Part shown: positions 1-64,000 of the stretch, piece by piece
Position numbering within the stretch: position 1 is the first letter of the stretch
Layout of the letters: the number at the start of each line of letters is the position of its first letter
Source: Anaerolineae bacterium
Lineage (GTDB): Bacteria > Chloroflexota > Anaerolineae > Anaerolineales > UBA4823
Direction of reading: 5' to 3'
Length of the DNA stretch: 64,000 nt
Assembly (NCBI GenBank): GCA_003327455.1
Contig: QOQU01000004.1
Coordinates: 390,042-454,041 of the forward strand
The notes under the pieces: model-generated
Seen by the model: the letters and a program-made list of their open reading frames with translations, nothing else
Told to the model about the DNA's origin: nothing
Databases searched by the model: none
Made by a program: the position numbers and the translations under genes

Positions 1-1842
1 TCGTTCCGCCAGTTTACGCACTTCATCGGCCACGACCGCAAAGCCTTTGCCGTGTTCGCCGGCGCGGGCAGCTTCGATGGCGGCGTTCAAAGCCAGCAGG
101 TTGGTCTGGCTGGCAATGTCTTCGATGGTTTCCAGGATCGTGCCGATTTCTTCGGAGCGTTTGCCCATTTCTTCGACTCGCCCGGCCGTCTCGATCACCC
201 GGGCGCTCATCTGCTGCATGCCGGCCAGTACCTGATTCACCGTCTCAACCCCGCTTTGGGCGCTGTGGGCAGCTACCTCAGCGCTCTGGCTGGCTTGCTC
301 GGCGTTTTGCCTTACTTCTTCGATCGCGGTGCCGATTTCGCCCGTCAGGTTGGAAGCCAGCGCCACAGCCTGTGCCTGTTCCTGAGCACCGCGCGCCACT
401 CCTTCGATGGCACGGTTCATCTGCTCAGCCGAAGCAGCTGTGCGCGTGACCGAGTCCGACTGTTGGGCAATGCCTTTGGCAACCTGTTGCACGGTTTGCG
501 CAATTTGTTCGGTAACCAGATCGCTCTGCTGAGCAGCACTGGCAAGCTGCTCCGAGAACAAGCCCATTGCATTGGCGCTCTCGACGACCTGCTGGATCAC
601 CGAACGCAGGTTGGCGACCATCTGCGCAAAAGCGTTACCCAAGACATCCTGCGCCGAGCGTGGCCGCACCGAAAGCGAGAGGTCATTGGCGGCAATCTTC
701 TCGGCAGCGCCGGCCATCTCCTGCAGGTAATTGACCATTGCGGCAAAGGCGCGGCTCAGATCGCCCATCTCATCCTTGCGCTGCTGGTTGAGGTTTATAT
801 TTACCTGACCTTCCGCAATCAGAGCAGCAGCTTTCTTCAACTCGTTGACCGGATCGAGAATGTTTTGGGTAATCATCCAGCTAACCGCCAGCCCCAGCGC
901 CAGCGCCAGCACAACGGCGATGACCGAGAAGCGGGTGGTTGTCTGCTGGGCAGCCTCGATTTGCCGGGTTGCCAGATCACTCAAAGCATCCGTTTTTTCC
1001 TCCACCTGGCGGGCAACGGGCACCATCTCCGACTCGATCTGTTGCATGTCAACGGCAGCCTGATAAAACTCCTCCCCCGCCGCTAGATAACTGTTGAGCA
1101 GTTCTTCAAAACGATTGCTGGCTTCGACGGCGCGGCTGTTCCCCGCTGCCAGGCTGCGATAGCGGAACAGACCACCTTTGGTTTTGGTCAGTTGGAGTTG
1201 AAACAGGCGCCAGTCTTCAGAGGGATTTCTGCTCTCGATTAATAAACGCGCCTGATCTCTCAAGAGATAAAAGTTTTGCACCAATTCGGCGTTAAAGCTG
1301 TTGGAGATGGCATACCACTTGCTCAACGCCTCCAGGTCTTGCTGGGAGCGCGCTGCTTCTACCTCACGATCGAGAACCTCGGTTTGCAAGTTCTGTACTT
1401 CCTGGGTGAACTGCTTAGCAATGTTTGTCCAGCTCTGGACAGCGTTCTCTTTGCGCTGTTGAGCGGCAACCATTTCGCCAAACTTCGCTTCGTAAGTGGC
1501 AACTGTCTGCTCAAGTTCGTCCAGAATTTGCACACTTTCCCCGCCGAGCTTCGGGCGAAGTTCGGCAATTTGTTGCTTGAGATCTGACATCAACGTAGCA
1601 TGTTTTTCGACCGCGTTTTGGGTGTCTCCCTGCCAGACTTCATTCCCTCGGATTTGAAAGTTCTTCTCCTGGCGACGGGCTTCCTCGAAGGTTAATCCTA
1701 TCTGATTGACCGCATAGCGCACCGCAGCCGATCTCTGAATCTGATTAACCCCCCAAAACCCCACCGCGGCAACGCCGATGGTTAAGAGTAAAACAATCCC
1801 AAAACCCAAAGCCAACTTAACACCCAGACGAAGATTATTCAT
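1..1842 (-). CDS. Methyl-accepting chemotaxis protein (N-terminal 614 codons; C-terminus cut by window edge)
   Basis: It is absent from the ORF track because it runs off the window. The reverse complement of nt 1-60 reads [20 protein letters not shown], the MCP signalling-domain hallmark. The ATG at 1842 is preceded by GGAGG. The N-terminus [31 protein letters not shown] is a TM helix. 1842 nt is 614 codons in frame to nt 1. The listed + ORF 52..1086 is its antisense shadow. Confidence 0.85.
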
Positions 1843-2198
1843 ATAACGAACCTCCTGAATTGCTTACCCTCTTTTCGCTGAGCGAGAGAATCGATCCAGC
1901 ACCTCTCTCGCCACCGACGCGAATCGAGATACCAAAATAGTTTTCGTTTTGTCTGTATTTTCTCAGCTTTGGGGGAATCTGACAGTAAAAAGAGGATAAA
2001 AAAGTCCTTGCAGCGGCGTAAATTTCGGTTGGGATTCGACCTTGCTGCAAGGAGAAGTGAGGTATTGCTATGGGCAGAGCAGATTGTCAACGCTGGTCGG
2101 TTGTGCCGGTCAAAACCGGGCACCCGGCTCAACCGACGCCCCAATCAACCGCCGGGCTGCTGCAGGTCAAAGGCTGACACAAACTGCAGCCATCAATA

Positions 2199-3335
2199 TT
2201 AAGTTACAAAGTCGCGAAAGTTATCGGGATGAATGACGCTGAGCGAGGCCTGGGGGTAAGCACGCAAGAATTCAGTGCGGACGGAGCGGCGCAACGGCGT
2301 TTCCTGCCATTTGAATTCGTAGCCGCTCAGTAACCCGCCGCTCTCCTCGAGATAGTCTATTTCCTTCTGGTCATAGGTGCGCCAGAAATAGGTGTTGACC
2401 ACCCGCCCCGCCAATTGATTGGCTTTACGCCGTTCGGTGATAAGGAAATTCTCCCATAATTGACCGACATCATTGCGCAAATGGAGAGGATTAAAGTTCT
2501 GAATCAGGCTGTTGCGCACGCCATTGTCATAGAAGTAATAGCGGGCGTTTTTGGTCACTTCTTTGCGCAGATTGCGCGAAAAGCCACCCACGCGAAAGAT
2601 GACGAAGACTTTTTCCAACAGATCGAGGTAACGCTCAACGGTCTGACGGTTGAGGGCAAGCGCAGCCGCCAGTTCTGCCACAGAGACTTCCTGTCCGATT
2701 TGGAAAGCCAGCAGGCGTAGCAAATCGGCGATCTTAGCGGCGCGGCGCAAGCCATCCAGTTCAAACAGGTCGCGGTAGAGATAGGCGCCGGTCAGTTCAT
2801 TGAGCAAACGTTGACGCAGTTGAGGCGACTCAGCGGTAACGATGGCAGGATAACCGCCCCACACCAGCCAGCGTTCCAGTTGCGAACGGGTTTCTAACGC
2901 GCCAAAGGCAGCGCTCAATTCGGCGTAACTGAGCGGGTAGAGATGAAAGGTCAACTGTCGCCCGGTAAGCGGTTCGCTGATTTTGCTGGCGAGGTCAAAA
3001 GACGCCGAGCCGGTGACCAGGATGCGCGCCTGGGGAAAGGAATCGACCAGAATTTTGAGATTCAAGCCAATTTCCGGGACGCGCTGGGCTTCGTCAATGA
3101 CCAGGAGTTCGGCGTCGCCGAGCAACTCGCCAAGCGTCTGGCGGCTTTGACTGGCGAGGGCTTCGCGGTAAAGGAGCTCATCGGCGCTGATGTACTTTGC
3201 CCGATAGGGCAGGCTTTGCATCAGGTCGATGGCAAGGGTGGTTTTGCCAACCTGGCGAGGTCCGTAGAGGACGACGACTTTGCCGGGCAGCAAAGATTCC
3301 TGCAATAGAGGTTGGATCAGGCGCGGTATTTTCAC
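2199..3335 (-). CDS. AAA+ ATPase of the DUF4143/COG1373 type
   Basis: 378-aa ORF with Walker A GPRQVGKTT near the N-terminus and Walker B LLVIDEAQ. Length and C-terminal region are typical of the AAA_14 + DUF4143 family. Confidence 0.8.
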   Translation of the reverse strand: MKIPRLIQPLLQESLLPGKVVVLYGPRQVGKTTLAIDLMQSLPYRAKYISADELLYREALASQSRQTLGELLGDAELLVIDEAQRVPEIGLNLKILVDSFPQARILVTGSASFDLASKISEPLTGRQLTFHLYPLSYAELSAAFGALETRSQLERWLVWGGYPAIVTAESPQLRQRLLNELTGAYLYRDLFELDGLRRAAKIADLLRLLAFQIGQEVSVAELAAALALNRQTVERYLDLLEKVFVIFRVGGFSRNLRKEVTKNARYYFYDNGVRNSLIQNFNPLHLRNDVGQLWENFLITERRKANQLAGRVVNTYFWRTYDQKEIDYLEESGGLLSGYEFKWQETPLRRSVRTEFLRAYPQASLSVIHPDNFRDFVT

Positions 3336-3444
3336 AAAATAATTATATCATAATATCTATATTTTCAAAAATACAATCGTTTTATCGATCAAAGGTCTGC
3401 TCTGCCGGCGGTGTTTGCCAGCGGCAGAGTCCATTTTTACCCTC

Positions 3445-3612
3445 CTATTCTTCTTTTTCTCTTCCAGGCCATAAATTCCTGGCAATGAAAAACATCACCA
3501 ATGCCACCACCAGGGAGAGCACATCCCCCTCGGCAGCCCGGATGGATAAGACAATCGCCATCACCACCAACAAGATCATGCCGATCCCAACCGCCACGAA
3601 TGACCAGCGCAA
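3445..3612 (-). CDS. Possible small membrane protein (55 aa, TTG start)
   Basis: Read by hand: GGAGGG, then 5 nt, then a TTG at 3612. Translation is LRWSFVAVGIGMILLVVMAIVLSIRAAEGDVLSLVVALVMFFIARNLWPGREKEE, two hydrophobic helices. It is too short for the ORF track and I recognise no homology. Confidence 0.3.
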   Translation of the reverse strand: MRWSFVAVGIGMILLVVMAIVLSIRAAEGDVLSLVVALVMFFIARNLWPGREKEE

Positions 3613-3776
3613 CGCTACCCTCCTGCTCCTGTTTTTAATCTCAATTTTCCTTAATCCTAATCCCTGCCCAGGTTTTGGTCATGCGTATTTTCCCCTAATT
3701 TCCGAAAGAGTGTTTCCGGATGGCGCGTGTCCGGCTATCGACGACTCGCACGGAGCGTTGCTTTCCAATTTCCTGG

Positions 3777-4027
3777 GCTATCGGGCGTCTCACCCGCTGG
3801 TTTGAGGGCGTTTCGCGCCCTGACGGGCACAGAAGCCTTCGGTGTATTTCGGGCGAGAGGGATGTTCTCCACTCACCTTTGCTATCGGGCGTCTCGCCCG
3901 ATAGTTCGAAGGATGGCGAAAGGAAGTTTTATATCCTGACAGGCAGAGAAGCTTTTGGTGTTTAGCAGACGAGATACTCTCAGGCGAGACGCCTGAGTCC
4001 CCAGAGGAGGGTTTCGTAGGACGAAAC
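3777..4027. repeat. Hairpin-dense imperfect direct repeat downstream of uvrA
   Basis: GCTATCGGGCGTCTC(A/G)CCCG occurs at 3777-3796 and 3881-3900, each followed about 60 nt later by CCTGAC(G/A)GGCA(C/G)AGAAGC(C/T)TT(C/T)GGTGT. Perfect hairpins: TATCGGGCG-tct-CGCCCGATA at 3883-3903, CTCAGGCG-aga-CGCCTGAG at 3979-3997 (the same GGCG-N3-CGCC core inverted), GTTTCGT-agg-ACGAAAC at 4011-4027, and GGGCG-tttcg-CGCCC at 3806-3820. Confidence 0.7.
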
Positions 4028-4088
4028 GAATTTCGCCCAACCTGCAGAGGCGGGAACGATGCCCAGAAATGTTATTGCTCGGCAATCC

Positions 4089-7016
4089 TTACCCGCAGAC
4101 AATGCGGCGCAGGAACTGACCGGTGAAGGATTGGGGGTTGGCACAAATCTCCTCCGGTGTGCCTACGGCGACCACCTCGCCGCCTCGATCGCCTCCCTCC
4201 GGACCCAGGTCGATGATATAGTCGGCAACCTTTATAATGTCCAGGTTGTGTTCGATAATCAAAACCGTGTTGCCTCCTTCCACCAGGCGTTGCAAGACCT
4301 CGATGAGTTTATGCACATCGGCGGCATGTAAGCCCACCGAGGGTTCATCCAGAACATACAGGGTGCGCCCGGTCGAGCGGCGGGAGAGTTCTTTCGCCAG
4401 TTTCACCCGTTGGGCTTCGCCGCCCGATAACGTGGGCGCCGGCTGACCGATGCGGATGTAGCCCAGCCCGACATCCTGCAGGGTCTTCAGCCGATTGATC
4501 ATGTTCGGAAAGGCAGCAAAGACTTCCATCGCCTTATCCACGGTCAGGTCCAGGACATCGGCAATGTTGTATTCCTTGAAGCGCACCTGCAGGGTTTCGC
4601 GATTGAAGCGCGCCCCATGACAGACATCACACGGCACGTAAACATCGGGCAGGAACTGCATTTCGATTCGCAGTTGCCCCTGTCCCTGACAGGCTTCACA
4701 GCGACCACCATGTACATTGAAAGAAAAGCGTCCCGGTTTATAGCCGCGCATTTTGCTCTCCGGCAGTTCGGCGAAAAGGGCGCGAATCAGGTCGAACAGG
4801 CCGGTATAGGTGCCGGGGTTGGAGCGCGGCGTACGCCCGATGGGCGACTGATCGATATTAATCACCTTATCGATATGTTCCAGCCCTTCGATGCGATCGT
4901 GCGCGCCGGGCTGGGTATGCGTGTGATAAAGATGCTGCGCCAGGGCTTTGTAGAGGATTTCCACCATCAGGGTAGATTTCCCCGAGCCCGAAACGCCGGT
5001 GATGCACACCAGGCGCCCGAGTGGAATCTCGACATTGATGTTCTTCAAGTTGTTTTCGCGCGCTCCAATAATGCGCAAGACTTTACCGTTGCCGTTGCGC
5101 CGCACGCCTGGGATGGGCACCTGCAAACGGCGCGAGAGATAGGCGCCGGTCAGGGAGCGCGGATTGCTCAAAATGTCTTCCAGTCTGCCCTGGGCGACAA
5201 TTTCCCCGCCGTTTTCGCCTGCCCCGGGACCCAAATCCACAATCCAGTCGGCGGCGCGGATGGTCTCTTCATCGTGTTCCACCACCAGGACGGTGTTGCC
5301 CAGATCGCGCAAACCTTCCAGGGTGCGCAACAGGCGGGCATTGTCGCGAGGATGCAAACCAATCGAAGGCTCATCCAGGACATACAGCACCCCCATCAGG
5401 CGCGAGCCGATCTGGGTTGCCAGGCGGATGCGCTGTGCTTCTCCGCCGGAGAGCGAAGCCGCCGTGCGTTTGAGAGTCAGGTAATCCAGCCCCACATCCA
5501 CCAGAAAGCCCAGGCGCGCCTTGATTTCCTTCAGGATGCGCTCGGCAATCATCTTTTGGCGGACGGTCAGAGGTGAATTTTCGCCGCTCAGGTGTTCCAC
5601 CCACTGCAAGGTGCGCAGGACGGGCCATTCGGTGACCTGGATGATGTTATAGCCATCCACGGTCACCGCCAGGGCTTCCTCGCGCAGGCGTTGCCCGTGG
5701 CAGCGCGGGCAAACCACCTCGCTCATCACTTCGGCGATCTTCTCGCGAATATATTCCGAGTTGGTTTCCTGATAACGGCGGTGCAGGTTATTGATCACCC
5801 CTTCAAAGGGGGCGCGAAAGGTTGCCTCGCGCCCTTCGCGGTTATAGCGAACGGTGACCTCGCGCCCGCCGGTTCCATATAAAATGATGTCCAATTTTTC
5901 CGGCGGCAGGCTGCTGACCGGGGCGTTCAGGTCGATCTGATATTCACGGGCAACCGCCTGCAGGGCTTGCCAGTAATAGCCGCCTTCTTCGCGCGGCCCG
6001 TGCCATTCCGAGACGATGATTGCCCCTTCGTTGAGGGATAATTCCTTGTTGGGGATGAGCAGATCGGGATCGATGACCAGTTTTCCTCCCAACCCCTGAC
6101 ATTCCGGGCAGGCGCCGTGCGGCGTATTGAACGAAAAGGTGCGCGGCTCGATCTCGGGCAGGCTAACGCCATGCTCCGGGCAAGCCAGATGTTCCGAAAA
6201 GTGCCAGTCGTACGGCTCTGGCTGCCCCTCTAAAGCTGCGGAGGCGTCAGGCGAATGCAGTGCGACAGCAGAGGGCAGCACCTGCACAGTGAGATAGCCC
6301 TCGCCAAATTTCAAAGCCGTCTCGACCGAATCGGTCAGGCGGCTGCGGAAGGTCTCCCGCTCTTCAGCCTCCTCTTCCCGCGGGATGATCAGCCGATCCA
6401 CCACGGCCTCGATGGTGTGCAGTTTATAGCGGTCTAAAGGAATCTCTTCCACGAGAGGATAGACCGTCCCATCCACGCGGGCGCGGGTGAAACCGGCTTT
6501 GCGGATCTCCTCGAAGACTGCCTGATGGGTGCCCTTGCGCCCACGGATGAGCGGCGCCAGAATCAGGAAGCGCGTGCCCGGCGGCAGGGTTTCGATGGCA
6601 TCCACAATCTCCTGCGCCGATTGTTTGCTCACCTCACGCCCACAGACCGGGCAGTGGGGGATGCCGATGCGGGCATAGAGCAGGCGCAGATAGTCGTAAA
6701 TTTCCGTCACCGTCCCTACCGTCGAGCGCGGATTGTGCGAAACGCCTTTCTGGTCAATCGAAACGGCTGGCGAAAGCCCTTCGATATAATCAACATCCGG
6801 CTTTTCCATCTGCCCCAAAAACTGCCGCGCATAGGCAGAAAGCGATTCGACATAGCGGCGTTGCCCTTCGGCGAAGATGGTATCGAAGGCTAAAGAGGAT
6901 TTTCCCGAACCGGAAAGCCCGGTGATGACCACCAGCTTATCGCGCGGGATATCAACACTGATATTTTTCAGGTTATGGACGCGCGCACCAACCACACGCA
7001 GGACATTTTGCGACAT
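4089..7016 (-). CDS. uvrA: Excinuclease ABC subunit A
   Basis: 975-aa ORF with two ABC ATPase modules ([18 protein letters not shown]), LSGGEAQR signatures and zinc-finger Cys clusters ([19 protein letters not shown]). Length is canonical for UvrA. Confidence 0.97.
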
Positions 7017-7164
7017 AAGAGACCCTCATCCGAAAGAGGATTTTTCAGACCTTTCATTATACCAACTGGAATGCAGAAAGAACGTTGGCTGGAAAAATCG
7101 CCCGAAAATCACCCCTGCTCAGGGTTGTTTTACAGAACAGGAACCTTGCTCCTTAAAGCCAGGT

Positions 7165-8361
7165 CTAAAATAGAACCGGTAAAGCCTTCAAGCCACGAAT
7201 GACAAAATTGGGGCGATATTCCACCGTCTGAACTGCCAGGCGCAGGTCTGGCAGCCTTTCCATCAAAACCTGAAAGGCAACCTGCATTTCCAGACGCGCC
7301 AGCGGTGCGCCAACGCAATAATGGATGCCAGCGCCAAAACCCAAATGAGGATTGTCCTGGCGGGTAATGTCAAAGGCGTGTGGGTTCGGGAAGCGGGCCG
7401 GATCACGGTTGCCGGCTGCATAGAGCAGGGCAAGCTGCTCGCCCCTGGTGAAGTGAAAGCCTTGATAGTCCAGGTCTTCTCTCACCCAACGGCGGAACAG
7501 TTGCAAGGGGGTATCATACCGTAAAACCTCTTCGACAGCCGTCTTGATCAACTCTGGAGACCTTTTCAAACGATGGTATTGCTGCGGATGACGAAAGAAT
7601 GCCAGCATCCCGTTGGCAATGGCATTGACGGTTGCTTCATGCCCGGCGTTGAGCATCAGGATACAGGTTGCAACCAGTTCAGCTTCGCTCAGGCGATTGC
7701 CTTCCTCCTCTGCTTCGACCAGTGCGCTGATCAAATCCTCCCGTGGGGCAAGTCGGCGCTCCTTGATCAAGCCCTGAAGAAAGGCAGAAAATTCGCTCAC
7801 TGCCTGGTTGGCTCTGCGGGCATCCTCGGCGTTGGGCGAAAGTTCATACATTGCCACAATTGCCTGAGACCAGGGGCGCAGGAAAGCGCGTCCCTGCGGC
7901 GGCACGCCCAATAATTCGGCAATCACCATGACCGGCAGTGGTTCAGCAAAATCGGCTAAGAGGTCCATGGCGCGGCGCGGCAACACGGCATCCAGCAAAC
8001 GGTGAGCAATTTCGGTCACGCGCGGGCGCAGGGCTTCGACCCGCGCCGGGGTAAAAGCCTTGTTGACCAGACCTCGCAGGCGGGTATGGTCGGGAGGTTC
8101 TTTTTCCATCAAGGAGTTGTGGTGCAGTTGACCGAAAGGAGTCTGAGGGTCGGGTTTGGGGGCGCCTTCCATATCCCTGCCCAGGCGACGATCGCGCAGC
8201 AAGGTGTTGATATCCTCATAAGCGCTCACAAACCACAACTTCCAATCGGGATCGTAGAGAATCGGGCTTTCGCTCCGCAGCCGATCATAGTAAGGGTATG
8301 GATCGGCAATAAACTCAGCAGATTGCAAATCGATCCCCAAACGGCTCAAGCCTGTGCGCAT
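7165..8361 (-). CDS. Cytochrome P450
   Basis: 398-aa ORF with heme-thiolate loop [14 protein letters not shown] (FxxGxxxCxG), I-helix AGHEAT and an EEVLR (ExxR) motif. Confidence 0.92.
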
Positions 8362-8549
8362 CGCTTCTCTCCCGGGTTTGATGAATGTTCCGACGGGCCA
8401 TTATACTCCAAAGACGCTCCGATTTGTCCAATACTTGACGCGCCCCTCGTGAACGGGATGGCGAAAACGAATCTGCCGCCCACAAGTTCACGCGTTAACC
8501 GCCGCGCGGCAAAGTGCAGGAAAACAACAGCAATAGATGGAGCGAACCG

Positions 8550-8840
8550 TCAGATTGCTTTTTGAGTTGGAGCGGGCTTTACTTCCCGACAGCGCGGATA
8601 ATTAACGCAACCATAGAATTGTTTGCCCTGATGCTCTCCCTGGGTTACGGTTCTCAACACCATGGGGAGACCGCACTTTGGACAAACGGGAAGAGGATTG
8701 CTGCGAACCACGTTGTTTGACACATTAGTGGATGCTGGCTGGGGGACATCGGAGAGAGGAACTCTGTCCCTTAAGAAGGGTGCAACTTGCGCAGCAATCT
8801 CCCTCGAATTATATTCCCGCTGAACAGAAAAACGCAACAA
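8550..8840 (-). CDS. Small protein with a topoisomerase-type C4 zinc finger
   Basis: 96 aa. The C-terminal CPKCGLPMVLR...GKQFYGCVNYPRC matches the zf-C4_Topoisom pattern. Confidence 0.6.
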   Translation of the reverse strand: MLRFSVQREYNSREIAAQVAPFLRDRVPLSDVPQPASTNVSNNVVRSNPLPVCPKCGLPMVLRTVTQGEHQGKQFYGCVNYPRCREVKPAPTQKAI

Positions 8841-8910
8841 AGGTAGCTCCTTCTATTGTCGCAAAGGCTTATAATACAAGGGTAAATTGAACTTTCCCGG
8901 AGTTGCCCTG

Positions 8911-10068
8911 ATGACCCAATCCCTTCACCTTCTCCATGTGGACGCCTTTACTCCCCAGGGCTGGGTGAGAGACGCCTGTATTTCAATTGCAGCCGGAAAG
9001 ATCACCGACATCTTTCCCTATAAAAACGGCATGCCCATGCCAGAAGGGAAGTGCCTGGAGCGAAAAGGTTGGATCGCTTCACCCGGCTGGATTGAATTGC
9101 AGATCAACGGTGCGTTTGGCGTGGATTTTGCCGAAGAACCACAGCGCATGTGGGAGATCGCCGCTCGTCTGCCCGAATTTGGCTTTACCGCCTTTTTACC
9201 CACCATCGTCACCTCGCCACCGGCGGTTTTCCAACAGGCAATCGAGGTCTGGAAAGGCGGCCCACCCACAGGCTGGCAGGGGGCGATTCCTCTAGGCCTG
9301 CACTTCGAGGGCCCCTTCCTGAATCCCAAGAAAAAAGGCGCCCACAACCCTCAGCTTTTGCAACCGCCCAATCCAAATCTGGTTGCAGATTGGGACGCCG
9401 CCAATGGCGTTCGGCTGGTTACGCTGGCGCCCGAACTGCCCGGCGCCTATGAACTTGCCCAAACCCTGCGCGAACGCGGCATTGTCCTTTCCATCGGGCA
9501 TTCCTATGCCACGTATGAAGAAGCCCTAACGGCTTTTGAGCAGGGCTTTCGCTATGTGACCCATCTATATAATGCCATGACCCCCCTCGAATATCGTGCC
9601 CCTGGTCTGGTGGGGGCAGTCCTCACCCATCCAGAAATCACCGTCAGCCTGATCGCCGATGGAATTCATGTCCACCCGGCGATGCTGAAGCTTGCCTACC
9701 AGACTCGCAGCCCCGACCATGTGGTGCTGGTGACCGATGCCATGAGCGCCCTGGGCATGCCGCCGGGTCGTTATCCCCTCGGCGGAAAACAGGAAGTGTT
9801 TGTCGATGGACACAGCGCCCGCCTTGCCGATGGTACGCTGGCAGGCAGCCTCTTGAAACCCGCCGATGCCCTGCGCAACATGATGACGTTTTGTGACGCC
9901 CCAATGGAGAAAATCCTCCCCTGCCTGACCAGCACCCCAGCCGCGGTCTTAGGTCTGTCCAATAAGGGAACCTTACAAGTCGGAGCGGATGCCGATCTGA
10001 CCCTTCTCGACCCCGAAGGCAACCTCGCCATGACCCTCGTTGGAGGAGAAATTGTTTATGAAGCCTGA
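8911..10068 (+). CDS. nagA: N-acetylglucosamine-6-phosphate deacetylase
   Basis: Amidohydrolase motifs are present: LHFEGPFLNPKKKGAH, GHSYATYEE, THLYNAM and TDAMSA. I place the start at the ATG at 8911 (MTQSL), 8 nt after a GGAG, rather than the TTG at 8887. Confidence 0.88.
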   Translation: MTQSLHLLHVDAFTPQGWVRDACISIAAGKITDIFPYKNGMPMPEGKCLERKGWIASPGWIELQINGAFGVDFAEEPQRMWEIAARLPEFGFTAFLPTIVTSPPAVFQQAIEVWKGGPPTGWQGAIPLGLHFEGPFLNPKKKGAHNPQLLQPPNPNLVADWDAANGVRLVTLAPELPGAYELAQTLRERGIVLSIGHSYATYEEALTAFEQGFRYVTHLYNAMTPLEYRAPGLVGAVLTHPEITVSLIADGIHVHPAMLKLAYQTRSPDHVVLVTDAMSALGMPPGRYPLGGKQEVFVDGHSARLADGTLAGSLLKPADALRNMMTFCDAPMEKILPCLTSTPAAVLGLSNKGTLQVGADADLTLLDPEGNLAMTLVGGEIVYEA

Positions 10069-10076
10069 AAGTTAAG

Positions 10077-11492
10077 ATGTCTCTCCCTCCAGGATTTACC
10101 CCCCGCAAGGCATTCGATGAACCGTTCTATCGAAGAACTTTAAATGCCGGCATTGCAGCCGTCAAAGGCGGCGATTTTGCTGAAGCAAACCTCTTACTGC
10201 GCAAAGCCGCCGAAATGAAGCCGACCGACCCCCTGCCCTGGCTCTGGCTCTCCGCCGCAACCCAGGACCCCCAGGAACAAAAAGAATACCTGGAATATGC
10301 GCTGGCTGCCGACCCTAACAACGGCGCTGCCCGCCGGGGCTTGGCCATCCTGTCGGGCAAGGTCGACCGCAAGCGGCTGCTCGCCGAAGGTCAGGAAGTG
10401 CAAGCCCGACGACCCGAAGCGCCCATCGAAGCGCAAGCCGGGCAGGTCTTTCGCTGTGACAATTGCGGCGGCAGAATGCATTATGAGGTCTCGAAGCAAG
10501 AGCTGATTTGCGAAAACTGTGGCACTCGCCAGCCTGTCCCTTCACCTTCTGCGGCAGATGAATCAGAACAAGTGTTGGATTTTGCATTACTGACCTCGCG
10601 CGGTCACACCTGGGCAGAAGCTCAGCACCGGCTTGCCTGCAATCAATGTGGCGCAGTGACCATCCTGGATATTGGAGAACGGGCAGTTACCTGTCCGCAT
10701 TGTGGCTCATCGCAACTGATCGTGTCGGAGGAAAGCGCCGAACTCCTTCAACCCAATGCCATTGCTCCCCCCAAAATCTCGCCCGAACAAGCCACAGAAC
10801 TGGTCAGCCGCTGGCTTGGAAAGGGCCTCTTTATCTCCGACGATTTGAAGAAACTGGCAAAACCTTCTACCCTGCGGGCGGTCTATTATCCTTTTTGGAC
10901 TTTCGATGGCTTTCTCAAGCTGAATTGGGTCTGTGAAGTCAACCACGGTTCATCCCGCAACCCAATCTGGGTTGTTGAGCGCGGGGAGGAGTTTGAAATC
11001 TTCGACGATGAGTGGATCCCGGGGCTGACTTCGCTTTCTGAAGAAGACCTTCAGGGACTTGCGCCGCTTGATTTCAAAACGGTGGTCGCCTACGAACCGA
11101 CGGTTCTGGTCGATTGGAACGTCCTGGCATACGACCATTCCTTAGCCGAAGCTTCTCTCGATGCGCGGGAGCGCATCGCCAAACGGCTTCGCCAGAATCT
11201 GCGTCACAAAGTGCTTCCCGGCAGGGAAAAACGCAATTTTCAAAGCGGCGCGCCGGAATGGAGCGGGATGACCTACAAACTGGTTCTATTTCCCTTTTAT
11301 GTAGGGAACTATACTTATCGTGGTAAAGCCTATCACCTCTTCGTCAATGCCCAAAATGGCAAGGTCAGCGGCGCAAAACCCGTCGATCGGGTCAAACAGG
11401 TTGCCTTTTTCCTTCTGGTTGTCCTGAGCGCCACAGTCCTGCTGTTGGCGCTTTACCTGCTGGGGTTGAGCTTCGGTTGGTTCGGATTCTAA
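10077..11492 (+). CDS. TPR plus double zinc-ribbon membrane-anchored protein (function unknown)
   Basis: 471 aa. The N-terminus has TPR-like repeats (GDFAEANLLLRKAAEMKP..., YLEYALAADPNN). CxxC pairs are CDNCGG..CENCG and CNQCG..CPHCG. The C-terminus has a TM helix, VAFFLLVVLSATVLLLALYLLGL. Confidence 0.6.
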   Translation: MSLPPGFTPRKAFDEPFYRRTLNAGIAAVKGGDFAEANLLLRKAAEMKPTDPLPWLWLSAATQDPQEQKEYLEYALAADPNNGAARRGLAILSGKVDRKRLLAEGQEVQARRPEAPIEAQAGQVFRCDNCGGRMHYEVSKQELICENCGTRQPVPSPSAADESEQVLDFALLTSRGHTWAEAQHRLACNQCGAVTILDIGERAVTCPHCGSSQLIVSEESAELLQPNAIAPPKISPEQATELVSRWLGKGLFISDDLKKLAKPSTLRAVYYPFWTFDGFLKLNWVCEVNHGSSRNPIWVVERGEEFEIFDDEWIPGLTSLSEEDLQGLAPLDFKTVVAYEPTVLVDWNVLAYDHSLAEASLDARERIAKRLRQNLRHKVLPGREKRNFQSGAPEWSGMTYKLVLFPFYVGNYTYRGKAYHLFVNAQNGKVSGAKPVDRVKQVAFFLLVVLSATVLLLALYLLGLSFGWFGF

Positions 11493-11602
11493 ACCCAATT
11501 ATCGATTAAAATAACGCCACAGTTGGACAAACCAGGCAGGCACTGGGCGCGTTGTTGCCCGGTTGCGCGCCTTTCAATCTGAAAATTCAGGAATTTTCGA
11601 CG

Positions 11603-14600
11603 ATGGTGAAACAAGATTTCTCTTTTCAATCCATTATCATGACTTTACAGGACTTCTGGGCAAAGGAAGGCTGTTTGATCTGGCAACCGTACTACACCCA
11701 GGTCGGCGCCGGAACGATGAACCCGGCCACTGCGCTGCGCGTTTTGGGTCCTGAACCCTGGAACGTGGCTTATGTCGAACCTTCGATCCGCCCCGACGAT
11801 GGACGCTATGGCGAAAACCCCAATCGCTTGCAGATGCACTATCAATTTCAAGTGATTCTCAAGCCAGATCCCGGCAACCCACAAGAAATCTATCTGCGTT
11901 CGCTGGAGGCTCTAGGCATTGATCCACGGCAACACGACATCCGTTTTGTCGAAGATAACTGGGAATCGCCAGCCCTGGGCGCCTGGGGACTGGGTTGGGA
12001 AGTCTGGCTGGATGGTCAGGAGATCACGCAATTTACCTACTTCCAGCAAGCCGGCGGACAGGTTTTAGAGCCGGTCTCGGTTGAAATCACTTATGGGCTG
12101 GAGCGCATTGCGATTGCCCTGCAGCGGGTGAGCAGTTTTCGCGAAATTCAATGGAATCAGGCTTTTACCGACGGCGATGTGAACCTGCAAGCGGAACAGG
12201 AACATAGCAAATATTACTTTGAAATCGCCGACGTGGAACGGCTGCGTCAGATGTATGATCTCTTCGAAGCCGAAGCACGCGCCTGTCTGGAACAAGGGCT
12301 GGTCTTGCCCGCCCACGATTATGTCTTGAAGTGCTCGCACACCTTTAACGTTCTGGATACGCGCGGCGCCATTGGCGTCACCGAACGACAGGCCTTTTTT
12401 GGACGCATGCGCGAACTCTCGCGCCGGGTTGCTGAGGCTTACCTTGCCCAACGGCAGGCTTTGGGCTTTCCCTGGCTGGAGCGCGAGGTCCGCCTGGCAT
12501 CTGCTGTCTCCTCTGCTTCTCCTGCCGTGCCGAAAAGCAGCAACCCGCCAATCTCTGCCGCCAGGCCTGCTACAGGAAATGGCGCCCGGCCTTTTGTGTT
12601 CGAAATTGGCAGTGAAGAATTGCCTCCTCAAGACCTTGCCGATGCCCTGGAACAATTGCGTTCGCGTGTGCCTGTCTGGCTGGACGAGTTGCGCTTAGCC
12701 TACGAATCGATCCGGGTGATGGGCACCCCTCGTCGTCTGGTTGTGGTTATTAACGGGCTTGCCGAACGACAAAGCGATCACGAGAGCCTGGTCAAGGGTC
12801 CCCCCGCAGCAAGGGCATTCAACCCGGATGGCAGCCCCACCCCGGCTGCCGAGGGCTTTGCCCGCAGCAAGGGTATAAAAGTCAGCGATTTACAGGTTCA
12901 GGAAATCGATGGTGGGCAGTATGCGGTGGCTGTGCTGCGGGAAGAGGGTCAGCCTGCTGTGACCGTCCTGGCTCAAGCCCTGCCTGAGTGGATTGCCTCC
13001 CTGCGTTTTGAGAAATCGATGCGCTGGAATCAGAGCAACATTGCTTTTTCGCGCCCAATCCGCTGGCTGATGGCAATCTTTGGCAGCACTCCCATCACCT
13101 TCGAGTATGGCGGTCTGACGGCTCAACCGCGCACGCGCGGCCTGCGCTTCCTTGAACCCACCGAAAGGGCGCTCCAATCGGTGGAGGAATATTTCCAATT
13201 CCTGCAAGAGCAGGGAATCGTCCTTGACCCGCCAGAACGTCAGGCGCGCATCACTGCCAGAGTGCAGGAACTTGCCCGGGAAGTCGGCGGGATTTGCCAG
13301 CTGGACACCGACCTGCTCAACGAAGTGACCCATCTGGTCGAAGCCCCAGCCGTCCTGCGCGGCAGCTTTGAAGTTGCCCACCTGGAACTGCCCCGTGAAG
13401 TCCTGATTTCGGTGATGAAAAAGCATCAACGCTATTTCCCCGTCCAGAAGGAGGATGGCACGCTCTTGCCCTACTTCATCACCGTTGCCAATAAACCGGC
13501 TGCCAACGGAAGCTGTGAAGGCGCAGAAGTCATCATCGAGGGGAACGAGCATGTGATTCGCGCCCGCTTTGCCGATGCGGCCTATTTTGTGCGCGAGGAT
13601 CTCAAACAACCTCTGGAGAGCTTCCTGCCGCGCCTGCACACGCTCACTTTTCAGTACAAACTCGGTTCGATGTTAGATAAAGTGCACCGCATCGAGCAAC
13701 TGGTCACCGCCGTTGGGCAGATGTGCGGATTGGCGGATGATGAAATGGCAATTGCCAGGCGCGCCGCCCACCTCTGCAAAGCCGACCTGGCAACCCAAAT
13801 GGTGGTCGAAATGACCTCCTTGCAAGGCACAATGGGACGTTACTACGCCTTAAAGAGTGGGGAAAGCGCGGCGGTTGCCGAAGCCATCTTTGAACACTAT
13901 TTACCGCGCTTTGCCGGGGACTTGCTCCCCAAAACCAGAGCGGGTCTGGTAGTTGGCATCGCCGACCGCCTGGATACCCTGGCCGGCTTATTTGCAGCCG
14001 GTTTAGCCCCCTCCGGAAACAAAGATCCTTTCGCCCAACGGCGCGCCGCCCTGGGTCTGGTGCAAAATCTGCTCGCCTGGAAACTCGATTTCTCGCTCGA
14101 AAAAGCCCTACAGGAAGCTGCCCGGCTCTTGCCCATTGAGGCTTCCGGCGAGAGTCTGGCAACCTGTCAGAATTTCATCGTCGAACGACTGCGCAACTGG
14201 CTGCTCGAGCAGGGCTATCGCTATGATGTCGTGGAAGCGGTGCTGGCGGTGCAGGGAGATAATCCCTTTGCGGCGGAACGAGCCATTCGAGCGTTGAGCC
14301 AGTGGGTAACGCGAGCAGACTGGCACACCATCCTCCCAGCCTATGCCCGCTGTGTGCGCATCAGCCGCGAATTTCAACAACGCTTTGGCGTGGACGAAGC
14401 CCTTTTGCAAGAAGCGGCTGAGCGGGCTCTATATGAAGCGCTCAAGCACGCGGAGAGCATCGCCCGACAGCCGGGTTCGGTGGATGACTTCTTGAACGCC
14501 TTTCTGCCGCTTATTCCGCCGATCAACCGCTTTTTTGACGAAGTGCTGGTGATGTGCGAGGATGTAAGCCTGCGCCAAAACCGCCTCGGCTTGCTGCAGC

Positions 14601-14656
14601 GGATTGTCGCCCTGGCTGACGGGGTTGCCGATCTCTCGCGCCTGGAAGGATTCTAA
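11603..14656 (+). CDS. glyQS: Glycine--tRNA ligase, fused alpha and beta subunits
   Basis: The alpha part reads [17 protein letters not shown]...[21 protein letters not shown]. An S/P/A-rich linker follows, then the beta part ([10 protein letters not shown]...). I place the start at the ATG at 11603 (MVKQDF), not the upstream alternative start at 11552. Confidence 0.93.
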
Positions 14657-14834
14657 GAAAGCCCCCGCCGGGCTTCAATTCCGATTTCGTGAGAGCTTGT
14701 AAGAGAGTTGGGCAGAAAGTGCGCCAGAATATAAGGATGGTGCAGTAGCCAGAGAGCGACCGCAGAGGGCAAATGACAGATATTGAAGCCGGGTTGGGCA
14801 GGCGGGGCGTTAAAGTTTTGCGCCTAAAAAGTCC

Positions 14835-14863
14835 TTACAGGGGCGTTGTTTTCGTCTTATAAT
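14835..14863 (+). promoter_or_regulatory. Sigma70-like promoter candidate (TTACAG-17-TATAAT)
   Basis: Hexamers at 14835-14840 and 14858-14863 with a 17-nt spacer, about 40 nt upstream of the GGAGGA RBS and the ATG at 14903. Confidence 0.45.
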
Positions 14864-14902
14864 TGCACAACGCGTAACTTTGCATTTTGGAGGAAATATT
14901 CA

Positions 14903-15844
14903 ATGACAGTCTGGTCGGTTCTCATCACGGATGGCTTGGAAGAAAGCGGCAAAGCCATTTTACGTTCTGCTTGTGAAGTGGATGACCGCAAGGGAATTTC
15001 CGGCGAAGAATTGGCGCAAGTGATTGCCGGTTACGATGCCCTGATCGTGCGCAGTCGCACGAAGGTTACCGCCGATTTACTGGCTCAGGCTTCAAAATTG
15101 AAGGTGATCGGTCGCGCCGGGGTGGGTGTGGATAACATCGATCTGGCAGCGGCTTCGGCGCGTCAGATTACAGTCGTCAATGCGCCTCAGTCAACCACGA
15201 TTGCCGTTGCTGAACATACCATCGCCATGATGGTTGCCCTGGCGCGCAACCTGACCCAGGCGGATGCCAGTATGAAAAACGGACAATGGTTGAAGTCGCA
15301 GTTAATGGGCAGTGAGCTCTACGGCAAGACATTTGGATTGATCGGGGTGGGCAATATCGGCACGCAAGTCGCCCAGCGGGCGGCAGCCTTTGGGATGACT
15401 GTCCTCGGCTACGACCCCTACTTAAACGAGGAACAAATCCAAAAGCGCGGCGCTCAGCCGGTTTCGCTGAACGATCTCTTTGCGCAGTCGGATTACATCA
15501 GTGTGCATGTGCCGCTCAACCCAGAGACACGCAACATGCTGGATGGACAGGCATTTTCCGCCATGAAGCGCGGCGTGCGCATCATCTGCACCGCCCGCGG
15601 GGGCGTCATTGATGAGACCGCCTTGCTCCAGGCAATCGAAGCCGGACAGGTAGCCGGGGCAGCCCTGGATGTATTTGCCGTCGAACCGCCCGGTTTGACT
15701 GCGCTGGTGGCTCATCCCAAGGTGATTGCCACTCCTCATATTGCTGCCCAAACCATCGAGGCACAAGGGCGCGCTGCGGTTGACATAGCTGAAGAAATCC
15801 TGGCTGCCTTAGAAGGCAAACCTCTGCGCTGGAAAGTGGTATAA
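14903..15844 (+). CDS. D-isomer-specific 2-hydroxyacid dehydrogenase (short phosphoglycerate dehydrogenase-like)
   Basis: NAD-binding loop GLIGVGNIG, catalytic region TARGGVIDE...ALDVF and a HIAAQT histidine. The start is moved to the ATG at 14903 behind GGAGGA; the track start at 14846 lies inside the predicted promoter. Confidence 0.85.
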   Translation: MTVWSVLITDGLEESGKAILRSACEVDDRKGISGEELAQVIAGYDALIVRSRTKVTADLLAQASKLKVIGRAGVGVDNIDLAAASARQITVVNAPQSTTIAVAEHTIAMMVALARNLTQADASMKNGQWLKSQLMGSELYGKTFGLIGVGNIGTQVAQRAAAFGMTVLGYDPYLNEEQIQKRGAQPVSLNDLFAQSDYISVHVPLNPETRNMLDGQAFSAMKRGVRIICTARGGVIDETALLQAIEAGQVAGAALDVFAVEPPGLTALVAHPKVIATPHIAAQTIEAQGRAAVDIAEEILAALEGKPLRWKVV

Positions 15845-15883
15845 ATCCACCAGCGTACAAAAATCCCCAAATTCAGGTGTAGA

Positions 15884-17389
15884 ATGACAACCAAAGTCGA
15901 ACAACTCAAAACTCATCTGGCTGAGATCGTTGACCTGGGTTACATCGGCAACCTGCTCGGCTGGGATCAAGAGACCAATATGCCGCCCGCCGGGGTCAAA
16001 GAGCGCGGCGAACAAATGGCAACCCTGGCTCGCCTGGTACAACAACGCATGACCTCGGACGAGTTTCTGCGCGCTTTAGAGGAAGCTGAGGCAGAAGTTG
16101 CCGGCTTCGATCCCGACTCCGATGAAGCCCGTCTGGTCAGGGTTACCCGTCGGGAGGTAGATAAGCGCATCAAAGTGCCCAGCCGCTATTACGAAGAGCT
16201 TTCCCAACTGGCTGTCGAGTCGTATGCAGCCTGGAAACAAGCCCGTGAGCAGGATCACTTCGAGCATTTCCGCCCTTACCTGGAACGGATGGTTGAACTG
16301 CGCCGCGAGTTCGCCTCCTACTTCAGCCCCTATGAGCATGTCTATGATCCTTTGCTCAACGAGTTTGAGCCGGGCTTGAAGACCAGAGAGGTGCAAAAGA
16401 TCTTCGATGAGCTTCGCCCGCAACAGGTCGCCCTGATTCAGGAGATCACCTCCCGACCTCAGGTGGATGACTCCCCTCTCCATCAGCATTTCGATCCCCA
16501 GAAACAATGGGACTTCGGCGTTGAGGTGATCACCAGGTTTGGCTACGATTGGGAGCGCGGCCGTCAGGATAAAGCTGCCCATCCTTTTACCACCAGCTTT
16601 GGCTTGAATGACGTGCGGATCACGACCCGCATTCTGGAGGATACCGTTGGCTCGGCGTTGTTCAGCACCATGCACGAATGCGGGCATGCTCTCTATGACC
16701 TTGGTTCGGATGCCGCCCTGGCACGCACCCCCTTAGCCGGCGGAAGCTCGCTCGCCCTGCACGAATCGCAATCTCGTCTGTGGGAAAATCTGGTCGGTCG
16801 TTCCCGACCCTTCTGGGAGCATTTCTACCCTCGCCTGCAAGCCTATTTCCCCGAGCAATTGGGAAACGTCCCCCTGGACGCTTTTTACAAGGGAATCAAC
16901 AAAGTGCAACCCTCCCTCATTCGCGTCGAAGCGGACGAGGCGACCTATAACCTGCACGTCATGTTGCGTTTAGACCTTGAAATCCAGTTAATGAGCGGTG
17001 AGTTAGAGACCAGGCATCTGCCCGAAGCCTGGAACAGTCACATGCAGGAGTATTTGGGGCTAACGCCTCACAATAACGCCGATGGCGTGTTGCAGGACGT
17101 TCACTGGTCGCATGGTTATATTGGCTACTTCCCCACCTACGCCCTGGGCAATCTCATCTCGGTGCAATTGTGGGAAGCGATTCACAAGGATATCCCCGAC
17201 TTAGAAGATCAAATCCGCCGCGGTGAGTTTGGCGAATTATTAAGCTGGCTGCGAGAGAAAATCCACCGCCATGGAGGTAAATTCGAAGCGCCGGAACTCG
17301 TGCAACGCATCACCGGTCAGGCGATCACTCCTCAGCCCTATATTCGTTATTTACGCCAGAAATACGGCGAAATCTACGGTTTTTCCTGA
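15884..17389 (+). CDS. Carboxypeptidase Taq-type M32 metallopeptidase
   Basis: 501 aa with the HECGHALY zinc motif (HExxH), a downstream HESQSRLWEN and a DVHWS...GYFPTYALG tail, all typical of M32. Confidence 0.92.
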   Translation: MTTKVEQLKTHLAEIVDLGYIGNLLGWDQETNMPPAGVKERGEQMATLARLVQQRMTSDEFLRALEEAEAEVAGFDPDSDEARLVRVTRREVDKRIKVPSRYYEELSQLAVESYAAWKQAREQDHFEHFRPYLERMVELRREFASYFSPYEHVYDPLLNEFEPGLKTREVQKIFDELRPQQVALIQEITSRPQVDDSPLHQHFDPQKQWDFGVEVITRFGYDWERGRQDKAAHPFTTSFGLNDVRITTRILEDTVGSALFSTMHECGHALYDLGSDAALARTPLAGGSSLALHESQSRLWENLVGRSRPFWEHFYPRLQAYFPEQLGNVPLDAFYKGINKVQPSLIRVEADEATYNLHVMLRLDLEIQLMSGELETRHLPEAWNSHMQEYLGLTPHNNADGVLQDVHWSHGYIGYFPTYALGNLISVQLWEAIHKDIPDLEDQIRRGEFGELLSWLREKIHRHGGKFEAPELVQRITGQAITPQPYIRYLRQKYGEIYGFS

Positions 17390-17412
17390 GAATTGTCTTT
17401 TCGGGAGGCTGT

Positions 17413-17778
17413 ATGGCGCGCATTCTCTTTATTGACGACGATCCCATGACCCTCGAAACGCTTTCCAAAGCGGTTGAGGTTTTCGGTCACCAGGCGCTTC
17501 ACGCCCATAACGGCAAAGAAGGTCTGGAGTTAGCCCGCCAGCAGTCTCCCGATCTGATCTTCACCGATTTGCGTTTACCCGATATGGAGGGTTTGGTGCT
17601 GGTCGAACGCTTGCACAACGACCCTTTGACTGCGCCAATTCCGGTTTTGGTTTTATCTGCCAGCCCAGCCCTGGACGAAACCGAGCGCGCTCAAGCGGTA
17701 GGCGCCCAGGGATTTATCAGCAAGCCGATCCGTTTGCAGGCGTTACTGGAACTGATCCAAAAACATTGCGCTTCATGA
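17413..17778 (+). CDS. Stand-alone response-regulator receiver domain (CheY-like)
   Basis: 121 aa with ILFIDDD, a phosphoacceptor context DLIFTDLRLPDMEG, and a FISKP lysine. Confidence 0.9.
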   Translation: MARILFIDDDPMTLETLSKAVEVFGHQALHAHNGKEGLELARQQSPDLIFTDLRLPDMEGLVLVERLHNDPLTAPIPVLVLSASPALDETERAQAVGAQGFISKPIRLQALLELIQKHCAS

Positions 17779-17813
17779 GTGGCTTTGCCCTTTTACAAGC
17801 AAAGCGATATTGG

Positions 17814-18809
17814 ATGGATATCCTGATTCGCTTCCTGGGACGGCTTTGGGTCGTAGCCCTGGTGGTAAACCTTTCAGGGTGTGCTTTGAGCAACCCGGCA
17901 AACGTCCCTACCCCCTATCCCAGCGAAGTCTTGCCCACGGTGATCGCCCAAACCGTTCAAGCCCAACGCACCGAACAAGCCCGTTCGCTAACCAACGGCG
18001 TTCTCCAGCAAGCTACCCTAACCTCCTCGACTTTAGAATCTCCCCTTGCTTCACCTTCCCCCAGCCACACACCTGCTCTAACCCATACCCCACGTCCAGA
18101 GCAACTTGTCCCTCTGGCAGTTACCCCTCCTTCGCAGGCAACGGTGCCCAATGCCATCATCCAGATCAGGCGCCCAGGTCCCTATTCCAAAGTTGCCTCG
18201 CCGATCGCCCTGCAAGCCTATCTCAAGCCCGGCAAGGGCAGGCAGGTGCAAATTGAACTATTCGGCGAAGATCGCCGGGTGCTGGTGCGCCTGATCCAAC
18301 CCATCCTCTGGATCGATCGCTCTGGTTTTGCCCGGTTGTATAAAGATATCCCCTTTGAGATTCCGGGCGTAGCGGAAGCCGCCTGGCTGACGCTTTCGGT
18401 CACCGATGACCTGGGGCGGGTCACGGCGGTGAACTCCACGCCCCTGATCCTGCTCTCGATCGGCGACTCGGATATTATCCCGGCGGTGGACTTGCGCACG
18501 CCGATTGTAATTCAAGAACCCCAACCCAATGCGTTGGTTCAAGGGAAAAAAGTCGTTGTCAGCGGGTTGGTGCGCAGCGGCGGTGACACCTATTTGATGA
18601 TTCAACTCTGGGATGCGCAGGGCAAAGTGTTGGGACAGCGGGTGACCAACGTTCAACCTGCAAAAGAACTGGGCTTCGGCTCTTTTAATACCGAGGTAAC
18701 CTATACCGTAACAGAACCCACCCCGGCTTTACTGGTGGTATGGCAGGGAGTTGGCAGCCTGAGCAATATCCTTTATCTTGAAAGCGTCGAAGTGCTGCTC
18801 AGCCCGTGA
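17814..18809 (+). CDS. Secreted lipoprotein, possibly with Ig-like (Gmad2-type) domains
   Basis: Lipobox VVNLSGCAL after a hydrophobic segment, then an S/T/P-rich linker and two beta-rich modules. The start could equally be 17766 or 17775. The domain call is pattern recognition only. Confidence 0.45.
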   Translation: MDILIRFLGRLWVVALVVNLSGCALSNPANVPTPYPSEVLPTVIAQTVQAQRTEQARSLTNGVLQQATLTSSTLESPLASPSPSHTPALTHTPRPEQLVPLAVTPPSQATVPNAIIQIRRPGPYSKVASPIALQAYLKPGKGRQVQIELFGEDRRVLVRLIQPILWIDRSGFARLYKDIPFEIPGVAEAAWLTLSVTDDLGRVTAVNSTPLILLSIGDSDIIPAVDLRTPIVIQEPQPNALVQGKKVVVSGLVRSGGDTYLMIQLWDAQGKVLGQRVTNVQPAKELGFGSFNTEVTYTVTEPTPALLVVWQGVGSLSNILYLESVEVLLSP

Positions 18810-18854
18810 GGATGAACAAGAAAAGGGGCTGAACAGCACTTCCAGAACTCTGAG

Positions 18855-18872
18855 ACCACCCCAGTGGGTGGT
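18855..18872. terminator. Hairpin between convergent genes
   Basis: ACCACCC-cagt-GGGTGGT, followed by TT, lies between the + gene ending at 18809 and the - gene ending at 18910. There is no long T tract. Confidence 0.35.
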
Positions 18873-18909
18873 TTAACCTGCCTGCCAGGAAGATGGGTTC
18901 ATGAAATGC

Positions 18910-20271
18910 TCAGGGTGTGGCGGTAGGCAGGGGGATCACCGTTGGAATGCCGGTTTGTGTGGCGGTGGGTGTCGGGCTTGCGGCCACCGTCGGACTTGCC
19001 ACGCTGGTTGCAGTGGGTGTGTTGGTTGGCGCGCCGGTTGCCGTTGGGGTTGGCGTTTTGGTAGGCAAGACCCCGCCACTGCGCACCGATGGCACGAACC
19101 AAAAGGCATTCGGATTGCCATCTTTGGCGTTGTTCGTCACCGTCAGGATAAACTTAACCTGCTTATCCGCCAGAAAGCTGAGATCAATATCGATCAGGGT
19201 CGTCTTGCCATCGTTGGTTTCAACCCACTCACCCAGTGTTTGGGCTTTGTTGCCGGGCACCTGATACTGGAGGTTAAAGGTGACTTTACAACTCGGGCTC
19301 TGGTCAAGACAGCCGATTTCAGCGATAAAGTGATCGCCGTTTTTCACCTTGAAAGCCGGATAAATCCCCTGAATCCAGCTCCCCTTGCTCTTCGGAGGGC
19401 GCGTCCACAGGGTGGGCTCATTCTCTTGCCGATTGCCCTCTAATTTGGGGTTGCCCAGGAAAATGACCGAACCGTTGGCGCTCTTGCTGTTGCCCGGACA
19501 GGGTAACTCACCGGCGTTGCTCTTCCAGCTCGCCAGGCACATTGCCGTAGCGAGGTCATAGCGATAGTCGGCGATCGGCTTTAGCACGCTAATCTTAACC
19601 GAGAGGGCAGTTTTGCCTCCTGCTCCCACGCCGAAGAGTTTGTCGTTTTCATTGGCTAACATCCAGTAACTCTGGTAATTGCCAGCCTTGCTGGGGGCAG
19701 TCAGTTCGACGGCGATATCCACGACCTCACCGGGGGATACTCGCCCATCAAAGGGATAGATTTTCTTGACGCCCATCTCTGTGCCGTCCACAAAGCGCAA
19801 GGCGTAGTTTTTCGTCCAGGGACAAGAGCCGATGTTCTTCACGCGCCAGATTTTGGTAAAGGAACTTTCAGACGGCAAAAGGGTGCCATCGGTAATGGTG
19901 ATATCGGCAATGAACTGTGCCAGGTCACAGGGCACGCTGGGTGGAGCCACTGTAGGAGCAGGCGAAGTGGCGACAATCGGCGGAATGGGAGTGGGGCTGG
20001 GCAGAGGAGTAAACGTGGCAATTTCCGGCGTAGGAAAGATCGGCGTTGGGGTAGCCGGGAGAGGCTGTGCCATTTCGGTCAGCATCGCCACCGCCGTCTG
20101 CCCGGCAAGCTCGGTAATCATTGCCTGCACCGTGGCAGCCGCCTGGGTATAGATGGCGCCAGGGTCTTCGGTGACCACCGCGCGGCTTGGAATGCGGCAC
20201 GCCAAGGCGCTCAAAAGCAACAGGAAAAGAAGGAGAGGAATACGAATCGTTTTCATAGGCTTCTTTCTCAC
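18910..20271 (-). CDS. Secreted protein with an NBR1-type Ig-like (N_BRCA1_IG) domain and P/T-rich linkers
   Basis: Signal peptide MKTIRIPLLLFLLLLSALA. The domain signature reads CDLAQFIADITITDGTLLPSESSFTKIWRVKNIGSCPW. The C-terminal tail is PT-rich (PTKTPTPTATGAPTNTPTAT...). Confidence 0.7.
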   Translation of the reverse strand: MRKKPMKTIRIPLLLFLLLLSALACRIPSRAVVTEDPGAIYTQAAATVQAMITELAGQTAVAMLTEMAQPLPATPTPIFPTPEIATFTPLPSPTPIPPIVATSPAPTVAPPSVPCDLAQFIADITITDGTLLPSESSFTKIWRVKNIGSCPWTKNYALRFVDGTEMGVKKIYPFDGRVSPGEVVDIAVELTAPSKAGNYQSYWMLANENDKLFGVGAGGKTALSVKISVLKPIADYRYDLATAMCLASWKSNAGELPCPGNSKSANGSVIFLGNPKLEGNRQENEPTLWTRPPKSKGSWIQGIYPAFKVKNGDHFIAEIGCLDQSPSCKVTFNLQYQVPGNKAQTLGEWVETNDGKTTLIDIDLSFLADKQVKFILTVTNNAKDGNPNAFWFVPSVRSGGVLPTKTPTPTATGAPTNTPTATSVASPTVAASPTPTATQTGIPTVIPLPTATP

Positions 20272-20279
20272 AGAATCAA

Positions 20280-21494
20280 CTATTCCAATAACCAGTAGGC
20301 AATCTCTTGCACAAATACTTTGAACGGATCCGATTCGGCCGCCGCAATGAACAGGCCAAAACGCCCTTTGAGATAGGCACTATCCCGCACTTCGGCAAGC
20401 AAGATGTTGTTGGCATACAGCTTCAGGGTCGAGCCGTTTGCCCAAACGCCCAGGCGGTTGGTCTGGTTGGCGCCGCTCAGGATTGCCTGGGAAGCGGTCC
20501 ATTCTTGCAAGGGGGTATAGTTGCTCCCATCCCACTTGTAGATGCGGAAGCGGCCCTCACAGGAAAAGCCATAGACATAACCGGCGTTGGGATTGGGTGC
20601 CCGAAAGAGCAAACCGTAACGGTCTTTGCCGCTGCATTGCTCGCCCGTGCGAAATTCGACCTGCATGTAGAAATCCTGAATGGCAGCGTGGGTGGCTAAG
20701 CCCCATTCCTCCCTGCCACCTGGGGTGGCTTCCATGATCAAGGCGCCATCTTTGACCTTAAATTCGGTGGTATTGGTTTCCAAAAGGTACCAGTTGGCAG
20801 CATTCTTAAAGGTATCCCGCCAGGTCGGCGACCCCAGGTTCAAATCGCTGACTGTCTCAGAAACCACAATGCGCACCCAAAATGGTTTATCGGCTTTTTC
20901 GCCAAGCCCAAAGCGGCTGCCATCGGCGCTTTTCAACATCCATTGCCCCTGATATTGACCGCTTTCCAGAGGTGCCGTCATTTCTACAGAAAGATCAACG
21001 GTCTCCTGCGGTTGTACATAGCCGGTCAGAGGAATTTCAAGCGCAGCTTCCAGACGATCCCCTTCAACGAAGACCAGGGCATATTGCGGCGACCAGGTGC
21101 AATCACCGCTGTTGCGCAGACGCCAGGTTTTGTTAAATCGCTCGCCGGGTTTGAAGGAGGTATTATCGGGTACACTGACATCCTTGACAAATTCCGCTCG
21201 ATCGGTGCAGAGATCGCTGCGCGGCGTTGGCAGGGTAGCGGTGGGCGTGTTTGTGGGTCGGGTCGGCAGGGTTGGCGAAGGCGCCGGCGGGACGGTGGCA
21301 GTCGGAGGCGCCAGGGTGCCAGCCATCTGGGTCATGAGCAGGATTTGCACCGCCTCGGAGGTCATGGTAGGGGCTGCTGATTCCGGAGGTGGGGTTTGGA
21401 GCTGGGAAGCAGGAAAATTACAACTCACCAGAAACACCATAATCAAGGCAAGGGTCACCCACGCAAAAATTCGATTTTTCCACAAACGCTTCAT
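20280..21494 (-). CDS. Secreted lipoprotein: NBR1-type Ig-like domain plus a LamG/DUF1080-like beta-sandwich
   Basis: Lipobox LVSCNF. The NBR1 signature reads CTDRAEFVKDVSVPDNTSFKPGERFNKTWRLRNSGDCTW. The C-terminal 190 aa (FYMQVEFR...YGLLFR...FRIYKW...LYANN) looks like a concanavalin-type fold. Confidence 0.65.
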   Translation of the reverse strand: MKRLWKNRIFAWVTLALIMVFLVSCNFPASQLQTPPPESAAPTMTSEAVQILLMTQMAGTLAPPTATVPPAPSPTLPTRPTNTPTATLPTPRSDLCTDRAEFVKDVSVPDNTSFKPGERFNKTWRLRNSGDCTWSPQYALVFVEGDRLEAALEIPLTGYVQPQETVDLSVEMTAPLESGQYQGQWMLKSADGSRFGLGEKADKPFWVRIVVSETVSDLNLGSPTWRDTFKNAANWYLLETNTTEFKVKDGALIMEATPGGREEWGLATHAAIQDFYMQVEFRTGEQCSGKDRYGLLFRAPNPNAGYVYGFSCEGRFRIYKWDGSNYTPLQEWTASQAILSGANQTNRLGVWANGSTLKLYANNILLAEVRDSAYLKGRFGLFIAAAESDPFKVFVQEIAYWLLE

Positions 21495-21941
21495 CTTCTT
21501 TCTCTCTCCTTATCGCCAAACCAGCCTCACGAATGGATTGTTAATCCTGTGCTAAGGGTATTATATCTTGTGTCCGCGAGACGAACTTTCTGCGTTAGCA
21601 GGTTCTGGTCGTCTGAGAAACAGGATTGGATAGCCAGCCTTACCCATCGGAAAAGCAGATCCATGTCAATAGGCTCTCTTCATCTCATGGACGCAAACCC
21701 AAGGTCTTTTGTTCTCCTAATGGATTAAGCGTACCCATCCTTCGTCAAAAAGGCGGCTGTTTGCAATGCTCACGCTTGCTCTCTCCTCAAGGGTGAAAAG
21801 TGAAACAACGTTTTTACCGAGTCGTGGCAAAAATCTTCTTTTCATCAGCATCGCTTCTCTCAACAATTTCCTGCATGGATAGTCCTGCTGAAAAAACCAG
21901 TTTCAGTTGCTCTCCACGAACAGAGGTTATATAATAAAATC

Positions 21942-22307
21942 ATGAGTGTCATCCCTTTACCGCCCCCTGTTTCGGTTCGAAAACGCATTCCCATGCGCGT
22001 CATTCGCGCGGTCGTTGATCATATTGCCAAAACATTTCAACCGGAAAAAATCATCCTTTTTGGTTCTTACGCCTATGGCAAGCCAACACCAGGGAGTGAC
22101 ATTGATCTTCTTGTCATCATGGACTCTCCAAGAGACGACCTTGAAACCGCTTTGGAGATTCGCCGTTCGTTTCCTTTACTCAATTTTGGTCTCGATATCA
22201 TTGTGCGTTCTTCCGAAACCATCGAACTGCGCAAACAGCTTGGAGATTGGTTTTTGATTGAAGTTACCGAGAGAGGCAAAATTCTCTATGAACGACCTGA
22301 CCGATGA
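21942..22307 (+). CDS. Nucleotidyltransferase (MNT) antitoxin-type protein
   Basis: The GSYAYGKPTPGSDIDLLV motif (GSxxxGxxxxxSDxDL) of the pol-beta superfamily is present. Size is 121 aa. Confidence 0.85.
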   Translation: MSVIPLPPPVSVRKRIPMRVIRAVVDHIAKTFQPEKIILFGSYAYGKPTPGSDIDLLVIMDSPRDDLETALEIRRSFPLLNFGLDIIVRSSETIELRKQLGDWFLIEVTERGKILYERPDR

Positions 22308-22683
22308 ATGGGTCAACAAGGCCGAGAATGATTTTGCTGCTGCCGAGGTCACGCTTTACGCGCAAAAGGGACCCATTACCGATGCAGTATGTTTTCACTC
22401 TCAACAATGTGCTGAAAAATATCTAAAAGCCTTTCTCCAGGAAAACCGTATTCGTTTTGAAAAAACTCATGTTCTTGCCTATTTGCTTGACTTGTGTCTA
22501 ACCCTTGATGAGGATTTCAAAATTATTGCGACCGATCTGGCTGAATTGGATAGTTACGGGGTTGCAATTCGCTATCCAGGCACTAATTTGACGCCAGATT
22601 ATGCTTTTCGAGCATTTGAAACTGCCCGGAGGGTACGTGCTTTTATCAGGGGGAAGTTAAATCTTGCAGAAAAGAGTGGATAG
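22288..22683 (+). CDS. HEPN-domain protein (toxin partner of MNT)
   Basis: About 131 aa from the ATG at 22288 (MNDLTDEW), overlapping the MNT gene by 20 nt. It carries an RFEKTH (Rx4H) motif and an AEKYLKAFL helix typical of PF05168-type HEPN. Confidence 0.8.
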   Translation: MNDLTDEWVNKAENDFAAAEVTLYAQKGPITDAVCFHSQQCAEKYLKAFLQENRIRFEKTHVLAYLLDLCLTLDEDFKIIATDLAELDSYGVAIRYPGTNLTPDYAFRAFETARRVRAFIRGKLNLAEKSG

Positions 22684-22722
22684 CAATTCGATAGTGTGTT
22701 CTTCATCACAAAGGATGAAACA

Positions 22723-22755
22723 GGAAACGCCGCTCATCGCTATTGTGGCGTTTCC
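22723..22755. terminator. Hairpin between the convergent HEPN and ptsI genes
   Basis: GGAAACGCC-15 nt-GGCGTTTCC, a 9-bp stem, with no clear T tract on either side. Confidence 0.35.
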
Positions 22756-22809
22756 CCTTGCACAGGGGAGATCGTTAGTCCCCAGCCAATGGCAACTGAT
22801 GCGGGAGTT

Positions 22810-24552
22810 TTAGCGGGGCGTTTGACTTTTCAGATACTCGATCACCTCTGCTGCCAGAGAGAATTGTAAACACCGCTGCGCCACTTCCTCACACGCTGAC
22901 AGTGTCCATTGCCGAATCAATTGTTTGATGGTGGGGATAGAAGAAGGTGCCATGCTGAATTCATCCAAATGCAAACCGACCAGCAGGGGCACTGCCAGGG
23001 GATCACCAGCCAACTCCCCACACAACCCCACCCACTTGCCCTGCGTATGGGCAGCCCGAATGGTCATCTCAATCAGCCGCAGCACGGCAGGGTGATAGGG
23101 GCTTGCCAGTGCCGAAACCCGTTCGTTGGTTCGGTCTACTGCCAGGGTGTATTGGGTCAGGTCGTTGGTGCCAATACTGAAGAAGTCCACCCGCGACGCA
23201 AAGTGATCGGCGAGAAGCGCCGCCGAAGGCACCTCCACCATGATGCCGAATTGAACCTGCTGTGGCAGCGGTTTGCCCTCCGCCTGCAAGGCTGCTCTGG
23301 CTTCTTCGTAAATTTCGCGCGCCCGCTCTACCTCCGCCACCGAAGAAACCATCGGCAGCATGATGCGCAAATCACACTTGCCCGCTTCGGCAATGACCTG
23401 CCCGGCTGCCTGCAACAAGGCGGAAAACTGGTTTTGCAGCACATCCGGTCGTTCGCGGATCATGCGAATAGCCCGCCAGCCCAGAAACGGGTTGGGCTCC
23501 TTTTCCATGCCAAGATATGGGACCTCTTTATCGCCGCCAATATCCAGCGTGCGCACCACCAGCGGTCGCCCATCCAGAATCTCAAACACACGCCGATAGG
23601 CGCGCACCTGCTCGACAATGGAGGGCATGGTGCTGCGCTCCAGGTATAAAAATTCAGTACGGAACAACCCTACCCCTTCGCCCCCAAATTGCAACACCTG
23701 TTCGGCATCTTCCACCCCACCAATGTTGGCGACCACTTCTGCCCGAAAGGCGCCATCTCTGGTGATAGCTGGTAGCTCAGCCTCCTTCAGCTCCGCCTGA
23801 CGCCGAGCCTCCCACTCTGTTTTTTCTTTTCGCGCCACTTCCAACTCATGGAGGGTAGGGCCAACGTTAAAAACTCCACTGTTGCCGTTGAGAATTGCCA
23901 GCGTGCCACTGCGGATGTCGTTGAGGTCGAATTGAGCGCTGACCACGGCGGGGACCCCCATCGCCCGCGCCAGAATTGCCGAGTGCGAGGTCGGCCCGCC
24001 CCGCGCCGTGACAATGCCTAGAATCTTCTGCCGGTCAAAACGGATGGTATCCGATGGCGTCAGGTCTTCTGCGACAACGATTACCGCTTCCTTCCATGTC
24101 TCCAGACTATCCTGATCGCTATCCTCTTCCAGGCATCTCATCACCCGCTGGGCAACATCGCGCAAATCCTGAGCCCGCGCCTGGAAATAGGCCTCTTCCA
24201 GCCCCAGCAGGGCTTCGGCATATTGTTCAAACGTGTGATGCACAGCCGCTTTGGCGTTCAAATGTTCATCTAATATCAGTGTTCGTAGTCTGGCAAGCAA
24301 TTCCTCATCAATCAGGAACAAACGATGGGCTTCAAAGATGGCTGCTTCTTCTTCGCCGGCAATTTTCCTAGCCCGCTCTTGCAGAGCCATCAACTGGGTA
24401 TCCGCTTTGTGCAGAGCTTCCTGGAGACGCTGCCACTCGGCGTGAGGGTCTGCAATGCGGTGTTCGGTGAAGGTAATCTTTTGAGGGCGATATGGCAACA
24501 CTTGCCCGATCGCTATGCCGGGCGAGGCGGGTAATCCCTGGTAACGAGGCAT
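22810..24552 (-). CDS. ptsI: Phosphoenolpyruvate-protein phosphotransferase (PTS Enzyme I)
   Basis: 580 aa with phospho-His region GGPTSHSAILARAMGVP and a PEP-utilizer TIM barrel (FFSIGTNDLTQY, VGLCGE). Confidence 0.95.
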   Translation of the reverse strand: MPRYQGLPASPGIAIGQVLPYRPQKITFTEHRIADPHAEWQRLQEALHKADTQLMALQERARKIAGEEEAAIFEAHRLFLIDEELLARLRTLILDEHLNAKAAVHHTFEQYAEALLGLEEAYFQARAQDLRDVAQRVMRCLEEDSDQDSLETWKEAVIVVAEDLTPSDTIRFDRQKILGIVTARGGPTSHSAILARAMGVPAVVSAQFDLNDIRSGTLAILNGNSGVFNVGPTLHELEVARKEKTEWEARRQAELKEAELPAITRDGAFRAEVVANIGGVEDAEQVLQFGGEGVGLFRTEFLYLERSTMPSIVEQVRAYRRVFEILDGRPLVVRTLDIGGDKEVPYLGMEKEPNPFLGWRAIRMIRERPDVLQNQFSALLQAAGQVIAEAGKCDLRIMLPMVSSVAEVERAREIYEEARAALQAEGKPLPQQVQFGIMVEVPSAALLADHFASRVDFFSIGTNDLTQYTLAVDRTNERVSALASPYHPAVLRLIEMTIRAAHTQGKWVGLCGELAGDPLAVPLLVGLHLDEFSMAPSSIPTIKQLIRQWTLSACEEVAQRCLQFSLAAEVIEYLKSQTPR

Positions 24553-24570
24553 TGTCGCTTCCCTCTCGTC

Positions 24571-24870
24571 TCAGGAATGAGGGACAGTGGTTTCGCCGAA
24601 ATTGCTTTCGACCAGTTCCATCAGCGCCTGAATGGCTGCCTGGGCTTCCTCCCCCTCGGCGATGATTTCAACCGTATCGCCCTGGTTGACCCCCAGGGTC
24701 AACACGCTGAGCGGACTTTTGGCGTTGGCGGGCGGTTTTTCCGAGTTGACCTTGCGCACGCTGATCTTGCATGGGAAGCGGGCAGCCGTCTTGACAAACT
24801 GGGCGGCTGGGCGGGCATGCAACCCGGCAGGATGTTCAATGGTGATGGTGGTTGAGATCGTCTGGGTCAT
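24571..24870 (-). CDS. ptsH: Phosphocarrier protein HPr
   Basis: 99 aa with the His-15 context GLHARPAA and a regulatory Ser context AKSPLSVLTLG. Confidence 0.93.
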   Translation of the reverse strand: MTQTISTTITIEHPAGLHARPAAQFVKTAARFPCKISVRKVNSEKPPANAKSPLSVLTLGVNQGDTVEIIAEGEEAQAAIQALMELVESNFGETTVPHS

Positions 24871-24873
24871 TGA

Positions 24874-26178
24874 TTAATATCCTAATATCCTTTCCTGCTC
24901 TTTTCTCAGCCGGTAAATGGTCTGACTTTGGTTCAATTCAATCTCTTCGTAATGAATTGGCTCATGCGCCTTGACCGTCCGGGTTATTGTTCCACCAACA
25001 ACTAGTCCTAACGGAACTTCGCCATGTTGGCGGGCTTTCTCTGCACGCTCGATCATGCCATAAACCGTGTATCCACCGAGTGTATCGATTTTCTCCCCGG
25101 GCTGTAAATCACGCTTGGCATAGGCCACCGTTTCCGCTACCGGCGGACAATGGGTAGCTAACAATTCCTCTTTATCCAACGCAACACGGGCAACCGTGAT
25201 TGGCGCTTCCAGATTGGCAAGATGATATGGCCGATATAGCGCCCAATAGTTATGATCCGGATTGCCCAGCAGCCGTAAGTAGCGCAGGTCACGGATAATT
25301 TTCGGCTGATCAGTAGTAATGATGACAAACACACCTGGCGCAACATCGCCAACAGCAAAGTCCACTGCCCTAATGCTATTGAAGATGCCGCCAGCTTCTT
25401 TGGGGACAAAGATATTTGGTAAATCCTTGACTGTACAGTTTGGGCCATAACATCCAGTCACTTCTGGCGAATATCCCAAGGCGTTACCAATTGATGTCAT
25501 TTCCACCATTGTTTTTGTCCCATCTACAAAGGAAGTTAGCATCTTCGGGTTCATTAACTGTTTTTTCGCCGCTGCCTGCAATTGATCCGGCGTTGCCGAA
25601 CGGTCAAGTGGATTATTCTTGCCCTTGCCAATATAGACGATTTCAAAACCCAGTGCATCGGCAAAATCATATAATTCTTTAATTGAACCAGGCTCATCAC
25701 CAGCCGCAAGGGTGTAAACGACGCCTTTATCTTCCGCCATTTTAGTCAGCATGTAACCAATGGTGGCATCCGCTTCTACGTTCATATTGATCACACTTTT
25801 AACGTTTTGAATGGCGGTATAACAAACTTGCGCTCCCACTTCTGGCACCCCCGTACATTCCAAAATGACATCCAGCGCGCCAATTTCAACCAGAAAATTG
25901 GCATCGGTTGTCGCAATCCGTTTACCAGCCGCAATCAGTTCGGAGGCCTTCTGGGGATTTTCATCAAGGTGAACCACCGTATCTGCCGGCACACCACTTT
26001 CTAGATATCCCTTTTCAGCTTGGCCGGGGATGATATCGGCAGTGGCAACCACTCGCAAACCATCCATTTTTTCAGTCTGGCTTATAAAGCCAATTCCCAT
26101 TTGACCGGCGCCAATCAGCCCTACCCTTACCGCCCCGTTCTGTTGTGCATATTTTTTAAGACGATCCCGCAGTGACAT
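24874..26178 (-). CDS. NAD(P)-binding dehydrogenase with a C-terminal SAF domain (COG4091-like, homoserine-dehydrogenase-like fold)
   Basis: Rossmann loop VGLIGAGQMGIGF near the N-terminus. Length of about 434 aa and the C-terminal beta-clip-like region fit the SAF-oxidoreductase family. I prefer the start at the ATG at 26178 (MSLRDR). Confidence 0.6.
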   Translation of the reverse strand: MSLRDRLKKYAQQNGAVRVGLIGAGQMGIGFISQTEKMDGLRVVATADIIPGQAEKGYLESGVPADTVVHLDENPQKASELIAAGKRIATTDANFLVEIGALDVILECTGVPEVGAQVCYTAIQNVKSVINMNVEADATIGYMLTKMAEDKGVVYTLAAGDEPGSIKELYDFADALGFEIVYIGKGKNNPLDRSATPDQLQAAAKKQLMNPKMLTSFVDGTKTMVEMTSIGNALGYSPEVTGCYGPNCTVKDLPNIFVPKEAGGIFNSIRAVDFAVGDVAPGVFVIITTDQPKIIRDLRYLRLLGNPDHNYWALYRPYHLANLEAPITVARVALDKEELLATHCPPVAETVAYAKRDLQPGEKIDTLGGYTVYGMIERAEKARQHGEVPLGLVVGGTITRTVKAHEPIHYEEIELNQSQTIYRLRKEQERILGY

Positions 26179-26238
26179 TTTAATAAAGCCTTTCCAGGTA
26201 AAAAATAATTGCAAAATATACTCTGCCCCAAAGATTTA

Positions 26239-26616
26239 TCAAGAACAGTTTGTAAACGAAAAGTAATCTCCCACCCGAATCGGGGGGAGGGGGCGAACCT
26301 CCGCGCAAATATCACCAGGCATCTCAGGCTTATGTTCGCCATTAAACTTGATAATAAAATGCCCAAGCGCCTTTAAGTTTTGGTTTGCCACCTCCCCAAC
26401 AGCAAGGATAGTAAAACACTCGTCCTCAAGACAGAATTGATCTCCAACGGTAATATCTTCGACCAATGTTCCACCATCATGTAAGATGGAAAATTCTCTT
26501 AATTCATCTGGAGCATTTTGCCCAAAGAAAACTAGGACACCCGCAGATATAAATTCATCTACCAGCGGACCAATTTCTGAAATTCTCGCCGCATACTTGA
26601 TGATGTGCTTGTCCAT
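26239..26616 (-). CDS. srlB: PTS glucitol/sorbitol-family EIIA
   Basis: 125 aa that aligns by eye to E. coli SrlB across its length (EIGPLV..F...G.LVFFG.NAP.EL..F...H, GD...L....F.I.AVGE.AN.NL..LGH). Confidence 0.88.
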   Translation of the reverse strand: MDKHIIKYAARISEIGPLVDEFISAGVLVFFGQNAPDELREFSILHDGGTLVEDITVGDQFCLEDECFTILAVGEVANQNLKALGHFIIKFNGEHKPEMPGDICAEVRPLPPIRVGDYFSFTNCS

Positions 26617-26625
26617 TGGGATGCC

Positions 26626-27012
26626 CTATTCTTCAATTAGTTCAATGTCCTCGGGGCGAACACCTGATACAAAATATTCTTCGGTGATAAAACGCATTAG
26701 TGGCCCGGAAGGCGAGGTTGGATAGATATCCACTGTTGGCACTTTCTTCATAGGGTAAACTCCAACTCGAGCAGTACCGCCACAGTCAATTACTGCGACT
26801 GCAATTTCACTAAAATCAGCTTTGGATTTGAATCCATCAAATGGTCGCCCACCTGTAAGGTCAGCTATAAGCTGAGCCAGTGGATGAATTCCACCGCCAG
26901 TGACCGAGTATATAAGATCGCGTCCCGGTTTGGGCTCTATAATAAGCGGTCCGCCCCAGCCTTTAGGACCTTTTTTAATACGAACTTTGCGATATTTTTT
27001 TTCCTCAGTCAT
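26626..27012 (-). CDS. srlE: PTS glucitol/sorbitol-family EIIB domain (equivalent to the N-terminal third of E. coli SrlE)
   Basis: KGPKGWGGPLIIEPKPG matches EKGTGGWGGPLELKATPG, and AVIDCGGTARVGVYP matches AVIDCGGTLRCGIYP (active Cys). Confidence 0.88.
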   Translation of the reverse strand: MTEEKKYRKVRIKKGPKGWGGPLIIEPKPGRDLIYSVTGGGIHPLAQLIADLTGGRPFDGFKSKADFSEIAVAVIDCGGTARVGVYPMKKVPTVDIYPTSPSGPLMRFITEEYFVSGVRPEDIELIEE

Positions 27013-27095
27013 CGTATCAACCTCCGTGATGTATTAAATATTGTTATAGGGTGTGAAGTTTGCAATTTGATGCTCACTCCACACCCCTTTATTTT

Positions 27096-27629
27096 TTAGA
27101 GACCCACGCTGAATATCCAGGCTATGATCACAGCAATAGGACCGGTAATCAAGCGAGAGAATAATACAGCGGGTACACCAACCTCTACTGTCTCAGGTTC
27201 AGCTTCACCCAGCGCGAGACCTACCGGGATAAAGTCGCATCCGACTTGCGGGTTGATGGCAAAGAGCGCTGGGAGTGCAATGTAGGCAGGGAGAGCTTTT
27301 ATGGCAAATTGCGTACCAAGCAACGTCCCAATGATCTGGGCAATCACAGCACCAGGGCCGAGCAATGGGGACAAAACTGGCAGACCTATGATAAGTGACA
27401 TAATGATCAAACCAATCGGACTATTTGCTAAAGGTTGGAGCGCTTTTGCCAGTAAATCACCAACGCCGGTAGCCAAAATGATACCGATGATGAAGGCAAT
27501 GAATGCCATGAAGGGGAGAATGTTCTTGACGACTTGGTCAATGGATTCACGCCCTGCCTGATACAAAACACCTACAACCTTACCGGCACCGCGTCCAATT
27601 CGTTCAAGTAAAGAGGTTATCGCTTGCAT
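27096..27629 (-). CDS. PTS glucitol/sorbitol-family EIIC segment (equivalent to the C-terminal membrane part of E. coli SrlE)
   Basis: [30 protein letters not shown] matches [30 protein letters not shown], and [20 protein letters not shown] matches [20 protein letters not shown]. Confidence 0.88.
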   Translation of the reverse strand: [177 protein letters not shown]

Positions 27630-27641
27630 TTCATCATCTCC

Positions 27642-28181
27642 TTATGCTGTCCGTCTTGCCCATAGAAAAGCAGTTATACGCTCTGTAACGATACCGCGTA
27701 TGAAAATGACAATTAGCCCTACTATGAGGTAGCGCACCGCTAGCGCAGCCGTTTCGGCTTCACCATAACCGGTAGTTACGCCCTGTGCAATGCCTGCCCA
27801 AACAAACAATTCACCGGGATTGACGTGCGGGAAGATGCCCAAAGGTGGATGAACAAACGATACCGCAGCATCATAAAAAGCCGGTTTGTACTTTTCGGGC
27901 AGGAAGCGCCCCATAGTATAGGCCATCGGGTTGGTCAAAACGAAGACTGCAACTACTGGAAGGATCAAGTATCGTAGAGGCATGTACTTGAATCCCTCTT
28001 TACCAGCAGCTTCACCAATTTTGTCAATTCTCTCTTGACCGATCAATGCAATCAAGGCATTGAAAGCCGTTAACAGCACAATCACCAGCGGGATGATGCC
28101 GGTTACCAATCCAACGAAGACCTCTGATCCTTTTTGAAATAACCCAATAAACCATACGGCAGCTTGAACTAAAATATCCAT
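27642..28181 (-). CDS. srlA: PTS glucitol/sorbitol-family EIIC2 (SrlA)
   Basis: WFIGLFQKGSEVFVGLVTGIIP, GRFLPEKYKPAFY and PHVNPGELFVWAGIA match E. coli SrlA. I place the start at the ATG at 28181, 8 nt after AAGGAG; the track start at 28202 is a TTG upstream of that RBS. Confidence 0.9.
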   Translation of the reverse strand: MDILVQAAVWFIGLFQKGSEVFVGLVTGIIPLVIVLLTAFNALIALIGQERIDKIGEAAGKEGFKYMPLRYLILPVVAVFVLTNPMAYTMGRFLPEKYKPAFYDAAVSFVHPPLGIFPHVNPGELFVWAGIAQGVTTGYGEAETAALAVRYLIVGLIVIFIRGIVTERITAFLWARRTA

Positions 28182-28293
28182 TGTTATTTCTCCTTCTATC
28201 AAATATCAAAGTGCAGAGGTAAAACAGATAGTAACCATTTTATTGATATTAGATTTTCTTGCTCTTACACCTCCTAAAACGTTTTTGATAGAA

Positions 28294-28752
28294 TCAGGTG
28301 GAAGCGGTTTCGGTAAAACTGATCGACTTTTCTATTTCTTCCTCCTTTCTGCGAGCTTGAAACTCTAAAATATGTTTTGCTGCATCGCGCAAAGCTAGCG
28401 CCAGTTTGCCGCTGATGTGTTTAGGTAGGGGGGTTTCATCATTGAGCAAATCCTTTATTGTCATCCCTTCAAGACCGTGCACGGGCTTGAGACTAGCTAA
28501 AACAGTCCAGCCCGAAAGTTGCTCGCTCTGGTGAATAATCTCCGTCTTTGGGTCAACAACTAGAATGGCATACTGGCGTCGTTTCCATGTCGAACCTGCA
28601 ACGCCAATCGAGACAATATTGCCCGTCTTACGGAACTGACTGACCCGCCCATAAAATCGACGTAATTGAAAATAAGAAAGGAGCAATTGAAGCAACCACG
28701 CGCCTGCTAACCCAAGAATAATCATGGTTGCGGTAATATCCATTGGATGCAT
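28294..28752 (-). CDS. gutM: Glucitol operon activator GutM-like membrane protein
   Basis: 152 aa with an N-terminal TM helix then QLRRFY...GNIVSIG...G, a GutM/SrlM-like layout. It sits immediately upstream of srlA. Confidence 0.7.
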   Translation of the reverse strand: MHPMDITATMIILGLAGAWLLQLLLSYFQLRRFYGRVSQFRKTGNIVSIGVAGSTWKRRQYAILVVDPKTEIIHQSEQLSGWTVLASLKPVHGLEGMTIKDLLNDETPLPKHISGKLALALRDAAKHILEFQARRKEEEIEKSISFTETAST

Positions 28753-28767
28753 TCCACAAACCTCCTC

Positions 28768-30183
28768 TCACAGTATCATCAATTGCGGGTCTTCCAACGC
28801 GGTTTTCAAATCGCGCAGGAACGCGGCTGCCACTGCACCGTCCACAACGCGGTGATCGGCGCACAGGGTCAGATTTATCATCGGGCGAACCGCCACCTGA
28901 TCGTTTTCATCCGCAACGACCTCCTTGCGCACCGTACCCACTGCCAGAATGGCTACCTGCGGCGGGTTGATGATCGCCGTAAAACGCTCGACCCCAAACA
29001 TGCCCAGGTTGCTGATCGTAAACGTGCCATCGGCCACATCCTCAGGGCGCAGGCGATTTTCCCGGGCCCGGGCGGTCAGTTCATCCATCTCCTGTGCCAG
29101 TTGCAGCAGACCTTTGCTTTCGGACTGTTGAACCACCGGCACAATCAGCCCTTCTTTGAGCGCCACGGCAATCCCCAAATTGACCTGTTCGATGAGTACA
29201 ATCTGCTCACCCTGCGGGGTGGATTGCAGCCAAGCGTTTATATAGGGGTTGCGTTTGAGCGCCCAGGCACACGCCTTGGCCAGCACCGCAGTCAGACTGA
29301 CTTTGGGCTGTCCCTCGCTGCGTTGTTGGTTGGCTCTGGCGCGCAAGGCCTCAGCCTGGGTTACATCCACGCGAATTTCAAGGTTGATGTGCGGGGCTTC
29401 CTGCGCGCTCTTTTGCAAGCGCTGGGCTATCGTGCGGCGCATACCTGCCAGTGGCAGAACCTGAAAAGCCAGTTGCGTGGGGCGTTCAAGCTCAGCAGGT
29501 GCAGCCGGCAGCGGCTGAGGTATCTCAAGATGCGCTGGCTGCACCGCTTCGACGGCAGCGGACGACCGCCCGGCCAGAAAGCGCTGCACATCGGCAGACT
29601 GCACTCGCCCACTGGGCCCGCTGCCAGCCACTTCTGCCAGTTCCACACCCGCTTCACGTGCCAGCCGGCGCGCAGCCGGGACAGCGCGCACTTTTCCCCC
29701 CGCCTGGCGGTTGAGCGCAGCCTCTACATCACGGCGGGTAATCTTCCCGCTCGGACCGCTGCCCTGTATACCCTGCAGTTCCAGCCCGGCTTCGCGGGCA
29801 ATGCGCTCGGCCAGCGGCGTGGCTTTGACCAGCGGCATACTCTGCGGTGCTGCGGCAGGGGGTGCTTCAACCGCTGCGGAAGGCGCGGTTGGCGGCTGTG
29901 TGGCTGACCCGGCAGTTGCGGGCAGCGCTTCACCCGGCGCCAGAATGTAGGCAATAACTTCGGTCACCGGCACAATATCACCCTCTTTGTAACGCAGATC
30001 GGTAAGGATACCACTGGCTGGGGCTTCCACTTCCATGTTGACCTTGTCGGTGGTCACTTCGGCAATCGGGTCGCCTGCTTCTACCGCATCACCGGCTTTC
30101 TTCAGCCAGTGAACGATTTCAGCCGTTTCCTGCGTGAAACCGAATTTGGGCATAATCACTTCGCGCGCCATTGTCCGCCTCAC
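28768..30183 (-). CDS. Dihydrolipoamide acyltransferase (E2) of a 2-oxoacid/acetoin-type dehydrogenase complex
   Basis: Lipoyl domain [14 protein letters not shown], two peripheral-subunit-binding domains ([23 protein letters not shown] and [22 protein letters not shown]), and catalytic [13 protein letters not shown]. Confidence 0.93.
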
Positions 30184-31166
30184 ACCTTTAACGCCACCAG
30201 ATTGCGGGCTTCTTCGAGGATGTTTTCCACCTGAGGTACGGCGTGGTATTCCAGATTGCGGTTGTAGGGAATGGGAATATCCAATCCGCCCAGCCGGCGG
30301 ATGGGCGCTTCCAGATAGTCGAAGGCGGAACTTTCGGCAATGCGCGCGGCAATTTCACCGCCGAAACCGGCCATCTTGACCGCTTCGTGCACAATCAGCA
30401 CTTTACCAGTCTTGACCACAGATTCCAGAATGGGTTCTTCATCCAGCGGGCGCAGGGTGCGCGGGTCAATGATTTCGACTTCGATGCCCTCCTGTGCCAG
30501 TTTTTCTGCTGCTTGCAGGGCACGCTGAACCATGATAGAAGTTGCCACAATGGTCAGGTCCTTCCCGGAGCGCACCACATGACTTTTACTGAGCGGCACA
30601 CGGTACATCTCTTCCGGTACTGGTCCTTTGATTTTGTACAGCAGTTTGTGTTCGACAAAGATGACTGGGTTATCATCTTCAATCGAGGCAATCAGCAGCC
30701 CTTTGGCGTCGTAGGGCGTGCTGGGCATGACCACCTTCAGCCCCGGGACGTGCACAAACCAGTTTTCCAGACTTTCGGAATGCTGTGCCGCCGCACCGGT
30801 GCCGGAGCCGCCTGGCATGCGTAGCACGAACGGAACTTTGGCCTTTCCGCCGAACATAAAGCGGATTTTGGCCGCCTGCAGAACCAGTTGCTCCATGCTG
30901 AGGGTGACGAAGTCCATGAATTGAATCTCACCTACCGGGCGAAAACCGGTCAGGGCGGCCCCGATACACGCCCCGGCAATCCCCGCTTCCGAAATGGGCG
31001 TATCTATCACACGTTCTTCACCAAATTGCTGAATTAGCCCAGCAGTGGCGCCAAATGCGCCACCGTACACACCAATGTCCTCGCCAATGAGGAAGACAGT
31101 CTCATCCTCGCTCATTTTTTGATGGAGGGCTTCGCGGATGGCTTCAACGTAGGTGATTTCACGCAT
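30180..31166 (-). CDS. 2-oxoacid dehydrogenase E1 beta subunit
   Basis: [14 protein letters not shown]...GEDIG.YGG.F..T.GL...FG..RV.DTPISE is the classic E1beta/AcoB N-terminus. The start at 31166 overlaps the E1alpha stop by 8 nt. The longer track ORF to 31268 runs through E1alpha. Confidence 0.92.
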
Positions 31167-32166
31167 AGACTCCCTCGAGAATGGTGCTGAGATCGGGCTC
31201 TGGGCTGGCGTTGGCAAATTCCACCGCCTCATCAATGATGGCTTGTGCCTTATTGACAATTTCCTCATAATCGGCTTCGCTCATATCCAGCAGATGGGCA
31301 AGGCGATGAATCGGATCACGAGCTTGCCATTCTTTGACTTCATCGCGGGTTCGATAGGCCTGTCGATCACTCTTGGAATGCCCCTTCCAGCGGTAGGTCA
31401 GTGCTTCCACCAAGGTAGGCCCCTCTCCGTTGCGCGCCCGTTCACCAGCGGTGCGTATAGCGTCGTATACTGCCAGTACATCGTTGCCGTCCACTGACAC
31501 GCCAGGGATGCCATAGGAACAAGCACGCTGGCTGATAAACCGGATATTGAAGGCTTTTTGCACCGGCATGGACATGGCGTACTGATTATTTTCGCACAGA
31601 TAAATGACCGGCAAATTCCAAATACTGGCCATATTCAGCGATTCGTGAAAAGCACCTTCATTGGCAGCCCCATCCCCAAAGATAGTCAGGCAGACCTGTT
31701 GGGTTTTGCGTTTTTTGATGCTCAAACCGACGCCTATCGAAATGGGAATGCCGCCGCCGACAATGCCGTTGGCGCCCAGATTGTTCTTCTCAACATTTGC
31801 AATGTGCATCGACCCCCCTCGGCCGCGGCAGTAGCCGGTTTCCTTACCCAAAAACTCGGCCATCATCAGCCGCACATCACTGCCCCATGCCAGACAATGC
31901 CCATGTCCGCGGTGATGGTTGAGCAGATAATCACCGTCCTGCATGGCTGCGGATGCGCCTACAGCAACTGCTTCCTGCCCTATGGAAAGGTGCATGGTAC
32001 CGTGAACCAGCCCGCGTGAAAACAAGTCCTCGGCTTTATCTTCAAAGGCGCGGATAATATTCATTTTCAGAACCCACTCCCGCAGACGGGGTTCTCCTAA
32101 TTCTTCTATCAGCCTCTGATGGTTTGGCTGATATATTTCTGTTTCCAAAAGAGAAGTCCATTCCAT
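31159..32166 (-). CDS. 2-oxoacid dehydrogenase E1 alpha subunit (TPP-binding)
   Basis: [11 protein letters not shown] and the TPP motif [36 protein letters not shown] (GDG..N). Confidence 0.92.
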
Positions 32167-32169
32167 AAA

Positions 32170-33135
32170 TTATTTTGTCTTTTCTCCTTCAATGTATTTC
32201 TGAATGCGTAATGCAGCAATTTCATCAGTTACCAAGTGATTAATGAAGCCTGCCCGGCTGGCTGCCAGAATGGGCAGCGCCTTCGACTGACCTCCTGCCA
32301 CCCCAATCCGAATCGGGATAGCACGCAGCGTTTGGGCATCCACGCCGACAATGCAGCGGGTCAAGGGGGTGTCAATCAGGTTGCCACGAATGTCAATGTG
32401 AATGGCGCAAACATCCCCCACCGCCCCAGCCTCACGCAGCGACTCAAGCTGTTCGAAATCGAGATAACCAGCGCGTAGTAAGCTACAGTATTCAAAATCC
32501 ACTGTGCCAACCCCTACCAGCGCTAAGTCAATCTGCGAAAATTGGTGAATCACCCGCTGAATATGAGGGGCTTTCAACAACGCTGTTCGAGTCTCGGGAC
32601 TATCCACGATCAGCGGTAAGGGCATTGTCGCATATTGGCCGCCAAGTAGACGAGCCAGACGGCGCGTCAGTTCCGGTCCATCAATATCCGGATTAGGAGT
32701 GCCCAGCGAACCGATCATTTGCACGACCCGAAGCCCTTCCCATGTTTGGGGGCGCACCGCATTGACCGTTTCGAACAATGCTGTCCCCCACGAGGTGCCA
32801 ATGGTGATGTGTTCGTGCAAGTGTTCTTCCAGCAATAGTGCAGCTATGGCACCCAGGCGACGCAGCATTTCGGTATGGGTCAACGCTCCGCGCTGCAGAA
32901 CGCGCACTTCGTCAAGGACCAAGACATCGCGCAAATACTCTTCCAATGGGTGCAAACGCTGAAGGGGGTAATGGATGCGAATCTCAACGATGTTGTTTTC
33001 GCGCGCTTCAGTAATCATGCGCGAAATCATCGAACGCGAATACCCTACCTGTTGAGCAATCTGGCTCTGGGTCAAATTCTGCTCGTAGTACATTTCGACA
33101 ATGCGGGCAAGCAATTCCATTCGCTGCATATCCAT
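32170..33135 (-). CDS. SorC-family sugar-binding transcriptional regulator
   Basis: N-terminal HTH LLARIVEMYYEQNLTQSQIAQQVGYSRSMISRMI followed by a sugar-phosphate-binding domain (GVAGG..K...I.A). Confidence 0.88.
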   Translation of the reverse strand: MDMQRMELLARIVEMYYEQNLTQSQIAQQVGYSRSMISRMITEARENNIVEIRIHYPLQRLHPLEEYLRDVLVLDEVRVLQRGALTHTEMLRRLGAIAALLLEEHLHEHITIGTSWGTALFETVNAVRPQTWEGLRVVQMIGSLGTPNPDIDGPELTRRLARLLGGQYATMPLPLIVDSPETRTALLKAPHIQRVIHQFSQIDLALVGVGTVDFEYCSLLRAGYLDFEQLESLREAGAVGDVCAIHIDIRGNLIDTPLTRCIVGVDAQTLRAIPIRIGVAGGQSKALPILAASRAGFINHLVTDEIAALRIQKYIEGEKTK

Positions 33136-33195
33136 GGCGGAGGTTGTAGGAAAACGGATTTTTAATAAGTTACAGTATTACAAGAAAAAGTCAAG

Positions 33196-33224
33196 ACATA
33201 TGTGCAAAACAATTCACATATGTG
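33196..33224. promoter_or_regulatory. Two palindromic ACATATGT boxes 20 bp apart (candidate operator upstream of the SorC-led array)
   Basis: ACATATGT at 33196-33203 and CACATATGTG at 33215-33224, with centres 20 bp apart, sit 60-90 bp upstream of the sorC start (33135) in an AT-rich region. Confidence 0.35.
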
Positions 33225-33820
33225 AACTCGATAAAGCGCAGGTAAAATTGTAAAGACAAAAAAGTGACTGTTCTTAAGTTGAAAAAAATTATCAAGAGGC
33301 TATGCAAGAATCCTTCCATCCCCTCTAAGACCGTCGAAAAACTCTTTTATAGAAAAGTCGGAAAAAAACATCCCCCTTTAGGCTAAAAATGACTAAAAGT
33401 GGCACGATAAAGTCAATAAAATGGCAATTTTAGTGAAAGGGAGCGACGAATAGGGGAAACAAAAATGCGTTTCCAGATGCAAGAAGCGGAAGATGTGGTG
33501 ATCAAGCGTGAATATTCGATGTATCCAAACGATGGGGCAACGATTTCGCCTCAGGCGAAAGGGCACAAACTTCAGGAGGGAGATTCGACTACGTGAAAAT
33601 TCGATTGCCTGGTGCGCTTTGTCCCCCAACAACCATTAAACACCGGATTCGCTATATTCAAAAGCCGAGGCAGGCGTGACGAATCCTGGCGTTTGCCCTC
33701 CCTTCGCATCCTGCACCTCATCCTATAGATTAACGCCAAAGGCGGATCACCCTGACTACAGTACCTGATAGGACAACCCCCAAAGAAGATCTCTCTCGGG
33801 CGCCTGCCTCAACCTCATCC

Positions 33821-34609
33821 CTACTTATCAACCAGAGTAAAAGACCGCTGAGCTTCGATACGGATCAGCTCCAATATCTGGTGTCGCAGTTCCACAAAGC
33901 GCAACGAGTTTTCGGTTTCTGGAGAACGCGGCCGCGGAAGATCAATCTCGATTTCTGATTTGATTGTTCCGGGGCGGCTGGTCATCACATAAACTCGATC
34001 TGAAAGCAAAATTGCTTCTTCCACGTCGTGGGTAACAAACAAAACGGTAGTACGCTCGATCTCCCAGACACGCAACAGCAACTCCTGCATCAGCAAGCGC
34101 GTTTGGGCATCTAAGGCCCCAAAGGGTTCGTCCATCATCAGCATCTGTGGGCGATAGACCAGCGCCCGAGCAATCGCGACCCGCTGGCGCATACCGCCCG
34201 AAAGATGCGCCGGATAAGCTTTTTCAAAACCTTCCAACCCCACGCGCCGAATGTAATCTATAACAAGCTCATCTTGCTGCTCACGTGGCAGGTTTCGATT
34301 CTGCAGTGCAAAGCGGATGTTCTCATAAACACTCAGCCAGGGGAAGAGGGTGTAACTTTGAAAGACCATGCCGCGTTCAATCGAGGGACCATTGATTTCC
34401 TCGCCGTTGAACAACACACGCCCTTCAGTGGGAAAATCCAACCCTGCTGCAATCACCAGGAAGGTCGACTTACCGCATCCCGAAGGTCCGATCAGGGAAA
34501 CGAACTCGTTTTCAGCCACTCGCAGGTTCAGATCAGCAATCGCCGTGACCAGACGGCCGCGTTGCACGAAGGTTTTCCCCACGTTTTCGGCGACCAACTT
34601 ATCGGCCAT
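33821..34609 (-). CDS. ABC transporter ATP-binding protein (NitT/TauT nitrate/sulfonate/taurine family)
   Basis: Walker A GPSGCGKST, signature LSGGMRQRVAIARAL and Walker B LMMDEPFGALD. Size is 262 aa. Confidence 0.9.
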   Translation of the reverse strand: MADKLVAENVGKTFVQRGRLVTAIADLNLRVAENEFVSLIGPSGCGKSTFLVIAAGLDFPTEGRVLFNGEEINGPSIERGMVFQSYTLFPWLSVYENIRFALQNRNLPREQQDELVIDYIRRVGLEGFEKAYPAHLSGGMRQRVAIARALVYRPQMLMMDEPFGALDAQTRLLMQELLLRVWEIERTTVLFVTHDVEEAILLSDRVYVMTSRPGTIKSEIEIDLPRPRSPETENSLRFVELRHQILELIRIEAQRSFTLVDK

Positions 34610-35444
34610 TGAGGCTGCGCTCCACCCAGGGGAATAAAAAGCGATGCGTTACTTTGAACAGGTAATCAGTCACCAGCCCCAGTAACCCGATGACCAGAAT
34701 GCCAAGGATAATCGACTCGGTTTGCAAAAAGCGCTGGGCACGCATGATGCGATACCCCAAACCGATATTTGCCGCTACCAGTTCGGCGACCACCAAATAT
34801 GTCCACGCCCATCCCAACGTGAGGCGGAAGGTATCCCAAATCCCGGGCAGAGAGGCGGGCAGGACTACCCGAGTCAGGACTTTCCATTTGCTTAAGCCAA
34901 AGGTATAACTCACCTGAATCATGCCGTATGGGACGGTCTTGACATTGTCCATGATCATCAGCACTTCTTGAAAAAACGTGCCGATAAAGAGGATGGCAAA
35001 TTTTTGATTGTCTCCCACGCCCAGCCATAGAATGGTCAACGGCACAAATGCCACCGCCGGCATGTAGCGAACCAGATCAATTAACGGTTCAAACAAGCCC
35101 TCGAAGAAACGAAAGTTCCCCATCAGGATTCCAATGGGAACAGCAAAAACTGTAGAAAGAAGCCAGCCGATGGTGATCCGGTAAATGCTGGCGCGCATGT
35201 CCTCCCAGAGAATGCCATCGCTCACCTGGCGAAGCAGTTCATTCCAAACCGCTGTCGGCGAAGGCAGGAAGATCGGCGAAATCCATCCCTGGCTGGTAAG
35301 CAGCCACCAGGCAATGAAAATCAACAATGGTAGCGAGATACCAGCCAGGAGGTAAAGGCGCGTTGGAATCTCAGCGCGCAACTCAAAGTAAGAGAAGCGG
35401 CGGGAGATGGATGAGCGAGGCACGGCTTGTTTGCTGTCTGGCAA
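34599..35444 (-). CDS. ABC transporter permease (NitT/TauT family)
   Basis: 281 aa with about 6 TM segments and an EAA-like loop (MRAQRFLQTESIILGILVIGLLG). It overlaps the ATPase gene by 11 nt. Confidence 0.85.
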   Translation of the reverse strand: MPDSKQAVPRSSISRRFSYFELRAEIPTRLYLLAGISLPLLIFIAWWLLTSQGWISPIFLPSPTAVWNELLRQVSDGILWEDMRASIYRITIGWLLSTVFAVPIGILMGNFRFFEGLFEPLIDLVRYMPAVAFVPLTILWLGVGDNQKFAILFIGTFFQEVLMIMDNVKTVPYGMIQVSYTFGLSKWKVLTRVVLPASLPGIWDTFRLTLGWAWTYLVVAELVAANIGLGYRIMRAQRFLQTESIILGILVIGLLGLVTDYLFKVTHRFLFPWVERSLNGR

Positions 35445-35450
35445 GTTATC

Positions 35451-36407
35451 TCACTTATAAGCCGAAGTGTCCACGACTGCGTTCAAATCCGGGATTTTCT
35501 CCAGCAAGCCAATCGCCATAGACACCTGCCCCACGTCTTGCAGGATAGCGAGGAATTCACCCTTCAATGCTGTTTTGTTCTCAGTAAGATTATAGAACTT
35601 AATCCCATCAAAAGCAGTGACAAGCTCCTCCGGGACACTGCCAACCGCCTTAGCAATGATTGCCTTTGCTTCATCTGGATTGGCGGTGTAGAAAGCCAGC
35701 GCCTCATCCCAAACTTTAAGCAACTTTTCCGTGATCGCAGTATCAAGGTTGGCGCGGATCGCCAAAACATCGGAAATCAAGCCGGGGCGTTCGGCAGCGC
35801 TATAGAGCAAACGTAAGTCCTGATTCTCGGCTAGAGCGGCAGAAATGTACGGTTCGTACGTCACTGCCACATCCACCTGTCCGGCAATTAAAGCTGCGCC
35901 AGCGTCGGAAGCCGGCATAAAAATCGGTTCAATATCGCTTAATGTAAGATTGTTTTGGGAAAGCGCATAATTCAACAAGAGATCACTGGTCGTACCCTCC
36001 TCGTAAGCCACCTTCTTCCCCTTCAAATCGGCAACTGAAGTGATTGCAGAGGGAGCCAGAATAGCATCGGCTTCATAAGAGGCATCCTCCAGCAGGACAA
36101 TACGCAAATCAAGACCGCTGGCGTAGAGTTTGAGGGCTGTGTGAGTTGCCAGATTTGCAGCATCCATCTCCCCTGAAGCGAAGGCAGCATTCACTTCTTT
36201 ATCTTCTACAAAGTCTACCAATTCAACTTTCAACCCATGCTTCTCGAAGATACCCTTCTCCTGGGCAATCCACCAGGGTCCGTAACCGATCCAGGGTTGA
36301 GTGCCTATACGGACGACTGTCGGCGTCTCAGGTTTCCCACCACAAGCGCTGAGCACGAAAACAACAATAAGCAAGCCGCTCAACCAGAGAGATAATTTAG
36401 AGAACAT
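35451..36407 (-). CDS. ABC substrate-binding lipoprotein (NMT1/SsuA-like)
   Basis: Lipobox VLSACGG, then IGTQPWIGYGPWWIAQEKGIFEKHGL, typical of NitT/TauT binding proteins. Confidence 0.8.
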   Translation of the reverse strand: MFSKLSLWLSGLLIVVFVLSACGGKPETPTVVRIGTQPWIGYGPWWIAQEKGIFEKHGLKVELVDFVEDKEVNAAFASGEMDAANLATHTALKLYASGLDLRIVLLEDASYEADAILAPSAITSVADLKGKKVAYEEGTTSDLLLNYALSQNNLTLSDIEPIFMPASDAGAALIAGQVDVAVTYEPYISAALAENQDLRLLYSAAERPGLISDVLAIRANLDTAITEKLLKVWDEALAFYTANPDEAKAIIAKAVGSVPEELVTAFDGIKFYNLTENKTALKGEFLAILQDVGQVSMAIGLLEKIPDLNAVVDTSAYK

Positions 36408-36445
36408 CGGGGATCCTCCTTAGTTTTTTCTACCCAACAGCCTGA

Positions 36446-36473
36446 ATTTTATCAAAAAAGAAAGGGTTGTCAA
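36446..36473 (-). promoter_or_regulatory. Near-consensus sigma70-like promoter (TTGACA-16-TAAAAT) for the ABC operon
   Basis: On the minus strand the -35 TTGACA is at 36468-36473 and the -10 TAAAAT at 36446-36451. The AAGGAGG RBS and the ATG at 36407 follow. Confidence 0.5.
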
Positions 36474-36565
36474 CACGCCCACACATAGCGTGAGCACACC
36501 TTTAATCGAACTCATCGACATTTTTATCAAATTCGGATAACATTGGAATAAAAACTGAGGCAAAC

Positions 36566-36811
36566 ATGATCAACCAGGAAGATCAGGAAAAATTAGCGAA
36601 CGAGGTAGCAAAGGGGCTGCGCGAATGGATGGAACAGCATCCTGAAACAACCTTTGCAGAGATTGAACAAGAACTCTGGAAGCGTGTCTCCCAAATCCAG
36701 GCAGAGGTGGTGAAGGCGATCATGAAGCGCATAGAAGCGGCACAGAATGAAGGGATGGCGTTGAAGAAACTGATGGAGGACGGGGAAGGGAACGCAGAAT
36801 CGGGCAAATAA
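36566..36811 (+). CDS. Hypothetical 81-aa acidic helical protein
   Basis: ORF with a GAGG RBS and no motif I can name. The HPETTFAEIEQELW segment faintly resembles N-termini of some IS-family transposases, which is unsupported speculation. Confidence 0.35.
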   Translation: MINQEDQEKLANEVAKGLREWMEQHPETTFAEIEQELWKRVSQIQAEVVKAIMKRIEAAQNEGMALKKLMEDGEGNAESGK

Positions 36812-36854
36812 AAAGCCCTTGCAGATGCAAGCGGCGCAAGAGGGATTCATGGCA

Positions 36855-36892
36855 TAAAAAAACCTCCCGCAGATTTCGTTTCCTGCGGGAGG
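36855..36892 (-). terminator. Rho-independent terminator of the cytochrome/NrfC/NrfD operon
   Basis: Minus strand: CCTCCCGCAG-10 nt-CTGCGGGAGG (36863-36892), followed by a T8 tract (+ strand A8 at 36855-36862), 15 nt after the stop at 36907. Confidence 0.8.
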
Positions 36893-36906
36893 AAGTCAAT
36901 CGAAAA

Positions 36907-38127
36907 CTAACTGTGTTTTGGGGATTTGTAAAGGGATAAATAGCGCACGCCAAGCGTGAAGGCTAGCAACCAGTAGGCGACAATTCCCACTGCCACCAGA
37001 ATTTCCGTCAGGGTGGGGAAGTAGGTGGCGGCGACAACATTGCCCAGTACGCCCGGCGACCACTCCGGCGGAGCCACCAGCCCAGACAGGGTGACATTCC
37101 AGCGGTTAAAGACCACCCCCACGCAGATCAATCCCAGCGCGACCATGAGAGCCCGATCGTTGCGTCGTAACGGCTGGTAGAGCAAGATCACTGCCGGGAC
37201 AATCCCAGCCAGGATGATTTCTACGCCCCAGAAAGTCGTCGTGTAGGGCGTGGTCGCCTGCAAGCGTTGCAAGGCATTTGCCGTCCCGGGAGCATGGCTG
37301 TAATACGACGTTGCTGCCCAATCCCAAAGTTTAATGTAAAGGTAAGCAAGGGTTGTGTAGCCGATCACGCGGGCTACTTCGCGTTTGATGTCTGCTTTGA
37401 TCAATTCCCTATGCAGCAACTTAGACGAGAGGACGGTCGAGAGCAAGGTCAGCGACATCCCACCTGCCACGGCGGAAATGATAAACATGATTGGCAAGGA
37501 GGGTTTGAACCAGATGGCGCGGCCACTCAAGACACCATAGGTTGCGCCGAGCGAAGATTGATGCAACAGCGATAATCCCATCCCGATGACGGCCAAAACA
37601 GGGGTGAGACGGTGAATCTGATGAGCAAGGTGGCGCACTTTTGGCCAACGATCGAAGAATTTGCTTTCTGCCAACACCGGGAAGACCTCGAGAAACAACA
37701 CCGATGAATAGAGCACCACGCACCAGGTAATTTCCCACAGCACCGAGTGGACATTCCAGTAGATCAGGGGGTGGTAGAAGCGGTCCGGGCGACCGATGTC
37801 CATCGCCAGTGCCAGCATGGCAGAGGTATAGCCGAGAAAGCCCACAAAGACGGCCGGGCGGGCAAGCGGCTCAAGGCGATGAATGCGAAAGAGGTACACG
37901 GCAGCTGAAAAAGTGAACGCCCCTGCTCCCAAAGCAATCGCCGAGAGATCGATGGTGATCCACAACCCCCATGGGACGGTATTGCTCAAACCGGTAACCT
38001 GCAACCCTTTGAGCAATACCTGAATCATTGCAAACACACCGACCAGAAAAGCGATCACCAAACCAGCCACCCAAAGGGTAAAAGGCGTCAGACGCGGTGA
38101 AATTCTGGCACTTGCAGTCGTTGCCAT
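36907..38127 (-). CDS. NrfD/PsrC-family integral membrane quinol-interacting subunit
   Basis: 406 aa with about 10 TM helices. It lies directly after the NrfC-like FeS gene (1-nt gap). The family call rests on context and topology. Confidence 0.7.
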   Translation of the reverse strand: MATTASARISPRLTPFTLWVAGLVIAFLVGVFAMIQVLLKGLQVTGLSNTVPWGLWITIDLSAIALGAGAFTFSAAVYLFRIHRLEPLARPAVFVGFLGYTSAMLALAMDIGRPDRFYHPLIYWNVHSVLWEITWCVVLYSSVLFLEVFPVLAESKFFDRWPKVRHLAHQIHRLTPVLAVIGMGLSLLHQSSLGATYGVLSGRAIWFKPSLPIMFIISAVAGGMSLTLLSTVLSSKLLHRELIKADIKREVARVIGYTTLAYLYIKLWDWAATSYYSHAPGTANALQRLQATTPYTTTFWGVEIILAGIVPAVILLYQPLRRNDRALMVALGLICVGVVFNRWNVTLSGLVAPPEWSPGVLGNVVAATYFPTLTEILVAVGIVAYWLLAFTLGVRYLSLYKSPKHS

Positions 38128-38128
38128 G

Positions 38129-38971
38129 TCAGGCCTCCTTCTTCGTCGGGCGTACGTAGTGAACTTTCGGTTCGGTGCCCCAATCTTCGCGCAGACGGAA
38201 GGTGGTATTTTCGGCTAAGAACTTCGTAATGGGGCTTTCGGGGTCACGGATATCCCCAAAAATGCGCGCTCCCACCGGGCAGGCGACCACGCAGGCCGGG
38301 GTGGCGGCGCGATCTACACCAGGCTTCAAGCCCTGTTCGACGCCGCGGTCGATGCGATGCACGCAAAAGGTGCATTTCTCGACCACGCCGCGTGGGCGGC
38401 GGGGAACCTCGGCAACTCCCCAGGCGGGTTGATAGGGGTTGGGGGCATCGGGTGTTTTCCAGTTAAAGCGCCGCACGTCGTAGGGGCAGGCAACCTGACA
38501 GTAGCGACAACCGATGCAGCGATTGTAGTCCATGGCGACAATGCCATCCGGGCGCACCCAGGTTGCCCCAACCGGGCAGACGCGCACACAGGGAGCCTCC
38601 TGACAGTGCTGGCAGGGACGATTCATATAGAACTCGGTGCCATCTTCTAAGCGCTCGGGAAAAACGACATTCCAGCGCATCTCGTCATCCGGCACGTCGT
38701 TGACTGCCTGGCAAGCCCGCACACAGTACAGACAGCCAATACAGCGATCCAGATCGATTGCCATGTGCCATTGATGTTCAGCGGAGCCCTGATGTGGGTG
38801 TGCCTCTGCACCAATCCCTTGAATCGCTTCCGGAGAGAAGGGCCCGGAAATCACCAACTCAGACAGCACCGCTGCGCCAAGGGTGGCACCGCCGATTTTG
38901 AGAAAATCCGAGCGGCTCAGGATCGACGGGCTCTTTTCTTTCTCCTTCTCCTCAGGAACCTTGCTTGCCAT
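38129..38971 (-). CDS. NrfC/PsrB/DmsB-type 4x[4Fe-4S] ferredoxin subunit with a Tat-like leader
   Basis: Cys clusters CIGCLYCVRAC, CQHCQEAPCVRVCP, CIGCRYCQVACP and CTFC...CVVACP. The leader SRSDFLKIGGATLGAAV is Tat-like but has one Arg. I place the start at the ATG at 38971 after GGAGGA; the longer track ORF to 39043 overlaps the cytochrome. Confidence 0.85.
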   Translation of the reverse strand: MASKVPEEKEKEKSPSILSRSDFLKIGGATLGAAVLSELVISGPFSPEAIQGIGAEAHPHQGSAEHQWHMAIDLDRCIGCLYCVRACQAVNDVPDDEMRWNVVFPERLEDGTEFYMNRPCQHCQEAPCVRVCPVGATWVRPDGIVAMDYNRCIGCRYCQVACPYDVRRFNWKTPDAPNPYQPAWGVAEVPRRPRGVVEKCTFCVHRIDRGVEQGLKPGVDRAATPACVVACPVGARIFGDIRDPESPITKFLAENTTFRLREDWGTEPKVHYVRPTKKEA

Positions 38972-40010
38972 CTTGGTCCTCCGCCTCCTCAGCCTTCGTT
39001 TCCGCTTCATTTTCGCCATAGGTGCGACGTACATTGCGGGCAACGAACCAGGCTGTTGAACCTCCTAAAACCAAACCGATAATACCGCCCTGGAACAGGC
39101 GGGCTAATTGCGCGCTGGCAAGGGCAGCTTCCAGCGCCTGCAGGCGTTGCTCCGTTGCAAAGCCATTTTCAGCCATTTGCTTGTTGTTCTGCAGCAAAGT
39201 GCTGGTGGTCACCAGGGTTTCGGTGATTTGCTGGGTGGCTGCTTTGGCGCCATCCTCAAAGCCGGGTAACGAGAAGCCAGCGTGCAGCGCGTCGGTGTGG
39301 CAGGCAACGCAGGTCGCCGGTGTGATGGTGAAAGTGTGGCCGGTGGGGACGATACCGTCATCGGGGATCGGATCCGGCGGGATGACCAGGGCATGACAAT
39401 CCACGCAACCGATGTTCTTGTTGATATGGATGTCTTCCAGGTAGGCTTCCATGTCCTCCTGGTGGCAATTAATGCACAGATCATCTTTGACTTCAAAGAG
39501 GTTTTTCTGGCTGTGGGGGTCGTGGCAGTCCACACACCCAACCCCCGCCTGGGAGTGACCGCTCAGCCGCCATTCATGGATGGTGGTGGTATGACAGGTG
39601 CCACAGAACTCGTTATCGGAACGAATCGGCACGACCGCCGGAGGATGATTGCTCTCTACCTTGCCGTGACAGGCTTCGCAGGAAACCCCTTCATGAGCAT
39701 AACTGCCGTCACTCGCCTGGTAATTGGTGGTATGGCAAACCAGACAGTCACCCGGTTTCCCCAGTCCATTCCACTTTTCCTGAAAGTAGGGATCGTCATA
39801 GGCGTGGGCATGTGCGCTTTCAGACCAGAGATTGGTGATGTTGAGATGACAGCTTTTGCAGTTTTCATCGTTCAACGGCTGAGGCGACGTATCCTGCGCC
39901 AGTGGTGCAGCCGAAGCACCGCTCAGGCTGAGCAACATCGCCAAAACCCCGACAAAAGTACCCGCCATCAGAGGCAGCAGCTTGAAAAAATATGCCTTAA
40001 TTCCTTTCAT
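38952..40010 (-). CDS. Octaheme c-type cytochrome with a signal peptide and C-terminal TM anchor
   Basis: Eight CxxCH motifs: CKSCH, CLVCH, CEACH, CGTCH, CVDCH, CINCH, CVDCH, CVACH. N-terminal signal is FKLLPLMAGTFVGVLAMLLSLSGASA and C-terminal helix is GGIIGLVLGGSTAWFV. I place the start at the ATG at 40010 after GAGGTG; the track ORF to 40238 runs into lysR. Confidence 0.85.
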   Translation of the reverse strand: MKGIKAYFFKLLPLMAGTFVGVLAMLLSLSGASAAPLAQDTSPQPLNDENCKSCHLNITNLWSESAHAHAYDDPYFQEKWNGLGKPGDCLVCHTTNYQASDGSYAHEGVSCEACHGKVESNHPPAVVPIRSDNEFCGTCHTTTIHEWRLSGHSQAGVGCVDCHDPHSQKNLFEVKDDLCINCHQEDMEAYLEDIHINKNIGCVDCHALVIPPDPIPDDGIVPTGHTFTITPATCVACHTDALHAGFSLPGFEDGAKAATQQITETLVTTSTLLQNNKQMAENGFATEQRLQALEAALASAQLARLFQGGIIGLVLGGSTAWFVARNVRRTYGENEAETKAEEAEDQDGKQGS

Positions 40011-40956
40011 AGACACCTCGATCGACTGCAAGATCTTTCGTTCTTTCACATAAACAGAAGGGATTATCTGGACTATAAAGGTAGGACCAGAAGGTCGTTT
40101 GCGGAATGGTGGAGGGTTGACGTTTGTTACGCGAAATGTAAATGTCGCGCTCGATTTCCAGCCCCTTGATCTGGACGATTGCCAGTCCTTCCAGCCCAAA
40201 AGCTTCAACCACTTTTTCCGAAACAAAACCCACCCCAAGACCTTCCCGCACGGTTAAGGCGATCGCCTCAGAGTTGCCCAGCGTTAGAACCGTAGGCAGA
40301 TCGTGAATGGAAATATCCACTTCATTGAGCGCTTTGCGGATCGCCTCATAGCTCCCTGAACCTTCTTCGCGCAGGATAAAGCGACCCTGAACGAGTTGAT
40401 CTGGAGTGATTTCACCGCTTTCTGCCCAGGGATGATGTACGGGAGCAATGAGAATCAGACGGTCACAGATAAAGCGTACGCTTTCCAGTTCGGGGGTGAT
40501 GTTCTCGATCAAACTGGTTAAGGTGAAGTGCAGTTTACCCTCCAGGAGGAGTTTAAGGGCATCTCTTTGATGCAAGACACTACAGGTAACCCGCACCCGA
40601 GGGTAGCGATCATGAAAACTGGTGAGCAGTTTGGGCAAGATGTATTTACCGGGTGTGGTACAACAACCGATGAGTAAATGCCCCACAACACCTTTTTGTA
40701 ATGAAGCCATCTCACTCTCGATGCGGGCAGAAAGCATGACCGCTTCCTGAGCAAGGGCAGCCAGTTTCAAGCCTGCATCGGTGAGTTCGAGATTGCGTCC
40801 ATTGCGCACAAACAACTCACAGCCGAAATAGCGTTCCAGCGACTGAATGTGCTGGCTCACGCTCGGCTGGGTCATATGCAAGCGTTGGGCAGTGCGCGTG
40901 AAACTCAGGGTTTCCGCAGCAGTTAAGAAGATATGCAACTGATGAATATCCAACAT
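39997..40956 (-). CDS. LysR-family transcriptional regulator
   Basis: HTH LHIFLTAAETLSFTRTAQRLHMTQPSVSQHIQSLE plus a LysR substrate-binding domain, 319 aa. The 3' end overlaps the cytochrome start by 14 nt. Confidence 0.92.
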   Translation of the reverse strand: MLDIHQLHIFLTAAETLSFTRTAQRLHMTQPSVSQHIQSLERYFGCELFVRNGRNLELTDAGLKLAALAQEAVMLSARIESEMASLQKGVVGHLLIGCCTTPGKYILPKLLTSFHDRYPRVRVTCSVLHQRDALKLLLEGKLHFTLTSLIENITPELESVRFICDRLILIAPVHHPWAESGEITPDQLVQGRFILREEGSGSYEAIRKALNEVDISIHDLPTVLTLGNSEAIALTVREGLGVGFVSEKVVEAFGLEGLAIVQIKGLEIERDIYISRNKRQPSTIPQTTFWSYLYSPDNPFCLCERTKDLAVDRGVYERN

Positions 40957-41147
40957 TTTTGCAATTGCTCCATCCTAAACTATATCCGATTCGCTATAAC
41001 AAATACAAGTGATAGATGTCACTCTACAATAAGTTTATCTTATGGATTGGATAGCCAAGACTTATAAGAAAAAGTTATATTTGTCACTTGTTGTCATAAG
41101 AATAATTTTTGTAGAATGGGGAAAATATGATCGAAGGGAGCTGTTCG

Positions 41148-41447
41148 ATGCGTAAGATCATAGTGGCGTTTGGTTTACTCTCAGGCATTGTGTTGTTGCT
41201 GCTCGCCTGTAGCACACCTGCCTCGCCTCCACCCTCCCAGGAACAAGACCCGCTCACTGCAGTGGCGACGGCTGTGTTCACGCCTACCTCAACAGCCGCT
41301 ACAAGTGAGCAAATCGTTGAGCTTGAACCCACTCAGGTAGCCGCTGCTCAAGACGCCTGTGTCGCCTGTCATAGCGATAAACAACGCATCACCGACACAG
41401 CCAAACCCGAAGAGGATACAGAAAGCGAATCAAAAGGGGTTGGCTGA
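41148..41447 (+). CDS. Monoheme lipoprotein ORF, possibly the N-terminal part of the following cytochrome
   Basis: Lipobox LLLLACSTP, a P/S/T linker and one CVACH motif. It ends at the TGA at 41445-41447, in the same frame as the next ORF. Confidence 0.55.
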   Translation: MRKIIVAFGLLSGIVLLLLACSTPASPPPSQEQDPLTAVATAVFTPTSTAATSEQIVELEPTQVAAAQDACVACHSDKQRITDTAKPEEDTESESKGVG

Positions 41448-41456
41448 GGGGGCTCG

Positions 41457-42605
41457 GTGGCTCCGTTGGAGCCTTGGGAAAAATACCTGGTCAAGGTCGA
41501 AGAATTCTCCAAAGATGTGCATGGTCAGAAAACCTGCATCGAATGCCACGGTGGAACCCTCTCGGATGATAAAGAAACCGCCCATCAGGGACTGATCCAC
41601 CGCCCGAGCGAGGGAGAGAATTCAGTCTGTGCCGAGTGCCATCCCAATGTGCATGACACCTATGTCAACAGCCTGCACTACACCCAGCAAGGTTATTTCA
41701 CCACCTTCAACGCCCGCAGTGTGCCCGAAAACCACGCTGCCTTTCAAACCGCCTTCGATAATCACTGCGCCCGCTGCCATACCACCTGCGGCGATTGCCA
41801 TGTCAGCACGCCCATCTCGGCGGGCGGTGGTTTGTTCGACGGACATCTCTTCAAACGTACGCCACCGATGACCCGTTCCTGCACCGCCTGCCATGGTAGC
41901 CGCGTGGGCAACGAATACATGGGCAAAAATGAGGGCATTCAAGCGGATGTTCATTTTCGCAAAGCTGGCATGAATTGCGTTGATTGTCATCAATCCACCG
42001 AACTGCACGGCGAAGGCGCACAATGCAGTTCCTGTCATCCTGGCCCGGATACCCCTGAAATGCCCCCTATGGATCATCGCTATTCTGGTCTGCAGGTCCC
42101 GTCGTGCGAATCCTGCCATGCCAACGTCCTGACAGGTCCCGAGGCACCCGAAATGCACCTTCAACACGGCGGCAAACTCTCCTGTCAGGTGTGCCATTCG
42201 ACCACCTACACCAGTTGCGATGGTTGCCATGTCGCCATCAGCCAGAAAACCGGCAACCCGTTCTTCGAGACCCAAAACACGTACCTGACATTCTTCATCG
42301 GGCGCAATCCTTTACGCTCATTTGCTCGCCCTTATGAATATGTCCCCGTGCGCCATATTCCGGTGGCACCCACCACCTATCAATTCTACGGTGAGAACTT
42401 AATGCCCAACTTCGATGCGTTACCAACCTGGGCATATACTACTCCCCATAACATTCAACTGCTGACTCCGCAAGCCCAAAGCTGCAACAGTTGTCATGGC
42501 AATCCGGATATCTTCCTGACGGTAGATAAAGTCAAGCCAGAAGAAGTGCCGGCAAACCTGCCGGTCATTGTAGACTCGGTACCCCCTCCCGTTTCAAGAC
42601 CCTGA
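41457..42605 (+). CDS. Multiheme c-type cytochrome (11 CxxCH) lacking its own signal peptide
   Basis: Motifs are CIECH, CAECH, CARCH, CGDCH, CTACH, CVDCH, CSSCH, CESCH, CQVCH, CDGCH and CNSCH. The GTG start is 9 nt after the upstream TGA. The N-terminus MAPLEPWEKYLVKVEEF is hydrophilic. Confidence 0.75.
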   Translation: MAPLEPWEKYLVKVEEFSKDVHGQKTCIECHGGTLSDDKETAHQGLIHRPSEGENSVCAECHPNVHDTYVNSLHYTQQGYFTTFNARSVPENHAAFQTAFDNHCARCHTTCGDCHVSTPISAGGGLFDGHLFKRTPPMTRSCTACHGSRVGNEYMGKNEGIQADVHFRKAGMNCVDCHQSTELHGEGAQCSSCHPGPDTPEMPPMDHRYSGLQVPSCESCHANVLTGPEAPEMHLQHGGKLSCQVCHSTTYTSCDGCHVAISQKTGNPFFETQNTYLTFFIGRNPLRSFARPYEYVPVRHIPVAPTTYQFYGENLMPNFDALPTWAYTTPHNIQLLTPQAQSCNSCHGNPDIFLTVDKVKPEEVPANLPVIVDSVPPPVSRP

Positions 42606-42651
42606 ATGGGAGTTTTGAGTGGTAAACCTTAAAACTTATTGCAGGAGAAGA

Positions 42652-43758
42652 ATGAAAATGAAAATCCACAAAATTCTAACAATATTGGTTCTAATCAGTT
42701 TCTTGCTCGGAGCCTGCTCGTCTGCCGCTCCTACGGAAGCCCCGCCGGTCGAGACTCAGGCACCTGTGGTCACGGAAGCTCCACCGCCGACCCCAACTCC
42801 CGAACCACCCACACCCACGCCAGAGCCCCCCACTCCAACGCCTGAGCCGGAGGTGGATGAGTTCGCTGTCGTAGCAGCCTATATCAGCGAAAAGTACGCT
42901 AATTGGACGCCGGTCATCACCGCCGATAAGCTCTTCGAGAACCTGACCGACGGCGATGATACCAACAACCCCTTCATCATTGACGTGCGCAAGCCCGAAG
43001 ACTATGCCAAAGGGCATATTCAAGGGGCGGTCAACGTCTTCTGGAATGAGATTATCAAACCCGAAGTGCTGGCAGCTCTGCCGAAAGATCGCCTGATCGT
43101 CACCTATTGCTACACCGGGCATACCGGTGAGGCTGCAGCGACCATCCTCCATCTGCTTGGCTACAACGTCACCAACCTGAAGTACGGCATGATGGGTTGG
43201 ACTGCCAACGAGGAAGTGGTCGGCCAGCCCGGTTTCAAGGGTGGTGCCGGCTATCAGGTGGAAACCGAACCCCACGAACTGCCCGAAGCAGAAGTCACCC
43301 CACCCACCTTCAAGACCGGACAGAAAGAACCTGTTGACATCATCCTGGCTCGTGCTCAGGAACTGCTCGCCAAGTGGACGCCGGTTGTCACGGCTGATAA
43401 ACTGTTCGAAAACCTTGCCGATGGAGACGATGCCAACAATCCCTTTATCATCGATGTTCGCAAGCCCGAAGATTACGCTCGCGGCCACGTGCCCGGTGCG
43501 GTCAATGTCTTCTGGACCGGGATTGCTGCTCCAGAAGTCCTGGCAAAACTGCCCACTGACCGCCAGATTGTGACCTATTGCTACACGGGTCACACCGGGG
43601 AAGCCGCGGCGGTGGCTTTGATGCTGCTCGGCTATGATGTCACCAACCTCAAGTTTGCCATCATGGGTTGGACAGATAATGAGGAGGTGGTCGGGCAACC
43701 GATCTTCACCGGCGCAGCGGATTACGCAGTTGATACCGAACCGGTCGCCTTTCCATAA
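42652..43758 (+). CDS. Lipoprotein with two tandem rhodanese domains
   Basis: Lipobox FLLGACSS and linker (PPTPTPE)x3. Two roughly 75%-identical modules each contain IIDVRKPEDYA.GH..GAVNV and the Cys loop VTYCYTGHTGEAAA. Confidence 0.85.
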   Translation: MKMKIHKILTILVLISFLLGACSSAAPTEAPPVETQAPVVTEAPPPTPTPEPPTPTPEPPTPTPEPEVDEFAVVAAYISEKYANWTPVITADKLFENLTDGDDTNNPFIIDVRKPEDYAKGHIQGAVNVFWNEIIKPEVLAALPKDRLIVTYCYTGHTGEAAATILHLLGYNVTNLKYGMMGWTANEEVVGQPGFKGGAGYQVETEPHELPEAEVTPPTFKTGQKEPVDIILARAQELLAKWTPVVTADKLFENLADGDDANNPFIIDVRKPEDYARGHVPGAVNVFWTGIAAPEVLAKLPTDRQIVTYCYTGHTGEAAAVALMLLGYDVTNLKFAIMGWTDNEEVVGQPIFTGAADYAVDTEPVAFP

Positions 43759-43785
43759 CCCCTGACACCAAATCCTGAAAGACGA

Positions 43786-43819
43786 GCGGGATAGCCCGGG
43801 CGGCTATCCCGCCGTTTTA
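43786..43819 (+). terminator. Rho-independent terminator after the rhodanese gene
   Basis: GCGGGATAGCC-cgggc-GGCTATCCCGC (11-bp stem) followed by CGTTTTAT. Confidence 0.7.
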
Positions 43820-43865
43820 TCCCTATTTCCCCTCGCCCCAAGCCGCATCCCGACGCCTTTGCCTA

Positions 43866-44300
43866 CATCCCTCACCCTAATCCTCTCCCTAAGGGAGAGG
43901 GAATCGAACTCCCCTCGCCCTGTGGGCGAGGGGACGGGGGTGAGGGCTGCTCCCCTCGCCCAAGCCAGCCCGCAGGGCTTCCAGGTAGGGAGGCAGGGTT
44001 TTACCCGCCGAAAAAGTTGCACCGCGCCCGCCGCACCTGGACACCTGCGCCATCATCTCTCACCCTAGCCCTCTCCCCTCGCCCTGTGGGAGAGGGGCCG
44101 GGGGTGAGGGCTACTCCCCTCACCCAAGCCAGCCCGCAGGGCTTCCAGGTAGGGAGGCAGGGTTTTAACCCGCCGAAAAAGTTGCACCGCGCCCGCCGCA
44201 CCTGGACACCTGCGCCATCATCCCTCACCCTAGCCCTCTCCCTAAGGGAGAGGGAATCCGTCTCCCCTCGCCCTGTGGGAGAGGGACGGGGGTGAGGGTT
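43866..44300. repeat. About 2.5 tandem copies of a 165-185-nt unit built from nested GC-rich hairpins
   Basis: Units start at 43866, 44051 and 44216 (CATC(AT)C(C/T)CTCACCCTA...). Each has CCCTCACCC...GGGGTGAGGG arms enclosing CTCCCCTCGCCC-tgtg-GG(C/A)GAGGGGA. Units 1 and 3 add CTCTCCC-taa-GGGAGAG. The shared tail is CCAAGCCAGCCCGCAGGGCTTCCAGGTAGGGAGGCAGGGTTTTA(A)CCCGCCGAAAAAGTTGCACCGCGCCCGCCGCACCTGGACACCTGCGC. Confidence 0.9.
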
Positions 44301-44760
44301 GGAGACGTTGCATACAGAGTTATCCCTTATCCTCAACCCTTCTTCCGGAGGGCGAAGGGAGTTGAACTTCTCTTGCCCAGCGGAAGAAAGCCGGGTGGTG
44401 AGGCTTTGCTGGATTAATCAGCCAGGTGCAACGGCAGAAGGAGGCACCTATACAGGTTGAAGAGCAGTTTGTGAAGTCTAGAAAGAGCAATATATCTGAT
44501 GACGAAATGCAGAGTAGCTAACCCGGCGGAGGTCATTTGTTAAACAGTTGTATCGTGGATATGAGCGTTGCGATTTCCAACGAAGATCCAATCGGTTTGT
44601 TGACGTACTTCAATTTCATCAACTTTCTCTAAACATCATGGTCGGGTTGCCTGTTCGAGATAGCTGTCATCCAATGGGGGATAAAACCCGGCGCTTGTCT
44701 CTTTCTTCTTTCCACTCGGAACACTCTATCGTGGCGAAACCTTGCCCCTCAGATTCAATA

Positions 44761-45762
44761 TCAAGACGGGTTGTCATCTGGTGACAGCGTGCTATCTTTT
44801 TGAAGTTCAGAGATCACCATCTTAGCCGTCTCGGTGTCGGTGATCAGGCAATCGCACAGCTTACCTCTGATCGCTCCTACGATAGCCTCGACTTTATAAG
44901 ATCCAGCAGCAATGATAACAAGATAGGGGATTTTTAGAATATCCTCCCATTCAAGGGATATGATCCGATTTTCCCAAGGAGTTGAGATGTTGTTCCCGTC
45001 AATGTCATAATATCTCATTAAGATCTCTCCAACTGCCCCTTTTTCTCTAAGGTTGTCGATCTCTTGACGGGGTAATAAACCAACCTTGAGAAGGGTTGTA
45101 TCAGGGCCAAGATGTCCCAGCCCGGTATAGGCAATGTCACAATTTTTTGCTTCATTAAGAGCTTGAACAATTCTTGGTTCATGGAGAATAGCATTCCGGG
45201 TAGATTCGCTTTCTACCAAAACCGGAACGGCCAAAGTTTCGAGTTTTGCATGGTACATTTGGGCAACTAACCAACTGATTGTATAAGGATTTGTCTGCCC
45301 AAGCATCGTGCCAGCCAGATCACAGACCGTGAAAGGCACATTTTTTTTATAAGGCCGCAAGTAGTGGGATATTTTCGACACTGTTGTGCTCCATCCCATG
45401 CCTAAACGGATTCCTTTACGAATATTCCTCATTAAATGCTCTGCCCCTGCGTTTCCTACAGCTTCGAGCGTTTCCTCCATTGTTCGACGCGTTTGAACAA
45501 TAATGGCCTCTTTTAATTTTGAGAGCTTACATAATTTATTTTGCAGCTCAAATTCCTCTGGCAAGGGGCGGGTGAGCGTGAATTGAATAATGCCTTCCTT
45601 CCGCGCCTTCTGGATCAATCGGGTCACTTTTACTCTAGATATCCCAAATCTATTTGCGATTTGATCATGGGTTAATCCTTCGTAATAATATAACCATGCG
45701 GCAATTGTTGCCATCTTTTCTTGATCGGAATGCAAGGAAGAATCAGAATATTTCATATCCAT
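44761..45762 (-). CDS. SorC-family sugar-binding transcriptional regulator
   Basis: HTH MATIAAWLYYYEGLTHDQIANRFGISRVKVTRLI plus a SorC sugar-binding domain (IIAAGSYKVEAIVGAI). Confidence 0.88.
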   Translation of the reverse strand: MDMKYSDSSLHSDQEKMATIAAWLYYYEGLTHDQIANRFGISRVKVTRLIQKARKEGIIQFTLTRPLPEEFELQNKLCKLSKLKEAIIVQTRRTMEETLEAVGNAGAEHLMRNIRKGIRLGMGWSTTVSKISHYLRPYKKNVPFTVCDLAGTMLGQTNPYTISWLVAQMYHAKLETLAVPVLVESESTRNAILHEPRIVQALNEAKNCDIAYTGLGHLGPDTTLLKVGLLPRQEIDNLREKGAVGEILMRYYDIDGNNISTPWENRIISLEWEDILKIPYLVIIAAGSYKVEAIVGAIRGKLCDCLITDTETAKMVISELQKDSTLSPDDNPS

Positions 45763-46928
45763 TAGATTATTTGTTCTAAAGCGAGTTGAGCTCCCGATAA
45801 TGCCTTGCGAGGAGAGACTTCGCCAATGAAAGCTGAGTATATCGCGGGATAAAGGACCCCCAAAATTTTACCCAATTTCGGGGTTGATGGTAGAGTACTA
45901 CATCGCTGAAGCATTTTCATTTGAGTCTTCAGCCAGGCATATCGTTTGAAGTTAGTCTCTGTATAGGTGCTATTACGGACCGGACTACCAGCTAACTCGA
46001 GAACCTTTTGATCGATTGCTTGCCAGGCTATGGAGAGCAGGTGTTCTGTGGTTTGAGTTATTAAGGAGGCGGGTTGGTTGGCAGGTATGCCAATTCCCCA
46101 TGTGGCGTTCCATGGGGTGGAATACAAGGCAGTGGAATACCTCATCGCAGCCCCCTCTGCATATATGGGAGCTGCCTGTCCTCCCCATGTCGGGGCGATA
46201 CAGACCAAACTGGCACGCAGAACCGCAGCGATCTCATTGTTTCCAAAGCGATGGGTCTCCGGTGGACAGAATTGGCGGAGGTTACAATATACCTCAAGAG
46301 CAGAAACACTTGCGTCGCTATAGATAATTGGTTTTGATTCATTGTCCAGTACATCTCCCCCAAAATCCCAGAGAAAAGGTAACCAATCCAAAAAAATTTC
46401 ACTGGGTGAAGCCTTCAGGGCCAATCCGTATAAAGAGGGAGGATGGTGTACACTGGCTACAAGTTGCTCGAGGTTCTTGGGAGATATAAATGGAATTTCT
46501 TCTTCCGTCTCGACTTCAAGATGAATTTTATCCTTAAGATAAAAAAGGATATGTCCATCTGTAAAAAAAGGGATTAAGAACCATTCTTCTTCATAGAAAC
46601 ATTCCGAACGCACCTTTGGAAAGACATCATCCAGATTGAACTGGGATAATAATTCGGATGAGACTCTCTGGACAGGTAGAGGAGCAACTTTTTTTTCTTC
46701 AACCAATGTAGATAACCAAACATGACCTGGAATGAAAACAGCTTGAAAGGGAGATTGAGATTGGTTTAGTGCGTCATTCAGAGTGTTTTGATAGTTGTCC
46801 CAGGGAACAATCGTCAGGTGGAGGTTCGCTCCTGGATGTGTCTTTATATATTCGCTTAATGCTTCCAATGCCGGATCATCAGGCCCAAGGATGTGAAAAA
46901 TCATTTCTTGCTCCTTCGAGTGAATCAA
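45762..46928 (-). CDS. MalE-fold (family 1 solute-binding-protein-like) protein without a signal peptide
   Basis: 388 aa. HLTIVPWDNYQNTLNDAL, FFTDGHILFYLKD, LDWLPFLWDFGGDV and TPWNATWGIGIPAN resemble SBP_bac_1/8. The N-terminus MIHSKEQEMIFHILGPDD has no hydrophobic leader or lipobox. Confidence 0.65.
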   Translation of the reverse strand: MIHSKEQEMIFHILGPDDPALEALSEYIKTHPGANLHLTIVPWDNYQNTLNDALNQSQSPFQAVFIPGHVWLSTLVEEKKVAPLPVQRVSSELLSQFNLDDVFPKVRSECFYEEEWFLIPFFTDGHILFYLKDKIHLEVETEEEIPFISPKNLEQLVASVHHPPSLYGLALKASPSEIFLDWLPFLWDFGGDVLDNESKPIIYSDASVSALEVYCNLRQFCPPETHRFGNNEIAAVLRASLVCIAPTWGGQAAPIYAEGAAMRYSTALYSTPWNATWGIGIPANQPASLITQTTEHLLSIAWQAIDQKVLELAGSPVRNSTYTETNFKRYAWLKTQMKMLQRCSTLPSTPKLGKILGVLYPAIYSAFIGEVSPRKALSGAQLALEQII

Positions 46929-48076
46929 TTACACCATGCATATTTACAAACCAGATCGCGAAAGATACGGCTACTTTCGATCAAATCCCGGCCATGACGG
47001 TGGAGATCTCCACCAATTAAAAGCACAACATCCCTCCCATAAAACTCAACCAACTCATGGATGACTTGCAATTTCATACCGCCGGCGGGAGCGGGGAAAA
47101 TGGGCTTAATGTTTGCCATCGGGTCACTGGCACCCTTAATGATCTCCTTACACTCATCCTTTGAAAATGAGAACCGTCCCCCATAATTTGGAAAAATCAC
47201 AATATCTGCACCAGCCAATCGAGCCAATTGTCCAAAGAGGGCGTAGTGCGAGATGCCACTGTTGGGATTGGTTACAAAACTACCCAGAAAAGAGGGATGA
47301 AGTAGAATTGGTAGAGAAAGCTCTGGATCATTGGCCAGTTCTTGTACATGATCAAAACCGACGATCCCGGCTGAGATCAACAACCCTCCAGCACCTGCGT
47401 TCTTAGCGTAATACGCTCTTTCTCGAAGCTCAATTGTTGGAGCAGTGACATTCGGCACATAAATCGCATGTTCACCTGTTTCCCGGTTCGCTTTTTGAAT
47501 CGCTTCAACACAACGAGAAACCCTATCCTTGAAGGGAGAAAAAGGCTGGTTAGCGATGCCGTGATCGTCTTTGATAATATCAATACCTCCTCTAGCAAAC
47601 TGGTAGACGAGGTTGGCTAAATCCTGGTTGGACAATCCCATGGGTTTGACAGCTGTGCAAAGTAACGGACGATTATGAATATTCAATAGCTCCCGAATCC
47701 CGGCAATACCGTAGCGAGGGCCGGTAAACAGGTGATGAAGTTGTGAGGAAAGATTGATTCTTTCTACTCGAATCCCCGGTTTCAGACTAATATTGCCAAA
47801 AATGACATTCAGGAATTGGGTTATTTCATTAGATGCAATTTCCTCCGCAAAACTAATCTCAACTTCATAGCCAAGCGGGGTTTCTGTGAATCTTTCGATC
47901 CTCCCAAAGATGTGTCTTCGGATATCATCGTCAGGAACCAGGTCTGCAGGGAACTCAACGGTTTGTTCGATGCAAATATCTTCGGCTTTTCGATAAGCCT
48001 CGTCACGATCACCACTCAGGGAATAAACTATCGAAAAACGGTTTCCGCTAAGTTGCAACTGTGTCGGTGACAACAT
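46925..48076 (-). CDS. Form IV RuBisCO-like protein (RLP)
   Basis: 383 aa with large-subunit landmarks: TAVKPMGLS (KPK position), GGIDIIKDDHG (carbamyl-Lys/metal site), APAGGM and LLIGGDLH (phosphate-binding Gly pairs). Several RuBP-specific residues are replaced, so it is not a carboxylase. Confidence 0.88.
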   Translation of the reverse strand: MLSPTQLQLSGNRFSIVYSLSGDRDEAYRKAEDICIEQTVEFPADLVPDDDIRRHIFGRIERFTETPLGYEVEISFAEEIASNEITQFLNVIFGNISLKPGIRVERINLSSQLHHLFTGPRYGIAGIRELLNIHNRPLLCTAVKPMGLSNQDLANLVYQFARGGIDIIKDDHGIANQPFSPFKDRVSRCVEAIQKANRETGEHAIYVPNVTAPTIELRERAYYAKNAGAGGLLISAGIVGFDHVQELANDPELSLPILLHPSFLGSFVTNPNSGISHYALFGQLARLAGADIVIFPNYGGRFSFSKDECKEIIKGASDPMANIKPIFPAPAGGMKLQVIHELVEFYGRDVVLLIGGDLHRHGRDLIESSRIFRDLVCKYAWCN

Positions 48077-49083
48077 CAGAGCGCCTCTGCCTTAGATTCG
48101 CTATGAATTGGTTCTATACGTACTTCTTTTAATTCTTCTTCATCAACACCAAGTGAATTCCCAATCAGGCTCTCAATGTGACGGATCAGAGACATTGCAT
48201 CGATTTCATAGTATCTCATTAGATAGGGGCGGCTTCCGCCGTGGGCAAAAGTATCCTTCAGTCCAATGCGGATCAGGCGTTTATTTAGACCGCTTTCGGC
48301 AAGCGCCTCTGCAACTTCGCTCCCAAGTCCACCAATGATGGTGTGATTTTCCATCGTGATGACACCATATTTGACTTGTGAAGCGACTTCCACAATCTCT
48401 TTCTGGTTGAAGGGTTTATGGGTGGAGATATGTAAATGCGAGATTGAAATGCCTCTGGTTTGTAGTACCTGGGTGGCTCGCATTGCTTCCTCCGTGCAAA
48501 TTCCACTGGAAAAAAGAGCAATATCATTGCCGGTCGAAAGTACCCTTGCCTTGCCAATTTTGAGTGGTTCTGAAGGAGGAAAAAGGCGAGGGATCTCACC
48601 TCGTAATTGTCTAACATAAACCGGCCCGGGGATTTCATGGATTGCCTCAAAAATGCTTTCGACTTCTGTTGCATCGCCTGTTTCAAGAACAGTCATATTC
48701 GGGATAGCGCGTAAGATGGCGATATCGTCAATTGCCTGGTGGGTAGCTCCGCCAGGGGTAGTTATGCCCGGTAAAAAGCCAAATATCCTAACCGGTAGAT
48801 TTGGATAGGCTACCGAGATCGTGATCTGATCCAATGCCCTGCGGTAGAGGAACACAGCGAACGTATGAACAAAAGGAGTATAACCCTCCCTCGCCATACC
48901 GCCAGCAACGCTCATCATATTTTGTTCAGTCATACCAAAGGAGAAAAAACGTTCGGGGTAGGCATCTCGGAACAGCTCGATCTCGGTTGAGCTAGTGAGG
49001 TCAGCCGAGAAGACAACAACGTATGGTTTGTCTTTTGCCCATTCGACCAGTTTTCTAGCATGAACTTTTGATTCGATTCGCAT
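48076..49083 (-). CDS. Transketolase, C-terminal (pyrimidine-binding) subunit
   Basis: 335 aa: FSADLTSST...FFSFGMTEQNMMSVAGGMA..G..PFV.TFAVF is the split transketolase B-chain pattern. Confidence 0.9.
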   Translation of the reverse strand: MRIESKVHARKLVEWAKDKPYVVVFSADLTSSTEIELFRDAYPERFFSFGMTEQNMMSVAGGMAREGYTPFVHTFAVFLYRRALDQITISVAYPNLPVRIFGFLPGITTPGGATHQAIDDIAILRAIPNMTVLETGDATEVESIFEAIHEIPGPVYVRQLRGEIPRLFPPSEPLKIGKARVLSTGNDIALFSSGICTEEAMRATQVLQTRGISISHLHISTHKPFNQKEIVEVASQVKYGVITMENHTIIGGLGSEVAEALAESGLNKRLIRIGLKDTFAHGGSRPYLMRYYEIDAMSLIRHIESLIGNSLGVDEEELKEVRIEPIHSESKAEAL

Positions 49084-49085
49084 AT

Positions 49086-50009
49086 TTATCCTTCCTGAAG
49101 CTTATGGAGATAATCTTGGTAACGCTGACGCTCACTCTCATCTCGAAAACGGATGTAATGAAGTTTTGGAGCCCTTTCTTCAAGTAGAGGAATACCTTGA
49201 CAGGGATTTGTCCGAGCAATGACGAATAGCGGACGTCCATCCGGCGTTTCCTCGGCTGGGGCAGCCAGAGCTTCGACGTCATGGCCTTCTACTTCGTATA
49301 CCCGAGCTCCAAAAGCCTTTAATCTTTCTTGTAATGGCTCAACATTCATGACCTTTTGGATCTCCCCATCTGCAGATTGGCCATTTGCATCAATATACAC
49401 TCCTACTGTATCCAACTTATAGAAAGATAAGGTTTCAACAGCTTCCCATGTTTGTCCAATCTGAAATTCTCCATCGGACATAAAAACCCAATTTCTCCCG
49501 GTGTGACCTTTAAGCCGCCTGGCGAGTGCAATACCAACAACCTGACTGAGTGCCTGCCCTAAGGAACCAGCCATGATCTCGTGACCGGGAGAATGTTCAG
49601 CACCGATCATTTCCACTGTACTGCCATCTTTGTTGAACATATCCAAACCTTCTGGAGCCATCCGGCCAAGTTCTACTAAAAGAGCATAGAGAGCCAGAGC
49701 ACAATGAACAGGTGAAATAAAGAACCGATCAAACTCCGGGAGCTTTGGACCGTTATAGGCAGCGCCAGTGAAATAGTTGCGGTTCGTCCTACCAGGAGTA
49801 CCGGGAAATGGCGGGGGAATTAAAGGCGCTTCGCTTCGCCCTAGCTTCATAATCTTTACATATAAAGTGGCTAAGATCTCTGCCGAAGAGCAAGCTTGAC
49901 TGAGGTAACCACCATTATTTCGGATTGTAAAATCCAGGACCCTTTTTCGAATTCCATGTGCTACTCGTTGTGCCTGTTCCTGCCAACTCTCAGTGTTGAT
50001 ATTTGTCAT
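49086..50009 (-). CDS. Transketolase, N-terminal (TPP-binding) subunit
   Basis: 307 aa: GGYLSQACSSAEIL, HSPGHEIMAGSLGQALS, and the TPP motif FMSDGEFQIGQTWEA...IDANGQS. Confidence 0.9.
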   Translation of the reverse strand: MTNINTESWQEQAQRVAHGIRKRVLDFTIRNNGGYLSQACSSAEILATLYVKIMKLGRSEAPLIPPPFPGTPGRTNRNYFTGAAYNGPKLPEFDRFFISPVHCALALYALLVELGRMAPEGLDMFNKDGSTVEMIGAEHSPGHEIMAGSLGQALSQVVGIALARRLKGHTGRNWVFMSDGEFQIGQTWEAVETLSFYKLDTVGVYIDANGQSADGEIQKVMNVEPLQERLKAFGARVYEVEGHDVEALAAPAEETPDGRPLFVIARTNPCQGIPLLEERAPKLHYIRFRDESERQRYQDYLHKLQEG

Positions 50010-51073
50010 TAGATTGCTCCTGATAGTGTTTTTTTCATCAAATGAGCCAGGCTTTCCTCATATGGAGGATACGCAACCCCCACTTCCGTTATGATCGCCG
50101 TAATGTATCTGGCAGGGGTGACATCGAAGGCATAGTTCAGCACAGGAGAGCCATCAGGGACGATCTGTTCGTCCCCAACATGGGTGATCTCATCAGGGGA
50201 ACGCTCCTCTATCGGAATGGCTTCGCCGTCAGGAATACTCAGATCAATTGTGCTGGTCGGTGCGGCAACATAAAAGGGAACGCCGTGTTCTTTGGCAACA
50301 ATGGCGAGATTATAGGTCCCAATTTTGTTGGCAGTGTCGCCGTTGGCAGCGATTCGGTCGGCGCCAACCACACACAAATCAATCCCTACTTTCTTCATCA
50401 CATAGCCAGATGCGCCATCTACAATAACCGTATGCGGAATACCCAATTGGTTTAACTCCCACGCAGAAAGTCTGGCCCCCTGTAATCTGGGTCGGGTTTC
50501 GTCTAGATAGGCATGAACTCGTTTGCCTTTTTCGTGCGCAATGCGGATAATCCCCAACGCAGTACCGTAATCAACGGTAGCCAGACTGCCGGTATTGCAG
50601 TGATGCAGAATTTTCGCCCCATCGGGGATTAAGGGATCTGCATTGTATCCAATTTGCTTGTTGGCGCGAATATCCTCTTCGGCGATCTCATGTGCCTCAG
50701 ATAGAACAATTTTACGGAGGGCCGGAATATCCTGGGGATTTTCCCGGTTGACCTTTTTTAAGACCCGTTCGATTGCCCAGGCCAGATTCACAGCGGTGGG
50801 ACGTGATTGACGGAGGACTTCGGCGGCTTTCGTCAGGTCTTCCTTGAGTGCCTCTACTCTCGAAGCCGAAGATTGGTTGCAAGCCAGCGCTAAACCATAA
50901 GCTGCAGCAGCGCCGATCGCTGGCGCGCCGCGAACGATCATGCTTTTGATGGCTTCGGCGACTTGATGGTAATCAGTTAGCTCCAGGTATGCAACTTCCT
51001 TCGGTAACTTTCTTTGGTCAATCAGCCAGAGTGCGTCATTCTTCCATTCAATGCTTCTAAAGGTAGTTGTCAT
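50009..51073 (-). CDS. mtnA: S-methyl-5-thioribose-1-phosphate isomerase family (eIF-2B alpha/beta/delta-like)
   Basis: 354 aa: VRGAPAIGAAAAYG, HCNTGSLATVDYGTALG, and VGADRIAANGDTANKIGTY, the family signature. Confidence 0.9.
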   Translation of the reverse strand: MTTTFRSIEWKNDALWLIDQRKLPKEVAYLELTDYHQVAEAIKSMIVRGAPAIGAAAAYGLALACNQSSASRVEALKEDLTKAAEVLRQSRPTAVNLAWAIERVLKKVNRENPQDIPALRKIVLSEAHEIAEEDIRANKQIGYNADPLIPDGAKILHHCNTGSLATVDYGTALGIIRIAHEKGKRVHAYLDETRPRLQGARLSAWELNQLGIPHTVIVDGASGYVMKKVGIDLCVVGADRIAANGDTANKIGTYNLAIVAKEHGVPFYVAAPTSTIDLSIPDGEAIPIEERSPDEITHVGDEQIVPDGSPVLNYAFDVTPARYITAIITEVGVAYPPYEESLAHLMKKTLSGAI

Positions 51074-51111
51074 GGGAAACCTCCAAATAAAGCAATTGAC
51101 AAGGGCTGTAG

Positions 51112-52341
51112 TTATATAAATGGATAACTGGACTTTGATTCCAGCATCATCTCAACAGCCTCATCGATCGAGAATACTTTCCGACGATTCTTAAGCCAAT
51201 TCACCGCTATATTGATGCCAATGCTTTCACTGATTGCGCGGATTTCCTCATTATCAATAGTCCAAAAATCGTGAACATGTGCCATGCCGATTAATCTTCG
51301 TAACATTTCGGCAGCTCCAAACCCAAGCGTTTCCTGGAGTAGTTGTTGAATGTATTTCTTGCGGAATGAGGGAGAAGGCCAGTCATCGTTCCCCTCATTC
51401 TCCCATAAGGTTAGAAATTCGTTTTCGAACACACGCCACGTATCTTTGACTAATTGAGCGAGCCAAAGGCGATACTCCTTACGCACCGTTTCATCCCTGG
51501 CATGAAATTCCTGCGAAGCATAAGAGAGGGCAAGATTAGCAATATAAGAACCTATATCATGGGCAATCGGGCCGAAGAATGCAAATTCTGGATCGACTAC
51601 TTTTGTTTCGTGCTCATTGAGCATAATCGAACCCGTGTGGAGATCGTTATGGATTAATGCTTGAGCATGGGTCATATAAAGTTCTTTCAACTCAAAGATT
51701 TCACTGCGTAAATCGTCATCTTGATGAATCTGGCGCACTTGCGGTTCTAATAATTTGCTCCAGCGATTGTTGGGGTGATCCATATATGGTTGAGTGAAGA
51801 CAAGGTCTTCTTGAACCTTACACAGGACAGGATTGATAAACTTTGGAACCATCGCCTTTTTTTCGCCAGAACTCAAATACAAATCGCTGGTATAGAATAA
51901 TGTTCGAGCCATAAACGTCCCGATATGGTTGGCTACCAGCGGATAACGAATTTGCTTCATCAAACCTTCGCGCATAACTAAATGCTGGTTCAAATCTTCG
52001 ATGATTAAGATGTGTTTTTCTTCGTCAAAGTGGTAGATTTCCGGCACTTGTTGAGGACAGTAACGGCCTTCGATCGTCAGGACCTCATACTCAATCCGAG
52101 AACGATCGAGGGGCATTTTAAAATCAGGATAACGCCATGCATAAGGTAAAGCCTGCTTAACAATCACCGATTTATGGATGGGATCATGCTCAGAACTTAC
52201 TCGAAAAAGAAGATTAACATTTCCCTCGGCAATCTGCTGACTTTTCAAGTCGTCGTTCCCATCAAAAATATGGCTAAAGACCGAGGTTTGCTTGATATAG
52301 TCAATAACAGTTTGTTCGTTTAGAGCTTGTGAATCAGTCAT
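51112..52341 (-). CDS. mtnK: 5-methylthioribose kinase family
   Basis: 409 aa: EGNVNLLFRV, VKQALPYAWRYPDFKMPLDRSRIE and the catalytic loop LIHNDLHTGSIM, the MtnK/APH-fold pattern. Confidence 0.88.
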   Translation of the reverse strand: MTDSQALNEQTVIDYIKQTSVFSHIFDGNDDLKSQQIAEGNVNLLFRVSSEHDPIHKSVIVKQALPYAWRYPDFKMPLDRSRIEYEVLTIEGRYCPQQVPEIYHFDEEKHILIIEDLNQHLVMREGLMKQIRYPLVANHIGTFMARTLFYTSDLYLSSGEKKAMVPKFINPVLCKVQEDLVFTQPYMDHPNNRWSKLLEPQVRQIHQDDDLRSEIFELKELYMTHAQALIHNDLHTGSIMLNEHETKVVDPEFAFFGPIAHDIGSYIANLALSYASQEFHARDETVRKEYRLWLAQLVKDTWRVFENEFLTLWENEGNDDWPSPSFRKKYIQQLLQETLGFGAAEMLRRLIGMAHVHDFWTIDNEEIRAISESIGINIAVNWLKNRRKVFSIDEAVEMMLESKSSYPFI

Positions 52342-52370
52342 GGCTAACCATCCTTTTGCTATAAAGTGAT

Positions 52371-53447
52371 TTATCGCCGAGTTGTGTAATAACTTAGTCC
52401 GAGTGAGACAATCAAGACCAGACCTTTAATCACGTCTTGAATGTACCAGGGGATATTCATCATTGTTAATCCGTTCAGCATCACACCCACAAAAATAGCT
52501 CCAAGCACCGTACCAAATACATTCGGGCGACGAGCGTTCAACACAGCAAACCCAAAGTAAGTGGCTGCTACACCATCTAATAGATAAGGGTCACCTGCCT
52601 TAACGGCCCCAGAGCCGATCCTGGCGGCCAGAACTAATCCACCAATCGTAGCCAGAACCGCACTGATAATATAGGCAATCGTTCGGATCAGATTCACATT
52701 GATACCAGCCAGTCTTGCCGCTTCATAATTGCCACCGACAGCATAAAAAATTCTTCCATATCGTGTCAGTTCTAAGAAGATGAATGCCAAGATGGCAACG
52801 ACCAACATGATAATCACCGGGACTGGAATACCGCGGAAATTTTCGGAACTGAAAACAAAACCTTGCCCAAACTTCAAGAAGATCGGTGAAATTACACCAT
52901 CCGCAATTGCTCGTTCCTGGCTCCAGGGATTCGTCATGCCCTTATAGACCGCATCGCCTTTCGTAATGCTCATTTGCAGCCCTTGAACGAGATAGAGCAT
53001 TCCCAAAGTCGCTAACAGATCGGGGATACGGAATTTGACAATTAGAACTGAGTTCAAATAACCAATTACAGCCCCTGCCGAAAGACTGATGAGAACAGCA
53101 AAATACCAGGGGATTTTCCAGATGACCATCAAGGCAGGCGCAAGGATTACAGCTAACCCGGTGACGGCTCCAACGGATACATCGAAACCGTTGACGACAA
53201 CAGAAAAGGTAACACCTAAGGCAACAATCGTCAGAATCGAAACTGCCCGTAGAATGTCAAGTAAGTTATCAATGGATGCAAAGGCTGTAGTTTTGACCGA
53301 AAAGAAGAGTGAAACGATGATCAGGGTAAGAATTAATCCATATCTTAAAAATAAATCTGAGAAAGAGATTAAGTAGCGAGCGTTTGAATCCGACTGTTTG
53401 AATTCTACTTTTGAGTCCTTCTCTACAACTGAATTGGGGGATGACAT
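52371..53447 (-). CDS. CUT2-family sugar ABC permease (RbsC-like)
   Basis: 358 aa with about 10 TM helices and AVGGNYEAARLAGINV, the conserved CUT2 permease loop. Confidence 0.88.
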   Translation of the reverse strand: MSSPNSVVEKDSKVEFKQSDSNARYLISFSDLFLRYGLILTLIIVSLFFSVKTTAFASIDNLLDILRAVSILTIVALGVTFSVVVNGFDVSVGAVTGLAVILAPALMVIWKIPWYFAVLISLSAGAVIGYLNSVLIVKFRIPDLLATLGMLYLVQGLQMSITKGDAVYKGMTNPWSQERAIADGVISPIFLKFGQGFVFSSENFRGIPVPVIIMLVVAILAFIFLELTRYGRIFYAVGGNYEAARLAGINVNLIRTIAYIISAVLATIGGLVLAARIGSGAVKAGDPYLLDGVAATYFGFAVLNARRPNVFGTVLGAIFVGVMLNGLTMMNIPWYIQDVIKGLVLIVSLGLSYYTTRR

Positions 53448-53450
53448 AAA

Positions 53451-54983
53451 CTACACTCCTGATTGTTGGTGATTCAAATTTGCGACTGGGTTAGCTGCGC
53501 CTGTAGTAATTTCCATAACCGTTTGGCGGTTGACTTGATCTGCATTGAATTCAGCCACAATATACCCATCCCTCATTACCAAGACGCGGTCCGCTAAACC
53601 GAGCACCTCATCCACATCGGAGGATGCGAAAATCACGCCGGCTGTTTGAGAAAGATTTCGAGCCATGGCATATATATCTCGTTTTGCTCCGATATCGATT
53701 CCTTGGGTCGCTTCATCAAAGATAATGACTTTCGGTTGTTTTCCCAGCCATTTTCCAACGACGACTTTCTGCTGGTTTCCCCCACTCAGATTTCTGACAG
53801 GCATATTTGGTTTACGAGGAACCAAATTTACTTTATCAATCAACTCCATGACATATTTTTTTTCTTTGCTGAGGGATACAAAACTCAAAGTACTCATAAG
53901 ATTGAGAAACGGTAAAGATATGTTCTTAAGCACGGTATCCTCGATGAAAAGACCGTGGTTCCGGCGATCTTCAGGGATCAGGTAGATGCCTTGCTCGATA
54001 GCGTCCTTGGGTTGATGAAAGATTACTTTTTTGCCGTCGAGGAAGATTTCCCCCGAATCGGGCTTTATCGAACCAAATAAAATGTGTAATAAGTCCGTTT
54101 TGCCTGCCCCCGTTTGACCGGTAATCCCTAAAATTTCCCCTTGATATAATTTGAAAGAAATATCCCATAAACGTCCTTTTTTTGATAATTTGACGACCTC
54201 CATCACGGTTTGATTTGGTAACCCTCCTGGTTTTTCGGGAAAGATTTCTTTTGGTGGAACGCCCAGCATGGCTTCAACTGCTTTACTGAGGTCGAATTCT
54301 CGACGAGTATAATAGGCAACTTTTTCTCCGTTGCGAAGTATCGTGACTTCATCAGCAAGCTCCTGGATTTCTCCCAAACGATGGGAAACGTAGAGAAAAC
54401 TTACCCCTTGTTCTTTCAAGCTTTTGATGATCCTGAATAATTGCTCAGCCTCGATTTGGCTCAGGGATGAGGTTGGTTCGTCTAGAATGACAAAAGATGC
54501 GCTGCGTGTTATGGCTCTGGCGATAACGAGTAATTGTTTTTGGGGGAGGGTTAGATCGGCTACAGGCTTAGACACATTAACATTGAGATTCACCTTCTGA
54601 ATCACCTCTTCTGCTTCTTTGAAAAGCGATTTCTTCTGTACGAATAAACCCATATTCGATGAAGCAATTTTTTCAATGAGGAGATTCTCAGCGACAGTGA
54701 GATATGGGATCAGGGTTGTGTCGACTTCCTGGTGAACCACTTCGATCCCGTAACGAAAAGCATCAGAAGGTTTACGAATGGAGATAACCCGTCCATCTAT
54801 TTCAATCCGACCTTCATAATCTGGATAATAGCCGGTCAGGATTTTAATCAAGGTGCTTTTACCTGCGCCATTTGCCCCAATCAGACCATGAATCTTGCCA
54901 CTCGACAAAGTCAAGTCTACGTTATTAAGGGCAAGAACGCCAGGAAATGTTTTTCGCAATCCAGTTGCAACTAAAGTTACCAT
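53451..54983 (-). CDS. CUT2-family sugar ABC ATPase with duplicated ABC domains (RbsA/MglA-like)
   Basis: 510 aa with Walker A GANGAGKST and GQTGAGKTD, and an LSGGNQQKVVVGKWL signature. Confidence 0.92.
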   Translation of the reverse strand: MVTLVATGLRKTFPGVLALNNVDLTLSSGKIHGLIGANGAGKSTLIKILTGYYPDYEGRIEIDGRVISIRKPSDAFRYGIEVVHQEVDTTLIPYLTVAENLLIEKIASSNMGLFVQKKSLFKEAEEVIQKVNLNVNVSKPVADLTLPQKQLLVIARAITRSASFVILDEPTSSLSQIEAEQLFRIIKSLKEQGVSFLYVSHRLGEIQELADEVTILRNGEKVAYYTRREFDLSKAVEAMLGVPPKEIFPEKPGGLPNQTVMEVVKLSKKGRLWDISFKLYQGEILGITGQTGAGKTDLLHILFGSIKPDSGEIFLDGKKVIFHQPKDAIEQGIYLIPEDRRNHGLFIEDTVLKNISLPFLNLMSTLSFVSLSKEKKYVMELIDKVNLVPRKPNMPVRNLSGGNQQKVVVGKWLGKQPKVIIFDEATQGIDIGAKRDIYAMARNLSQTAGVIFASSDVDEVLGLADRVLVMRDGYIVAEFNADQVNRQTVMEITTGAANPVANLNHQQSGV

Positions 54984-55057
54984 TCTCTCTCCACCATACA
55001 GAAGTCATCAACGAAGGGGTGTGGAGAGAGACACTCCACACCCCTTGTCTGAAACGA

Positions 55058-55369
55058 TTATTGTTGGACTAAGGTACACATCCAGGGGAACCAATTGAGG
55101 GAGGACTCGCCGAGAGCCGGCAGGGCTTTGATCAACTCGTCCATGTTGGTGATGTTGTTCTCAAGGAGGAACTGACGGGTGATCAACTCCGGGCGGACGA
55201 GCAGGTATTTATCCACTTTTTCGCCCGCAACAAGGGCAGCCGCGGTGCGAACAGCCAGACGACCAACGCTATAGGAGTCGGTCGCAACAGTAGCTTCCCA
55301 AGGACTGTCAGGCTGAATCATCAACTGGATATCTTCATTGGTAATGTCAACAGAATAAACCTTCAGTAT
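55058..55369 (-). pseudogene. C-terminal about 100-codon remnant of a CUT2 periplasmic sugar-binding protein (5' end missing)
   Basis: The open frame reads ILKVYSVDITNEDIQLMIQPDSPWEATVATDSYSVGRLAVRTAAALVAGEKV..., an RbsB-like C-terminal lobe. An in-frame TAA at 55370-55372 bounds it upstream. No signal peptide or N-lobe exists upstream, and the sequence changes to AT-rich island DNA. Confidence 0.7.
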
Positions 55370-55436
55370 TTAGGAATCGCTTAAATTTAGATTCGCTACC
55401 GTTCATTCTAATTATTATAATCAAATGAATGCTCGT

Positions 55437-55475
55437 GTAAAAATTAACACTGGGAATTTATAACATCCCAGTGTT
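55437..55475 (-). terminator. Rho-independent terminator ending the island operon
   Basis: Minus strand: AACACTGGGA-10 nt loop (contains the TAA stop)-TCCCAGTGTT (55446-55475), followed by AATTTTTTA. Confidence 0.8.
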
Positions 55476-56357
55476 TTTAAGCTCATCTTCAGACAGTTCC
55501 AGTTTACACACAAAACACCTGCCTACAGTTAAAAATTGCCCGCTCAGGTCGTCTTCCGATTCTGTATAAAGCTTAAGAACGCAAAAAGAAGCATTACCAC
55601 AGGCAGGACATTCCATACTGTCACGTACAATCTCCCTTTCATCATAGGAAGAACGGATGTTTATTTTTTTTCTTTCCTCAATTAATTCAGGATTTAGTTC
55701 GCTATATTCTTCCTTCTTTTCCCTTATTTTTTGGCTTAGGGTATCAGATTGCTGTCTTGTGAGTTCTTCTTCCTTTGCCTTAAGTTTCTCAAAAACAGTC
55801 TCATTAAAAATGTCTTCATATTTGTACGCATCAGATACTTCCTGAATCATTTCCCGAATAAAGGGTAATATTTCATTAAGAATAAACAAACCCTCATCTA
55901 CAGGGTTAAAATAATACTCGAAATAGTGGACAATATTGTTACGCATGTTGCCTAATCGAACTAGGGCCGCTTTTCTTCTGTCCCGCTCTTCGCGAATTCT
56001 TTTCAATTCGTGCTTATCCGTAACAGCCTCGTCCTCTTCAATGTTTAGATTAAACATCGCTTCGTATCGTGAAATAACTTCATTGTACGGAATGGTAAGA
56101 AAGGTCTCGCGCCTTTCTTTACGGGTCATAAGGTTTTGTCTCGACTGGATATTTTTAACTTTATCCTGAAGCTTCTTAAACCTGACCAGATGTTCTACAC
56201 TGTTATTTTTATCCAGCACCAGCACATCGTCAAGCTCACATAAACGCTGTTTCATAAGCCGCTCAACGGCCACAGCAAATAGTACAACCGACAGCTCAAA
56301 ATGCTCGCTGTCAATAAAATATCTCAGCGCTTCGGACAGGATAACCGAGGTGTGCAT
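55458..56357 (-). CDS. HEPN-like (Rx4H) protein with a coiled-coil and a C-terminal zinc ribbon
   Basis: 299 aa. R139-N-N-I-V-H144 (nt 55926-55943, CGTAACAATATTGTCCAC) sits in the context LVRLGNMRNNIVHYFEY. A K/E-rich helix spans residues 190-235. CPACG...CFVC lies at residues 250-284. Its ATG shares one nt with the hsdMS stop (TAATG at 56355-56359). Confidence 0.6.
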   Translation of the reverse strand: MHTSVILSEALRYFIDSEHFELSVVLFAVAVERLMKQRLCELDDVLVLDKNNSVEHLVRFKKLQDKVKNIQSRQNLMTRKERRETFLTIPYNEVISRYEAMFNLNIEEDEAVTDKHELKRIREERDRRKAALVRLGNMRNNIVHYFEYYFNPVDEGLFILNEILPFIREMIQEVSDAYKYEDIFNETVFEKLKAKEEELTRQQSDTLSQKIREKKEEYSELNPELIEERKKINIRSSYDEREIVRDSMECPACGNASFCVLKLYTESEDDLSGQFLTVGRCFVCKLELSEDELKNTGML

Positions 56358-59095
56358 TACTCTCCAAACACCTCCCTGTCCAGAATCATTTTTATGGTCT
56401 GTTTTGCGTTTTCCTTTAGCCTTCTGATATTGGTCAGCGTTTCAAACTGAACGTTAAGGAAATCCACTATTTTCTGCTGTTTTTCAATTGGAGGAAGCGG
56501 AACTTTAATATAACTTAAATCGGTTTGAGTTATTGATGGATATTGAGATTTTTCCATCAACTTAGTTAACTCAGATACGAATATATCAGATAGAACATAG
56601 AAGAATAAAAATCTAGGCAGTATTACTTCATTTTTGCTCCTTAATACAGCAAAACCTGTAGAACATATTTGGTTATTAAATCTCTCGTCATCAATTATAC
56701 AAAAACTCTTTAAGTTAGGCCGAACAGTAGAAATTAAAACATCGCCAATTTTTACAACTCGTCTTGCTCTACTTGGTGCATTCTTGCCACTAATAAACTT
56801 ATAATCAGTTATCGTGAAGGTTTTATTATCAACAGAAGAAATATCTATGTAGATAAACTCTTTTTCAGGCTCATTTTCGGGATTCATGCTTTCGGGATTA
56901 ATCTCTACGACATCTGGCAACTCCACCCATTCCCAATCTCCTTCAAAAATACTGTCGTCGATTCCAGCTTCAAGAATGGTCTTTTCCATAGCATTGCACT
57001 GCTCAATAATAGCCTGCTGCTTGTCCAAGCGGGCAACCAGTTCCTGTTGAACGGGAAGAGGTGGGAGAGGGATTTGAATATTGGCTAAATCATCAAATTT
57101 CAAAGTATCCCTAATACTTCCAGAAACTGCTTCATTGATTTTGTTCATCATCCAATCTGTTTTCAATAAATAATACAGAAATCTTGAATCTGTAGTTTTA
57201 CTATCTTTTACTTTAAATACTACATAAGCAGGGCTTACAAGACCTTTAACCACGTTATCAGCAAATCCTATAGAACCTATATTAATTCTGTAAGGATTAT
57301 AAACAAAGTAATCTTTATATATTATCTTATAGCTATTAAGGTTTTTAGCATATACTTCTTCGTTATTTCCATATACGTTTTCTTTAAAATAATCTTCTGC
57401 AGGAATTATCCCGAACTCTTTACTAACACTATAAACTGGCAATTCTTCGGAAAGCACATTTCTATCCGTAATTTGTTCAATGATTTCTCCCAGTCTAACA
57501 ATGTTATGTTTCCTACTTTGGCAGATCAAATTTTTATACAGCCCCGGGTTAAGGTTATAATTTTTTGCTTTGATTTCCTCAATCGTCGCCGCCCAGCAGA
57601 AATCATTATCTATAAAATCAGGCGGTTCCTTTGTTGGGTTATCAATCCAATCTATCCATCTTCTAAACACTTCCACCGCTTTAGGCAGGTTCCCACAAGG
57701 CGGTTCGTAAATGTTCGGGTCATCACCCTGGAAAGCTCCGTTAATTGGCCTTCTCTGGGTTGTTAAGGTAAATCCGTCATCTTTCACATCAACAAACAGC
57801 ACCTGCTTTGTGGTGTAAGCATTTTGTTTCTTTGTCTCGTTCCATTCTTCTTTTGTGGGTTTTTCAAAATACAGCACTGTCGTTTTGACACCGGAATACG
57901 GCTGAAAAATGCCTGCCGGCATGGAAAAGACAGCTTTCAAATCAAATTCGCGCAGGAGCTTCATGCGTATATTCTTGAATACAGAGGAATTGTCAAACAG
58001 AATCTTGTCCAAGATTATAACTACTGCCCTGGAACGTTTTTTACCTGGTTCAGAAGGTCTTAATGCCGCCATAATATGCTGGATGAACAATGCTTCGTAG
58101 CGTTTGGCATGGAACTCAAAAGTACCAACCCGCGACTGAGCAAGTGGACCATACGGTGGGTTAGTTAACACTACATCATACTTTTCTTTATGTTCTAACT
58201 GTGCTCGATTGTCTAAGCTGTCAGCCTCAAAGAGGTTGGATTTGCCGTCATTGTGCAATATCATATTCATGAGGGCAAGCTTGTAAACGTCTGGAGCCTT
58301 CTCCACAGCATAAAGAGACTCTTCCTTCAGTTTTCGGTAAAGCATTTCAGCTTCATCAAATTGAACCCCATTATATGCGGCAGTAGACTCGTTAACTCTC
58401 ATCCCCGCTTTTACAAGATTATCAATTTTACTCTTTACTACTTCGAAGGCACGCAGAATAAAGCCTCCCGTACCAGCCGCAGGGTCATATATTTTTTCCC
58501 CAATTTCCGGGTCAGCAAGTTCCACCATGAAATGAATGATGTGGCGAGGAGTAAAATACTGACCGTACTGTTTTTGTTCGCCAAGCTTTTGAACAACAAA
58601 TTCGTATGCTCTGCCCATAACGTCAAAATTTTGTTCAAGCTCAAGGTCTTTCAGCCGTTTTATCAATTCTTTAATGGTCGGGCTGTACCTTATACGCCAT
58701 ATATGATTTTTAAATAGCCGTCTGAAAAGGCTTAAATCCCTGCCATCGTGGTCCTTAACTTCGGCCAGTTCGGAAAATATGTTTCTAACATAATCGACTA
58801 TAGTAAACTCTCCATCGTCAGTCTTTACGGTTTTTCCGTCACTTGCCAAAATCTTTTCTGCCCATGTGGAAAACCTCAGGTGATTTGGTAAATCAGGCAC
58901 AAATTTAGTTCCATCCAAACGGGCGAGTTCTTCTCTTTGTTTTTCTCTCTCGTCAAAGAGCTTTAGAAACAAAAAATAGCTAAATTCTTCCAGATACTCG
59001 GTGGTTTTGAGAGTATCGTCTCGAAAAATATTGGCAATATCCCAAAGCTCAGAACCAAGCCTGTGAAAATCTACTTTGTTATTGTTTTGCGCCAT
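56357..59095 (-). CDS. Type I-like R-M methyltransferase fused to a two-TRD specificity subunit (HsdM-HsdS fusion)
   Basis: 912 aa. HsdM_N-like N-terminus, SAM motif I DPAAGTGGF and motif IV LTNPPYG. These are followed by two target-recognition domains, each ending in an HsdS conserved helix (IQIPLPPLPVQQELVARLD and IKVPLPPIEKQQKIVDFLN). Confidence 0.85.
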   Translation of the reverse strand: MAQNNNKVDFHRLGSELWDIANIFRDDTLKTTEYLEEFSYFLFLKLFDEREKQREELARLDGTKFVPDLPNHLRFSTWAEKILASDGKTVKTDDGEFTIVDYVRNIFSELAEVKDHDGRDLSLFRRLFKNHIWRIRYSPTIKELIKRLKDLELEQNFDVMGRAYEFVVQKLGEQKQYGQYFTPRHIIHFMVELADPEIGEKIYDPAAGTGGFILRAFEVVKSKIDNLVKAGMRVNESTAAYNGVQFDEAEMLYRKLKEESLYAVEKAPDVYKLALMNMILHNDGKSNLFEADSLDNRAQLEHKEKYDVVLTNPPYGPLAQSRVGTFEFHAKRYEALFIQHIMAALRPSEPGKKRSRAVVIILDKILFDNSSVFKNIRMKLLREFDLKAVFSMPAGIFQPYSGVKTTVLYFEKPTKEEWNETKKQNAYTTKQVLFVDVKDDGFTLTTQRRPINGAFQGDDPNIYEPPCGNLPKAVEVFRRWIDWIDNPTKEPPDFIDNDFCWAATIEEIKAKNYNLNPGLYKNLICQSRKHNIVRLGEIIEQITDRNVLSEELPVYSVSKEFGIIPAEDYFKENVYGNNEEVYAKNLNSYKIIYKDYFVYNPYRINIGSIGFADNVVKGLVSPAYVVFKVKDSKTTDSRFLYYLLKTDWMMNKINEAVSGSIRDTLKFDDLANIQIPLPPLPVQQELVARLDKQQAIIEQCNAMEKTILEAGIDDSIFEGDWEWVELPDVVEINPESMNPENEPEKEFIYIDISSVDNKTFTITDYKFISGKNAPSRARRVVKIGDVLISTVRPNLKSFCIIDDERFNNQICSTGFAVLRSKNEVILPRFLFFYVLSDIFVSELTKLMEKSQYPSITQTDLSYIKVPLPPIEKQQKIVDFLNVQFETLTNIRRLKENAKQTIKMILDREVFGE

Positions 59096-59109
59096 TAATA
59101 TTCCCTCCG

Positions 59110-61335
59110 TTACACATCAAGAAATGATACTGCTTTTATCTCGTCATAAAGCTGAACAAATTTGTCCAGCGAACCGAATAGTCCCTTTATCCGGGCAATT
59201 CCACCCTTTTGTTGAAGAAGCTGGCTGTTAGAAAACTGGGTAAAGGTAAGAGCGGGATTGCGTTTCTTAAAATCGTAGAACATCATAATAAATTCCACTT
59301 GTTCATCGTTCAAATGCTTTTTCTCCTTCAAATGAGCAATAACAGCATCCCTGTTCTTTTCTTCAACAGTCTTAAACCTTGTTTTACCAAGGGCGACATC
59401 AATAAAATCTTTGTAAGTGGCAGTGACTTCGCCGTAAATATCCCTTAAGGTACTGATGTCAAACCCAAAAGCCTCAAGATATTTTTCATCAACCGGAATA
59501 CCAGGATTCAAAGCTTCCCATGATAAAACTGCCTGAACAAATCTTTCTTTTAAAACCGTCTTTTCTTTAATAGCTTTAAGTTGCGGCTCAATTTGCTTTC
59601 TAATATGCTCAAAAGCAGATGAAGTAACAATTTCTGACTTGACTATCCAGACGGGGACATCAGCAATCACCATTTCGATTTTTTCAGTTTCTTTAGGTTC
59701 CTTACCCTCACCATCTTCTTTATCTGAAGGCATCTTTTCACCGTCAGAAGATACCTCTGTTTCTTCAGTGCTCTCTATTATTTCGTCAGTTTCTAAAGTT
59801 TCATCAGTAACAACCTCTTCAATACCTGCAAGGTCAACAAAGTCGATAAGTTTAAAGCTTTCCTTTGTCTTGCCGTGTTCTTGCTCGTTACACTTACGAG
59901 TGGCACGTCCTTTCATTTGAACATAGAGAATTTTTGACTTTGTGGGCCTAGCCATTACAAGAACTTCGATGTCAGGAGCATCAATACCGGTGGATAGCAT
60001 ATCTACGGAAACGGCAATACGAATTTCACTGTCGATTTCCTGAAACTTTCTAATCAGTTCAGAGGCGTTTCTCACCTGATTATGTATTACAACTATAAAG
60101 TCTTCTGCTTCGCTTGAGTCCTTTGGGAGTTTGTTCAGTTCGTTGTATTTTGTTATCAACGCATCGCGCAAATGATTGGCATGCGCTATGCTTGCCGCAA
60201 AAACCAGTGTCTTTGGAATCGTATGCGTCTGCTCATATCCTATTACTTCAAAATATTTTTCGGCTATTAATTCATTCCTTCGCGGGACATCCACACGTCT
60301 GCCAAGGTCTTCCGGCTCAAAGTCAAAACCCATGTCATGAATTCCGCTGAGGTCTACATTGGTCAGGAACTTATATCTCTCGGTAAAAGCCAGTATGCCG
60401 TCTTTAACTCCCTGATAGTAGCTGTATCTGAATACCGGCTCTCCAAAATAATCGTCGGTACTCTGCGTTTCCTTATCAGAAGGAGTTGCTGTTAACCCTA
60501 AAACTTTGGCCTTGCCAGTTCTGAAATGCTCAATAACCGTGTGCCAATCTCCAAAATATGACCGATGGCACTCGTCAAGAATTACCAAGTCAAAAAAATT
60601 ATTCGGGTATGCACGATACTTATCATTTACATACAAAAACTGAATTGTTGAAACAGAAATATCGTTATATTTATCCTCTTTTGTGCCGGTCAAGCGGTTT
60701 ATTTTAAAGGTATCACCTAATACCTTATTGAAAGAACGGACTGTCTGTTCAGCAAGAGAATCCCTATCTACTAAAAATAAGACTCTCCGAACAAGGCCGA
60801 CTTTGTAAAGCTTGCTGATTATTCCCGCCGCTGTTATCGTTTTTCCTGTTCCGGTAGCCATTTCGATATAGGTTCTGTCTCTGCCTAATTGAAATGCGCT
60901 TACCACCTGTGAGACGGCAATTTTTTGATAATTCCTTAAACCCGCCAAAAGAATATCAGTTTCCGGGTTTAGAAAATCTTTTATCTCTGCATAGGTCATT
61001 AGCCTGCTGATTTTTTCTGGTCTGGTATTTGCTTTAAGATTCTGCCGGTAAAATACCTTGCCGTCTGAAGCAAAAATTAAAAAGACTTCCTTGCCACTTT
61101 CATTTAGTTTTTTTGCGTAATTTTTAGCCTGTGCTAAAGCTGCGTTTAAATCCATACCCTGTTTTTTGGCTTCAATAATTGCAACAGGTAAGCTGTTCAC
61201 TAAAATAGCATAGTCTGCTCTTTCTCCGCCCGGTATAGGATACTCCTTAGTTATTTGAGTAAAATCAGCCAAATTCCAATTTAGTGCTCTTAAATGTTCG
61301 TCAATTAAGGACTTTGCATTTTCCTCCGTATTCAC
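59110..61335 (-). CDS. hsdR: Compact HsdR-like restriction subunit (PD-(D/E)xK nuclease plus SF2 helicase)
   Basis: 741 aa with a GTG start after GGAGGG. Nuclease motif ADYAIL...IIEAKK. Helicase motifs MATGTGKT (I), LDECHRS (II), LTATP (III) and QMKGRATR (VI). The acidic C-terminal region has an EcoEI_R_C-like tail. Confidence 0.85.
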   Translation of the reverse strand: MNTEENAKSLIDEHLRALNWNLADFTQITKEYPIPGGERADYAILVNSLPVAIIEAKKQGMDLNAALAQAKNYAKKLNESGKEVFLIFASDGKVFYRQNLKANTRPEKISRLMTYAEIKDFLNPETDILLAGLRNYQKIAVSQVVSAFQLGRDRTYIEMATGTGKTITAAGIISKLYKVGLVRRVLFLVDRDSLAEQTVRSFNKVLGDTFKINRLTGTKEDKYNDISVSTIQFLYVNDKYRAYPNNFFDLVILDECHRSYFGDWHTVIEHFRTGKAKVLGLTATPSDKETQSTDDYFGEPVFRYSYYQGVKDGILAFTERYKFLTNVDLSGIHDMGFDFEPEDLGRRVDVPRRNELIAEKYFEVIGYEQTHTIPKTLVFAASIAHANHLRDALITKYNELNKLPKDSSEAEDFIVVIHNQVRNASELIRKFQEIDSEIRIAVSVDMLSTGIDAPDIEVLVMARPTKSKILYVQMKGRATRKCNEQEHGKTKESFKLIDFVDLAGIEEVVTDETLETDEIIESTEETEVSSDGEKMPSDKEDGEGKEPKETEKIEMVIADVPVWIVKSEIVTSSAFEHIRKQIEPQLKAIKEKTVLKERFVQAVLSWEALNPGIPVDEKYLEAFGFDISTLRDIYGEVTATYKDFIDVALGKTRFKTVEEKNRDAVIAHLKEKKHLNDEQVEFIMMFYDFKKRNPALTFTQFSNSQLLQQKGGIARIKGLFGSLDKFVQLYDEIKAVSFLDV

Positions 61336-61356
61336 TATTTTCCCTCCCCTCGATAA

Positions 61357-61896
61357 TTAGCGGTAATCCAACCCCAAAAATTGCTGGATGTCCTTCATCT
61401 CCATCAGTTCTTCAACTGTCCAGTAGCGGTGGAACCGGTCTTTGTAGCGAAGTTCCCACCACCTGCGGAAAAGCGGCTCAAGTTCATCGAACATCGGCCA
61501 GCGGCTCCACTTCATTTTCTCCCTCAGTTCTTCCAGCGTCCAGACACTGCCGTCTTCTTTTTTGGGTATGTTAATGCGCCCGTCAGGTTGGATAACCACC
61601 TGCGGCTGGGCAATCTCTTTTTGGAGAACAGTCACTTCGCCAACCTCCTTTAGATATTTATCGGAAAGAGTTATCAAACAATCAAGCTCAAAGTTTGGTA
61701 ATAATTCTTGTTTTGGGCTTACTGCCTCAAACCGCCGGGTAAGATTTGCTGAAGCCCTGCCGAGCGTGGAACCGTCGTCTACAACGCGGTCCCGCTTCAG
61801 CGGCTTCAGACGAACCCGTCTTTGACCAAGGTCAAAGCTCAAAAATATATATAGCGGTTTTGACATTTTGACCTTCCGTGCGCGGTAAGTGTTCAT
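61357..61896 (-). CDS. Hypothetical Trp/Arg-rich protein (169-179 aa)
   Basis: The ORF overlaps the upstream primase-helicase stop by 4 nt (ATGA). An alternative ATG at 61866 follows GGAAGG. The C-terminus reads WSRWPMFDELEPLFRRWWELRYKDRFHRYW. I recognise no family. Confidence 0.5.
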   Translation of the reverse strand: MNTYRARKVKMSKPLYIFLSFDLGQRRVRLKPLKRDRVVDDGSTLGRASANLTRRFEAVSPKQELLPNFELDCLITLSDKYLKEVGEVTVLQKEIAQPQVVIQPDGRINIPKKEDGSVWTLEELREKMKWSRWPMFDELEPLFRRWWELRYKDRFHRYWTVEELMEMKDIQQFLGLDYR

Positions 61897-63920
61897 TCAC
61901 CGCTGTCTTCATCGTCCGCTTTCCACCCATCGGGCGTCTTTGTAAGAGTGTAAGTTTTTGGAGACCCTTGATGTCCCCCTTCTTCCTCAATGGTGAAGCC
62001 GCCTGCCCGCAGTTTACTGATGTCGTTTCTCACAGTCTGGTCGCTGACCTTCAGTAAGTCGGTTAGCTCTTTCTGCGTGTAGCTCCGCTGTGTCAACAGC
62101 TTCGCCAGCTTCTGCAGGCGCACTTCGCTGTCTTTCAGCTTTATGTTGATGCGGAAACCATCATCGTAAACCAGATTCCCGTCCTCGAATTTTAAGCTCA
62201 AATTCTCTACAGTCTCAGCGTCGCGGAACTCTCCGGTAACAACTACGCCTACATCTTCGTCTTTCTGGAACTTGCGGATGTCTATCACGCCGTCCATTTC
62301 CGCCCCTTTGACAGAAGACCCCCTGCTGGCATACACAAGAACGTCCGACGGCTTTTTTGCGGTGTGGTCAACGACGACGACCGCCATATGGGGGTACTTG
62401 CGGAGGAGCATATTTAGTGGCGCGAATACCTGCTGCATGACGGAAGAGTCGTTTTCGTCTCCATCGAAGAAGCTCCTCAGTGGGTCAAGTACGAGCAGGT
62501 CAGGCCGGAACTCGTCAATAAATTTGAGCAGGTCTTCAAATTCCGGGTTTTTCGGTAGCAGTTTCACGCCTGTCCTGTGCGGAATGACGATGTTGCTTGT
62601 ACCGGCAAGGCTCTGCTGTACTCTCTGGATTAAAGCGTTGGTCGAGTGTTCTTCCTCCACCATAACGGCTTTGATTCCAGAGACGGTAGTTTTCCAAAAC
62701 GGTACCCCGCAGACGTTTTCTCCGCGGCTGAGCGCTTTTAATAAGCTTAGGACAAACCACGTCTTCATCTGCTTCGGCGGCCCTTGGACAAGAATTTTTT
62801 GCCCTCTCGCTATCATCCCTCTTACCAGCCAGTCAGGTTCCGCAGGCTCTCTCTTCAGCAGTTCTTCCACCCTGTAGTAGCGGGAAAACCGGTCTTGGTG
62901 TTCTTCAAGCGGGATTAGCTCTACCAGTTCCTGGTCGGTATGGTTGTTGCGGGTCAACCACTCACAGATGTCTTTCCCGACATCGCCCCGCTTCCACGGC
63001 AGTTCAACCACTTTACACCGTTCTTCTCCCAGCACCGCTAGGGCAGACCTGACAAAGTTCGCGCTGGCGTCGTCGTCCTGCGGGATGAGGTAGATGGTGC
63101 GTATGCCTTCAAATTCCCGTTTCCACTCCTTGCGGAAATTGTTGCCCGGCACGCTAACTACAGGGATGTCTACACCGCAGGCTTCAAGCGCTTGGATAGT
63201 CCTTAGAGCATCGCTTTCTCCCTCTACTATAACTGCTTGGCTCTTCCCCTCAAGACTGTCGAGATTCCACAATGAAAAACGGGAGTTTTTAACCGCTCCT
63301 TTCCTGCCGTCGTAAGCCCTCCCTCTGATAGCCCTGATTTTGCCCCTCACGCGAAAAGGGACTACCAAGCATTCAACCTGTCCTGCATCTTCGTCATGGG
63401 GGACATAACCCCATTCGAAACGCTCCAGCATTTCATACTTGATTCCTCTGGCGGTAATGTACTCTTGGACAATCGGCAGTTCCGGGCGCAGGCGCGCTTT
63501 TGCTTCTTTGATAAACTCTTCAAATTCCTCTTCCTGTCCGGGTGTGGGGATATAGGTGTGGCTGGGGTCGTAGTGGGGGAACGCTCGGAGGTAGCTTCCT
63601 GTCCGTTCGTCTTTTACGTAAAGCTCGCGGAGGTAGTCGTTTATGAAATAGCTCGCGTCTTCCGGCGCAATGCCTGCAATTTCAACTAAAAAGCGGTACG
63701 GCGAAAAGCTCCCGCATACATGGCAGACGTAAAAGCCCGACTTGACGTTGACCGTCGCGGAAGGCTTCCGGTCGCTGTGGTATAAGCACTTTAAAGATTG
63801 GACGGTAAAGCCGTCTTCCTTTATGTCCATCCTGTCCAGTTCAGGAAAATAGCGGGCGTAAAAATCCCGCCAAGGTTCGGGATGAAGAGACTCGTTAAAA
63901 TCAACCCTCCACTTCTTCAT
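61893..63920 (-). CDS. DnaG-type primase (CHC2 zinc finger plus Toprim) fused to a RecA-like/RepA-type ATPase and a C-terminal HTH
   Basis: 675 aa. zf-CHC2 is CLYHSDRKPSATVNVKSGFYVCHVCG. Toprim is AVIVEGESDALR...IPQDDDAS. The P-loop-like segment is VQGPPKQMKTWF and Walker B is DLLVLDPL. The HTH is YTQKELTDLLKVSDQTVRNDISKL. Confidence 0.8.
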   Translation of the reverse strand: MKKWRVDFNESLHPEPWRDFYARYFPELDRMDIKEDGFTVQSLKCLYHSDRKPSATVNVKSGFYVCHVCGSFSPYRFLVEIAGIAPEDASYFINDYLRELYVKDERTGSYLRAFPHYDPSHTYIPTPGQEEEFEEFIKEAKARLRPELPIVQEYITARGIKYEMLERFEWGYVPHDEDAGQVECLVVPFRVRGKIRAIRGRAYDGRKGAVKNSRFSLWNLDSLEGKSQAVIVEGESDALRTIQALEACGVDIPVVSVPGNNFRKEWKREFEGIRTIYLIPQDDDASANFVRSALAVLGEERCKVVELPWKRGDVGKDICEWLTRNNHTDQELVELIPLEEHQDRFSRYYRVEELLKREPAEPDWLVRGMIARGQKILVQGPPKQMKTWFVLSLLKALSRGENVCGVPFWKTTVSGIKAVMVEEEHSTNALIQRVQQSLAGTSNIVIPHRTGVKLLPKNPEFEDLLKFIDEFRPDLLVLDPLRSFFDGDENDSSVMQQVFAPLNMLLRKYPHMAVVVVDHTAKKPSDVLVYASRGSSVKGAEMDGVIDIRKFQKDEDVGVVVTGEFRDAETVENLSLKFEDGNLVYDDGFRINIKLKDSEVRLQKLAKLLTQRSYTQKELTDLLKVSDQTVRNDISKLRAGGFTIEEEGGHQGSPKTYTLTKTPDGWKADDEDSGE

Positions 63921-63948
63921 AATTAAAACCTCCTCTGCCTATGGTAAT

Positions 63949-63977
63949 ATTATACATTTGACCTCAGCAACTTTCAA
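63949..63977 (-). promoter_or_regulatory. Sigma70-like promoter (TTGAAA-17-TATAAT) upstream of the primase-helicase gene
   Basis: On the minus strand the -35 is at 63972-63977 and the -10 at 63949-63954, with a 17-nt spacer. A GAGGAGG RBS follows at 63930-63936 and the ATG at 63920. Confidence 0.55.
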
Positions 63978-64000
63978 TAAGAAGCTCAAAATTTTTGACC

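Follow-up and report, generated by a model that had tools for sequence, protein, structure and literature searches.

The question raised by this locus is what a phosphotransferase system (PTS) of the glucitol (Gut) family and a TPP/lipoyl-type E1/E2 complex could do together in one bacterium. The window, a 64,000-nucleotide stretch of DNA from an Anaerolineae bacterium, carries an array of 12 tightly spaced minus-strand genes (22810-33135) that encodes both. A preliminary description had been unable to map the combination to a described pathway. No published account of a breakdown route of this kind was found here either.

All genes described below lie on the minus strand. The first encodes a SorC-type regulator (32170-33135; PF04198, 1.2e-60, plus an N-terminal HTH), followed by E1alpha, the TPP-binding subunit (31159-32166; PF00676, 1.6e-90), E1beta (30180-31166; PF02779 and PF02780), and the E2 acyltransferase (28768-30183; PF00364, two copies of PF02817, and PF00198). 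The transport genes start with a GutM-like activator (28294-28752; PF06923, 4.8e-18; GC 46%) and SrlA, the Gut-family EIIC1 (27642-28202, with the likelier start at the ATG at 28181; PF03608, 1.7e-73; NF049923, 230 against a cut-off of 150). SrlE is split into two genes, the membrane (C-terminal) part being encoded first (27096-27629; PF07663; positions 157-329 of 330 in NF049924) and the EIIB (N-terminal) part second (26626-27012; PF03612; NF049924 positions 1-121; cysteine motif VIDCGGT present), and this order was kept in every locus having both parts. SrlB, the Gut-family EIIA (26239-26616; PF03829, 3.4e-34), is followed by an oxidoreductase of the DRL/DXR-II type (24874-26214, or 24874-26178 from the likelier ATG start at 26178; PF21135, 4.5e-60, PF08666, and PF03447), HPr with His15 in GLHARP (24571-24870; PF00381, 2.6e-30), and PTS enzyme I (EI, 22810-24552; PF05524, PF00391, and PF02896).

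From sorC to EI, the intergenic gaps are 3, -8, -4, 15, 91, 12, 83, 9, 24, 3, and 18 nt. E1alpha and E1beta overlap by 8 nt, and the GTG start of E2 overlaps the E1beta stop (GTGA). The preliminary description had given the same 12 genes, order, and strand, a gap range of -8 to 91 nt, and overlaps at E1alpha/E1beta and E1beta/E2 (-8 and -4 nt), all of which were recovered. It had also reported that SrlD and E3 are missing; neither an SDR-type SrlD nor an E3 is encoded in the array, and the oxidoreductase sits in the SrlD slot. No internal terminator and no interrupting Rfam element were found within the 12 genes. The junction between E2 and gutM is 15 nt long and contains a GAGGAGG ribosome-binding site; no notable hairpin was detected there, nor the terminator that had been named beforehand as a sign of independent units.

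Upstream of sorC, a putative operator (33196..33226, minus strand) is formed by the palindrome TTCACATATGTGAA (33213-33226) and the half-repeat GCACATATGT (33196-33205), which are ~20 bp apart and located immediately upstream of a -35 element. The promoter-like site itself (33167..33194, minus strand; TTGACT, 16 nt, TAACTT) was read from the sequence as a weak consensus match and was missed by the promoter scan. Downstream of EI, a terminator-like, 10-bp GC-rich hairpin (22722..22756, minus strand; stem GGAAACGCCG/CGGCGUUUCC, then UGUUUC) does not fold more stably than shuffled sequence (z = -1.07). The regulator scored 197.7 bits with the NCBIfam DeoR model and 141.3 bits with the LsrR model, each under its cut-off, and is assigned by its domains to the SorC/DeoR(Bacillus)/LsrR family of the sugar-phosphate-sensing type.

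The oxidoreductase had been labeled a SAF-domain dehydrogenase. It is indeed a SAF oxidoreductase, with NAD-binding, DRL_cat (PF21135), and SAF domains, but the label is too broad, as the protein falls specifically in the DRL/DXR-II family. It matches Brucella DRL (3UPL/3UPY) with E = 2e-92 (3UPL, residues 19-445) and 39% identity over 423 positions. The two proteins were compared at 28 positions, those named in PMC3847144 as diagnostic for DXR-II versus DLO1/DLO2, as binding, or as dimer-interface residues, and are the same at 24 of them. G121, E174, F178, K191, K193, T229, R320, Y322, V351, and E353 are kept, including the fosmidomycin anchors (K191, K193, and T229). The exceptions are A64G, H250Y, P346T, and T413H; position 250, Tyr here, is His in most DXR-II. 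By its domains, its match to Brucella DRL, and these residues, the enzyme is a member of the type II DXP reductoisomerase family (DXR-II/DRL). All 86 DRLs that were examined retain the DXR-II signature residues. Three DRLs from Acidimicrobiia are placed within the PTS-linked clade of the DRL tree; their genomes contain IspG and lack DXR-I, so that a DRL of this clade is their sole DXR candidate. The DXR-II of Chloroflexus aurantiacus has been verified as an enzyme by complementation.

The array DRL is the only one in the host genome, and no MEP pathway that it could serve was found there: the genome search returned no DXR-I, no IspG, and no Dxs above the cut-off, and HMG-CoA reductase is present. 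PdxJ was also absent from the host genome. One match to ThiG in the host genome proved to be PdxS, and ThiG is absent. Given the lack of Dxs, DXR-I, IspG, ThiG, and PdxJ and the presence of HMG-CoA reductase, DXP and MEP are without biosynthetic use in this bacterium. This bears on salvage, in which imported methylerythritol or deoxyxylulose would feed isoprenoid, thiamin, or PLP synthesis instead of being catabolized, and which we consider extremely improbable. DXR-II has a known part in biosynthesis (PMC3847144), and five clusters elsewhere include ispD, each of them from a genome with the MEP pathway (the copy at L073 reaches 190 bits with TIGR00453, whose cut-off is 181). Salvage is nevertheless opposed by the missing host enzymes, by the absence of IspG from 40 of 50 cluster-bearing genomes, and by the E1/E2 genes, for which it offers no role. 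In seven MEP-positive genomes, DXR-I is present in addition to the PTS-linked DRL. Active DXR-II in bacteria without the MEP pathway has been noted before and left unexplained (Carretero-Paulet 2013, PMC3847144).

Catabolism is the reading that we prefer. As predicted from the genes, the operon most likely imports methylerythritol and converts it through MEP and DXP to acetyl-CoA and glyceraldehyde-3-phosphate, a proposal judged slightly more likely than not. The 12 genes would form one sorC-led operon for the breakdown of 2-C-methyl-D-erythritol (ME). EI and HPr would relay the phosphate of PEP to the Gut-family PTS (SrlA, the two SrlE pieces, and SrlB, with GutM), which would import ME and release MEP; the Gut PTS of Salmonella reportedly carries ME (Testa 2004). 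The DXR-II/DRL enzyme is predicted to run in reverse, forming DXP from MEP and NAD(P)+. E1alpha/beta with TPP would then attack the C2 carbonyl of DXP, the presumed E1 substrate, and set free glyceraldehyde-3-phosphate, in analogy to the action of acetoin dehydrogenase on acetoin. From E1, the hydroxyethyl group would move to the E2 lipoyl arm; E2 would make acetyl-CoA, and the arm would be re-oxidized by the single lipoamide dehydrogenase of the genome, encoded elsewhere. A point against the scheme is that the DXR equilibrium favors MEP, so that the irreversible cleavage would be needed to draw the flux backwards. The SorC protein would act as a repressor on the TTCACAnnTGTGAA operator and probably senses a phosphorylated intermediate.

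The E1 and E2 proteins are closest in likeness to acetyl-transferring complexes, which indicates a methyl-ketone substrate. E1alpha contains the GDG...NN (TPP) and YRWKGHS motifs and scored 369.8 with TIGR03182 (cut-off 393.85). The sole model passed was that of E1beta, at the subfamily level (NF006667, 385.8 against 321). E2 consists of a lipoyl domain with TDKV, two E3-binding domains, and a catalytic domain with DHRVVDG at residue 443, and its PDH equivalog score was 361.4 (cut-off 445). The single lipoamide dehydrogenase (E3) of the host is located ~27 kb left of the window (C8:362712-364097), and an E3 was found near the cluster in just 2 of about 160 loci. The proposed E1 chemistry has a precedent, as E. 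coli PDH E1 makes DXP after single-residue changes (PMC3424233).

The same proteins speak to a second alternative, an ordinary sorbitol or hexitol operon in which the SAF enzyme replaces SrlD (hexitol-6-P to fructose-6-P) and E1/E2 is a co-transcribed pyruvate or acetoin dehydrogenase. This we regard as improbable, even though SrlA, SrlE, SrlB, and GutM match glucitol models and an equivalent operon in Listeria was taken by its authors as a sorbitol operon (PMC11176438). The array E1alpha belongs to a clade separate from its six paralogues in the same genome, E1alpha and E2 remain below the PDH equivalog cut-offs, and genes of the E1/E2 clade come after those for sugar uptake in four different contexts, usually accompanied by a SorC regulator. 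Moreover, some relatives carry a Gat-type PTS and no dehydrogenase at all, which implies that E1/E2 acts on the PTS product itself. Gene context argues for a phosphorylated ketose from the PTS as the probable E1/E2 substrate.

Conservation was assessed across Chloroflexota, Spirochaetia, and Actinomycetota in a comparative set of 80 DRL loci. At 74 of them, DRL directly follows a Gut-type PTS that is split and permuted as here. The E1/E2 clade, whose neighborhood conservation with srl genes the preliminary description had proposed to examine, accompanies DRL at 43 of 80 loci (36 of 53 among those of at least 15 kb): 16 times upstream on the same strand, 17 times downstream on the same strand, and 10 times on the opposite strand. 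Recurring in dozens of genomes, the arrangement is far beyond chance. These counts also support the main idea of the preliminary description, in which the SAF enzyme oxidizes a polyol phosphate supplied by the PTS to a keto-sugar phosphate and E1/E2 cleaves the latter oxidatively; the proposal above makes it specific, with MEP and DXP in these two places. A degenerate class II aldolase-like gene occurs beside DRL in at least 25 relatives and an IMPase-family gene in 11; both are absent from the window and have no role in the proposed scheme.

The segment from gutM, its first gene, to DRL, its last (24874-28752), has 44-49% GC versus 53-61% in the flanks. In close relatives, the sorC-E1-E2…HPr-EI frame and the operator are kept, and a Gat-type PTS without an oxidoreductase occupies the exact slot of this cassette; DRL is absent genome-wide in 9 of 17 relatives with the Gat-type PTS. 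Insertion had been suggested earlier as a juxtaposition of unrelated modules. The inserted cassette stands, on its low GC and the exchange with the Gat PTS, but the modules can hardly be called unrelated, as their linkage recurs. That a foreign srl cassette merely placed two functionally unrelated modules side by side is accordingly very unlikely in spite of the GC contrast and the different PTS in the same slot. The association of DRL with the E1 clade recurs across phyla in three independent arrangements, E2 and gutM are separated by 15 nt with a ribosome-binding site and no terminator, and an operator is common to both versions: TTCACAnnTGTGAA-N6-7-TTCACAnnTGT precedes sorC both in loci with Gut+DRL (L134, L004, L005, L021, and L153) and in those with the Gat PTS (L135, L136, L137, L143, and L157). 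Relatives with sorC-E1-E2 and no PTS had been expected if the modules were independent; those lacking the Gut genes have a different system of uptake and phosphorylation in their place, either a Gat-type PTS or else an ABC transporter together with an FGGY kinase. Since the Gat-PTS relatives lack the oxidoreductase, the E1 substrate would be a phosphorylated ketone obtainable straight from a PTS, and conversion of 1-deoxyxylulose to DXP fits this version.

Elsewhere, and as a point against methylerythritol, the E1 clade adjoins gene sets that show no obvious DXP link: one consists of an ABC transporter, an FGGY kinase, RpiB, and a GpsA-like dehydrogenase, another of a PfkB kinase, a split transketolase, a xylose-isomerase-like protein, and a DRL-like protein of ~38% identity. 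Such neighborhoods, the former resembling a tetritol pathway (FGGY kinase, RpiB, SorC, polyol-phosphate dehydrogenase), favor a further alternative that is unlikely but deserves weight: the same logic from PTS through polyol phosphate and keto-sugar phosphate to TPP/lipoyl chemistry, with another branched or 1-deoxy polyol, tetritol, or pentitol as the substrate and a DRL homologue of other activity. The Tyr in place of H250 points the same way. The invariant DXR-II signature, the three MEP-positive genomes whose only DXR belongs to the same DRL clade, ispD within clusters of MEP-positive genomes, and the acetyl-transferring likeness of E1/E2 favor methylerythritol instead.

A broader reading, tentative and given a little less than even credence, is that DXR-II is mainly catabolic. 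Together with the Gut-type PTS and a new 'DXP dehydrogenase complex', in which an E1/E2 of the 2-oxoacid-dehydrogenase type takes a sugar phosphate as its substrate, it may let bacteria eat free methylerythritol from plants, algae, and stressed bacteria, and the sister Gat-type PTS cassette may feed 1-deoxyxylulose to the same complex. If true, the catabolic role would account for the patchy occurrence of DXR-II, including in bacteria that lack the MEP pathway, and would imply that intermediates of this pathway pass between microbes as a hidden flow of carbon.

Among known systems, the gut/srl operon of E. coli and Salmonella (srlAEBD-gutM-srlR-gutQ; TC 4.A.4) has homologues of its SrlA, SrlE, SrlB, and GutM here. 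Canonical SrlE is a single polypeptide with EIIB before the membrane domain, whereas here it is split and permuted; the array lacks SrlD, SrlR, and GutQ, its regulator is of the SorC type, and HPr and EI are within the operon. The regulator shares the N-terminal HTH and the PF04198 sugar-phosphate-binding domain of SorC/DeoR(Bacillus)/LsrR proteins. As proposed for the array, the Lsr system for autoinducer-2 (LsrR, LsrK, LsrG, LsrF) has a SorC-family regulator that responds to a five-carbon methyl ketone in phosphorylated form, and its end products are acetyl-CoA and a triose phosphate, but it uses a kinase, an isomerase, a thiolase-like aldolase, and ABC uptake, and the resemblance is in logic only.

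DXR-II/DRL of Brucella abortus (PDB 3UPL/3UPY) is like the array enzyme in its domain set, substrate-binding and diagnostic residues, and overall identity (39%); the array enzyme differs in lying outside any MEP pathway and inside a PTS/E1/E2 operon, and in the proposed oxidative direction of its reaction. Acetoin dehydrogenase (AcoA/AcoB/AcoC/AcoL) and E1alpha/beta-type PDH have the same type of E1alpha/beta heterotetramer, and their lipoyl, E3-binding, and catalytic E2 domains are alike in the array E2. They differ from the array in that its operon has no E3 gene and a SorC regulator instead of an AcoR-type activator, its E1alpha and E2 stay under the PDH equivalog cut-offs, and its proposed substrate is a sugar phosphate. 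The chemistry proposed here would be that of acetoin dehydrogenase, by which an alpha-hydroxy methyl ketone yields an aldehyde and acetyl-CoA.

The 12 genes at 22810–33135 on the minus strand very probably form one functional catabolic unit, in which a TPP/lipoyl dehydrogenase (subunits E1 and E2) cleaves a keto-sugar phosphate derived from PTS import. Their shared orientation, as well as the lack of an SrlD-type SDR and of an E3 gene within the array, as given in the preliminary description, were borne out by ORF listing and by Pfam and NCBIfam scans. The array contains, in order and all on the minus strand, genes for a SorC-type regulator, E1alpha, E1beta, E2, GutM, SrlA, the membrane half of SrlE, the EIIB half of SrlE (a separate gene), SrlB, an oxidoreductase (~434 aa), HPr, and EI, with intergenic gaps of 3, −8, −4, 15, 91, 12, 83, 9, 24, 3, and 18 nt. 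E2 is full-length and has a lipoyl domain, two E3-binding domains, and the catalytic DHRVVDG motif. The E2–gutM junction (15 nt) carries a GAGGAGG ribosome-binding site and shows no hairpin of note. No terminator-like site was detected in the inter-gene gaps by the terminator scan, which overall returned fewer sites than it did for shuffled sequence. No Rfam family was matched in 20000–38000. A GC-rich hairpin is located 3' of EI.

Promoter-like hexamer pairs were observed before the oxidoreductase gene (26215–26242, minus strand) and before srlA (28173–28209, minus strand) in AT-rich gaps; these pairs may be either internal promoters or fortuitous matches in DNA of low GC content. Directly upstream of the operon, an ABC transporter is encoded at 33821–36407 on the minus strand (ATPase, permease, and NMT1/THI5-like binding protein). 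Its substrate may be thiamin pyrimidine, and no TPP riboswitch was found near it by Rfam. Just past the operon's end, a lower-GC stretch holds a toxin-antitoxin-like pair of nucleotidyltransferase (MNT) and HEPN genes (21942–22683, plus strand). Two adjoining genes with NBR1-type Ig-like domains (PF16158) are found at 18910–21494 on the minus strand, one of them also having a 3-keto-disaccharide hydrolase-like domain.

The oxidoreductase (24874–26178, minus strand), first called a SAF-domain dehydrogenase, contains PF21135 (DRL_cat) and matched the crystal structures of Brucella abortus DRL, the type II reductoisomerase (DXR-II) of 1-deoxyxylulose phosphate (DXP), with E = 2e-92 and 39% identity over 423 positions. 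It is hereafter called DRL. The DRL family has been divided into genuine DXR-II and two sister groups of uncharacterised proteins (DLO1 and DLO2), and the positions that distinguish the groups have been tabulated (Carretero-Paulet et al. 2013, PMC3847144). The comparison covered the 28 positions named in that paper, comprising group-distinguishing, binding, and dimer-interface residues. The window protein equals Brucella DRL at 24 of them, including the fosmidomycin anchors K191, K193, and T229, and likewise G121, R320, Y322, V351, and E353; at position 250, H250 is replaced by Tyr. The DXR-II residue signature was kept in all 86 aligned homologues. The matches listed in the protein search with the DRL query were Chloroflexota-like only and had uninformative names; contexts from Firmicutes or Alphaproteobacteria were absent among them, as were DLO1 and DLO2 sequences.

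The earlier proposal that a PTS-delivered polyol phosphate is converted by the SAF enzyme to a keto-sugar phosphate, which E1/E2 then cleaves, was supported and could be made more specific. The route from 2-C-methyl-D-erythritol (ME) through its phosphate (MEP) and DXP to acetyl-CoA and glyceraldehyde-3-P, with steps read from sequence and gene context, is suggested with moderate confidence. ME would be imported and phosphorylated to MEP by the Gut PTS; a Gut PTS reportedly carries ME in Salmonella, going by the title of a 2004 report by Testa. MEP would be oxidised and rearranged to DXP by DRL, and DXP would be cleaved by E1 between C2 and C3, as acetoin is by acetoin dehydrogenase, with glyceraldehyde-3-P being released; this would be the second half-reaction of DXP synthase in reverse. 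Acetyl-CoA would be formed by E2, and the cycle closed by the single E3 of the genome. As the DXR equilibrium lies toward MEP, the flux would need to be drawn by the oxidative cleavage, which is irreversible. Cleavage of DXP by E1 is chemically precedented, because E. coli PDH E1 carrying point mutations makes DXP (PMC3424233).

The host genome (3.9 Mb, 98% complete), whose genes have their nearest relatives under Anaerolineae labels, was searched for other uses of DXP and MEP. DXR-I and IspG were absent, no Dxs scored above the cut-off, no PdxJ was found, and HMG-CoA reductase is encoded. The only ThiG match, a weak one, proved to be PdxS, the DXP-independent PLP synthase. The array's DRL is the only copy in the genome. 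Since biosynthetic use for either compound is thus lacking, an enzyme interconverting DXP and MEP would here be catabolic only, which makes the genome a clean test case. Two other readings were rejected: a role in biosynthesis or salvage in this genome, and a plain sorbitol operon. The genome has a single lipoamide dehydrogenase (contig C8:362712–364097). Six more E1alpha/E1beta sets were observed (C8:86642–89896, C17:248842–252080, C11:22901–26256, C19:76955–80248, C13:221123–224299, and C13:75898–77919), five of them accompanied by E2 and two having fused E1alpha-beta, and this family of 2-oxoacid-dehydrogenase-like complexes is unusually large for a 3.9-Mb genome.

For conservation around DRL, 80 loci were retrieved from Spirochaetia, Acidimicrobiia, and several Chloroflexota orders (Anaerolineales, Caldilineales, Ardenticatenales, Ktedonobacterales, and a MAG labelled Chloroflexus). 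The DXR-II locus of C. aurantiacus J-10-fl, whose enzyme was verified by complementation, was absent among the 80 loci returned when the DRL of the Chloroflexus MAG (locus L005) was the query. A Gut-type PTS lies directly upstream of DRL in 74 of the 80 loci, and the split and permuted order of SrlE was constant in all retrieved loci having both parts. An E1alpha with at least 45% identity was located inside the retrieved flank in 43 of 80 loci; among the 53 loci that are 15 kb or longer, the count is 36. Its placement relative to DRL varied: where the strand is shared, it lies upstream in 16 loci and downstream in 17, and in 10 it is on the opposite strand. The partnership of E1 and DRL outlasts the shuffling of gene order, a classic sign of functional coupling. 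Twelve genomes with no E1 within 10 kb have an E1alpha elsewhere (50–66% identity; clade membership is uncertain at the lower scores). Directly after DRL, at least 25 relatives carry a class II aldolase-like gene (~210 aa; e.g., L009:11369–11992 and L026:8431–9069); it is degenerate, with CQP or CHP at the place of the metal-binding HxH. In 11 relatives, the gene after EI belongs to the IMPase family. Both genes are missing from the window, and their role is unexplained by the ME scheme, which is a weak point.

On the E1 side, the 80 closest E1alpha relatives were surveyed, and the sorC-E1alpha-E1beta-E2 block was found to be a module occurring in four contexts. In type A, that of the window, the block is followed by GutM, the Gut PTS, DRL, HPr, and EI. 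Among cultured bacteria, the Gut+DRL type is carried by Aggregatilineales SYSU G02658, for example, and the Gat-PTS type by Thermanaerothrix daxensis GNS-1 and Pelolinea submarina MO-CFX1. In type B (loci L135, L136, L137 of Thermanaerothrix daxensis, L143, L157, L175 of Pelolinea submarina, L178, L179, and L184), it is followed by galactitol/ascorbate-type EIIA, EIIB, and EIIC (PF03611), HPr, and EI, the oxidoreductase being absent altogether. Type B loci also encode a small protein of 130 aa that matched no Pfam family, and the E1alpha of L135 showed 84–85% identity. No DRL homologue was found in 9 of 17 type B genomes, and some loci have both PTS types together. Type C (L142, L144, L146–L149, L154–L156, and L159) has a GpsA-like dehydrogenase before E1alpha, with a divergent sorC, RpiB, an FGGY kinase, and a CUT1 ABC transporter adjoining. 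Type D (L182, L185, L187–L189, and L207) includes GntR, a PfkB kinase, a split transketolase, a DRL-like protein (~38% identity), a xylose-isomerase-like TIM barrel, and a GFO/IDH/MocA oxidoreductase. Types C and D place the same E1 clade beside genes not connectable to DXP, a weak point of the ME reading.

In the E1alpha tree, nearly all module members fall in one clade, with types A and B interleaved, and the six paralogues of the host genome lie outside it; a spirochaete type A group branches next to three of these paralogues. A putative tandem operator, TTCACAnnTGTGAA-N6-7-TTCACAnnTGT, adjoins the −35 element upstream of sorC (33196–33226 in the window) and is common to type A and type B loci. 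In the simplest reading, one phosphorylated ketone is recognised by both E1/E2 and SorC, supplied directly by the Gat-type PTS or in two steps by the Gut PTS and DRL. Type B may represent a variant of the pathway that uses 1-deoxyxylulose.

Insertion of unrelated modules had been raised as an alternative origin of the array. The GutM-to-DRL cassette (24874–28752) has a GC content of 44–49% (GC3 33–47%), compared with 53–61% in sorC/E1/E2, 57–59% in HPr/EI, and a genome mean of 51.3%, and its ends fall at those of the slot whose content is exchanged in type B relatives. Insertion is thus right as history; the term unrelated did not hold, the cassette being a functional alternative front end.

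The distribution of the cluster was compared with that of the MEP pathway. IspG was missing in 40 of 50 cluster-bearing genomes. Seven of the 10 genomes with IspG have a PTS-linked DRL plus DXR-I, and DRL is therefore biosynthetically redundant there. The other three are Acidimicrobiia having DRL and IspG without DXR-I or the Gut PTS, so DRL must be the biosynthetic enzyme in them. Their DRLs are nested within the PTS-linked clade of the DRL tree, which is indirect evidence that the activity of this clade is DXP/MEP interconversion. In these loci (L076, L079, and L080), DRL adjoins EI, with an IMPase-family gene adjoining in two of three; they look like cassette remnants in which DRL turned into a housekeeping DXR. 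In addition, ispD is found within five clusters, all in MEP-positive genomes, either in the PTS operon or as the leading gene of the E1/E2 operon, and the copy in L073 scores above the IspD equivalog cut-off. This ties the cluster to MEP independently.

The full-text literature search turned up no account of methylerythritol or deoxyxylulose being catabolised, and none of a cluster joining DRL, PTS, and E1/E2. If true, the route would be a new catabolic pathway for an abundant, overlooked natural polyol, 2-oxoacid-dehydrogenase-type complexes would gain a sugar-phosphate substrate, and the presence of functional type II DXR in bacteria with a normal DXR or without the MEP pathway, a puzzle open since 2010–2013, would be explained. 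It bears on drug work aimed at DXR-II as an isoprenoid-synthesis target and on MEP-pathway engineering, in which it would act as a DXP/MEP sink. The unit is assembled from known enzyme families. In a Listeria transcriptome study, a protein with a SAF domain is listed in the gut operon together with a sugar-binding regulator, and the operon was read as a sorbitol operon (PMC11176438). Active DXR-II in Chloroflexus (mevalonate pathway only) and Finegoldia (neither pathway) was recorded as unexplained (PMC3847144).

Follow-up and report, generated by a model that had tools for sequence, protein, structure and literature searches.

The operon of a form IV RuBisCO-like protein (RLP) and a split transketolase occupies the minus strand of the window (the whole stretch of DNA that was analysed, 64,000 nt) from 44761 to 55372. 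It consists of nine intact genes and one gene remnant, all co-directional and located as in the preliminary description (Table 1). That description had considered the genes from mtnA to sorC to be translationally coupled. The 1-nt overlaps at 50009, 48076 and 45762 and the 2-nt gap at 49084-85 were recovered; however, the 4-nt overlap claimed at 46925-28 was not retained because it needs a TTG start, while homologues and public gene calls use the ATG at 46904, which is preceded by a GAAGGAG ribosome-binding site. The junction between the RLP and MalE-fold genes is therefore a 20-nt spacer.

Table 1. Features of the RLP/transketolase operon, with positions in the window.
Feature	Position	Strand	Basis
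SorC/DeoR-family sugar-phosphate-responsive transcription regulator	44761..45762	-	PF04198, 190 bits, and helix-turn-helix
MalE-fold protein, cytoplasmic (signal-less)	45762..46904	-	PF01547 (SBP_bac_1), 37 bits
Form IV RuBisCO-like protein (RLP), DeepYkr type	46925..48076	-	PF00016 (RuBisCO_large), 135 bits
Transketolase C-terminal subunit (pyrimidine-binding and C domain)	48076..49083	-	PF02779 (Transket_pyr) and PF02780 (Transketolase_C)
Transketolase N-terminal (diphosphate-binding) subunit	49086..50009	-	PF00456 (Transketolase_N), 63 bits
MtnA, 5-methylthioribose-1-phosphate isomerase	50009..51073	-	TIGR00512, 446 bits vs cut-off 279
MtnK, 5-methylthioribose kinase	51112..52341	-	TIGR01767, 484 bits vs cut-off 275
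ABC importer permease, RbsC-like	52371..53447	-	PF02653 (BPD_transp_2), 117 bits
ABC importer ATPase, two nucleotide-binding domains, RbsA/XylG/AraG-like, CUT2 type	53451..54983	-	PF00005 twice
Remnant of tandem RbsB-type periplasmic sugar-binding lipoprotein gene	55058..55372	-	last ~104 codons
Promoter-like site TTTACA-16-TATAAT	55414..55441	-	11/12 match; junction of inserted island and remnant

The importer ATPase matched best the xylose, arabinose and ribose ATPase models (413-447 bits, all sub-threshold) and is 75% identical to its counterpart in a related locus, L004. The permease reached 176 bits with the ribose permease model, below the cut-off, and is 86% identical in L004. The binding-protein gene is damaged. 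A tblastn search with the intact binding proteins of related loci aligned their residues ~268-372 with 55070-55366 (E 4e-12), and direct reading of the remnant gave KVYSVDITNEDI...WMCTLVQQ followed by a stop, ~70% identical to the C-terminus of the L060 and L076 binding proteins. A Pfam search of the 88-aa open reading frame in the remnant gave no match. Both the alignment and the reading bear out the SBP remnant of the preliminary description: only the end of an RbsB-type binding protein is encoded here. From the 5' end of the gene ~270 codons or more are missing, and a low-GC type I restriction-modification island (55458-61335) stands in their place; in this genome the gene was cut by the mobile island. 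The importer is thus left without a binding protein, and uptake may therefore be impaired. The promoter-like site has the top score of the region, where the total number of such sites does not exceed chance, and as a predicted promoter it may now drive the operon.

MtnK and MtnA both exceed the curated equivalog cut-offs. The best solved relatives of MtnK are the MTR kinase of A. thaliana (2pyw, E 3e-91) and MtnK of B. subtilis (2olc, E 2e-77), and those of MtnA are 1t9k (E 2.5e-110) and 6a34. The MtnK family also accepts 5-deoxyribose in the DHAP shunt. The SorC regulator gave sub-threshold matches to DeoR (176 bits) and LsrR (132 bits) and keeps the same position in five related loci (L004, L060, L076, L006, L011). 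The AlphaFold2 model of the MalE-fold protein (pLDDT 94.3) was superimposed by Foldseek on MalE-type sugar-binding proteins with TM values of 0.83-0.88 at 13-18% identity. Its family contains only 112 protein clusters of ~380 aa, none of which has a signal peptide, in agreement with the signal-less MalE fold described before. The protein is specific to these gene clusters, is encoded after RLP or after MtnA in the relatives, and belongs to the proposed salvage system.

The RLP remained below all NCBIfam cut-offs. Its top two models were those of MtnW, with 257 bits for a cut-off of 409 and 194 for 514, and the apiose-pathway decarboxylase model OiaX gave 81 bits for a cut-off of 700. The best solved relative was RLP1 of R. 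palustris (PDB 3qfw, E 3.6e-75), to which the protein is closer than to four solved MtnW-type proteins. It has the metal-site motif KDDH and the motifs GGRF and PAGG in common with RLP1, while MtnW has KDDE, YGSV and PSAG. This places it in the DeepYkr type and sets it apart from the MtnW enolases, an outcome on which the preliminary description had made its proposal partly depend; the assignment as an MtnW enolase was rejected on the same scores and motifs. Experiments in vivo and in vitro established R. palustris RLP1 as an MTRu-1-P 1,3-isomerase (PMC5893883). By homology, the window RLP would be a 5-methylthio (or 5-deoxy) ribulose-1-P 1,3-isomerase. Its identity with the characterised RLP1 is only 38%, which counts against the route proposed below.

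The genomic context was then compared over 80 loci from many phyla, whose orthologous RLPs are 54-73% identical. A split or fused transketolase lies immediately upstream of the RLP in 58/80 loci, and a 145-aa cupin is found in its stead in 10; seven loci are cut by a contig end and five have neither gene. The full gene order recurs in three other Anaerolineae genomes (L004, L060, L076) and is not unique to this contig. Because of this recurrence, and because the TktN-TktC-RLP core is conserved in the 58 loci, the arrangement is not due to chance. Reciprocally, the RLP was the next gene in 4/4 sampled transketolase homologues. MtnA or MtnK-MtnA is located upstream of the Tkt-RLP pair in Chloroflexota, Bacillota and one Asgard archaeon, and L003 and L027 carry two divergent MtnK/MtnA pairs each; in other phyla, the majority of Tkt-RLP pairs have neither an importer nor a kinase beside them. 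The best solved relatives of the cupin are 3ibm and Rru_A2000 (3jzv). We take the latter to be the MTXu-5-P methylsulfurylase of R. rubrum, as Warlick et al. reportedly found in 2012. A Cys/Met PLP enzyme often accompanies the cupin. In the tree, transketolase-linked and cupin-linked RLPs interleave, and no fixed difference between the two sets was found at 90% consensus. This suggests that the transketolase most likely substitutes for the cupin and uses the RLP product.

The split transketolase reaches none of the curated cut-offs for transketolase or DXS. Among solved structures, that of the split Carboxydothermus transketolase is closest, with chain 6yak for the N subunit (E 8e-34) and 6yaj for the C subunit (E 4e-63), whose homologues are 67-81% identical and all ~335 aa long. 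The enzyme of the operon has the fold of canonical transketolase, DXP synthase and phosphoketolase; it also keeps their ThDP/Mg2+ motif in the N subunit (SDG...N) and, in the C subunit, the cofactor-activating Glu (TEQN) and the THQ His. Unlike these enzymes, the N subunit has GGY for the canonical GH, VEMIGAEHSPG for GHP and an insertion of ~30 residues (conserved in 45 family members), the C subunit has GFLPGITTPGGATHQ in place of THAGLTVGEDGASHQ (conserved in 50 members), and the family shares a conserved C-terminal tail. At the E. coli equivalents, His26 is replaced by Tyr, His100 by Met, His461 by Leu and Asp469 by Gly. The exchanges to Tyr and Met affect the contacts to the donor C1-OH and would fit a substrate whose C1 carries no hydroxyl. 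The exchanges to Leu and Gly, together with a one-residue deletion, remove the canonical phosphate-binding His and the C4-OH-binding Asp. This loss, which counts against the route proposed below, is unexpected, because the glyceraldehyde-3-P half of the substrate should equal that of xylulose-5-P, and it would not be predicted if the substrate were simply bound like xylulose-5-P. Possibly the Gly/Thr-rich replacement loop binds the phosphate in another way, or the true substrate is not the proposed one; the phosphate-binding Arg and Ser of the canonical enzymes seem to be retained (RGE...R and ADLTSS motifs). By its sequence, the protein is a non-canonical transketolase-family ThDP enzyme.

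We estimate at roughly 60% the probability that the operon serves the catabolism or salvage of S-adenosylmethionine pentose by-products through a version of the MTA-isoprenoid and DHAP shunts that employs a transketolase. Free 5-methylthioribose and/or 5-deoxyribose would be taken up by the CUT2-type ABC importer, phosphorylated at C1 by MtnK and isomerised by MtnA to the ribulose-1-phosphate. The DeepYkr-type RLP would shift the carbonyl by 1,3-isomerisation, yielding 1-methylthio-xylulose/ribulose-5-P, or 1-deoxyxylulose-5-P if 5-deoxyribose is the source. The dedicated split ThDP enzyme would then cleave C2-C3, releasing glyceraldehyde-3-P and leaving a C2 fragment on ThDP; in formal terms, DXP synthase does the opposite in its second half-reaction. 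The C2 fragment could leave as an aldehyde (2-methylthioacetaldehyde or acetaldehyde), be handed to an acceptor, or lose methanethiol to form acetyl-ThDP and then acetate or acetyl-P, which would be a phosphoketolase-like step. The SorC regulator would sense a sugar phosphate of the pathway. The preliminary description had put forward the same order of MtnK, MtnA, RLP and transketolase; the testable parts of its hypothesis were all borne out, and this order is favoured because the partner of orthologous RLPs is either the MTXu-5-P cupin or this transketolase. While gene identities, RLP subtype, conservation and the alternation of transketolase and cupin are observed, it is from this context that we infer the imported sugar and the substrates and products from the RLP step onward. 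No description of an RLP and transketolase salvage route was found in the searchable literature; the route is apparently undescribed yet widespread. The earlier statement was that the genes match no canonical pathway; the system is better regarded as an MTA-isoprenoid shunt that has kept its RLP and exchanged the enzyme after it.

Several neighbours in the related loci are consistent with conversion of a 1-substituted pentulose-5-P into glyceraldehyde-3-P and a C2 aldehyde or acyl unit, each being present in only 2-3 loci and none within the window. In L054 and L059 the RLP is immediately followed by GAPDH; L027, L080 and L038 contain a Zn alcohol dehydrogenase, and L027 and L080 a ribulose-P 3-epimerase with an LsrF-type thiolase (408 bits vs cut-off 297). 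The known substrate of LsrF is a 1-deoxy-pentose-derived 5-phosphate. The Tkt-RLP genes of L062 and L074 are immediately preceded by microcompartment shell genes and by one for an acylating aldehyde dehydrogenase.

The residues at the distal site could also mean that the transketolase acts on ribulose-1-phosphate or another sugar phosphate instead of the RLP product, and that the RLP performs a different step, for example with the transketolase product as its substrate, or by an enolase or decarboxylase activity; the two would still form a two-step module, though of another order or chemistry. At the positions that hold the distal phosphate and C4-OH in canonical enzymes, the transketolase has hydrophobic or small residues (Leu, Pro, Gly), which would match a methylthio or methyl group at that end, such as 5-methylthioribulose-1-P carries, and the transketolase gene precedes the RLP gene in every locus. 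We nevertheless consider this unlikely, since orthologous RLPs without any fixed sequence difference pair with the cupin that, in the known shunt, uses the RLP product, the Arg and Ser ligands of the phosphate seem kept, and the LsrF-type thiolase and GAPDH of related loci indicate glyceraldehyde-3-P and pentuloses of the 1-deoxy or 1-thio kind with a phosphate at C5. It is also rather improbable that the true sugar is another imported 5-modified or unusual pentose, for which MtnK/MtnA-like enzymes were recruited (compare the D-apiose RLP/transketolase routes). Against such a sugar stand the scores of MtnK and MtnA, far above the equivalog cut-offs, the poor OiaX match and the Cys/Met PLP enzyme beside cupin-linked orthologues, which points to sulfur salvage; the many Tkt-RLP pairs that stand alone would be expected if a compound produced in the cell itself were salvaged as a housekeeping function. 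In its favour, the presence of a sugar ABC importer and of a SorC regulator is a typical mark of carbohydrate catabolism, the doubled MtnK/MtnA pairs imply sub-specialisation, and the MalE-fold protein suggests that a further ligand has escaped recognition.

Classical Bacillus-type methionine salvage (MtnK, MtnA, MtnB, MtnW, MtnX, MtnD) resembles the operon in the clustering of MtnK, MtnA and a form IV RLP. The RLP would then be MtnW, as its two top models might suggest; the genes for MtnB, MtnX and MtnD would lie at other sites, and the transketolase would be a pentose-phosphate enzyme without connection to the pathway. This is most improbable: the MtnW scores are far below cut-off, the RLP1-type motifs and affinity speak for another subfamily, and the transketolase, which lacks canonical residues, shows a tight linkage with the RLP across phyla, whichever of the two genes is taken as the starting point. 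Furthermore, the window encodes no MtnB-like class II aldolase-family protein, and the operon has neither MtnX nor MtnD.

The route that we favour is best compared with the two shunts. The MTA-isoprenoid shunt consists of MtnP, MtnA, a DeepYkr RLP and the cupin 1-methylthioxylulose-5-P methylsulfurylase. The operon shares with this shunt of Rhodospirillum rubrum and Rhodopseudomonas palustris the RLP subfamily and the upstream MtnA. However, it has the split ThDP enzyme where the cupin would be expected, it would be entered through MtnK acting on a free, imported sugar instead of through MTA phosphorylase, and its carbon would yield glyceraldehyde-3-P and a C2 unit instead of DXP for isoprenoids. 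The DHAP shunt combines MtnK or MtnP, MtnA and the class II aldolase Ald2 (DrdK/DrdI/DrdA for 5-deoxyribose). Its first two enzymes are the same, it also splits the ribulose-1-P into a triose phosphate and a C2 aldehyde, and its net products are nearly equivalent to those proposed here; by contrast, cleavage in the operon would take two enzymes, RLP and then ThDP enzyme, and would give glyceraldehyde-3-P instead of DHAP. Neither the cupin nor a class II aldolase was found within the window, as the preliminary description had noted. In E. coli the DHAP shunt sustains growth on 5'-deoxynucleosides (PMC10441430).

A form IV RLP and a split transketolase are also united in the sugar-catabolic clusters for D-apiose. 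These routes use an RLP decarboxylase or transcarboxylase and the apulose-4-P transketolase AptA/AptB. The operon contains an RLP of another subfamily, a different kinase and isomerase, as the preliminary description had remarked, and no apiose-specific genes. Finally, the Tkt-RLP genes of L062 and L074 directly follow an SPU6-like set composed of one BMC-H, one CcmP-like BMC-T and three EutN pentamer genes and the acylating aldehyde dehydrogenase, an association seen in one Anaerolinea group only; shell genes are absent from the window. No deoxyribose-phosphate aldolase was detected in these two loci by tblastn with an approximate E. coli DeoC query, which is a weak probe. In the SPU bacterial microcompartment, deoxyribose-5-P aldolase yields glyceraldehyde-3-P and acetaldehyde (PMC11585597), and the products proposed here, glyceraldehyde-3-P and an aldehyde, would match this chemistry.

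The operon lies on the minus strand at 44761-55372 and comprises nine intact genes and one remnant, all in the same direction. The gene junctions at 50009, 49084-85, 48076 and 45762 were found exactly as the preliminary description had placed them. The overlap that it had claimed at 46925-28 did not hold, since it needs a TTG start; the homologues and the public gene calls start at the ATG at 46904, which is preceded by a GAAGGAG site, so that the RuBisCO-like protein (RLP) gene and the gene for the MalE-fold protein are separated by a 20-nt spacer. Within the window, we found no cupin (the homologue of 1-methylthioxylulose-5-P methylsulfurylase), class II aldolase, O-acetylhomoserine sulfhydrylase, LsrF, epimerase, Zn alcohol dehydrogenase or GAPDH.

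Genes of the operon in transcription order, and other located features of the window and of related loci
Feature	Location	Remarks
Operon gene 1, 88-codon ORF		no family match in profile search
Operon gene 2, ABC ATPase		two nucleotide-binding domains; best matches, all sub-threshold, to xylose, arabinose and ribose ATPases
Operon gene 3, RbsC-like permease		
Operon gene 4, MtnK		TIGR01767, 484 bits (cut-off 275); solved relatives 2pyw, 2olc
Operon gene 5, MtnA		TIGR00512, 446 bits (cut-off 279); solved relative 1t9k, E 2.5e-110
Operon gene 6, Transketolase_N protein		
Operon gene 7, Transket_pyr + Transketolase_C protein		
Operon gene 8, RuBisCO_large protein		under every curated cut-off
Operon gene 9, SBP_bac_1 protein		
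Operon gene 10, SorC/DeoR-family regulator		
Low-GC island	window 55458-63920	
Island, 299-aa protein		
Island, 912-aa protein		resembles fused type I restriction methylase/specificity subunit; sequence read by eye, no profile search
Island, HsdR	window 59110-61335	
Island, AAA_25/HTH protein	window 61893-63920	
Promoter-like site TTTACA-16-TATAAT	window 55414-55441	predicted, near-consensus, exactly at the island/remnant junction; total of such sites in the region no higher than chance
Epimerase, LsrF-type thiolase and Zn alcohol dehydrogenase after RLP	L027 11127-13893; L080 11207-~14500	
SPU6-like microcompartment set	L062 3993-7660; L074 3909-7803	three EutN pentamer genes, one BMC-H, one CcmP-like BMC-T, acylating aldehyde dehydrogenase

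The RLP is of form IV (PF00016, 135 bits), the carboxylase residues of the RuBisCO catalytic domain being replaced. Alignment of the conserved motifs gave K177 to M, E204 to H, R295 to P, K334 to R and S379 to A, with H327 lost (RuBisCO numbering). Among solved structures, the R. palustris RLP 3qfw is the nearest (E 3.6e-75), compared with E values of 3e-55 to 6e-46 for four MtnW-type structures and 2e-39 for the Photo-clade RLPs; in identity, 38% stands against 32% for the MtnW type. The KDDH metal-site, GGRF, PAGG and IGG motifs are common to the window protein and to RLP1, its characterised R. palustris relative, whereas MtnW carries KDDE, YGSV and PSAG. Hence the RLP does not group with MtnW; such a grouping was the main result by which, in the preliminary description, its proposal would have fallen. 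RLP1 isomerises 5-methylthioribulose-1-P to 1-methylthioxylulose/ribulose-5-P in vivo and in vitro (PMC5893883). From these comparisons, we infer that the window RLP is of the DeepYkr type and is a predicted 5-methylthioribulose-1-P 1,3-isomerase.

The conservation of the gene set was evaluated in a scan restricted to one genome per species, which yielded 496 stretches that encode relatives; the best 80 of them (54-73% identity) were analyzed. These 80 loci span Chloroflexota, Nitrospirota, Bacillota, Acidobacteriota, Spirochaetota, Calditrichota, Pseudomonadota and one Asgard archaeon, and the Bacillota among them include the cultured Heliobacterium mobile, Heliophilum fasciatum, Sporotomaculum syntrophicum and Desulfosporosinus. 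The genes for the N- and C-subunits of the split transketolase (TktN-TktC), or a fused form of 660-720 aa, lie directly upstream of the RLP gene in 58 of the 80 loci, as determined by tblastn and ORF clustering. The pair is preceded by MtnA or MtnK-MtnA in several phyla (loci L023, L027, L035, L066, L080 and L084), and the full gene order of the window was found again in L004, L060 and L076. All four transketolase homologues that were sampled have the RLP directly after them, and the TktC homologues are highly uniform (67-81% identity, around 335 aa). In 10 of the 80 loci, a 145-aa Cupin_2 protein adjoins the RLP instead of the transketolase, often together with a Cys/Met-metabolism PLP enzyme and a CoA-binding protein. 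The best solved relatives of this cupin are 3ibm and Rru_A2000 (3jzv), the latter reportedly being the R. rubrum 1-methylthioxylulose-5-P methylsulfurylase (Warlick et al. 2012). An HMM of the cupin family matched only the 10 known cupins and revealed no divergent one in the small ORFs that precede the RLP where neither enzyme adjoins it.

In a neighbour-joining tree with an outgroup of only two sequences, the RLPs linked to the cupin and those linked to the transketolase interleave; L047, for example, falls within a Syntrophomonadaceae cupin group. Furthermore, no fixed difference separates the two sets at 90% consensus, and the active-site motifs are all identical. Because the two sets are interleaved and lack any fixed difference, the simplest reading of the sequences would be a single RLP function with two alternative downstream enzymes, which implies that the transketolase would consume the RLP product.

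The transketolase was aligned to solved transketolases and across 45-50 members of its family. The ThDP/Mg2+ motif SDGEF...DANG of the N subunit and the cofactor-activating Glu in GMTEQN of the C subunit are kept and conserved in the family; the THQ His and a His near the end of the N subunit are also kept. Several catalytic and substrate-binding positions, numbered as in the E. coli enzyme, are replaced, and the replacements are conserved in the 45-50 members: the equivalent of His26 is Tyr (Tyr35, in GGYLSQACS), that of His100 is Met (VEMIGAEHSPG), that of His461 is Leu, within GFLPGITTPGGATHQ and with a one-residue deletion, and that of Asp469 is Gly in the same motif. In canonical transketolases, His26 contacts the donor substrate near C1-C3, His100 the donor C1-OH, His461 the phosphate and Asp469 the C4-OH. 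A conserved insertion of around 30 residues is also present, and the curated transketolase models are not reached (149 plus 208 bits against 488). In an exhaustive search, the Tyr-type signature was also present in further relatives that are uncharacterised, some of which have lost even the ThDP motif. Three Tyr-type relatives of the N subunit (P0392, P0395 and P0399) have lost the ThDP-binding GDG motif in alignment A2 (CAADEL, VDADEL and CDEKEF, respectively) and, judged from this alignment, may be pseudo-enzymes.

Taken together, we favour, with a probability of about 0.6, the route that the preliminary description had proposed. MtnK would act first, followed by MtnA and by the RLP as isomerase, and a ThDP-dependent cleavage of the C2-C3 bond would then yield glyceraldehyde-3-P and a C2 fragment. 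This fragment may be released as an aldehyde, converted to an acetyl unit by elimination of methanethiol, or transferred to an acceptor. The changes near C1 in the transketolase would fit a substrate carrying SCH3 or H, not OH, at C1. The changes at the distal end, as read from the alignment, would not be predicted by a xylulose-5-P-like binding mode and are the main internal argument against a simple cleavage model. That the transketolase acts in another order or on another substrate is nevertheless unlikely, the exchange of transketolase and cupin beside one RLP type placing it next to the RLP product. We consider it more doubtful still that a different pentose is imported, as both MtnK and MtnA pass their equivalog models.

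The known pathways built on related enzymes differ from the operon in specific components. The DHAP shunt uses a class II aldolase (Ald2/DrdA) after MtnK and MtnA, and none is encoded in the operon or the window. The MTA-isoprenoid shunt pairs the RLP with a cupin; the window has none, although orthologous RLPs have this partner in 10 of the 80 loci. The D-apiose pathways combine a transketolase with an RLP of the OiaX or a related type, and an assignment of the window protein to this type was rejected (81 bits with the OiaX model against a cut-off of 700). The classical MtnW pathway, with which the operon shares MtnK, MtnA and a form IV RLP, is highly improbable. As an MtnW/YkrW enolase the RLP was rejected, because the MtnW models gave 257 bits against 409 and 194 against 514 and the metal-site motif is KDDH, not KDDE; moreover, the pathway neighbour MtnB (class II aldolase) was not found within the window.

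Clues to the products of the favoured ThDP-dependent cleavage came from genes neighbouring the RLP outside the window, each clue being seen in only two or three related loci. GAPDH directly follows the RLP in L054 and L059. L027 and L080 encode a ribulose-P 3-epimerase (237 bits, cut-off 213), an LsrF-type 3-hydroxy-5-phosphonooxypentane-2,4-dione thiolase (408 bits, cut-off 297) and a Zn alcohol dehydrogenase. LsrF is known to act on a 5-phosphate derived from a 1-deoxy-pentose. These genes suggest a parallel branch in the two loci, in which a 1-substituted pentulose-5-P is oxidised and then cleaved thiolytically to DHAP and acyl-CoA. In two Anaerolinea loci, L062 and L074, TktN-TktC-RLP immediately follows an SPU6-like microcompartment set that is encoded on the same strand; the SPU type has been described (PMC11585597). 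A probe with an approximate E. coli DeoC sequence matched no deoxyribose-phosphate aldolase in these two loci. The RLP and the transketolase may together make up a novel set of signature enzymes for a metabolosome. The neighbour genes fit the conversion of a 1-substituted pentulose-5-P to glyceraldehyde-3-P and an aldehyde or acyl unit.

The MalE-fold protein was modeled by AlphaFold2 with a pLDDT of 94.3 as a two-lobed binding-protein fold, which superposes on MalE-type sugar-binding proteins (MalE3, 5iai and others) with TM scores of 0.83-0.88 at 13-18% identity. Its family (112 clusters, around 370-390 aa, almost all from Chloroflexota) always occurs within these gene clusters, after the RLP or after MtnA. 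Neither signal peptide nor lipobox was detected: a hydrophobic N-terminus is absent in nine of nine aligned homologues, and the family lengths leave no room for one. The adjoining transporter is of the CUT2 type with its own RbsB-type binding protein, and no matching CUT1-type permease pair is present. A role as the missing binding protein of the importer was rejected because the importer is CUT2, the signal peptide is lacking and L082 has both an RbsB-type and a MalE-fold protein. The protein may instead serve as a sensor, a carrier or an enzyme.

A more extended interpretation is possible but, as a whole, tentative. The split transketolase would be a new kind of ThDP enzyme cleaving both 1-methylthioxylulose-5-P and 1-deoxyxylulose-5-P to glyceraldehyde-3-P and C2-ThDP, and the latter would then eliminate methanethiol, much as in a phosphoketolase reaction, which would leave an acetyl unit. 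If so, one enzyme would return the sulfur and all the carbon of methylthioribose to central metabolism without oxygen or glutathione. In anaerobes (Chloroflexota, Nitrospirota, Bacillota with the heliobacteria, and Asgard archaea), the RLP product would most commonly pass through the RLP-ThDP module, which would be housed in microcompartments in some lineages. The MalE-fold protein, being cytoplasmic, would be an accessory enzyme or a sensor of a new kind.

5'-Methylthioadenosine and 5'-deoxyadenosine are by-products of S-adenosylmethionine that every cell must dispose of, and bacteria are known to do so in three ways: through the classical oxygen-dependent pathway, through the MTA-isoprenoid shunt or through the DHAP shunt. 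A fourth way is indicated by the comparison of loci, in which a RuBisCO-like isomerase would supply a dedicated ThDP enzyme of non-canonical type. Among the close relatives of this RLP, the transketolase version is far commoner than the cupin version (58 against 10 among the best 80 loci) and is spread over many anaerobic phyla, cultured heliobacteria and syntrophs included. What is new is the second enzyme of a widespread module whose entry steps and RLP were already known. A full-text literature search found no paper linking an RLP and a transketolase in the use of methylthioribose or 5-deoxyribose, although subscription papers may mention the gene neighbourhood in passing, and in a 2026 review the cupin is still the sole enzyme named for 1-methylthioxylulose-5-P. 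If true, the arrangement would give a function to a large family now annotated merely as 'transketolase', add a new reaction to the transketolase superfamily and broaden the functional map of the RuBisCO-like proteins. It would also explain how abundant Chloroflexota of sediments and bioreactors could scavenge methylthioribose or 5-deoxyribose for carbon and sulfur.

Several additional observations were made in the related loci. An Asgard (Promethearchaeota) bin carries MtnK-MtnA-TktN-TktC-RLP (L023 4580-10127) at 55-64% identity to the window proteins, which suggests an inter-domain transfer or a binning error. L003 and L027 have two divergent MtnK/MtnA pairs, with around 70% and 40% identity to the window proteins, and the Bacillota clusters have the divergent type only; the two types may reflect a split in specificity between methylthioribose and 5-deoxyribose. 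A 313-aa hybrid of IF-2B (MtnA-like) and SBP_bac_1 domains (P0232, L081 8001-8942) was discarded as an MtnA fusion, being an isolated ORF with no pathway genes around it; it is probably what remains of a fusion that has decayed.

At the upstream end of the operon, bases 55058-55372 encode only the last 104 or so residues of a binding protein, which shares around 70% identity with the C-terminal end of the tandem RbsB-type lipoprotein encoded ahead of the ATPase in L060 and L076, the nearest relatives used for this comparison. The block upstream has a GC content of 0.38-0.43, against 0.45-0.57 elsewhere. Since only the C-terminus remains and the low-GC restriction block lies directly upstream, the binding-protein gene of the importer was cut by the inserted island. 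The window does not reach the other end of the island, nor does it contain the lost 5' part of the gene.

Downstream of the operon, at 36907-43758, are genes for multihaem cytochromes c, an NrfD-type membrane protein, a 4Fe-4S ferredoxin-like protein, a LysR regulator and a double rhodanese protein, which are unrelated to the RLP/transketolase operon. A second SorC/DeoR regulator (32170-33135) accompanies a PDH-like set of E1 alpha, E1 beta and E2 (28768-32166), with a DRL_cat/SAF oxidoreductase (24874-26214) and an SsuA-family ABC importer (33821-36407) nearby; the region 24874-36407 has the look of a second catabolic gene cluster under its own regulator, again with a ThDP enzyme.

Follow-up and report, generated by a model that had tools for sequence, protein, structure and literature searches.

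Restriction-modification cargo beside a replication gene in a 12.7-kb integrative element of an Anaerolineae chromosome

A 12.7-kb integrative element with a cargo slot for restriction-modification (R-M) systems is, including the expression and roles proposed below, the best explanation of the locus as a whole, and we consider it probable. Positions refer to the window, i.e. the whole analyzed stretch of 64,000 nucleotides, of which 55361-64000 represent the right 8.6 kb of the element (Table 1). The genes that the earlier note had described as one operon linking a replication module to an R-M cassette make up the right two-thirds of this mobile island, and the slot is occupied here by a low-GC type I system of three genes with its own terminator.

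Table 1. Features of the right part of the island and its flank (window positions)
Feature	Position	Strand	Basis or remark
Host periplasmic sugar-binding-protein gene, 3′ remnant	55058..55324	-	Split by the island
Right island end, conserved (P arm of attR)	55361..55416	.	Common to islands with different cargo
Outward promoter-like site TTTACA-16-TATAAT	55414..55441	-	11/12; at the cargo/right-end junction
Terminator-like hairpin AACACTGGGA-(10 nt)-TCCCAGTGTT + AATTTTT	55439..55475	-	MFE -17 kcal/mol, z = -3.6
HEPN-like zinc-ribbon gene, cargo, 299 aa	55458..56357	-	Alignments A1, A2; sub-threshold Pfam
HsdM-HsdS fusion ('type IMS'), cargo, 912 aa	56357..59095	-	HsdM_N, N6_Mtase (NPPY), two target-recognition domains
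hsdR, cargo, 741 aa, GTG start	59110..61335	-	PD-(D/E)xK nuclease (D..EAK), SF2 motor, EcoEI_R_C
92-aa gene, last backbone gene	61357..61635	-	GTG start at 61635 after AAAGGAGG
179-aa ORF	61357-61896	-	Over-long reading of the 92-aa gene
Conserved non-coding spacer, candidate origin or operator	61636..61892	-	93% mean column identity, 11 copies
Primase-helicase gene, backbone, 675 aa	61893..63920	-	Pfam, PADLOC, NCBIfam, PHROGs matches
Promoter-like site TTGAAA-17-TATAAT, rightward (primase) arm	63949..63977	-	11/12 match, the region's best

Island ends and backbone genes

The island splits a sugar-binding-protein gene of an Anaerolineae chromosome, the host assignment being MAG-based (contig 458-569 kb), and is inserted at an AA dinucleotide. 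The full island was found in locus L001, where the 5′ part of the split gene (290 aa) lies at the opposite island end and a large serine recombinase is encoded just past the window end. An empty site with an intact 388-aa sugar-binding-protein gene was recovered as contig L030, and by comparison of attB, attL and attR using this contig AA alone was common to all; in attR, this crossover dinucleotide is located at 55361-55362. The right-end arm is an imperfect inverted repeat of the left end (TAGCGAATCTAAA versus TTTAGGATTCGCTA), and the attP circle junction was present as predicted in two metagenome contigs of related elements. The integrase and att sites suggested earlier as a check beyond the window were thus found in the form of the recombinase and both att sites. 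Tn4451/Tn5397, small mobilisable transposons of clostridia, likewise depend on a large serine recombinase (TnpX/TndX), with a relaxed choice of targets at a 2-bp core and a circular intermediate; their core dinucleotide is GA instead of AA. In contrast to these, a primase-helicase is present here, a Mob or relaxase gene was not found, and the recombinase gene faces outward at the left end and could therefore not be driven by a junction promoter.

The leftward arm of the backbone encodes the recombinase, a LysM protein, and small RHH and unknown proteins, while the rightward arm consists of the primase-helicase-wHTH gene, a conserved non-coding region of 257 nt and the gene of a 92-aa protein. 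Ten different insertion sites were observed among the island copies. Copies of the backbone with 94-100% identity were found in Bacillota MAGs, Tepidanaerobacter sp. GT38, T. acetatoxydans, Peptococcia and the complete chromosome of Fervidobacterium gondwanense, and the primase-helicase is 96-100% identical in the Bacillota, Tepidanaerobacter and Fervidobacterium loci. The domains proposed for the latter (primase, ATPase, HTH) were confirmed as a CHC2 zinc ribbon, a Toprim domain, a RepA/DnaB-like AAA_25 ATPase and a C-terminal HTH_11 winged helix.

For the following gene, a length of 179 aa and a 4-nt overlap with the primase gene had been claimed. The ORF (48.9% GC) and the overlap (ATGA) exist, but the real gene encodes 92 aa and begins 257 nt away from the primase gene. 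The first ~85-87 codons of the ORF are open in this copy only, with frame-breaking indels in 10 other copies; upstream of 61636, the indels in related copies are +2, -1, -2, +7, -1, +2, +1 and 4 nt. No indels occur downstream of 61635, where 16 of 24 substitutions affect codon position 3. The 92-aa product is called in Fervidobacterium and at 92 aa in locus L017, and a family match for it was not found. Because the 179-aa ORF is not conserved over its whole length, the 4-nt overlap is peculiar to this copy.

The spacer contains GGTCAAA repeats, TTTGAGCTT repeats, a (TA)n run and the palindrome CTTTGACCTTGGTCAAAG. All four copies of TTTGAGCTT in the 64-kb window lie within 61684-63990, and both GGTCAAA and TTTGAGCTT motifs also flank the promoter-like site at 63949-63977. 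Neither an Rfam match nor a significant RNA fold was found in 61636-61892. We infer, with the chances about evenly balanced, that the spacer repeats serve as an origin or as an operator bound by the wHTH domain of the primase.

The cargo slot and its contents

The element has one cargo slot, which lies directly 3′ of the 92-aa gene and is closed by the conserved right end. Backbone homology breaks off within the final three codons of the 92-aa gene and is picked up again at the right island end; for L020, L022-L025 and L027-L029, it stops at window position 61367 or 61355. Accordingly mapped graft points (~61367 and ~55416-55440), together with the recombinase and both att sites, bear out the earlier suggestion that the cassette was grafted onto an integrative-element backbone. 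The other copies carry a type IIB/G-like system with an S subunit (L020, L028, L025), type III Mod and Res in opposite orientation (L023), a C5 MTase together with FokI-like and Mrr-like REases, likewise on the opposite strand (L029), an N6/N4 MTase (L022) or unknowns (L024, L045). The measured cargos have 34-40% GC except that of L022 with 51%, the backbone 52%. Here, the reported GC discontinuity is real (primase gene 52.1%), but by whole-gene GC the cassette lies at 38-39% (hsdR 39.4%, hsdMS 38.4%, 299-aa gene 39.3%) and not at 28-35%; sliding 500-nt windows over it range from 33 to 43%.

The earlier domain calls for hsdR and hsdMS were confirmed. HsdR is of the EcoAI/EcoEI kind, its top NCBIfam match (EcoAI/FtnUII) scoring 278 bits, below the cut-off of 550 bits. 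The HsdM-HsdS fusion is kept in all copies (870-914 aa), and its target-recognition domains (TRD1, 57083-57534; TRD2, 56510-56918) are swapped between near-identical copies, visible as gaps in BLAST maps.

The 299-aa protein consists of an N-terminal HEPN-like domain, a coiled linker and a C-terminal 4-Cys zinc ribbon. Invariant residues of the HEPN-like domain are E32, K36, R139 and H144 (RNxxxH), and RNxxxH and the four Cys stay invariant down to 19-23% identity. The Pfam matches to HEPN families remain sub-threshold (14-22 bits versus a 28.4-bit cut-off), HEPN_RiboL-PSP and DUF3644 (EC042_2821-like) being the nearest. The AF2 model of the domain has a pLDDT of 88, and the Foldseek list is HEPN-dominated with Csm6 and HEPN toxins on top, none of them significant (E-values of at least 0.3). 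As had been claimed, the gene overlaps hsdMS by 1 nt (TAATG), making the two translationally coupled, and its linkage to hsdR and hsdMS is kept at ~50% identity.

It is very unlikely that the five genes form one purpose-built unit, in which defence is tied to induction or the primase/ATPase is itself a defence component, as the earlier note had proposed. They do share a strand, tight spacing and one strong promoter and one terminator around them, and they occur together at 97-100% identity in at least seven loci of three phyla; moreover, PADLOC gave a weak DnaG-like match to a DRT-associated model, covering the Toprim domain only (E = 3.6e-9). The co-occurrence is, however, accounted for by movement of the entire island, and the genes were found apart as well as together. 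Unrelated R-M systems follow the same primase and 92-aa genes in other copies, and two of these systems lie on the opposite strand. Conversely, the trio of hsdR, hsdMS and HEPN-like gene occurs without the primase, with intact ORFs both in Caldalkalibacillus thermarum (L018) and in an IS-truncated copy (L010), and as ~50% identical homologues in chromosomal contexts (L038, L039). Since other copies hold other R-M systems and the trio occurs alone, grafting is supported and coupling to the primase is not. Moreover, if a type I system were expressed only upon induction, the chromosome would be unmethylated between inductions, as follows from established R-M biology.

Transcription of backbone and cargo

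The TTGAAA-17-TATAAT promoter claimed upstream of the primase gene does exist, within the island's divergent control region, and its hexamers and flanking motifs are unchanged in 9 island copies (alignment A4). The terminator placed after the HEPN-like gene also proved real; it has a 10-bp stem and a 10-nt loop containing the stop codon, and was missed by an automatic scan because of the long loop. This hairpin moves with the cassette, being kept in L018, where cassette homology stops at 55440. A second promoter-like site, TTTACA-16-TATAAT, reads outward into host ABC-transporter genes; other island copies have TTTACT-17-TAGAAT at its position.

Between these signals, neither a significant internal promoter nor meaningful internal terminators were detected, the latter in agreement with the earlier note (6 terminator-like sites versus 9.3 expected, all minus-strand ones within coding DNA), and none was found after the primase gene. 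Spacing between the genes is tight, and the 21-nt gap before hsdR and the 14-nt gap between hsdR and hsdMS contain the expected ribosome-binding sites (GGGGAGGG and CGGAGGG, respectively). No sigma-70-like site of at least 9/12 was found on the minus strand from 62189 to 61335, and the 21-nt gap is too short for a promoter. A single transcript from the primase promoter is therefore plausible as judged by the sigma-70 consensus scan, to be read with the element's hosts in mind, which belong to three phyla whose promoters may differ.

As the cassette has no space for a promoter of its own, it is probably expressed by read-through from the backbone, starting either at the primase promoter or at an unrecognised one within the spacer or the 92-aa gene; we lean slightly towards the former. 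Expression must be continuous because the chromosome has to stay methylated. Such constitutive methylation would call for a promoter that remains active when the replication gene is shut off, and is one point in favour of two separate units, the primase being transcribed from 63977-63949 and the 92-aa gene plus cargo from a promoter in the 257-nt spacer. The latter would be a dedicated 'cargo promoter' of the element, comparable to Pc in integrons. Although non-coding, the spacer is nearly invariant in 11 copies, a weak TTGATT-17-GATAAA (8/12) precedes the ribosome-binding site of the 92-aa gene by 20 nt, and cargo begins in a short stretch after this gene (21 nt in this window; also L022, L024), so that it depends on upstream signals. 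Nevertheless, we regard two units as possible but rather doubtful: the minus strand of 61336-61892 lacks any site of at least 9/12, the primase gene lacks a terminator, and the conserved repeats also fit an origin or operator.

Related systems and proposed roles

Islands with a large serine recombinase and a helicase/primase mostly carry R-M genes (PMC10061031). The element resembles these SCC-kind islands in the recombinase adjoining a replication operon, which in the latter contains a helicase with a primase before it or fused (PMC10061031), in its insertion in the 3′ part of a host gene, in variable cargo that is frequently R-M, and in a probably replicative excised form. Unlike them, it is not located at rlmH or ssrA, has a single recombinase instead of ccrAB and one fixed cargo slot, and its hosts span Chloroflexota, Thermotogota and Bacillota. 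Its DnaG-kind primase, fused to a RepA-like AAA_25 ATPase and a wHTH domain, is neither Cch/MCM-like nor a PolA-SSB pair.

Pipolins (PMC11551731) and the defence hotspots known from P4-like satellites (PMC13586616) likewise combine a minimal maintenance core with an exchangeable defence module, near-identical cores carrying different cargo. The element differs from both by the absence of piPolB and P4 genes, a serine instead of a tyrosine recombinase, annotated cargo that is almost only R-M (types I, II, IIB/G, III) and one small cassette per copy. That it is a phage satellite of the PICI or P4 kind, with a primase-helicase answering a helper phage and R-M genes in a defence hotspot, appears unlikely. 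The compact core of integrase and primase-helicase with divergent control regions, the single hotspot holding defence cargo, its likeness to the hotspots known from P4-like satellites (PMC13586616) and the placement of the primase among phage primase/helicases by PHROGs would fit; against this, PHROGs and Pfam revealed no capsid, terminase small-subunit, packaging or redirecting genes, the attP junction was unmatched in viral contigs and the backbone DNA in a phage collection. Overall, neither a relaxase nor a packaging gene was found in the element.

The name 'type IMS' was given to an engineered HsdM-HsdS fusion that is functional together with HsdR (Roberts et al. 2012, PMC3510504). As in that design, M and S form one polypeptide with two TRDs and HsdR is separate; in contrast, the fusion here is natural and kept in all copies and in ~50% identical homologues, HsdR is EcoAI/EcoEI (IB-like) below the equivalog cut-off, and the gene order is R -> MS -> HEPN. 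For the third gene, PrrC of EcoprrI, an anticodon nuclease whose gene lies within a type I R-M locus, offers a comparison, and at least 16 HEPN clades tied to R-M systems have been read by analogy with it (Anantharaman et al. 2013, PMC3710099); DUF3644 (EC042_2821-like) is described as occurring in R-M operons with ZnR fusions. Like PrrC, the HEPN-ZnR protein carries an Rx4H (HEPN-type) motif and is encoded within a type I R-M operon to which it is translationally coupled, but it has no ABC-ATPase domain and no sequence similarity to PrrC, and its HEPN domain is N-terminal, followed by the coiled linker and 4-Cys zinc ribbon. By this analogy it may tentatively be regarded as an accessory RNase that would be restrained by the R-M complex and act as a fail-safe when restriction is blocked.

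The link between replication and restriction genes reflects the way the island is built and not a combined new machine. The primase-helicase would replicate the excised episomal form and have no part in restriction, and the R-M system would defend the host and stabilise the element.

Ends and setting of the element

An earlier note on this DNA had proposed that one operon (55437-63977) joins replication genes to a restriction/HEPN cassette, and had suggested looking for an integrase and att sites beyond the contig stretch. Both were found. The identical region on another assembly (L001) reaches past the window end and reveals a further arm, transcribed divergently, whose end carries a large serine recombinase, and comparison of both junctions with an element-free locus of the same species (L030), which carries an intact 388-aa periplasmic binding-protein gene, gave the attachment sites listed in the table below. 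A 2-bp AA crossover is common to attB, attL and attR, as expected of a serine recombinase. The element has a length of 12.7 kb, its ends are imperfect inverted repeats, and here it is inserted in the Peripla_BP gene. Since its right boundary lies at 55361/55362, the whole proposed operon falls inside it. Left of 55361, ordinary chromosomal genes are located (ribose-type ABC ATPase and permease, kinase, MtnA-like isomerase, transketolase, RuBisCO-like protein), the products of which are deposited proteins of an Anaerolineae MAG.

Features of the element and its surroundings (window positions unless another locus is named)
Feature	Position	Strand	Description
Large serine recombinase gene	L001 5845-7551, outside window		568 aa; Resolvase, Recombinase and zinc-ribbon domains (Pfam); PHROG integrase E = 1e-89
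Small proteins of divergent arm	L001		89, 130 and 71 aa
LysM protein of divergent arm	L001		383 aa
Primase promoter	63977-63949	minus	TTGAAA-17-TATAAT
Primase gene	61893-63920	minus	675 aa; CHC2 zinc ribbon, Toprim, AAA_25, HTH_11
179-aa ORF	61357-61896	minus	spacer plus 92-aa gene
Spacer	61636-61892		257 nt, non-coding
hsdR	59110-61335	minus	741 aa
hsdMS	56357-59095	minus	912 aa
Replaced recognition-domain segments	57083-57534 and 56510-56918		in hsdMS
299-aa gene	55458-56357	minus	HEPN-like, with zinc ribbon
Cassette terminator	55475-55439	minus	10-bp stem, 10-nt loop, AATTTTT tail
Outward promoter-like site	55414-55441	minus	TTTACA-16-TATAAT, 11/12
Right-end segment	55416-55362		last ~55 nt, ending in the AA crossover
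attB	L030 vs both junctions		...GAAAAAATC[AA]GGTTTATTC...
attL	L030 vs both junctions		...ATC[AA]CAGCATTTAGGATTCGC...
attR	L030 vs both junctions		...CCTAAATACTG[AA]GGTTTATTC...
Chromosomal gene cluster	44761-52341		adjoins the disrupted ABC transporter

The joint predicted for attP, with the right end followed by AA and the left end, was recovered from two metagenome contigs (L044 and L045) of related elements, and therefore members of the family exist as circles or tandem copies; it was not seen for the exact copy of the window, and viral contigs gave no match to it. A short contig (L019, 1.9 kb), in which a copy of the 299-aa gene (90% identical) is joined to a recombinase piece, was considered as a further circular junction and rejected, because this piece is inverted and internal, as in a rearrangement or chimera and not as in attP. 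Its assignment to Bathyarchaeota depends on how this very short contig was binned and is not to be trusted. At the right flanks of the island in L001, L017 and L020-L029, ten different sequences followed the AA crossover in different hosts, with an AT-rich context alone in common; target choice of the recombinase is therefore relaxed, which may help the element to live in Chloroflexota, Thermotogota, and Bacillota. The 71-aa RHH protein of the divergent arm gave a sub-threshold NikA-like match (E = 1e-4, 22.8 bits against a 27-bit cut-off), and no relaxase was found in the element by Pfam and PHROGs searches.

Two further observations concern the insertion site. The promoter-like site between the cassette terminator and the right end of the island faces outward, toward the truncated remnant of the binding-protein gene and the ABC-transporter genes of the host; in other copies of the island, the equivalent position has TTTACT-17-TAGAAT. 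After insertion, the site may bring back expression of the host genes that lie downstream. The chromosomal cluster next to the transporter comprises a SorC-type regulator, a solute-binding protein, a RuBisCO-like protein, a split transketolase, an MtnA-like isomerase, and an APH/MTR-kinase-like kinase; it resembles a salvage pathway of the sugar-phosphate or methylthioribose type.

Gene layout, transcription signals and backbone genes

All five long ORFs in 55458-63920 are on the minus strand. Their spacings were reproduced from the sequence as the earlier note had read them: the primase ORF and the 179-aa ORF overlap by 4 nt (ATGA, 61893-61896), a 21-nt gap containing GGGGAGGG precedes the GTG start of hsdR, a 14-nt gap with CGGAGGG separates hsdR from hsdMS, and hsdMS and the 299-aa gene overlap in TAATG. 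The proposed promoter upstream of the primase gene was the top sigma-70-like match of the region (11/12), and the proposed terminator was recovered as a hairpin past the last stop codon (MFE -17 kcal/mol, z-score -3.6). Internal terminators, said to be absent, were indeed not enriched, with 6 terminator-like sites against 9.3 ± 3.0 in shuffled sequence. Internal promoter-like sites (23 against 16.7 ± 4.4) were not above the shuffles either; they lie inside genes, e.g. 58287-58260 (10/12), and were for both reasons not taken as real promoters. The same strand, short gaps, and lack of an internal terminator thus speak for a single unit, but a 257-nt non-coding spacer follows the primase gene.

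This spacer is part of the 179-aa ORF, which does not stand as a full-length gene. Upstream of 61636, 10 other copies show indels of 1, 2, 4 and 7 nt relative to the window, among them a change in (TA)n length and a duplicated CTTTGAG, and the bases around these indels are almost invariant (93% mean column identity). Indels are absent downstream of 61635, where third codon positions take 16 of the 24 substitutions. The GTG at 61635 (TTG in most copies), preceded by AAAGGAGG, starts a 92-aa product (61357-61635), and the same product is called in Fervidobacterium. With the full 179-aa ORF as query, only four fragmentary homologues were obtained, as would fit an N-terminal half that is no gene.

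The spacer holds GGTCAAA and TTTGAGCTT repeats and the palindrome CTTTGACCTTGGTCAAAG. Both repeat motifs also flank the primase promoter (63949-63990), and the four copies of TTTGAGCTT in the 64-kb window are all inside 61684-63990. We infer that the spacer is a candidate origin and/or operator, which would be bound by the wHTH of the primase. A structured RNA was considered instead; as no Rfam family matched at E <= 1 and folding gave z-scores of -1.8 and +0.3, a role at the DNA level is favoured. It was also observed that conservation of the spacer exceeds that of the flanking genes, despite its (TA)n, 1-, 4- and 7-nt indels.

The primase itself recurs at 96-100% identity in Bacillota MAGs, Tepidanaerobacter sp. 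GT38, T. acetatoxydans, a Peptococcia MAG, and, on a complete chromosome (CP126498), Fervidobacterium gondwanense. A PADLOC match to DRT 'RTasDnaG-like' is limited to the Toprim domain and was not counted as evidence that the primase acts in defence. As a side observation, the 92-aa protein and primase residues 341-356 (62853-62900), the linker between the Toprim and ATPase domains, share a 16-residue motif, DRFxRYxxVEEL (pairwise E = 5e-4), and one protein (P0124) is a natural hybrid of a primase fragment and the 92-aa protein.

Because the 21-nt leader of hsdR leaves no room for a promoter and a sigma-70 consensus scan of the minus strand from 62189 to 61335 gave no site of at least 9/12, the cassette is probably transcribed from backbone signals and would end at its own hairpin. 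Judged from the sequence, we lean slightly toward the primase promoter as the signal that drives it. A promoter within the conserved spacer that escapes recognition is a possible, somewhat doubtful alternative. Expression of the cassette is expected to be constitutive, since expression of a type I system only upon induction would be hazardous to a chromosome that must stay methylated.

The cargo slot and the type I cassette

The backbone consists of the recombinase arm, primase gene, spacer, and 92-aa gene, and what follows is exchangeable. In eight related loci (L020, L022-L025, L027-L029), homology extends through the primase gene, the spacer, and the 92-aa gene and breaks at window position 61367 (61355 for L025), within the last three codons of the 92-aa gene. 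The window there reads ...GGGTTGGA|TTACCGCTAA, and these eight loci read ...GGGTTGGA|GAGCGGTTAA. Homology returns only at the right-end segment, which was not located in L022 and L025. Between these borders, different gene sets are found.

Contents of the cargo slot in the window and in related loci
Loci	Cargo	Strand relative to primase
Window, L001, L002, L003, L009, L017, L021	type I trio (hsdR, hsdMS, HEPN-ZnR)	same
L020, L028, L025	nuclease-methyltransferase of 681-784 aa and S subunit	same
L023	type III Mod and Res	opposite
L029	C5 methyltransferase, FokI-like and Mrr-like endonucleases, HhH-GPD glycosylase	opposite
L022	676-aa N6/N4 methyltransferase and more	same
L024	443-aa protein of unknown function	same
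L045	four small ORFs	same

The GC content of the cargo is 34-40% (51% for the stretch in L022), that of the backbone 52%. For the window, the GC discontinuity described before is real, with 52.1% and 48.9% in the first two ORFs; the 28-35% quoted for the three downstream genes was too low, since these have 38.4-39.4%, and sliding 500-nt windows range from 33 to 43%. Homology breaks, varying cargo, and GC contrast together bear out the proposal that the restriction cassette was grafted onto an integrative-element backbone, and the graft in the window is one instance of a general design. That replication and restriction genes share one proposed operon is explained by this architecture, and coupling between primase and restriction is unsupported. 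The R-M system would protect the host and stabilise the element, and the primase-helicase would replicate the excised circle. Three further loci (L004, L006, L007) had appeared to carry the same primase before different genes; BLAST revealed the same sequence, cut by contig ends and spacer indels.

Profile searches upheld the domain assignments of the earlier note for the primase, HsdR and the HsdM-HsdS fusion. HsdR matches HSDR_N, ResIII, Helicase_C, and EcoEI_R_C in Pfam and REase_I in PADLOC (E = 1.5e-49), thereby combining a PD-(D/E)xK nuclease, with D..EAK visible in the sequence, and an SF2 translocase motor; with 278 bits against a cut-off of 550 bits in the NCBIfam EcoAI model, it is not an equivalog. 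The hsdMS product is an HsdM-HsdS fusion with two recognition domains (Pfam N6_Mtase, E = 4e-49, HsdM_N, and two Methylase_S stretches; PADLOC MTase_I, E = 7e-101, and Specificity_I, E = 1e-51), and NPPY is present in its sequence. The N6-adenine methyltransferase and the two-TRD specificity subunit of type I systems are thus there; separate M and S subunits (M2S1 core) are not, because a single ORF of 870-914 aa codes for both in every copy. The fusion corresponds to the 'type IMS' arrangement, which was built from EcoKI by Roberts et al. (PMC3510504) and is natural in the cassette.

The cassette is independent of the primase. Caldalkalibacillus thermarum (L018) has hsdR, hsdMS, and the 299-aa gene intact at 95-97% identity and no primase. 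Its segment equals window 61404-55440 and keeps 37 nt from the 3' end of the 92-aa gene, so that an origin from such an island is probable. The island in L010 is cut at 61732 by an IS element, and the sequence upstream is unrelated. Two chromosomal loci without a primase (L038 and L039) have 299-aa homologues of ~50% identity after a 743-aa hsdR and an 899-903-aa hsdM-S fusion. Also, a 23-Mb record (L008, FZPS01000029.1) has at 8922-10900, beside a transposase, a stand-alone HsdS gene of 359 aa and after it the 299-aa gene (99% identity), a cassette fragment in yet another context.

Replacement of TRDs is the usual route by which type I systems alter specificity. Copies otherwise ~99% identical (L002, L003, L010, L017, and others) have replaced both recognition-domain segments, a pattern that indicates recent specificity switching of HsdM-S.

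The HEPN-like partner and relation to known elements

The 299-aa protein gave no family above threshold, and its own family is small, with 27 cluster representatives at E <= 1e-3 among 1.84 billion. Across 15 sequences with identities as low as 19-23%, R139-N-x3-H144 (RNxxxH), which conforms to the HEPN motif Rx4-6H that opens the last core helix in this superfamily, is invariant, as are E32 and K36 of the first helix and four cysteines. Below the gathering scores, 7 of the 15 members matched PF18735 HEPN_RiboL-PSP (best E = 8e-5), two matched DUF3644, and one matched HEPN_MAE_28990, all over residues ~30-170. PDB sequences yielded no significant match to a profile of the family. With the AF2 model of the full-length protein, the Foldseek list was noisy; a model of the domain (pLDDT 88) gave a cleaner, still non-significant HEPN list, with Csm6 HEPN at the top (probability 0.85), followed by HEPN toxins and 2hsb (TM 0.66), at E-values all >= 0.3. 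The C-terminal part is a zinc ribbon like those of RNA-polymerase subunits, joined to the HEPN-like domain by a coiled linker. As the motif fits and the profile and fold matches stay below significance, the protein is called HEPN-like with a zinc ribbon.

Its gene is linked to R-M by the TAATG coupling and by synteny kept at ~50% identity. Anantharaman et al. (PMC3710099) count 16 or more R-M-linked HEPN clades, which they read by analogy with PrrC, and likewise record a DUF3644-overlapping clade with ZnR fusions in R-M operons. Domain searches found no ATPase domain in the 299 aa; lacking the N-terminal ABC ATPase of PrrC/RloC, the protein is not a member of the PrrC family. By analogy, it may work like PrrC from outside that family, which would mean silencing by the linked R-M enzyme and release through anti-restriction proteins.

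Among the nearest known kinds are SCC-type islands with large serine recombinase and helicase/primase, which mostly carry R-M genes (PMC10061031), bimodular defence-carrying elements such as pipolins (PMC11551731), and P4-like satellite hotspots. The element is not SCC, since it is without the rlmH insertion site, ccrAB, and Cch; its primase/helicase is of the DnaG-Toprim/AAA_25 type, in contrast to the Cch type of SCC. Phage-satellite genes (packaging, capsid redirection) had no PHROG or Pfam match in the element. Searches of plasmid and phage collections gave no counterpart of the backbone DNA, and the plasmid collection none of the 299-aa protein; with the primase protein included, the sole match was a 25%-identity ATPase of a Nostoc plasmid.

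A wider reading sees an undescribed family of very small serine-recombinase and primase elements acting as dedicated R-M shuttles. These would cross phyla (Chloroflexota, Thermotogota, Bacillota) at >95% nucleotide identity and take promoter-less cassettes into a single fixed slot, with integron-like expression from the backbone; R-M dosage would follow the copy number and state of the element, and HEPN-ZnR would be a fail-safe RNase of the PrrC kind. Taken as a whole, we consider this reading unlikely. The more interesting residue is the cross-phylum spread of a minimal element almost wholly devoted to R-M cargo and, as partner in a natural type IMS system, the conserved HEPN-ZnR protein.

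With the tempting but unsupported idea of a replication-coupled restriction machine removed, a well-delimited example remains of defence genes carried in the fixed slot of a minimal mobile element. That the element is nearly identical in an Anaerolineae MAG, in a Fervidobacterium chromosome, and in Tepidanaerobacter isolates suggests very recent cross-phylum gene flow in thermophilic anaerobic communities. The copies, between which R-M types and HsdS recognition domains have been exchanged, form a natural series for the study of cargo exchange. The natural HsdM-HsdS fusion with its linked HEPN-ZnR protein is a tractable three-gene system, which could probe the long-standing proposal that R-M-linked HEPN RNases are back-up suicide effectors.
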